Positions 1 to 18,033 of a stretch of 18,033 nucleotides of DNA are shown piece after piece. Under the pieces are notes generated by a model. That model saw nothing but the letters and a program-made list of their open reading frames with translations. It had not been told where the DNA came from and made no database searches. This DNA comes from Pseudomonadota bacterium. GTDB lineage: Bacteria > Bdellovibrionota > Bdellovibrionia > Bdellovibrionales > SG-bin7. How positions within the stretch are numbered: the first letter of the stretch is position 1; every line of letters starts with the position of its first letter. The stretch lies in assembly GCA_034439715.1 (NCBI GenBank), contig JAWXAY010000014.1, forward strand, positions 1-18,033, in the 5' to 3' direction. The position numbers were made by a program, and so were the translations under genes.

Positions 1-690
1 ATAAAACAATACATAGGCTGGATGTATGACAAAAAATATAGCTACTCCCATCTTGTAAATACCTCTCTGGGCCTAGAGCACTACACTCGCTACAAAGGAG
101 GAGTCGTTAAACTGACAAGGCCAAAAAAGCCAAGGAGACTTATCAAAGATGTTTTAACTGAGTCCGAAGTTTCACGGTTACTATTAGCCGCCAAAAATAT
201 TCGAACAAAAGCCATGATTTGTTTGCTGTCATATTCAGGCGCTCGAAACAATGAACTTTGCAATATTAAAGTTGAAGACGTTGATTTAGGAGGGAATCAA
301 TTAACAATTCGTGATGGAAAAAATCGCCAAGACGGGGTCATTAATATTTCTGCTGAATGTACCAAAGTCCTGATTGATTACTTACGGGATTATCCGAGAG
401 AAAAAGAAGAATTTTTATTTACGACTCTGGTCAGAAAAAAACAATTAACCACCGGTGATCTTCGAAAAACACTTCGGGTCATGGCAGTAAAAGCTAAAAT
501 TGGACGCAGGGTATTTCCACACTTGCTCCGCCACAGCTTAGCGACCAATCTATTGAACCGAGGGGCTAGTCTAATGATGATCCAACAACAACTTCGCCAC
601 CGGTTTATAGAATCGACAATGATTTATGTTGTTTCAAGGCCTATTCGAAATCGCTCAGAATATGACTTTCATAAACCAGCGTACATGTAA
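1..690 (+). CDS. Tyrosine recombinase/integrase (XerC/D-like), probably 5'-truncated by the window edge
   Basis: Catalytic motifs in order: SGARNNEL (R), GKNRQD (K), PHLLRHS (HxxR), QLRH (H; usually LGH), TMIY (Y). The frame is open from base 1 (IKQYIGW-M), so the ATG at 22 is probably not the true start. Confidence 0.92.
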   Translation: MKQYIGWMYDKKYSYSHLVNTSLGLEHYTRYKGGVVKLTRPKKPRRLIKDVLTESEVSRLLLAAKNIRTKAMICLLSYSGARNNELCNIKVEDVDLGGNQLTIRDGKNRQDGVINISAECTKVLIDYLRDYPREKEEFLFTTLVRKKQLTTGDLRKTLRVMAVKAKIGRRVFPHLLRHSLATNLLNRGASLMMIQQQLRHRFIESTMIYVVSRPIRNRSEYDFHKPAYM

Positions 691-703
691 ATTCTTGGGC
701 TTT

Positions 704-2059
704 CTACCTAGATCCGTGAAGCAAATGCCTCAAGTGATTGGGAGTAATATCGAGGCGACGCGATGCTTCGGTTTTGTTACCGCCAGATTCTTGTAACGCT
801 GCTTTTAAAAAATCGGTCTCTTCGCTCCTCTTCATCTCTCGAAACTTCGAAAACGTAAGACCCGATACGGACTCAACCTGATTGCCATAAAGCTTTAAAT
901 CCAGATCACTCGGGCCAATCATAGATTCATCAGAAATTACTAAATGCTGCTCTACCATTCCTTCAAGCTCACGAACATTGCCTGGCCATGCGTAGCGTTT
1001 GAATACATCAAGGGTTCTACGCTGAAAAAATTTATTTTTCCCACTCTTCTTATTATAGCGATCCGTAAAATGCGCCACTAAGGGCTCGATGTCATCAACG
1101 CGACTCCTGAGCGGAGGTATCTCAACATGGACAACGTTTATCCGATAAAACAAATCTTCGCGAAAGGTTCCATTTGCGATGAGGGTCGCTAAATTTCTGT
1201 GAGTCGCACAAATAATTCGGACGTTTATCTTTTGAGGATTTCTGGCGCCGACCGGAATTATTTCACGTTCCTGTAAAACTCTTAATAATTTTACTTGCAA
1301 CTCCATCGGCATATCACCGATTTCATCTAAAAAAATGGTTCCATGATTGGCAAACTCGAATTTGCCAACCTTGTCAGCGATGGCTCCAGTGAAAGAGCCC
1401 TTTTTGTGGCCAAATAGTTCGGACTCAAGTAGCTCTCTAGGGATGGCCGCGCAATTTATAGCGACGAAATTGCCCTTCGCTCTTGATGACAACTTATGAA
1501 GCGCTTTAGCAACCAATTCCTTACCCGTGCCAGACTCTCCGCAAATAAGCACTGAGGTATCTGAAGCTGCTGCAAATTTTTGAACCCTAGTTGCCAACTC
1601 TGCCGACGCTTGGGACTGCCCAACCATACCAACAGATTCAATTAATTTTCTATTTTCGGATTTTGACATTTCTGGTCGAATAGTGCGAAACGCTTCTTCA
1701 TAACGGTTACAGAATGAAGCCACAGTCGCGAGGAGTTCCGGCGGTGCCAAACTTTTGTCAACGAAGTCCAATGCTCCCGCCCGCATACTGTTTTTTAAGG
1801 CTTCGCGAGACAGATCACACGAATACATCGCGATTTGTTGATTTGGATTCGCCTGATGCGCCAGCGATGCCAAAGTGTCGCCCATCATTTCGGGCATCTG
1901 ATAATCAAAAAGAGCGAGCGCAAACTCTTCCTTTTTCAGAAGTTCAAGAGCCTCGCTCGGTGAGGAACACGTTTTAACTTCATAATTATTAGAATTCAGA
2001 AACGATTGTGTTGCCTTCAACATTTTTAGGTCATCATCGACAATCAATAGTTTATACAA
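704..2059 (-). CDS. Sigma54-dependent response regulator (NtrC/AtoC family: receiver, AAA+ and Fis-type HTH)
   Basis: Receiver LIVDDD...LFDYQMP...K; Walker [27 protein letters not shown] (GAFTGA loop variant); Walker [26 protein letters not shown]-terminal [18 protein letters not shown] helix-turn-helix. Confidence 0.96.
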
Positions 2060-3423
2060 GTTTCACCTCGCAAAATAGGAAACTGAATCGAAATATTTGT
2101 CCCCTTATTTAGTTCGCTCTTAAGTTCAATTTTGGCTAACCTTTTATCGCAAATGTACTTCACCACAGCCAAACCAAGACCAGTTCCAGTCCCCGGCTTT
2201 AGGGTGAACTCTGGATCGAAAACATTTGGCTGGGCCATTTTTGAAATACCTTTGCCGAAATCTTCAATCGAAAGTGTGCCAATATTATTTTCGGTGCTGA
2301 CTCGAACATTGATAACGCTGCCATTTGGCGAAGCATCGGAGGCGTTTTGAACCAAATTAGCAAGAATTCTTGAAATATCAGTCTTTGAAAACGGGCAACG
2401 AATGCTATCTGACTTCGAACTAAATCTGACTTTGATGCCCTTCGATGTAAGGGATTCGTTTTCCGACAATGCTTTTACCTCACTCTCGACCATACTAACC
2501 AATTCAGTATTTTCGGGCGCCGTTTTTTCATTTAAACTTTTGACCTGGGATGCCACACCCGTGACCCTCTTTAAGGAATCTCGAATATCTGTCAAAAGTT
2601 CATTTTGGTCGTTGGAGTGGAGACGTGTTTCAAGCGTCGCAAGATTCAATTGAAGCTGCGCTACGGGAGTCAATAAGTCGTGTGCAATGCCTCTTAGAAG
2701 CAAAAGTCTTGCCTTATCTGTTGCCGTTCGCTCAAAGTTTTCTATTTGTTGAGTTAAGCCATCCAGAGCTTCTTTGAGCGGAATTAATTCGTTGAAAGGT
2801 ACTTGATGCCTGGGGCCAGCATCTTTCGGATTCTCTCTGATACGAGCAGACCAATTTTTAATTTCTGAACCCAAGCTTATTGACGCTACTTTCGAGATTC
2901 TCAAAAAATAAATAATCAGTGCAAAATAGCCGATTGAAAAAATCAGAAAAACCGTAATTAGAAATGACCAATTCAATGAAATAGCTCTTGAAATATAGAG
3001 GTAACGAAAAGGCGTATTATTGGCACTATCCATTGAAATTGGAAATTCAATTCGTGCTGGCCCAAAATAGCCATCAAAACAGGGAACTCCGATAGAAGGG
3101 CATTGCGCAATTTCAAGCCTGTCACCAACTTGGCTATAGATTTTTGAGTGGTCTGCCCTCAATATTTTCACGACTTCGTGCTCTTTTAACAAAAGCAGAT
3201 CGCGCACCTGAGCCTCAACTGAACGAATATCTCCATCAATTATTCGATCTTTAAAGGCCTGAGCTGTTGCTCTGGCGCTTTCCTGGAGACTCGCGGCTGC
3301 TTGCTCACGCGCCAGTAAAAAAGAAGTTGCGGACAAAATAAGTACCAAAGAGCCAAAAATAAGTCCCGCGTACTTAAAAAGCGCTCTCCGAAAAAATGTC
3401 TCTATAGTTCGCGTCTGAGTCAT
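2044..3423 (-). CDS. Membrane-bound sensor histidine kinase (two TM segments, extracytoplasmic domain, HisKA, HATPase_c)
   Basis: Hydrophobic segments AGLIFGSLVLILSATSFLLA and FLITVFLIFSIGYFALIIYF; H-box GIAHDLLTPV; N-box ILANLVQNASDA; G1 DFGKGI; F-box VFDPEFT; G2 GTGLGL. Overlaps the regulator start by 16 nt. Confidence 0.95.
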   Translation of the reverse strand: MTQTRTIETFFRRALFKYAGLIFGSLVLILSATSFLLAREQAAASLQESARATAQAFKDRIIDGDIRSVEAQVRDLLLLKEHEVVKILRADHSKIYSQVGDRLEIAQCPSIGVPCFDGYFGPARIEFPISMDSANNTPFRYLYISRAISLNWSFLITVFLIFSIGYFALIIYFLRISKVASISLGSEIKNWSARIRENPKDAGPRHQVPFNELIPLKEALDGLTQQIENFERTATDKARLLLLRGIAHDLLTPVAQLQLNLATLETRLHSNDQNELLTDIRDSLKRVTGVASQVKSLNEKTAPENTELVSMVESEVKALSENESLTSKGIKVRFSSKSDSIRCPFSKTDISRILANLVQNASDASPNGSVINVRVSTENNIGTLSIEDFGKGISKMAQPNVFDPEFTLKPGTGTGLGLAVVKYICDKRLAKIELKSELNKGTNISIQFPILRGETCINY

Positions 3424-4889
3424 CTAAATCTTACCTTAGAAAAAGCAACGGTTTCATCGCTAGTGGGAACTCTAGATAAATCTATTCCATTTCGCGCAAC
3501 AACGATTGACGAGAAATGAAAAAGAGGGAGCAGACACCCATCTTGCACCGATTGAGTAAACACTTTTCGATACTCAGCATTTCTTTTGGGTTCTTCCCAG
3601 TTTCTAGCGGCAATAGTACGAGTTTTAAAGTCACCACTGCCCTCACCTGAGTTTGGAATAAGGGGTGGGTTCATGCCAAAGAAAAAAGAGACAGCTCCCT
3701 CTACATTAGGATCATTTACGGGAATCGTAGCTACGAGTATATCGTAATTACCTGCGGCCCGTGCTTTATCAAATTCGCTCAGTGGCACCATGATAAACTT
3801 TGGCCTATGTCCGGTTTGCAATTCTATAGATTTTGATAAATTCTCCCTCAACACTTGATCCAAGCGGCCAGACACCGCTAACAATTCAAGAGGCTTCTTG
3901 TTAAATTGGGTCGGCATTATATTTTCAGCTTTTATTTTTTGAAAATCTGGGTCGAATATTACATACCCAGGCGGAAAAAACTGCTGACTTAGACTAAAGC
4001 CCGTCAAACTGTTCGTTAAAACCTTGCGGTCGAGATTCTCATTTAGTGCAAGAAATAATTTTCGTCCCTCAGCGTTTGAAAGTTTTTTACTTGGCACTAG
4101 AAAGAAAATTCTATCTAAATTCCGATTCCATCTAGAAAAATGCTGCTGCTCATATCGTTTTTCTAGCTCTTTTGACATCAACGACGACGATGCAACTATG
4201 TTTGGCCAAGAATCTTCACCAAACCCTTCGTGGTCGCCAGTTGCCTGCGCGCTTGGCTGTCTGATAATAATTTGCTCAGCCATGCCTTTTTCGGTCCCAT
4301 ACCAATGTGAATTTATTAAAAGTGTAAGTTCTTTTTTCGATTCGTGACCCAAAAAGAATGGACCGCTAGTTTTCGCTAGGTTAAGGGAACCATCTGGGCG
4401 AACAAATACAACTCCATACATCGGCTCGGTCAATTTATGTAATAGTAAACTTTTACCAACTGGACGATTCAGCTTGAAAATAATCGTTGATGAATCCCTT
4501 GCCTCAATTGTATCTAGAATTTCAAACAGACTTTTTAGATCATCGCCATAAAGTTTTTTAGCACGATTGAAGCTTTTAATAATCTGGTCTGAATTTATTG
4601 CCGTTCCATCTGACCACTTGGCCTCAGTTCTAATTTTAAAAACGACTTCTTTGTCTGAAGTGCCCTCCACCAGCTTTGCGATTCCATCTTTGAGATTTCT
4701 AGAGGGCGTCCAGTCCACCAGTGTCGAAGCGAGTGCGTAGGAGAGGTCGAGATCAACGAGTGTTTTCACATTTGCCGGATCGACAGGGCGCCCAAATGAC
4801 ATATACGTTTTGATAACTCTAGATTGTTGCGCCACAGCGCCCCCCTCGCAAACACAAAAAATTAAAGCCAGCAGTAATTTCATTTTCAT
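3420..4889 (-). CDS. Family-5 (OppA/DppA-like) extracytoplasmic solute-binding protein with no adjacent permease
   Basis: N-terminal signal peptide (MKMKLLLALIFCVCEGGAVA); SBP_bac_5-like motifs FKIRTEAKWSDGTAINSDQIIKSF, TIIFKLNRP, SGPF; size 489 aa. ATGA overlaps with both neighbours. Confidence 0.8.
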   Translation of the reverse strand: MKMKLLLALIFCVCEGGAVAQQSRVIKTYMSFGRPVDPANVKTLVDLDLSYALASTLVDWTPSRNLKDGIAKLVEGTSDKEVVFKIRTEAKWSDGTAINSDQIIKSFNRAKKLYGDDLKSLFEILDTIEARDSSTIIFKLNRPVGKSLLLHKLTEPMYGVVFVRPDGSLNLAKTSGPFFLGHESKKELTLLINSHWYGTEKGMAEQIIIRQPSAQATGDHEGFGEDSWPNIVASSSLMSKELEKRYEQQHFSRWNRNLDRIFFLVPSKKLSNAEGRKLFLALNENLDRKVLTNSLTGFSLSQQFFPPGYVIFDPDFQKIKAENIMPTQFNKKPLELLAVSGRLDQVLRENLSKSIELQTGHRPKFIMVPLSEFDKARAAGNYDILVATIPVNDPNVEGAVSFFFGMNPPLIPNSGEGSGDFKTRTIAARNWEEPKRNAEYRKVFTQSVQDGCLLPLFHFSSIVVARNGIDLSRVPTSDETVAFSKVRFR

Positions 4890-5185
4890 TTTTCATTCAT
4901 TATTGAACCAAAGCAACTCGGGTTAGCCAAGTGCTTAAGCCCCGCCTCTGATTTTGGAATAAAAATTATTTTTTCATTCTCATCCAGTCCTACAGCGATC
5001 TCGTCCCAGTCAATAATAATATTTTTTGTGATATTAGCGACCTCTTCAGTGATTTGCTGCCGCTGCTCTGGAGGAAGATTCTCAATCGGTGTGAACGATT
5101 GTCCATCCGCGTGTGCAGTTGATACTTGGAATACTCCTATCATGGCAAACAAAGCCGCAGATCTCGTCGTTTTGTTATTTTTCAC
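4886..5185 (-). CDS. Small secreted protein (99 aa); candidate YcaO substrate / signal precursor
   Basis: In-frame GTG at 5185 lies 7 nt after AAGGAG and just past the ycaO stop (5202), a better start than 5227. Sec signal MKNNKTTRSAALFAMIGVFQVSTAHA; acidic mature region; single Cys in C-terminal NPSCFG. Stop overlaps the SBP ATG. The precursor role is inference. Confidence 0.75.
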   Translation of the reverse strand: MKNNKTTRSAALFAMIGVFQVSTAHADGQSFTPIENLPPEQRQQITEEVANITKNIIIDWDEIAVGLDENEKIIFIPKSEAGLKHLANPSCFGSIMNEK

Positions 5186-5201
5186 CTTCGTACTCCTTTT
5201 G

Positions 5202-6209
5202 TTATGAAACAATATGAGGCTTCTCATTTATCGGTTCAGTTTTTAAATTTAGTCTTTCTATTCCTTTTTCTCTTAGGAGGGTTTCTATATTGGTCGATTG
5301 CCACTTAAGCGTCAGTGCTAGGGGATGATGAGCAAAGCCGACATGGGTCGGTATACTCATCACTTGTTGGTAGCAAAAGCGACGGTCCTTAAGGCAATGT
5401 TTTACATTCTCACCCCAAAATGATTTCACCAATTCAAAGGGTTCAGATTTACCAAACATCCACGAGGGAAAGGGTTCATGATAGGCGTAAAATAGCGCAT
5501 GAGCACTTGGGCCTACAAACCCCAAGTCAGTTTCTTTTAACTTGAGTGTGTCTTTCCAATGAGCCTTTCGGATTGACGCGTGGGCGGCTCGACAAGCTTC
5601 AGAAATCGCGCTAGAAATAGCATCTTCCAAAGTGGCTCTAGTAGAGTGAGCGCTGACGCCAAAGCCATTTTTATTCATCAAAATACATGTCACCGATGGG
5701 CCAAGGCCTTTGGTTGAAATTAGAAATTTCAATATTGGAAATTCTGAGCGAGATAATTCCGACTTTTGCCATGAGATAATTTCTAAAGGTAGTTGATCTT
5801 GTTCAAGCTGGGTGAACGGAGTTTTTGTGTACCACTGAGCCAAAACGGCATCTCTTTCGACCAATTCCAAGATTGCATTCATCCTCGCTTGATCTTTTGT
5901 GGGATGGGCGGCCCAGCCGTTACTTGTTTCAGCGCCATATTGACCGCCAAAGGCCAAGAGCGCAGATCGCTCAATCAATTCTGATATGGCCTTGTTCATT
6001 CCGGTGTCTTGATCGTCTGACTCTCCGCAGACAATTATTTCTCGATTATTTAAAACTGCGGAAATATCTGTGATGTACTTAGAGAAGCGAAAGCCAATGG
6101 GGCGTCGGCCAGTTTCAATGCGAATAGATTCGTAAGAAAATGGAAGGGCCGACTTTAAGTGCGACCGACCTGAATTAAATGTCTCTTCCTTTTGAATCGC
6201 CGCAATCAT
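5202..6209 (-). CDS. YcaO-family ATP-dependent peptide backbone-modifying enzyme (compact, 335 aa)
   Basis: ATP/Mg-binding signatures KAISELIER, TSNGWAAH, AILELVERDA and later AISEA; Pro-His C-terminus (EKPHIVS); G-rich RBS (GGCGGGGG) upstream of ATG 6209. Confidence 0.85.
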   Translation of the reverse strand: MIAAIQKEETFNSGRSHLKSALPFSYESIRIETGRRPIGFRFSKYITDISAVLNNREIIVCGESDDQDTGMNKAISELIERSALLAFGGQYGAETSNGWAAHPTKDQARMNAILELVERDAVLAQWYTKTPFTQLEQDQLPLEIISWQKSELSRSEFPILKFLISTKGLGPSVTCILMNKNGFGVSAHSTRATLEDAISSAISEACRAAHASIRKAHWKDTLKLKETDLGFVGPSAHALFYAYHEPFPSWMFGKSEPFELVKSFWGENVKHCLKDRRFCYQQVMSIPTHVGFAHHPLALTLKWQSTNIETLLREKGIERLNLKTEPINEKPHIVS

Positions 6210-6260
6210 TCTACCCCCGCCAAAAAATTAAAGGCTCGTCGACCTCTATAATTCTTCTAA

Positions 6261-6277
6261 AGCAATTGAGAGGCCAA
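6261..6277 (-). promoter_or_regulatory. Sigma54 (-24/-12) promoter for the ycaO operon
   Basis: Minus strand reads TTGGCCTCTCAATTGCT: GG-N10-GC with exact canonical spacing, close to TGGCAC-N5-TTGCW, 52 nt upstream of the ycaO ATG. The operon encodes a sigma54 activator. Confidence 0.82.
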
Positions 6278-6383
6278 GACTGGATCAGTGGTGGAATCGG
6301 CAAGAGTTGTAGGTAGTTATGAAATTCCCATCTCAATTTTAAAATGCTTTATAGCACAGAAATCAGTGAAATCACGGTAATAC

Positions 6384-6673
6384 CCACAGAGATTCTGTGG
6401 GTCAGAGATATAATTTTTCTAAAAAACAACAACAACCATTCGATTTTGTAAATGAATTCCACCTAGAGTCATTAACCACAGAGTTTCTGTGGCGGTGTGA
6501 AGATATTACCAAATTAGCATGTTTACGAGCGAACACTACTGCGTGGCCGTCTAAGGATTGTTTGACCCACACAATCTCTGTGCCCCCTCAGAAATTCTGT
6601 GGTTTCGCGTAAACACCAAATTCCTCACCTGAATTTCTGTTTTTCGAGCAAGTAATCCACAGAATCTCTGTGG
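6384..6673. repeat. Array of palindromic CCACAGA-N3-TCTGTGG sites; likely enhancer/operator sites
   Basis: Perfect copies at 6384-6400, 6476-6492 and 6657-6673; one mismatch at 6586-6602; two mismatches at 6567-6583; degenerate copies near 6354-6369 and 6626-6642. Confidence 0.9.
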
Positions 6674-6753
6674 GCAATCGTTTAATTCAAAAAACTAAAA
6701 AACACACCCATTCGTTACTGATCTCAATAAGCTAACTCACTTTTTAAAAAAAG

Positions 6754-6768
6754 TTGGCACACCTTGCA
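6754..6768 (+). promoter_or_regulatory. Sigma54-like promoter elements with non-canonical (2 nt short) spacing
   Basis: TTGGCAC-ACC-TTGCA: both boxes match consensus but GG-to-GC spacing is 8 nt rather than 10. Lies about 57 nt upstream of ATG 6825. Confidence 0.4.
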
Positions 6769-6824
6769 ATTTAAATAGGTGTAGGAACAAAAAAGTTCCC
6801 ACCAAATAACAAGGGGGAGAGGCC

Positions 6825-7040
6825 ATGCCCAAGAAAGCATATTTTACTGATTGCCCACGCTGTGGATTACGTTCATTTGAGCATTTGAGCGACTATGCTC
6901 ATTGCCCAAACTGTCTCTACTTCGAAGATTACTACGAAGACACTGAGACCTGTTACTCCGCAGCCAGAGCAATCGAAATTATTCACATGAGGCCCATTCG
7001 TAAAATTGAGACTGACAAAATTAAAAAAATCGCTTCTTGA
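6825..7040 (+). CDS. Small zinc-ribbon protein (CxxC...CxxC)
   Basis: CPRC-x12-CPNC; strong RBS AAGGGGGAG; first gene of the plus-strand region. Confidence 0.7.
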   Translation: MPKKAYFTDCPRCGLRSFEHLSDYAHCPNCLYFEDYYEDTETCYSAARAIEIIHMRPIRKIETDKIKKIAS

Positions 7041-7062
7041 GCAAAATTCAAATGGAGAATTT

Positions 7063-7275
7063 ATGAAAGACCAAACACAAAACGACGAAATAGAAAAGTA
7101 CAGGAAAGAATCTCTCAATGCGTTTGTTAACGATAAACCCAAAAGCTTTGTTTTCAGAAAAATAAAATATTTTCTGACTCATTTTTTTAAAAAACACTCC
7201 GAATTAGATTTGGAAACTTACAACCTCTTAGAGAGTAAAAAAACAAGGCAGAGTCTACGAAGGAATTTTTTATGA
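7063..7275 (+). CDS. Small basic hypothetical protein (70 aa)
   Basis: ATG 7063 follows GGAG and avoids overlap with the previous gene, so it is preferred over the 7006 start. No recognisable motif. Confidence 0.55.
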   Translation: MKDQTQNDEIEKYRKESLNAFVNDKPKSFVFRKIKYFLTHFFKKHSELDLETYNLLESKKTRQSLRRNFL

Positions 7276-7288
7276 GAGGGGTCGTAAT

Positions 7289-7555
7289 ATGAAAAACCAA
7301 TTTAATCCTCAGCTTCGACAACAACTGTCTTTAGATAATTATGAGGTACTTCATCAACACCTACTTCGGCTGAGCTGGCGACAGCAATTGGTGATTCAAT
7401 TGAGATTTTGGGAGAAATACTCAATTTTCCAAATCGCGCACACCATGGGCATTAGTTGGAGGGCTGCCGATGAACTCATTGAAATGGCAATCCTAAATCT
7501 AAAAGCAGGACTTACTGAGAATTCCACAAAAACTGCCGTACTTAAAGCGGCATAG
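7289..7555 (+). CDS. Stand-alone sigma70 region-4-like helix-turn-helix protein
   Basis: LLRLSWRQQLVIQLRFWEKYSIFQIAHTMGIS...AILNLK matches the sigma region 4 pattern L-s-x-R-q-x-V-I-x-L-R-F-x4-S-x2-IA-x2-M-G-I-S; RBS GAGAGGGG. Confidence 0.75.
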   Translation: MKNQFNPQLRQQLSLDNYEVLHQHLLRLSWRQQLVIQLRFWEKYSIFQIAHTMGISWRAADELIEMAILNLKAGLTENSTKTAVLKAA

Positions 7556-7572
7556 AAAAAAGGATATTAGAA

Positions 7573-8004
7573 ATGGATCAAAATGTAGAAACTCAAAAGC
7601 ACAATGACAAATTTTATCGTTTTCAGGTCTTCCAAGGAGAGCGAGATGCCTCTGGAAAAATGAAAAAAACCAAAAGCGTCGGCATGGCTTATCTGAAAGA
7701 CGGCCAATCCATGCTCACTCTGCGACTCTGGACGCTTGTGAGCGAGCGATTTTATTTAATTCTCAATAAAAATGATGCTTCTAAATATTTAGTGATGACC
7801 CGGGAACCTAATAAAAATCCCTTGGGCAAAAATAAATATTTTTGGAATATCGTTGGCAATGGCGTGATTGATACCACACAAGGTCTTGTCACTATTGAGT
7901 TTGATCTATTGGATAAGCCGATTTTCATGAGCACACATCCAGAGTCATCCGCGTACTCAGTTTCGCTGCCTAAACCAGAGGATGTAATTCCTGACGCCGC
8001 TTAG
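7573..8004 (+). CDS. Hypothetical protein with two internal beta-rich repeats
   Basis: RBS AAGGA. Repeats KSVGMAYLKDGQSMLTLRLWTL and NIVGNGVIDTTQGLVTIEFDLL; acidic Pro-rich tail. Confidence 0.65.
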   Translation: MDQNVETQKHNDKFYRFQVFQGERDASGKMKKTKSVGMAYLKDGQSMLTLRLWTLVSERFYLILNKNDASKYLVMTREPNKNPLGKNKYFWNIVGNGVIDTTQGLVTIEFDLLDKPIFMSTHPESSAYSVSLPKPEDVIPDAA

Positions 8005-8072
8005 ATCACTGTTTTGAAATTTTATAACTGCCAGACTACTTGAGTTTTTAATTCTTAAAAAATGGAACTTAA

Positions 8073-8360
8073 ATGAAAAATAAAAATAGTTTTTTAGTTT
8101 TTGGTGTTTGTTTATCTTTAGCAATTTTGTTTCCTGACTTTGCCCACGCTGGGCTCGAAGGAAGTCTTGAGGGTCTCAAATATAAACTCACAGGAGTGAT
8201 TTTACCACTGCTCGCAGTGATGGGAATTGCTCTTTCAGCACTTTCGTTGTTCACCGGAAATCCAAATGCGAAACAACATATCGCCTATGCGATTCTGGGC
8301 TGCATATTCGGTTTTGGCGCACAAGCGATTGTTGATTTTATTGCACAAACTGTTCGCTAA
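8073..8360 (+). CDS. VirB2/TrbC-like pilin
   Basis: 95 aa; leader ending PDFAHA followed by two hydrophobic helices; first gene before the VirB3/VirB4-like genes. Confidence 0.82.
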   Translation: MKNKNSFLVFGVCLSLAILFPDFAHAGLEGSLEGLKYKLTGVILPLLAVMGIALSALSLFTGNPNAKQHIAYAILGCIFGFGAQAIVDFIAQTVR

Positions 8361-8374
8361 GAAATGGAAGGAAT

Positions 8375-8695
8375 TTGGAAAACCAGGGACTACTTACAAC
8401 GAAAGTGGCGCGTGCGCTTGAAATGAAGACGAAACTTTTTGGCTTTGAGTTGCCAGACCTGCTTATAATTTTCATGAATTTGGCAGTGACAAACCTAGTG
8501 TTCGGGACGACATCCTTTCGCTATCCGCTAGTATGGGGGACTACGCTGATTTTGGCGTCGTTCCTCTATTTTTCAAAACGCGGAAAGCCGGACAATTACT
8601 TGCAGCATTTAGGGGAAATCATAGCACAACCCTCTTACAAGGCTGCTGGTCGAGCTGATAAAAAATATCGAAAATTTAGAAAGGGGGGAAATTAA
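8375..8695 (+). CDS. VirB3-like small membrane protein
   Basis: TTG start after GGAAGGA; KLFGFE followed by two TM segments and a basic tail; sits between pilin and VirB4-like ATPase with TAATG coupling. Confidence 0.72.
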   Translation: MENQGLLTTKVARALEMKTKLFGFELPDLLIIFMNLAVTNLVFGTTSFRYPLVWGTTLILASFLYFSKRGKPDNYLQHLGEIIAQPSYKAAGRADKKYRKFRKGGN

Positions 8696-11211
8696 TGAAC
8701 CCTAATGCAAATAAAAAAGATGCGGCACTTTGCCAGGAGCTTCCATTCTGGGATTTTTTTGCGGAGCCCTTCGGTCATGCCGTACTTATTGACGGCTCCT
8801 TAGTGTGTGGACTCAAAGTGTCTCTGATCGACATTGAGTGCTTTGGTGAAAGTGAAGTGAATCAACTAACCCAAGGAATGAGGGCCGCGCTTGACTCATT
8901 GACCGAAGGTACCACTTTACAATTTGTTTTAAGCGTAGGGTCTGATTTCTCTGATTTGATTAAAAAGCACAAGAATGCTCAGACTGATATGGCGCATCCA
9001 TTAGTTCAGAGCATCGCAAAACATCGCGAAGAATCTCTGACCTTAGCAATGAATACCAAGGAGCTCTATCGCCCAGAACTTTGTGTTTACATTCGAACCG
9101 AGATGGTGGACCAGAAAAAATCTGCGTTTTGGAAAAGGAAATCGGATTTTTCTACCAAGGCAGGCCTTGCCTATGAGGAAACAATAGAGTCTCTGAGTCA
9201 GAATGTTGACACTTTGATTTCTGCCTTGGAGTCTCTGGGTTTTTCGTGCCATGCCCTATCTAGAGAAGATTTGATTTCCAATGTTTATCGTTTTCTTAAT
9301 CCCAAACGTGCTGACAGCGAGCCCTCGCCAAAACTTGTGACGCCAACTGGGCCGGACATAGACCCAAAGGTGCTTGATGAGACAGAATGGCTTGCCAACC
9401 AATCGCCGCGTGAGCAATTGGTGTTTGGAGATTTGGTTCTCAGCTATGAACAATTTGTCTTGGACGGATTTGAGCATCGTTTGGTGACCCTTAAGACTCT
9501 GCCCGAAGTTACATTTGCTGGCCAACTTGCTCACTTTTTACGCCTTCCATTTCATTACACGTTGACGCTCTCTCTTGAGGTTCCGCCCCAAGCAAATGAG
9601 ATGGCAAAGCTGCAACAAAAACGAAAAATGGCTCACTCTATGGCACTAACTCAAGGGAATAAAGCAAGCGACCTTGAGAGTGAGACTAAGTTGAACTCTA
9701 CCGAGGAGTTGATTAGGGAATTACTCTCTACAGGGCAGAGAGTTTATGCCGTTCAGTTGAATATTCTTTTAAGAGCACCAGCGACAACCGATGGCCACAA
9801 AAAACTCAATCGCGAAGTGCGCGAGGTTTTGGCGCGGTTCCGCTCGCTCCAGGGTGCAGAGGGCTTAGAAGAAACCGTTGGGAGTTGGAAAATAATGAAG
9901 GGCAATTTTCCAGCAGCTCCTATTAATTTGGAGCGCGCTAGAAAAATGAAGACACATAATCTTGCAGATTTTCTTCCGGTCTATGGTCCGAGGGTTGGTG
10001 ACAGCGACCCGGCGGTTATTTTTAGAAATCGCCTCAATGGGCTTGTAAGCTTTAATCCTTTTGATCCTGGTCTACCCAATTATAATGCGCTCGTCACGGG
10101 TTCGAGTGGAGCCGGAAAGAGTTTTTTAAATAACTGCATCTTGCTCCAGGAATTAGCTCGTGGTCTTCGGGTATTTATTATCGACATTGGAGGAAGCTAC
10201 CAGAAACTTACGGAGAGTCTTGATGGTCAGTATTTAGAAATTAATCTTACCGACAACTACAAATTAAATCCTTTTCACCTCACAAATCCACAAGAAGAGC
10301 CCAGTAATCAGAAGCTGAAATCAATATTAGCAATCATTGAGTGCATGGTTGCAGAAAATGATAAAGTAAAATTAGCAAAACTCGACCGCGCACTTTTAGA
10401 GCGAGCCGTGATTGAACTTTATCGTTCTCGCCGACCAAAGGGCGAAATACCAACTTTGACTGACCTCGCAAAATATTTATCTGTTTTCGAAGAAGACTCG
10501 ATGAGAGCGATTTCTAAGATGTTATATCTCTGGACTGGCGAGAGACCTTATGGGCGATTGCTTGATGGCCAGGGAGGCCTTAGAACGGACGCAAATATTT
10601 GCACCTTTGATCTGAAGGGGCTATCAAGCCATCCCGATTTACAAAGCGTAATGATTTTGATTCTAACGGACTTCATTCTTTCGCAAGTGGAGAGTGACAA
10701 AGTAAATCGTAAACGAATTATTTTGGACGAAGCGTGGGAGCTTCTGAAATCTGAGGCTGCGGCTGGATTTATGGAGTATTGCGCGAGAACTCTCAGAAAA
10801 ACTGGCTCTGGAATAACATTTATTACTCAAGGTGTAGAAGAAATCGTGGCCTCGCCAATTGGGGCTGCGATTTTAAACAATACCGCGACGAAATTTGTAA
10901 TGCTCCAGCGCGGAGATTCTGAAATTCTAGCTCAGGCACTTAAACTTAATGAACAAGAGTTAAATCTTGTTCACTCGCTTCAACAACGAAAGGGAGAGTT
11001 TTCAGAAGGATTCATGATTGCAGGAGATCATCGTCAAGTTATAAGAATATTTCCAAGTCCCTTTGAGTATTGGCTATCGACGTCAGACGCACAAGACAAC
11101 AATTTGGTCGCAGATCTGAGAAAGCAAGGTCTTGAATTGCCAGAAGCCATCAAAAAAGCAGCCGAACTTTACCCAAATGGTTTAGCCGCTGGTCTTAAGG
11201 GAGTAACATGA
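8695..11211 (+). CDS. virB4: VirB4/TraC-family conjugative T4SS ATPase
   Basis: 838 aa; NALVTGSSGAGKS (Walker A), IIDIGGSY, INL...LNPF, IILDEAW (Walker B), RTLRK, FITQ, ILNNT. Confidence 0.93.
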   Translation: MNPNANKKDAALCQELPFWDFFAEPFGHAVLIDGSLVCGLKVSLIDIECFGESEVNQLTQGMRAALDSLTEGTTLQFVLSVGSDFSDLIKKHKNAQTDMAHPLVQSIAKHREESLTLAMNTKELYRPELCVYIRTEMVDQKKSAFWKRKSDFSTKAGLAYEETIESLSQNVDTLISALESLGFSCHALSREDLISNVYRFLNPKRADSEPSPKLVTPTGPDIDPKVLDETEWLANQSPREQLVFGDLVLSYEQFVLDGFEHRLVTLKTLPEVTFAGQLAHFLRLPFHYTLTLSLEVPPQANEMAKLQQKRKMAHSMALTQGNKASDLESETKLNSTEELIRELLSTGQRVYAVQLNILLRAPATTDGHKKLNREVREVLARFRSLQGAEGLEETVGSWKIMKGNFPAAPINLERARKMKTHNLADFLPVYGPRVGDSDPAVIFRNRLNGLVSFNPFDPGLPNYNALVTGSSGAGKSFLNNCILLQELARGLRVFIIDIGGSYQKLTESLDGQYLEINLTDNYKLNPFHLTNPQEEPSNQKLKSILAIIECMVAENDKVKLAKLDRALLERAVIELYRSRRPKGEIPTLTDLAKYLSVFEEDSMRAISKMLYLWTGERPYGRLLDGQGGLRTDANICTFDLKGLSSHPDLQSVMILILTDFILSQVESDKVNRKRIILDEAWELLKSEAAAGFMEYCARTLRKTGSGITFITQGVEEIVASPIGAAILNNTATKFVMLQRGDSEILAQALKLNEQELNLVHSLQQRKGEFSEGFMIAGDHRQVIRIFPSPFEYWLSTSDAQDNNLVADLRKQGLELPEAIKKAAELYPNGLAAGLKGVT

Positions 11212-11915
11212 AGAAAATTAAGAAATTTATTGTTGTGGGACTCATAAGTTTTGGACTTATGGTCCCACAGCCAGGTCGTGCCGACATCTTCGGCGGCGAC
11301 GTTGCTGTATTGGTGCAGATTTTAGCAAATGCGATTCAGCAATTGACGCAACTTCAGCAAATCTTAGGCACTGGCGCAAATACGCTAAATTTAATGAGAG
11401 ATATAAATCGAGGAATTAGAGACGGACTTGCCGTCATTCAGATGCTAAATCCAAAATTCAATCCTGGTCTGTACGGAGATTTGGAAACGGCTGACCGCGT
11501 ATTATCAACGCTTCAAGATTTATACGGACGAATTCCCAATACTAGCGAGTCACGGCTACAGGCCGCGCAAGATCAATCGGCCTCAGAAAGTATCGCCATG
11601 AACGGCACGCTATTTCGATTTGCAGACCGTGCTGACGACGAAAGTCGAAAAATAATTGACCATTCTCAAGTAGTAAATCCGCAGGGGGCGGCAAAGCTGA
11701 CAGCCCAATCAATTGCAATTTTAATAGGAGTGACCACTCAAGTTCTGAGAACTAACTCAATGATGCTCAAAATGATGGGCGAAAATATGGCTCTCTCAAA
11801 CCGAAAAGAAAAAGTACAAGCCGCACAGTTTCGCACCCAGTACGATGGGCTCTCACACGCATTTGGTGGACTTCCCGATAGCACCAAACTCGCTCCCCTA
11901 GACGGAGGAAATTAA
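11208..11915 (+). CDS. VirB5/TrbJ-like secreted T4SS component
   Basis: Signal peptide ending PGRA-D; Gln-rich helical QILANAIQQLTQLQQ; position between VirB4-like and VirB6-like genes. Confidence 0.62.
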   Translation: MKKIKKFIVVGLISFGLMVPQPGRADIFGGDVAVLVQILANAIQQLTQLQQILGTGANTLNLMRDINRGIRDGLAVIQMLNPKFNPGLYGDLETADRVLSTLQDLYGRIPNTSESRLQAAQDQSASESIAMNGTLFRFADRADDESRKIIDHSQVVNPQGAAKLTAQSIAILIGVTTQVLRTNSMMLKMMGENMALSNRKEKVQAAQFRTQYDGLSHAFGGLPDSTKLAPLDGGN

Positions 11916-11917
11916 AG

Positions 11918-12781
11918 ATGCCACAGTTTGAACTTCTTGGCTCACTCATGCGCGACTTACATCAAGAATTTGTGAGACTTTATTATTTAATGCTGCCGCT
12001 GTTTTTTGCTATTGCGATAGCGAGTGCATGGTTTCGGGCGCCAGGCGGTGGCCTCGAATTTGTCGATACCTTAAGGAGGACCATTGTCGCAACTTTATTA
12101 CTGGCGGCCCTTCCTGATATCAGTCGCGCCATCATTGTGGTCGCCGATGGGATAGCTGATAAAATTGATCAAATGAACAATATCGACGTTATCATTCGCA
12201 TGGCACAGGAAAAGTCTCAGGGATATTCGTTATCACTAAAAAGTATTCTGCTACAGTTCGATGATCTGATTATAGCGGGACTTTCATTCATTAGTTACTT
12301 GGTGCTTTATATCGCGAGATATTTAACACTTGCAATGTATCACTTCTTTTGGCTCTTCTATATGGTTACGGCACCCTTGCTGCTTTTGTTTAATTTGTTT
12401 CCTGGTACCAGCCAAATTACGAAAAATCTATTCAGAGGAATGATTGAAGTCGCTTCTTGGAAAATTGTCTGGGCAATCTTAGGAGCAATGCTTGCCTCCC
12501 TAAGTTTTGGCGAAATGTATCGCAGTGAGGGAAGTTACGTCGAACTAATAGTGATGAATTTTGTTATCGCAATTGCCATGTTAGCCACACCAATGCTTGT
12601 ACGGTCACTTATAAATGGCGGGCTTACTTCAATGTCTTCAGTCATTGGTCCGGCCTCTGTTGCCGCAATAGTGGCCACCCCTGCTAGAGCTGCCACGATG
12701 TACGGTGCAACTAAGGGTGGCCTATCCAGCGGAAAGAATTTTGTGAGCGCAAGATTAGAAAAAAGACGATCCGAAAAATAA
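11918..12781 (+). CDS. VirB6/TrbL-like polytopic inner-membrane protein
   Basis: About 5-6 hydrophobic segments; APLLLLFNLFPGT motif; Gly/Ala-rich C-terminus; position in the cluster. Confidence 0.75.
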   Translation: MPQFELLGSLMRDLHQEFVRLYYLMLPLFFAIAIASAWFRAPGGGLEFVDTLRRTIVATLLLAALPDISRAIIVVADGIADKIDQMNNIDVIIRMAQEKSQGYSLSLKSILLQFDDLIIAGLSFISYLVLYIARYLTLAMYHFFWLFYMVTAPLLLLFNLFPGTSQITKNLFRGMIEVASWKIVWAILGAMLASLSFGEMYRSEGSYVELIVMNFVIAIAMLATPMLVRSLINGGLTSMSSVIGPASVAAIVATPARAATMYGATKGGLSSGKNFVSARLEKRRSEK

Positions 12782-12822
12782 AATCAACGCTCAATGTACC
12801 GTTTTTAAAAATAAGGAACCTT

Positions 12823-13410
12823 ATGCAAACTAATGTTCAAATAAAATCCTTGAAGTTTCCAAAGCTTCTTGGCGACTTAACTCATTCGAATCAATTCTTG
12901 AAGATGTTTTCAATTTCAATGGCTGGAATCACAATTCTTGCACTTGTCTTGATTTTTGTATTGGCAACTCGAAGCCCAGTCGTCTTGACCCTGAACCCCA
13001 ATGCCCAACCCATAAACCAAGTGAGTTTGCCCAATCCTGAACTAGAAGTTCAGTCTGCAATGAGGCGCTACCTTGAACTTCGATATCAGTGGACCCCAGA
13101 GACAGTTAAACAGAAACTGGCTGAGGCACTGTCGATGATTCACTTAAGCGCAATGAAGGCATATTTGGGAGCAGCTGCAAACGTCGTTAAATTCTCGACT
13201 GAGAAACTTGTTTCTCAGCGGGTTTATGCCACAATTCTTACGGTTGATCTTCGCCGCAGGAATGTGCAAATTCTTGGGGACCGAATCACAGCAATTCAAA
13301 GTCTAAAAGCGGCTGGTGATTTAAAATTGGAATTGAGTTTCGATTTCGGCCCAAGAACAAAGGAGAACCCGTGGGGAATTTATGTTACGAAAGAACTTGA
13401 AAAGCAGTAA
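12823..13410 (+). CDS. VirB8-like bitopic T4SS protein
   Basis: Single N-terminal TM segment; C-terminal RTKENPWGIYV matches the VirB8/TrbF NPxGxxV motif; RBS AAGGA. Confidence 0.8.
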   Translation: MQTNVQIKSLKFPKLLGDLTHSNQFLKMFSISMAGITILALVLIFVLATRSPVVLTLNPNAQPINQVSLPNPELEVQSAMRRYLELRYQWTPETVKQKLAEALSMIHLSAMKAYLGAAANVVKFSTEKLVSQRVYATILTVDLRRRNVQILGDRITAIQSLKAAGDLKLELSFDFGPRTKENPWGIYVTKELEKQ

Positions 13411-13468
13411 TGCCGTTTTGTTAATGGTCACCTGAGACTGGAATTTTAATTTTTAAATAGGAGTCACC

Positions 13469-14182
13469 GTGAATCCAATCTTTTGGATCATGCTCCTTGC
13501 CCCTGCATTGTCTTTCGCCAACGAACGGGTCCGCCATGTTGAATATCATACCGATCAGATTGTTACCGTTCGAACGGCCCTTGGTATCGCTACGATTATC
13601 CAAGTGCCTGATCGCCCCAACAGTGTTGTTGTTGGCGATCAAGATAAATTTAAGGTGGAATATCTAGATCAAGCGATCACGATCAAGCCACTTCAAGCAG
13701 GAGAAAAGAGCAATCTTTATATTTATACCGACTACCAGAGATACAACGTCCAACTTGTCACTGGAGCTGAAGCCAGTTCTGACTTTGTTATTTATCTTGA
13801 AAATATAAAACCGAAAGCTAAAAAGAAGGCTGCGCCACTTCGATGGACGCCATTTGTTCGCTCAGTTTCTAATGACGAAATTACTTTTGAAAGTAAGCGC
13901 CTTGGCCGCGCAAGTGAGGGCGTGTTTTTAATCGAGTTTCAAATAAGAGCAGCCAAAAAAACTGTCATTAAGCCCGAATGGTTTTGGCTAATACAGGAAA
14001 AAGAAACGAGACCAATTCAAAGTTTATTCATTGCAACAGCTGATCTTGCCGTGGGTGAAAACACTCAAGGGGTGATACAGATTTTAGGGAGAGATATTGA
14101 CCTCACAAAAGCAATTCGAATTGAACTGAGACGAAAAAAAACATCGTTTTTAACAATTCCAAGGATGAACCAGTGGAAATAG
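13469..14182 (+). CDS. VirB9/TrbG/CagX-like outer-membrane core protein
   Basis: GTG start after AGGAG; signal peptide; Y...IVTVRTALGIATIIQ, VVGD, ITIKP, SNLYIYTDYQRY pattern typical of VirB9 N-domains. Confidence 0.85.
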   Translation: MNPIFWIMLLAPALSFANERVRHVEYHTDQIVTVRTALGIATIIQVPDRPNSVVVGDQDKFKVEYLDQAITIKPLQAGEKSNLYIYTDYQRYNVQLVTGAEASSDFVIYLENIKPKAKKKAAPLRWTPFVRSVSNDEITFESKRLGRASEGVFLIEFQIRAAKKTVIKPEWFWLIQEKETRPIQSLFIATADLAVGENTQGVIQILGRDIDLTKAIRIELRRKKTSFLTIPRMNQWK

Positions 14183-15156
14183 ACAAATTACAGGAGCGTC
14201 TTTCAAATTTAGTTTTGAAAGACGCTCTGCCGTTTACCAAAAAGCGAGATGTTAATTGGAAAATTATTCGCAATGTTTCTATTGTCGGAGTGATTAGCAT
14301 GGTCGTTGTTATTCTGCTCTTGCCCACACCAAGGCCCGATCAAAAAATATTTTATGAGAAATCAGAAGGCAGAACGTCGGCTGGGTCAAATCCTGCGAAT
14401 GCCATGACGCCTCATGAGAATAATCCTACTGAGGATACGCTTGCCCAACTTCAAAGTGCAAAAAGTCAGGCTGGATCTGTGCCTAATTCACTTGACCACC
14501 TTTATAACTCTGGTGGCGGCGGTGGGGGCAGTTCAGCTAATCGAAATAGCTCAATGGTCTTATCTCGCGGTGGTTTTGATTCAAAAACTCAACTTCCACC
14601 AGGAGCAAGGTTTTCGGTGGTGCTTGACCAGTCGATGACGCTCGACTCGCATTCGATGCCGCTCACTGCCACGGTCAACAAAGAAGTCACTCAGGAGGAC
14701 GGCACGGCGATTCCTCAAGGTGCAAAGCTCTATGGAGACGCGAGCTTTGACGATGCTTCTGAACGAGTGCAAGTGAATTGGAAGTCGGTTCAGTTTCCTA
14801 ACGGCACCATGAAGCCAATCGCTGGGATTGGAGTTGGCTCAGATGGTCAGGTTGGAGTCGAGGGCGACGTTCATTCAAATGCTATGAAGAACACCGTAGG
14901 GCAAACGCTTACAAGGTTCATCGGAGCTTATGCCGAAGGATCAATGCAAAGAGGTGCTTTGGGTAGCAACCCAGGCGGCGGCGATAACGGACTAAAAAAC
15001 GCGGTGGCTGAGACCGCCAAAGACCGCGCGAATACACTAGCTGAGGGTATGAAAAAAGAACGGAAGTGGATTGAGTTAAAAGCAGGTTCAATATTTTTTG
15101 TGGTTGTGACTCAGGCGTTTCAATTTAGAGATCCAGGAGCTACACATGGCAGATAA
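14173..15156 (+). CDS. VirB10/TrbI-like protein
   Basis: N-terminal TM segment, low-complexity linker, then LPPGARFSVVL, AIPQGAKLYG, RVQVNW...FPNG, DGQVGVEG and IELKAG motifs. Confidence 0.88.
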   Translation: MEIDKLQERLSNLVLKDALPFTKKRDVNWKIIRNVSIVGVISMVVVILLLPTPRPDQKIFYEKSEGRTSAGSNPANAMTPHENNPTEDTLAQLQSAKSQAGSVPNSLDHLYNSGGGGGGSSANRNSSMVLSRGGFDSKTQLPPGARFSVVLDQSMTLDSHSMPLTATVNKEVTQEDGTAIPQGAKLYGDASFDDASERVQVNWKSVQFPNGTMKPIAGIGVGSDGQVGVEGDVHSNAMKNTVGQTLTRFIGAYAEGSMQRGALGSNPGGGDNGLKNAVAETAKDRANTLAEGMKKERKWIELKAGSIFFVVVTQAFQFRDPGATHGR

Positions 15157-16747
15157 AGCACAACAAAGCTCTGGAAGTGACCATGCGCTATTCGTCGGCG
15201 CAGGGTTATTTTTGACTTTCACGATACTTAGTAAGTTTGAGAAATGGTTAAAAGCCAGTTTAGATCACCAAATTCTTTTTGCAGGAATAGTTGGGATTCT
15301 TATCGCAGCAGTGTCGTATTGGGCCGTGCAAAAGCGCGAAATAGCGAGAATTAAGAGGGAGCGAGACGCTGGAATTCTTGGCCCTGAAAAAAATTCAGTT
15401 TTTTGCGGAACCACCATAAATGGCGAAGATGTTTTTATAAAAACGCAGCAGCGGACAATGCACACTCAAATTATTGGCACAACCAATGCCGGAAAAACCG
15501 AGAGCGTAATTCTCCCCTGGGCGATTCAAGACATCAAGCAAGGTCGTGGTCTAATTCTTATTGATGGCAAAGCAGATAAATCCCTACTTGATAAATTATG
15601 GGCCTACGCTGTTCAAAGCGGCAGACAAAAAGATTTTAGACTCTTTTCGTTGAGTAATATCGAGGAGTCATATCAATTTAATCCCCTAATTGGCGGAACC
15701 CCAGAAGAAGTCACAGAGCGAGTATTTAACGCCTTTGAGTTTGAAAATCCATATTACCGAAGTGTGCAGTTTGAGGTTTTCTCTCAGGTAATGCGAGTTT
15801 TTGAAAAGGCGAAAAAAATTCCAACTTTCCTAAGATTACACCAAGCGATGACGAATCCCGCGATTTTAAAATACATGGTTCAAAAGTGGGACAAAAACGA
15901 TCCGCTCAAGCAATGGGTAGATTATTTCAAAGATTTGCCCGCACTAGAAAGAGCGCAGAGAACCAGCGGTTTACTAGCGGCAATCAGTCACTTTGCCTTT
16001 GGCAAGGCCTCGTGCCTCTTTAATACTGAGGCTCCCGAGATAACGCTTGATAAGGCGCTAAGTAAAAACTTGATTGTATATTTTCAGCTCCCCGTTTTAC
16101 TTTCACCGTTTTTGGGACAAGCGAGTGGGAAGATGATTTTACAGTGTTTGCAAGGAGCCGTGGCCAATCGTCACCGATCATCAAATCGCCAACCAGATTT
16201 TTTTTCGGTCTTCTTAGATGACTTTACTGAGTATTTATACCCTGGATTTGTATCCATACTTAATAAATCCAGAAGTGCGAACGTCGGGATTGTTTTTGCA
16301 CATCAAGCCTTGGGAGACATCAAGACTCTGGGCGATCCGATTGCAAACTCAATTTTAACCAATGCAAATCTTAAAGTATTTATGCGTGGCAATGATCCTG
16401 ATTCTACCGAATACTTTTCAAAAGTGATCGGCACGTCAAAAACTGTCAAATATACCGAGCGAACTAAGACCGGATTTTTTGCTAAAGAAAATACTGGTGA
16501 TGCGTCTGCTCGTGAGGTTGAAGAATTCATCATTCACCCGAATAAATTTAAAAATGAGCTTGGGGTTGGTGAGGCTATGATGGTGATTCCGCACGCTGCG
16601 GGGAGTAAAACTGTTCATATCAAGTTTCGAAAATACGATGATATTCCTGCGCCCGACCTTATACCCGTTACAAAAGAAAATGCGAAACCTCTTGAATTAC
16701 CAGTTGAGCAAAAAAATCAAAACTCAATCAGAGAGGAAAACATATGA
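15146..16747 (+). CDS. virD4: VirD4/TraD-like type IV coupling protein
   Basis: Two N-terminal TM segments; HTQIIGTTNAGKT (Walker A), LIDGKAD, FNPL, FLDDF (Walker B variant), KSRSANV, AHQALGDI, ILTN. Confidence 0.9.
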   Translation: MADKAQQSSGSDHALFVGAGLFLTFTILSKFEKWLKASLDHQILFAGIVGILIAAVSYWAVQKREIARIKRERDAGILGPEKNSVFCGTTINGEDVFIKTQQRTMHTQIIGTTNAGKTESVILPWAIQDIKQGRGLILIDGKADKSLLDKLWAYAVQSGRQKDFRLFSLSNIEESYQFNPLIGGTPEEVTERVFNAFEFENPYYRSVQFEVFSQVMRVFEKAKKIPTFLRLHQAMTNPAILKYMVQKWDKNDPLKQWVDYFKDLPALERAQRTSGLLAAISHFAFGKASCLFNTEAPEITLDKALSKNLIVYFQLPVLLSPFLGQASGKMILQCLQGAVANRHRSSNRQPDFFSVFLDDFTEYLYPGFVSILNKSRSANVGIVFAHQALGDIKTLGDPIANSILTNANLKVFMRGNDPDSTEYFSKVIGTSKTVKYTERTKTGFFAKENTGDASAREVEEFIIHPNKFKNELGVGEAMMVIPHAAGSKTVHIKFRKYDDIPAPDLIPVTKENAKPLELPVEQKNQNSIREENI

Positions 16748-17205
16748 CAAAACATGAATCAACAAACTTCAAATATTGTCTTGCCATTCAACTTTTTGCG
16801 CTATCAATCGTATTTTTAATGGGTGGCTGCGCGACCGACAACAAAAGTGTTGGTCTTGGGGCCGGCCTCGGTGTCGGCGCTGGCGCTATTGCTGGTGGAC
16901 TCGCAGATCCAGGCAAAGACGGCCAATACCGAACTCGAAACGTGATCGTAGGCGCGGCTCTTGGCGGTATGGCGGGAATGGTTGCGGGGTCAGTTATACA
17001 TAGTGAGCTGGAAGATCAAAAAAAAGAAGCGTACTCGAAAGGGCGAGCGTCATCTCCCTCGCCTAAGACGGGGGCAATGCCCGCCCTGAAGAGCGCCAAG
17101 GTTGATTCTCGATGGGTCGAAGCCCACAGCGTGAGCAATCGTTATATCGAAGGCCATTTTGAATACATCATTACGGAGCCAGCAAGATGGGATGAGAGCC
17201 AATGA
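16744..17205 (+). CDS. Lipoprotein with glycine zipper, T4SS-associated
   Basis: Lipobox-like FLMGG-C; GLGAGLGVGAGAIAGG and GAALGGMAGMVAG glycine zippers; C-terminal WVEAH...YIEGHFEY...PARW is reminiscent of TraV-type lipoproteins. ATGA-coupled on both sides. Confidence 0.65.
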   Translation: MTKHESTNFKYCLAIQLFALSIVFLMGGCATDNKSVGLGAGLGVGAGAIAGGLADPGKDGQYRTRNVIVGAALGGMAGMVAGSVIHSELEDQKKEAYSKGRASSPSPKTGAMPALKSAKVDSRWVEAHSVSNRYIEGHFEYIITEPARWDESQ

Positions 17206-17942
17206 GGAAATGGGAGCCAATTCCAGAAATCAAGTTTGCAGCTAAGTCGGGCTTTCTCACGAAGGATCTATGGAATGAGTTTTTTGCACGCGGCAGTCAG
17301 AGCTGGAGGTATAAGCTATGGGATTCTTTAACCGAGCAAAAGATATTTTTTCCGCACTACGAAAAATTTGCTTCCGGCGTGATAATCTTAAACAAGAGAC
17401 ACCAGTTAGTTCAACAAGTGGTTGGTGAGGAGCTAGTTACTCCGCCTTTTATTTCACAGTTGAATCACGATGAGTGTCTCGCAAAAATCGTATTGCGGAT
17501 TTTGAAAGCTGGGATTGCGACGAATTACAGACTGGAGTCCGAGCTACGAAGACTCAGCTCGGGGCTTAAACGTCATTATGGTTCCGAGCAAAAGGAAAAA
17601 CTCCCAGATGCTCTTATCCAATTAGCCAATGAAAAAAAGACCAGAATTGCGATTGAATTGGAGCTGACGAAAAAAGATCCAAAGCGATACCGACACATCA
17701 TGGATGCCTATTCATCATTTCAAAGAGCCGACAAAGTTGTGTTTGTGGTCCGCGAGGACCGTGTTTCACAGACAATTAAACAAGCGATACGGGATTCGTA
17801 TTATCCCGAATGGGAAAGGCCAATTGGTTTTGGCAGACTTGAAGAATGGTTGAACAATCCTGCGCTAGCAAAGATTTCATTTAAAGATGAGATCACCAGC
17901 CTGACTGATTTGACTAAAATAAAGGTGCCCAAGGCCGGATAG
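17202..17942 (+). CDS. Replication-relaxation-like PD-(D/E)XK protein; candidate relaxase
   Basis: LNHD, ESEL, LPDA, RIAIELELTKK...RY pattern as in the replication-relaxation family; last gene of the transfer cluster, after the coupling protein and lipoprotein. Confidence 0.68.
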   Translation: MRKWEPIPEIKFAAKSGFLTKDLWNEFFARGSQSWRYKLWDSLTEQKIFFPHYEKFASGVIILNKRHQLVQQVVGEELVTPPFISQLNHDECLAKIVLRILKAGIATNYRLESELRRLSSGLKRHYGSEQKEKLPDALIQLANEKKTRIAIELELTKKDPKRYRHIMDAYSSFQRADKVVFVVREDRVSQTIKQAIRDSYYPEWERPIGFGRLEEWLNNPALAKISFKDEITSLTDLTKIKVPKAG

Positions 17943-17952
17943 TCTATTGGAG

Positions 17953-17981
17953 AAACATCGGAGAATTATTCTCCGATGTTT
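17953..17981. repeat. Perfect 29-bp palindrome downstream of the relaxase-like gene
   Basis: AAACATCGGAGAAT-T-ATTCTCCGATGTTT: 14-bp arms around one central base, starting 11 nt after the stop codon. Confidence 0.9.
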
Positions 17982-18033
17982 GCAAATTCGTCTGAGCAAT
18001 TAAAATTTTAAACCAAAGAATAAAATCAAAGAG

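Follow-up and report, generated by a model that had tools for sequence, protein, structure and literature searches.

Signalling by modified peptides with a dedicated maturation enzyme is textbook material in Gram-positive bacteria, and the Firmicutes practise peptide quorum sensing through agr (AgrBDCA) and ComQXPA; to our knowledge, such modified-peptide signalling is almost unheard of in Gram-negatives. Peptides also control conjugation, both in pCF10 (cCF10/iCF10 with PrgZ) and in ICEBs1 (RapI-PhrI). In the Vibrio LuxP-LuxQ-LuxO system, a periplasmic binding protein and a membrane kinase lead to an NtrC-type sigma-54 activator. As for YcaO enzymes, we know of ties to antibiotics, toxins and enzyme maturation, and of none to signals. 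Finally, the bufferins are MNIO-modified, Sec-exported RiPP metallophores (PMC11626156).

The locus considered here lies on contig JAWXAY010000014.1 of assembly GCA_034439715.1, a metagenome bin of 3.26 Mb (95.7% complete) that is labelled as a Pseudomonadota bacterium, is placed by GTDB in the Bdellovibrionota (Bdellovibrionales, SG-bin7) and represents a bacterium of the predatory type. The stretch analysed, positions 1-18,033, is called the window below. Judging from its sequence, we think it somewhat probable that the window holds a self-contained, self-activating circuit, part of a mobile element, by which a modified peptide is both produced and sensed; in the literature searched, we found no description of such a signalling system.

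The cassette consists of five co-oriented genes on the minus strand. They encode, in order, a compact, stand-alone YcaO-like enzyme (5202-6209; 335 aa; Pfam YcaO, 1.7e-17), a putative small secreted precursor (4886-5185; 99 aa counted from its GTG), an orphan, periplasmic family-5 binding protein of the peptide/nickel type (SBP; 3420-4889; Pfam SBP_bac_5), a sensor kinase (HK; 2044-3423; Pfam HisKA and HATPase_c) and an NtrC-type activator (bEBP; 704-2059; Pfam Response_reg, Sigma54_activat and HTH_8). The tight coupling that the first-pass annotation had reported is seen both in the ORF list and in the sequence: a gap of 16 nt separates the YcaO gene from the small ORF, the small ORF/SBP and SBP/HK junctions are ATGA overlaps of 4 nt each, and the bEBP gene, which starts with TTG, overlaps the HK gene by 16 nt. 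A tyrosine recombinase gene (1-690, plus strand), its 5' end cut at the contig start, is convergent with the cassette. On the other side the T4SS cluster is, as had been described, divergent from it, with plus-strand genes at 8073-16747 (pilin, VirB4/TraC, VirB6, TraE, VirB9, VirB10 and coupling protein). The leader genes of this divergent operon, all on the plus strand, encode a Cys-rich (Zn-ribbon-like) protein of 71 aa (6825-7040), a sigma-70 region-4-only protein of 88 aa (7289-7555) and a protein of 143 aa (7573-8004). Of the features expected of an ICE, the window has an integrase, a T4SS and a coupling protein, and it also has a MobC-like protein; no relaxase was found in this 18-kb contig. 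A relative is located in a 1.9-Mb contig (L007).

The five genes, which had been proposed to work as one unit, are indeed kept together and in the same order across distant Bdellovibrionota. Of 24 distinct Bdellovibrionota loci, 20 have YcaO, SBP, HK and bEBP side by side in this order; one of the remaining four is cut by a contig end (L046) and three are incomplete (L047, L051 and L057). A small Sec-signal-like ORF adjoins the YcaO gene in 22 distinct first-tier loci. There is also a wider family of more distant short YcaOs, whose neighbours again include a small ORF with a signal peptide, an HK and a gene resembling an SBP; this second-tier set comprises 12 loci with 13 modules, 12 of which have an adjacent HK and 11 an SBP-like match.

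The Pfam YcaO profile (PF02624) matches the first protein with 64.2 bits against a cut-off of 25.7, the match covering just profile positions 111-245 of 325. With its AF2 model (pLDDT 91.2) as query, Foldseek yielded 41 matches in the PDB at E<=0.001, and every one among the matches listed is a YcaO structure; 6peu/6ci7 are at the top (E about 1e-8), and the best structural matches are TfuA-independent archaeal YcaOs. Among 23 aligned homologues, residues K73, E77, E80, R81, G98-W-A, H102, E115, E118, R119 and D120 are invariant, the NGWAAH motif and the acidic motifs both being kept. These acidic motifs (E77, E80, R81, E115, E118, R119, D120), whose residues are candidate ATP/Mg ligands, align with MJ1094 and MusD. 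Cyclodehydratase YcaOs have a proline-rich C-terminal end, whereas the C-terminus here reads PH[FIC]V. No hydrophobic segment was found in the protein, which we read as cytoplasmic. Its score against TIGR03604 (SagD-type azoline maturase) is far under the cut-off (55.1 versus 219.25 bits). It also has no E1-like, ThiF-like or TfuA partner, which makes its activity and substrate uncertain: Pfam and NCBIfam revealed no E1-like/Ocin-ThiF partner, fused leader-binding domain or FMN dehydrogenase among the window's 20 ORFs, and TfuA (PF07812) was not found in the bin at its 95.7% completeness.

The small ORF starts with GTG, 7 nt downstream of an AAGGAG (an alternative ATG lies at 5227). A Sec-type signal peptide, ending in AHA before DG, is followed by a small helix and hairpin domain and by a flexible C-terminal tail with P-S-C; the mature long form, of about 74 aa, is predicted to be folded. 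No Pfam or NCBIfam family matched this protein, and a search for a fold match returned none. Across loci the ORF comes in two sizes, a long one of about 95-117 aa and a short one of 48-60 aa, and the bodies are highly variable. The sole feature that they share is a C-terminal (S/T)-C, found in 16 of the 22 peptides, with (S/T)-S in four others, neither in one and one case unclear; this Cys is absent from six of the 22. Of the earlier claim of a secreted, modified peptide, then, what stands is a Sec-type signal, a place adjoining YcaO and a conserved C-terminal (S/T)-C, which together with the variable body make the small ORF look like a RiPP precursor. RiPP precursors with a Sec signal do exist, the bufferins being such a case (PMC11626156).

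One might instead suppose that the SBP, kinase and activator respond to a peptide or nutrient from outside, that the YcaO acts on another substrate, the SBP or the kinase, and that the small ORF encodes a periplasmic protein with no relation to them. A YcaO without a recognisable leader-binding partner would suit such an arrangement. We nevertheless find it quite improbable, given that the small ORF always adjoins YcaO or SBP, in both gene orders and across families less than 30% identical, and that its one conserved part is the C-terminal (S/T)-(C/S), the residue pair acted on by YcaO cyclodehydratases.

The SBP matches SBP_bac_5 with 54.1 bits and has an N-terminal hydrophobic segment (residues 1-21). 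Its profile matches the structures of OppA, AapF, MppA, NikA, AgaA, PrgZ and MbnE; PrgZ, a pheromone-binding protein, is detectable as a relative with E 1.2e-8. The cassette contains no permease or ATPase genes. Two membrane segments of the HK (residues about 14-39 and 144-182) flank a periplasmic loop of about 105 aa, and its H-box, HDLLTP, is at residue 248. The bEBP, with a receiver, an AAA+ domain (Sigma54_activat, 237.5 bits; Walker A at 174, GSFTGA at 221) and a Fis-type HTH, belongs to the NtrC family. Since YcaO products are often bioactive, and nisin induces its own synthesis through NisK/NisR, such a kinase and regulator pair autoregulating the operon could also serve a YcaO-made antimicrobial or effector that induces its own synthesis, with signalling secondary. 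This we regard as highly improbable: in the 24 loci mapped with the window's proteins, neither the cassette nor its flanks include genes for immunity, ABC export, a protease or a dehydrogenase, a dedicated orphan SBP is always present, and apparently only a single residue is modified.

The five genes would form one operon driven by a sigma-54 promoter. A -24/-12 type element, TGGCCTCTCAATTGCT, is located at 6261-6276 on the minus strand, with 51 nt between its end and the YcaO ATG downstream; it has GG-N10-GC spacing and a TGGC/TTGC core. It is the sole match to TGGC-N7-TTGCW within the window, a single match that is not significant alone (at least one was found in 67 of 200 shuffles). The promoter call carries weight because the core is conserved across loci: TGGC-N7-TTGC is found just upstream of YcaO in 15 of the 24, or 15 of the 21 that have at least 490 nt of upstream sequence. 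With one copy of rpoN in the host as well, the canonical sigma-54 promoter that the first-pass annotation had placed before the cassette is borne out. The control region (6210-6825) yielded no sigma-70-like site. Between positions 6384 and 6673, 118-391 bp upstream of the -24 element, there are five 17-bp palindromes, CCACAGA-N3-TCTGTGG (6384-6400, 6476-6492, 6567-6583, 6586-6602 and 6657-6673), candidate binding sites (UAS) for the bEBP. These five matches compare with 0.48 expected, and none of 200 shuffles reached five; in the 3.26-Mb genome the motif, with at most one mismatch, has just four sites, all within this array. Sibling loci have other palindrome arrays that co-vary with the HTH/recognition helix of the bEBP, a co-variation confounded by shared ancestry. 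The conserved promoter and the element-specific arrays thus support a putative autoregulatory sigma-54 loop. A second conserved element, TTGGCACACCTTGCAA (6754-6769, plus strand), lies about 55 nt upstream of the first gene on the T4SS side and is present in eight of nine aligned loci; it has sigma-54-like hexamers, but its GG-N8-GC spacing is 2 nt under the canonical one.

The first-pass annotation had likened the cassette to an agr-like autoinducing system, and this holds insofar as precursor, maturation enzyme, kinase and regulator form one unit whose autoregulation can be inferred from the promoter and palindromes. In the circuit that we propose, the cytoplasmic stand-alone YcaO would spend ATP on activating a backbone amide at the precursor's conserved C-terminal P-(S/T)-C; the likeliest chemistry would be the formation of a Cys-derived azoline, with a thioamide or an amidine also possible. 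The precursor would cross the inner membrane via Sec and lose its signal peptide, and either the resulting mature protein (about 74 aa) or a shorter C-terminal piece cleaved from it would serve as the ligand. In the periplasm the orphan SBP would capture this ligand and convey the information to the periplasmic loop of the HK, the HK would phosphorylate the NtrC-type activator, and the activator would bind the five palindromes and turn on the sigma-54 promoter, giving positive feedback. The divergent conjugation operon, whose 615-bp control region is the same one, is probably affected by the output too; this is the weakest step.

Export, as encoded in the cassette, is via Sec only, with no outer-membrane route, and a 74-aa product would be too big for porins, so the signal may stay inside and perhaps never leaves the cell. 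Accordingly, the modified small protein might remain periplasmic, either as part of an autocrine feedback that renders activation of the element bistable or as a metal- or redox-binding reporter, the loaded state of which the nickel/metallophore-type SBP and the kinase would read, with no cell-cell communication at all. The predicted fold of the mature long form would agree with this, as would the match of the SBP profile to NikA, to nickel/metallophore binders and to MbnE, and the presence of the module away from T4SS genes. Bufferins likewise stay in the periplasm: they are Sec-exported, copper-binding small periplasmic proteins with Cys heterocycles (PMC11626156). We still consider a purely intracellular role rather unlikely: there is just one conserved Cys, compared with the 4-6 of bufferins, the hypervariable bodies and distinct sibling operators fit recognition specificity better than a common metal ligand, and the short forms would mature to peptides of about 18-25 aa with Gly-rich tails.

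With respect to conjugation, the association that had been claimed holds for part of the family, since T4SS genes are beside 13 of the 19 assessable first-tier loci, but there are none nearby in the other six, nor T4SS homologues near the 12 second-tier loci with their YcaO-peptide-SBP-HK modules. In view of these modules without a T4SS, of a third sibling T4SS of this genome that has no cassette (contig C7), and of the lack of a canonical sigma-54 promoter before the T4SS operon, the link to conjugation is weaker than had been implied. The same bin contains a second element, with a cassette 28-43% identical and a T4SS 49-72% identical; that the two elements share one cell is an assumption, since the genome is a metagenome bin. 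Between loci L003 and L005 the identity is 46% for YcaO, 51% for the peptide, 58% for the SBP, 69% for the HK, 73% for the bEBP and 70-93% for the T4SS genes, a gradient, faster at the production/reception end than at the regulator end, that is confounded by shared ancestry. Sibling cassettes with different peptides and operators would fit element-specific signalling channels without cross-talk. More tentatively, these could be the first family of YcaO-made peptide pheromones in diderms, each Bdellovibrionota conjugative element having a private channel through which cells with the same element count each other and time transfer, siblings being kept apart by diverged peptides and operators in the manner of pherotypes. 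If true, this conserved, compact cassette of modular build, in which every variant has an operator of its own, would enlarge bacterial signalling by a new chemical class, give mobile elements a new means of timing transfer, and supply a naturally orthogonal set of parts (peptide, receptor and operator).

How, then, does the proposed circuit compare with the known systems? With the bufferins it would share a small folded mature protein of about 60-75 aa that has a modified Cys and is released to the periplasm, whereas the enzyme here is a YcaO rather than an MNIO/DUF2063 protein and the precursor has a single Cys where bufferins have four to six (PMC11626156). Moreover, the gene here sits on a conjugative element and is linked with those for an SBP, a kinase and a sigma-54 activator. 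The enzyme has the YcaO fold and acidic motifs of McbD, LynD/TruD, MusD and the archaeal YcaO of McrA thioamidation, and a candidate substrate with (S/T)-C, but at 335 aa it is much smaller than azoline/thioamide YcaOs and lacks an E1-like, ThiF-like, dehydrogenase or TfuA partner. As in pCF10 and ICEBs1, the secreted peptide is encoded by a mobile element and a binding protein of family 5 is involved; in those systems, however, an unmodified peptide is taken up and targets a regulator in the cytoplasm, whereas here there is no permease gene, a membrane kinase lies alongside and modification of the peptide is probable. Like LuxP-LuxQ-LuxO, the cassette would couple an SBP to a membrane kinase controlling an NtrC-type sigma-54 activator, but the SBP is of family 5, the kinase is non-hybrid, there is no LuxU and the signal would be a ribosomal peptide instead of AI-2; the NCBIfam LuxO and LuxN models score 290.6 (cut-off 800) and 46.5 (cut-off 1550), respectively. 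The cassette differs from agr and ComQXPA in its diderm host and in having a YcaO in place of AgrB or ComQ as modifying enzyme, a Sec signal for export, an additional periplasmic binding protein and a sigma-54 activator as regulator; the proteins are non-homologous apart from generic kinase and receiver domains. By analogy, what would unite the cassette with agr and ComQXPA is a single autoregulated operon with precursor, modifying enzyme, membrane kinase and response regulator, and a production/reception end that diverges faster than the regulator end.

The five minus-strand genes of the cassette are closely packed in the window, which is the entire contig C14 of a 3.26-Mb genome bin (95.7% complete); the sequencing runs listed are eight of DNA, every one of them tagged microbial mat metagenome, and none of RNA. 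The cassette begins with a YcaO-like gene (5202-6209, 335 aa; ORF list and sequence) and a small ORF, the putative precursor (4886-5185, with a GTG start, an AAGGAG 7 nt upstream of it and an alternative ATG at 5227). These are followed, according to the ORF list and domain searches, by a family-5 periplasmic substrate-binding protein (SBP; 3420-4889, 489 aa), a histidine kinase (HK; 2044-3423, 459 aa) and an NtrC-type sigma-54 activator (bEBP; 704-2059, 451 aa). Hydropathy gives neither the YcaO nor the activator a membrane or signal segment, while placing a hydrophobic segment at the SBP N-terminus and a loop of ~105 aa between two membrane segments in the HK, which by motif reading has the H-box HDLLTP; the activator carries the GSFTGA and Walker A motifs. 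On the plus strand, the T4SS operon is headed by genes for a Cys-rich, Zn-ribbon-like protein (6825-7040, 71 aa) and a protein made of sigma-70 region 4 alone (7289-7555, 88 aa). Both are candidate regulators of the element, with homologues in 10/20 and 2/20 of the fetched loci, respectively.

With respect to conservation, our search of named Bdellovibrionota MAG contigs and a 401-genome sample of the phylum found YcaO-like matches (E<=1e-10) in 42 of the 401 genomes, the window's own included. Twenty regions were fetched and mapped with the window's proteins and, with L006 identical to L042 and L007 to L044, 24 distinct loci remain. Twenty of these have YcaO, SBP, HK and bEBP together, in one constant order. 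The five-gene architecture described in the first-pass annotation is borne out in its coordinates, domains and gene order, as well as in its junctions, where the sequence has the claimed 16-nt gap, two ATGA overlaps and 16-nt overlap. In L046 the cassette is interrupted by a contig end. Four loci are decayed or rearranged copies, the first three of them incomplete: L047 has its SBP split into two ORFs and no bEBP, L051 is without HK or bEBP, L057 is a lone truncated YcaO, and L045 has ~6 kb inserted between cassette and T4SS operon. In 13/24 loci the cassette has T4SS genes as neighbours, and five loci have too little flank to judge; none were seen in the remaining six (L046, L049, L052, L053, L055 and L057), in the 2.6-11 kb of YcaO-upstream flank inspected. 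Locus L007 lies within a 1.9-Mb contig, so at least this copy is chromosomal. A Saccharibacteria match (L008; a 738-aa YcaO-domain protein, 30% identical over 115 aa) was dropped, its context being unrelated.

Weaker YcaO matches in the phylum (~313-354 aa, ending PHPxx) define a second tier of 13 modules in 12 loci (L060-L071), spread over 10 other genomes of the Bdellovibrionota; complete genomes such as G223 and G128 are among the carriers. Twelve of the 13 modules have a neighbouring HK and the thirteenth runs off the end of the fetched sequence; an SBP-like match is adjacent in 11, its place being taken by an unmatched ~500-aa ORF in the other two. Small signal-peptide ORFs, several with a single Cys near the C-terminus, accompany most of these modules, and the gene order is either peptide-SBP-YcaO-HK or YcaO-peptide-SBP-HK. 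Only in this family are two modules found on one contig (L066; L067 + L068; genome G223, a single contig). No T4SS homologues were detected in the 12 loci (phmmer at 1e-3, ORFs >=100 aa). Such distant modules free of T4SS genes make the core module seem a general device of the phylum, one branch of which, along with a sigma-54 activator, was seemingly taken up by conjugative elements.

The same bin contains a second element, L003 on contig C36, with the gene order of the window; since the genome is a bin, the co-residence of the two in one cell is assumed. Their integrases are 96.5% identical (protein), their T4SS proteins 49-72% and the five cassette proteins 28-43%. The starts of the two contigs coincide within a tyrosine recombinase gene (window 1-690; L003 1-690) that is 92% identical in DNA and 96.5% in protein, the rest of the elements being 28-72% identical. 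This points to an integration module that was either shared or recently exchanged, which probably also explains the assembly break at that point. A third related T4SS is present on contig C7 (31768-40744; VirB4 77% identical to the window's); the genes upstream of it are a two-component system, an arsenate-reductase-like gene and a channel gene, with no YcaO cassette. A fourth and distant one lies on contig C38 (~11700-16540; VirB4 33%). Between L003 and a related element, L005, identity rises along the cassette from YcaO (46%) through peptide (51%), SBP (58%) and HK (69%) to bEBP (73%), the T4SS proteins being 70-93% identical. The agr and com loci are polymorphic at their production and sensor end, and the gradient resembles this pattern, though it could instead reflect weaker constraint.

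The YcaO protein keeps K73, E77, E80, R81, G98-W99-A100, H102, E115, E118, R119, D120 and a C-terminal PH[FIC]V across 23 homologues. The PDB matches of its AF2 model (pLDDT 91.2) are YcaO structures: first the TfuA-independent archaeal thioamidation enzymes (E ~1e-8, TM ~0.55), then E. coli YcaO, LynD/TruD, McbD and MusD. It falls below the curated azoline-maturase cut-off, domain searches found no partner protein in the window and there is no TfuA in the 95.7% complete genome, which together mark it as a divergent, compact, stand-alone YcaO whose chemistry the sequence does not reveal. A profile search of 1.84 billion representatives returned 1048 proteins at E<=1e-10, 106 of them at E<=1e-30. 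Metagenomic homologues make up at least 200 clusters at 90% identity, and the named ones are called only 'hypothetical protein', 'YcaO cyclodehydratase, ATP-ad Mg2+-binding' or 'YcaO-like family protein'. Among PLSDB plasmids the protein had no match.

In the small protein, a basic N-terminus, a hydrophobic stretch and AHA|DG together read as a Sec-type signal peptide. Twelve loci have a long form (~95-117 aa; alignment A6) consisting of signal peptide, a conserved E-x-L-P-x-E-Q-R, a predicted helix plus hairpin (pLDDT ~87) and a flexible tail, which in the window is NPSCFGSIMNEK. In nine more distant loci the YcaO-SBP gap holds a short form (48-60 aa): its N-terminus is signal-like, a Gly-rich stretch follows, and the stop codon comes one to three residues past the C-terminal motif, the sole feature common to both forms. 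This motif is (S/T)-C in 16 of 22 distinct peptides and (S/T)-S in four (L005, L043, L046 and L047); L058 has neither and L048 is ambiguous. Together with the signal-like N-terminus, this tail upholds the logic by which the small ORF was taken for a precursor. Neither form belongs to a Pfam or NCBIfam family, and nothing in the PDB matches the fold of the small protein at E<=0.001. When the mature small protein (residues 26-99; alignment A6) was modelled in complex with the SBP (21-489; A7), the score was 0.00; the run had no controls and does not bear on binding either way. The predicted export is by Sec only, no outer-membrane route being encoded in the cassette.

Upstream of the cassette, TGGCCTCTCAATTGCT (6261-6276, minus strand) has the canonical GG-N10-GC spacing of a sigma-54 promoter; 51 nt separate its end from the YcaO ATG. 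This single match is not significant alone, because 67/200 shuffles of the sequence also had at least one; allowing three mismatches to a loose consensus gave 24 matches versus 24.7 expected, and hence no information. In 15 of the 24 loci, however, the same TGGC-N7-TTGC core sits close ahead of the YcaO gene, and three of the nine others had <175 nt of upstream sequence. The genome has one copy of rpoN, and a simple scan for sigma-70 sites found none in 6210-6825 (14 versus 13.3 expected overall). Further upstream, 118-391 bp from the -24 element, are five 17-bp palindromes (CCACAGA-N3-TCTGTGG), against 0.48 expected and a count reached in 0/200 shuffles; a genome-wide scan with <=1 mismatch recovered only four sites, all in this array. 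NtrC-type enhancer-binding activators are expected to have such upstream sites, and the cassette's bEBP is inferred to bind these. Sibling elements have arrays of other palindromes at the same position: TTCAAA-N3-TTTGAA (L003, L005, L007, L041, L043), ATTCAGA-N3-TCTGAAT (L039, L040, L045), TGCGCG-N6 and TGCGCA-N6 types (L050, L051, L053) and TGGACG-N6 (L055). The activator's recognition helix varies in step with palindrome type, a co-variation that is confounded by ancestry.

No canonical sigma-54 promoter was found before the T4SS operon. Instead, 8/9 aligned loci have TTGGCAyrCCTTGCAATT ~55-65 nt ahead of the first gene on the T4SS side (its TTGGCAyrCCTTGCAA portion at 6754-6769 on the plus strand of the window and 6741-6756 in L003). 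Its hexamers are sigma-54-like, but the GG-N8-GC spacing (N9 in L040) is 2 nt shorter than sigma-54 requires, and for this reason TGGCAY-N3-TTGCA ranks only as a possible sigma-54 promoter. Genome-wide, TGGCAY-N3-TTGCW occurs 18 times, versus 32 for the canonical N5 spacer and 5-11 for N1, N2, N4 and N6-N8. Eight of the 18 N3 sites are outside long ORFs (0-3 for N2, N4 and N6), several being 35-130 nt upstream of genes, and the short-spacer motif may represent a second promoter class.

As a whole, the earlier reading of the cassette as a circuit of autoinduced, modified-peptide signalling is partly supported: its architecture and precursor logic hold up, while modification of the peptide by YcaO, its capture by the SBP, release of the product from the cell, quorum sensing and control of transfer are putative steps. 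A strict link to conjugation is weakened by the modules that sit away from T4SS genes, by the cassette-free T4SS on C7 and by the missing canonical sigma-54 promoter at the T4SS operon. The full-text literature searched, largely outside which lie the subscription journals, holds no description of the cassette, and PMC10352776 deals with other Bacteroidales clusters. New in this analysis are the association of the module with conjugative elements, its sigma-54 activator and genome-unique operator arrays, the (S/T)-C tail that long and short precursors both conserve, and the divergence of the sibling cassettes. Among the closest working analogues are agr/ComQXPA and LuxPQ-LuxO, the NCBIfam LuxO and LuxN models scoring far below cut-off on the cassette proteins; both differ from the cassette in composition. 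Peptide-controlled conjugation with PrgZ offers a detectable relative of the SBP within a different composition. Finally, the bufferins, described in PMC11626156 as Sec-exported, modified small proteins, differ in composition as well; their likeness to the cassette is a Sec-exported modified small protein, the modification here being a proposed one.
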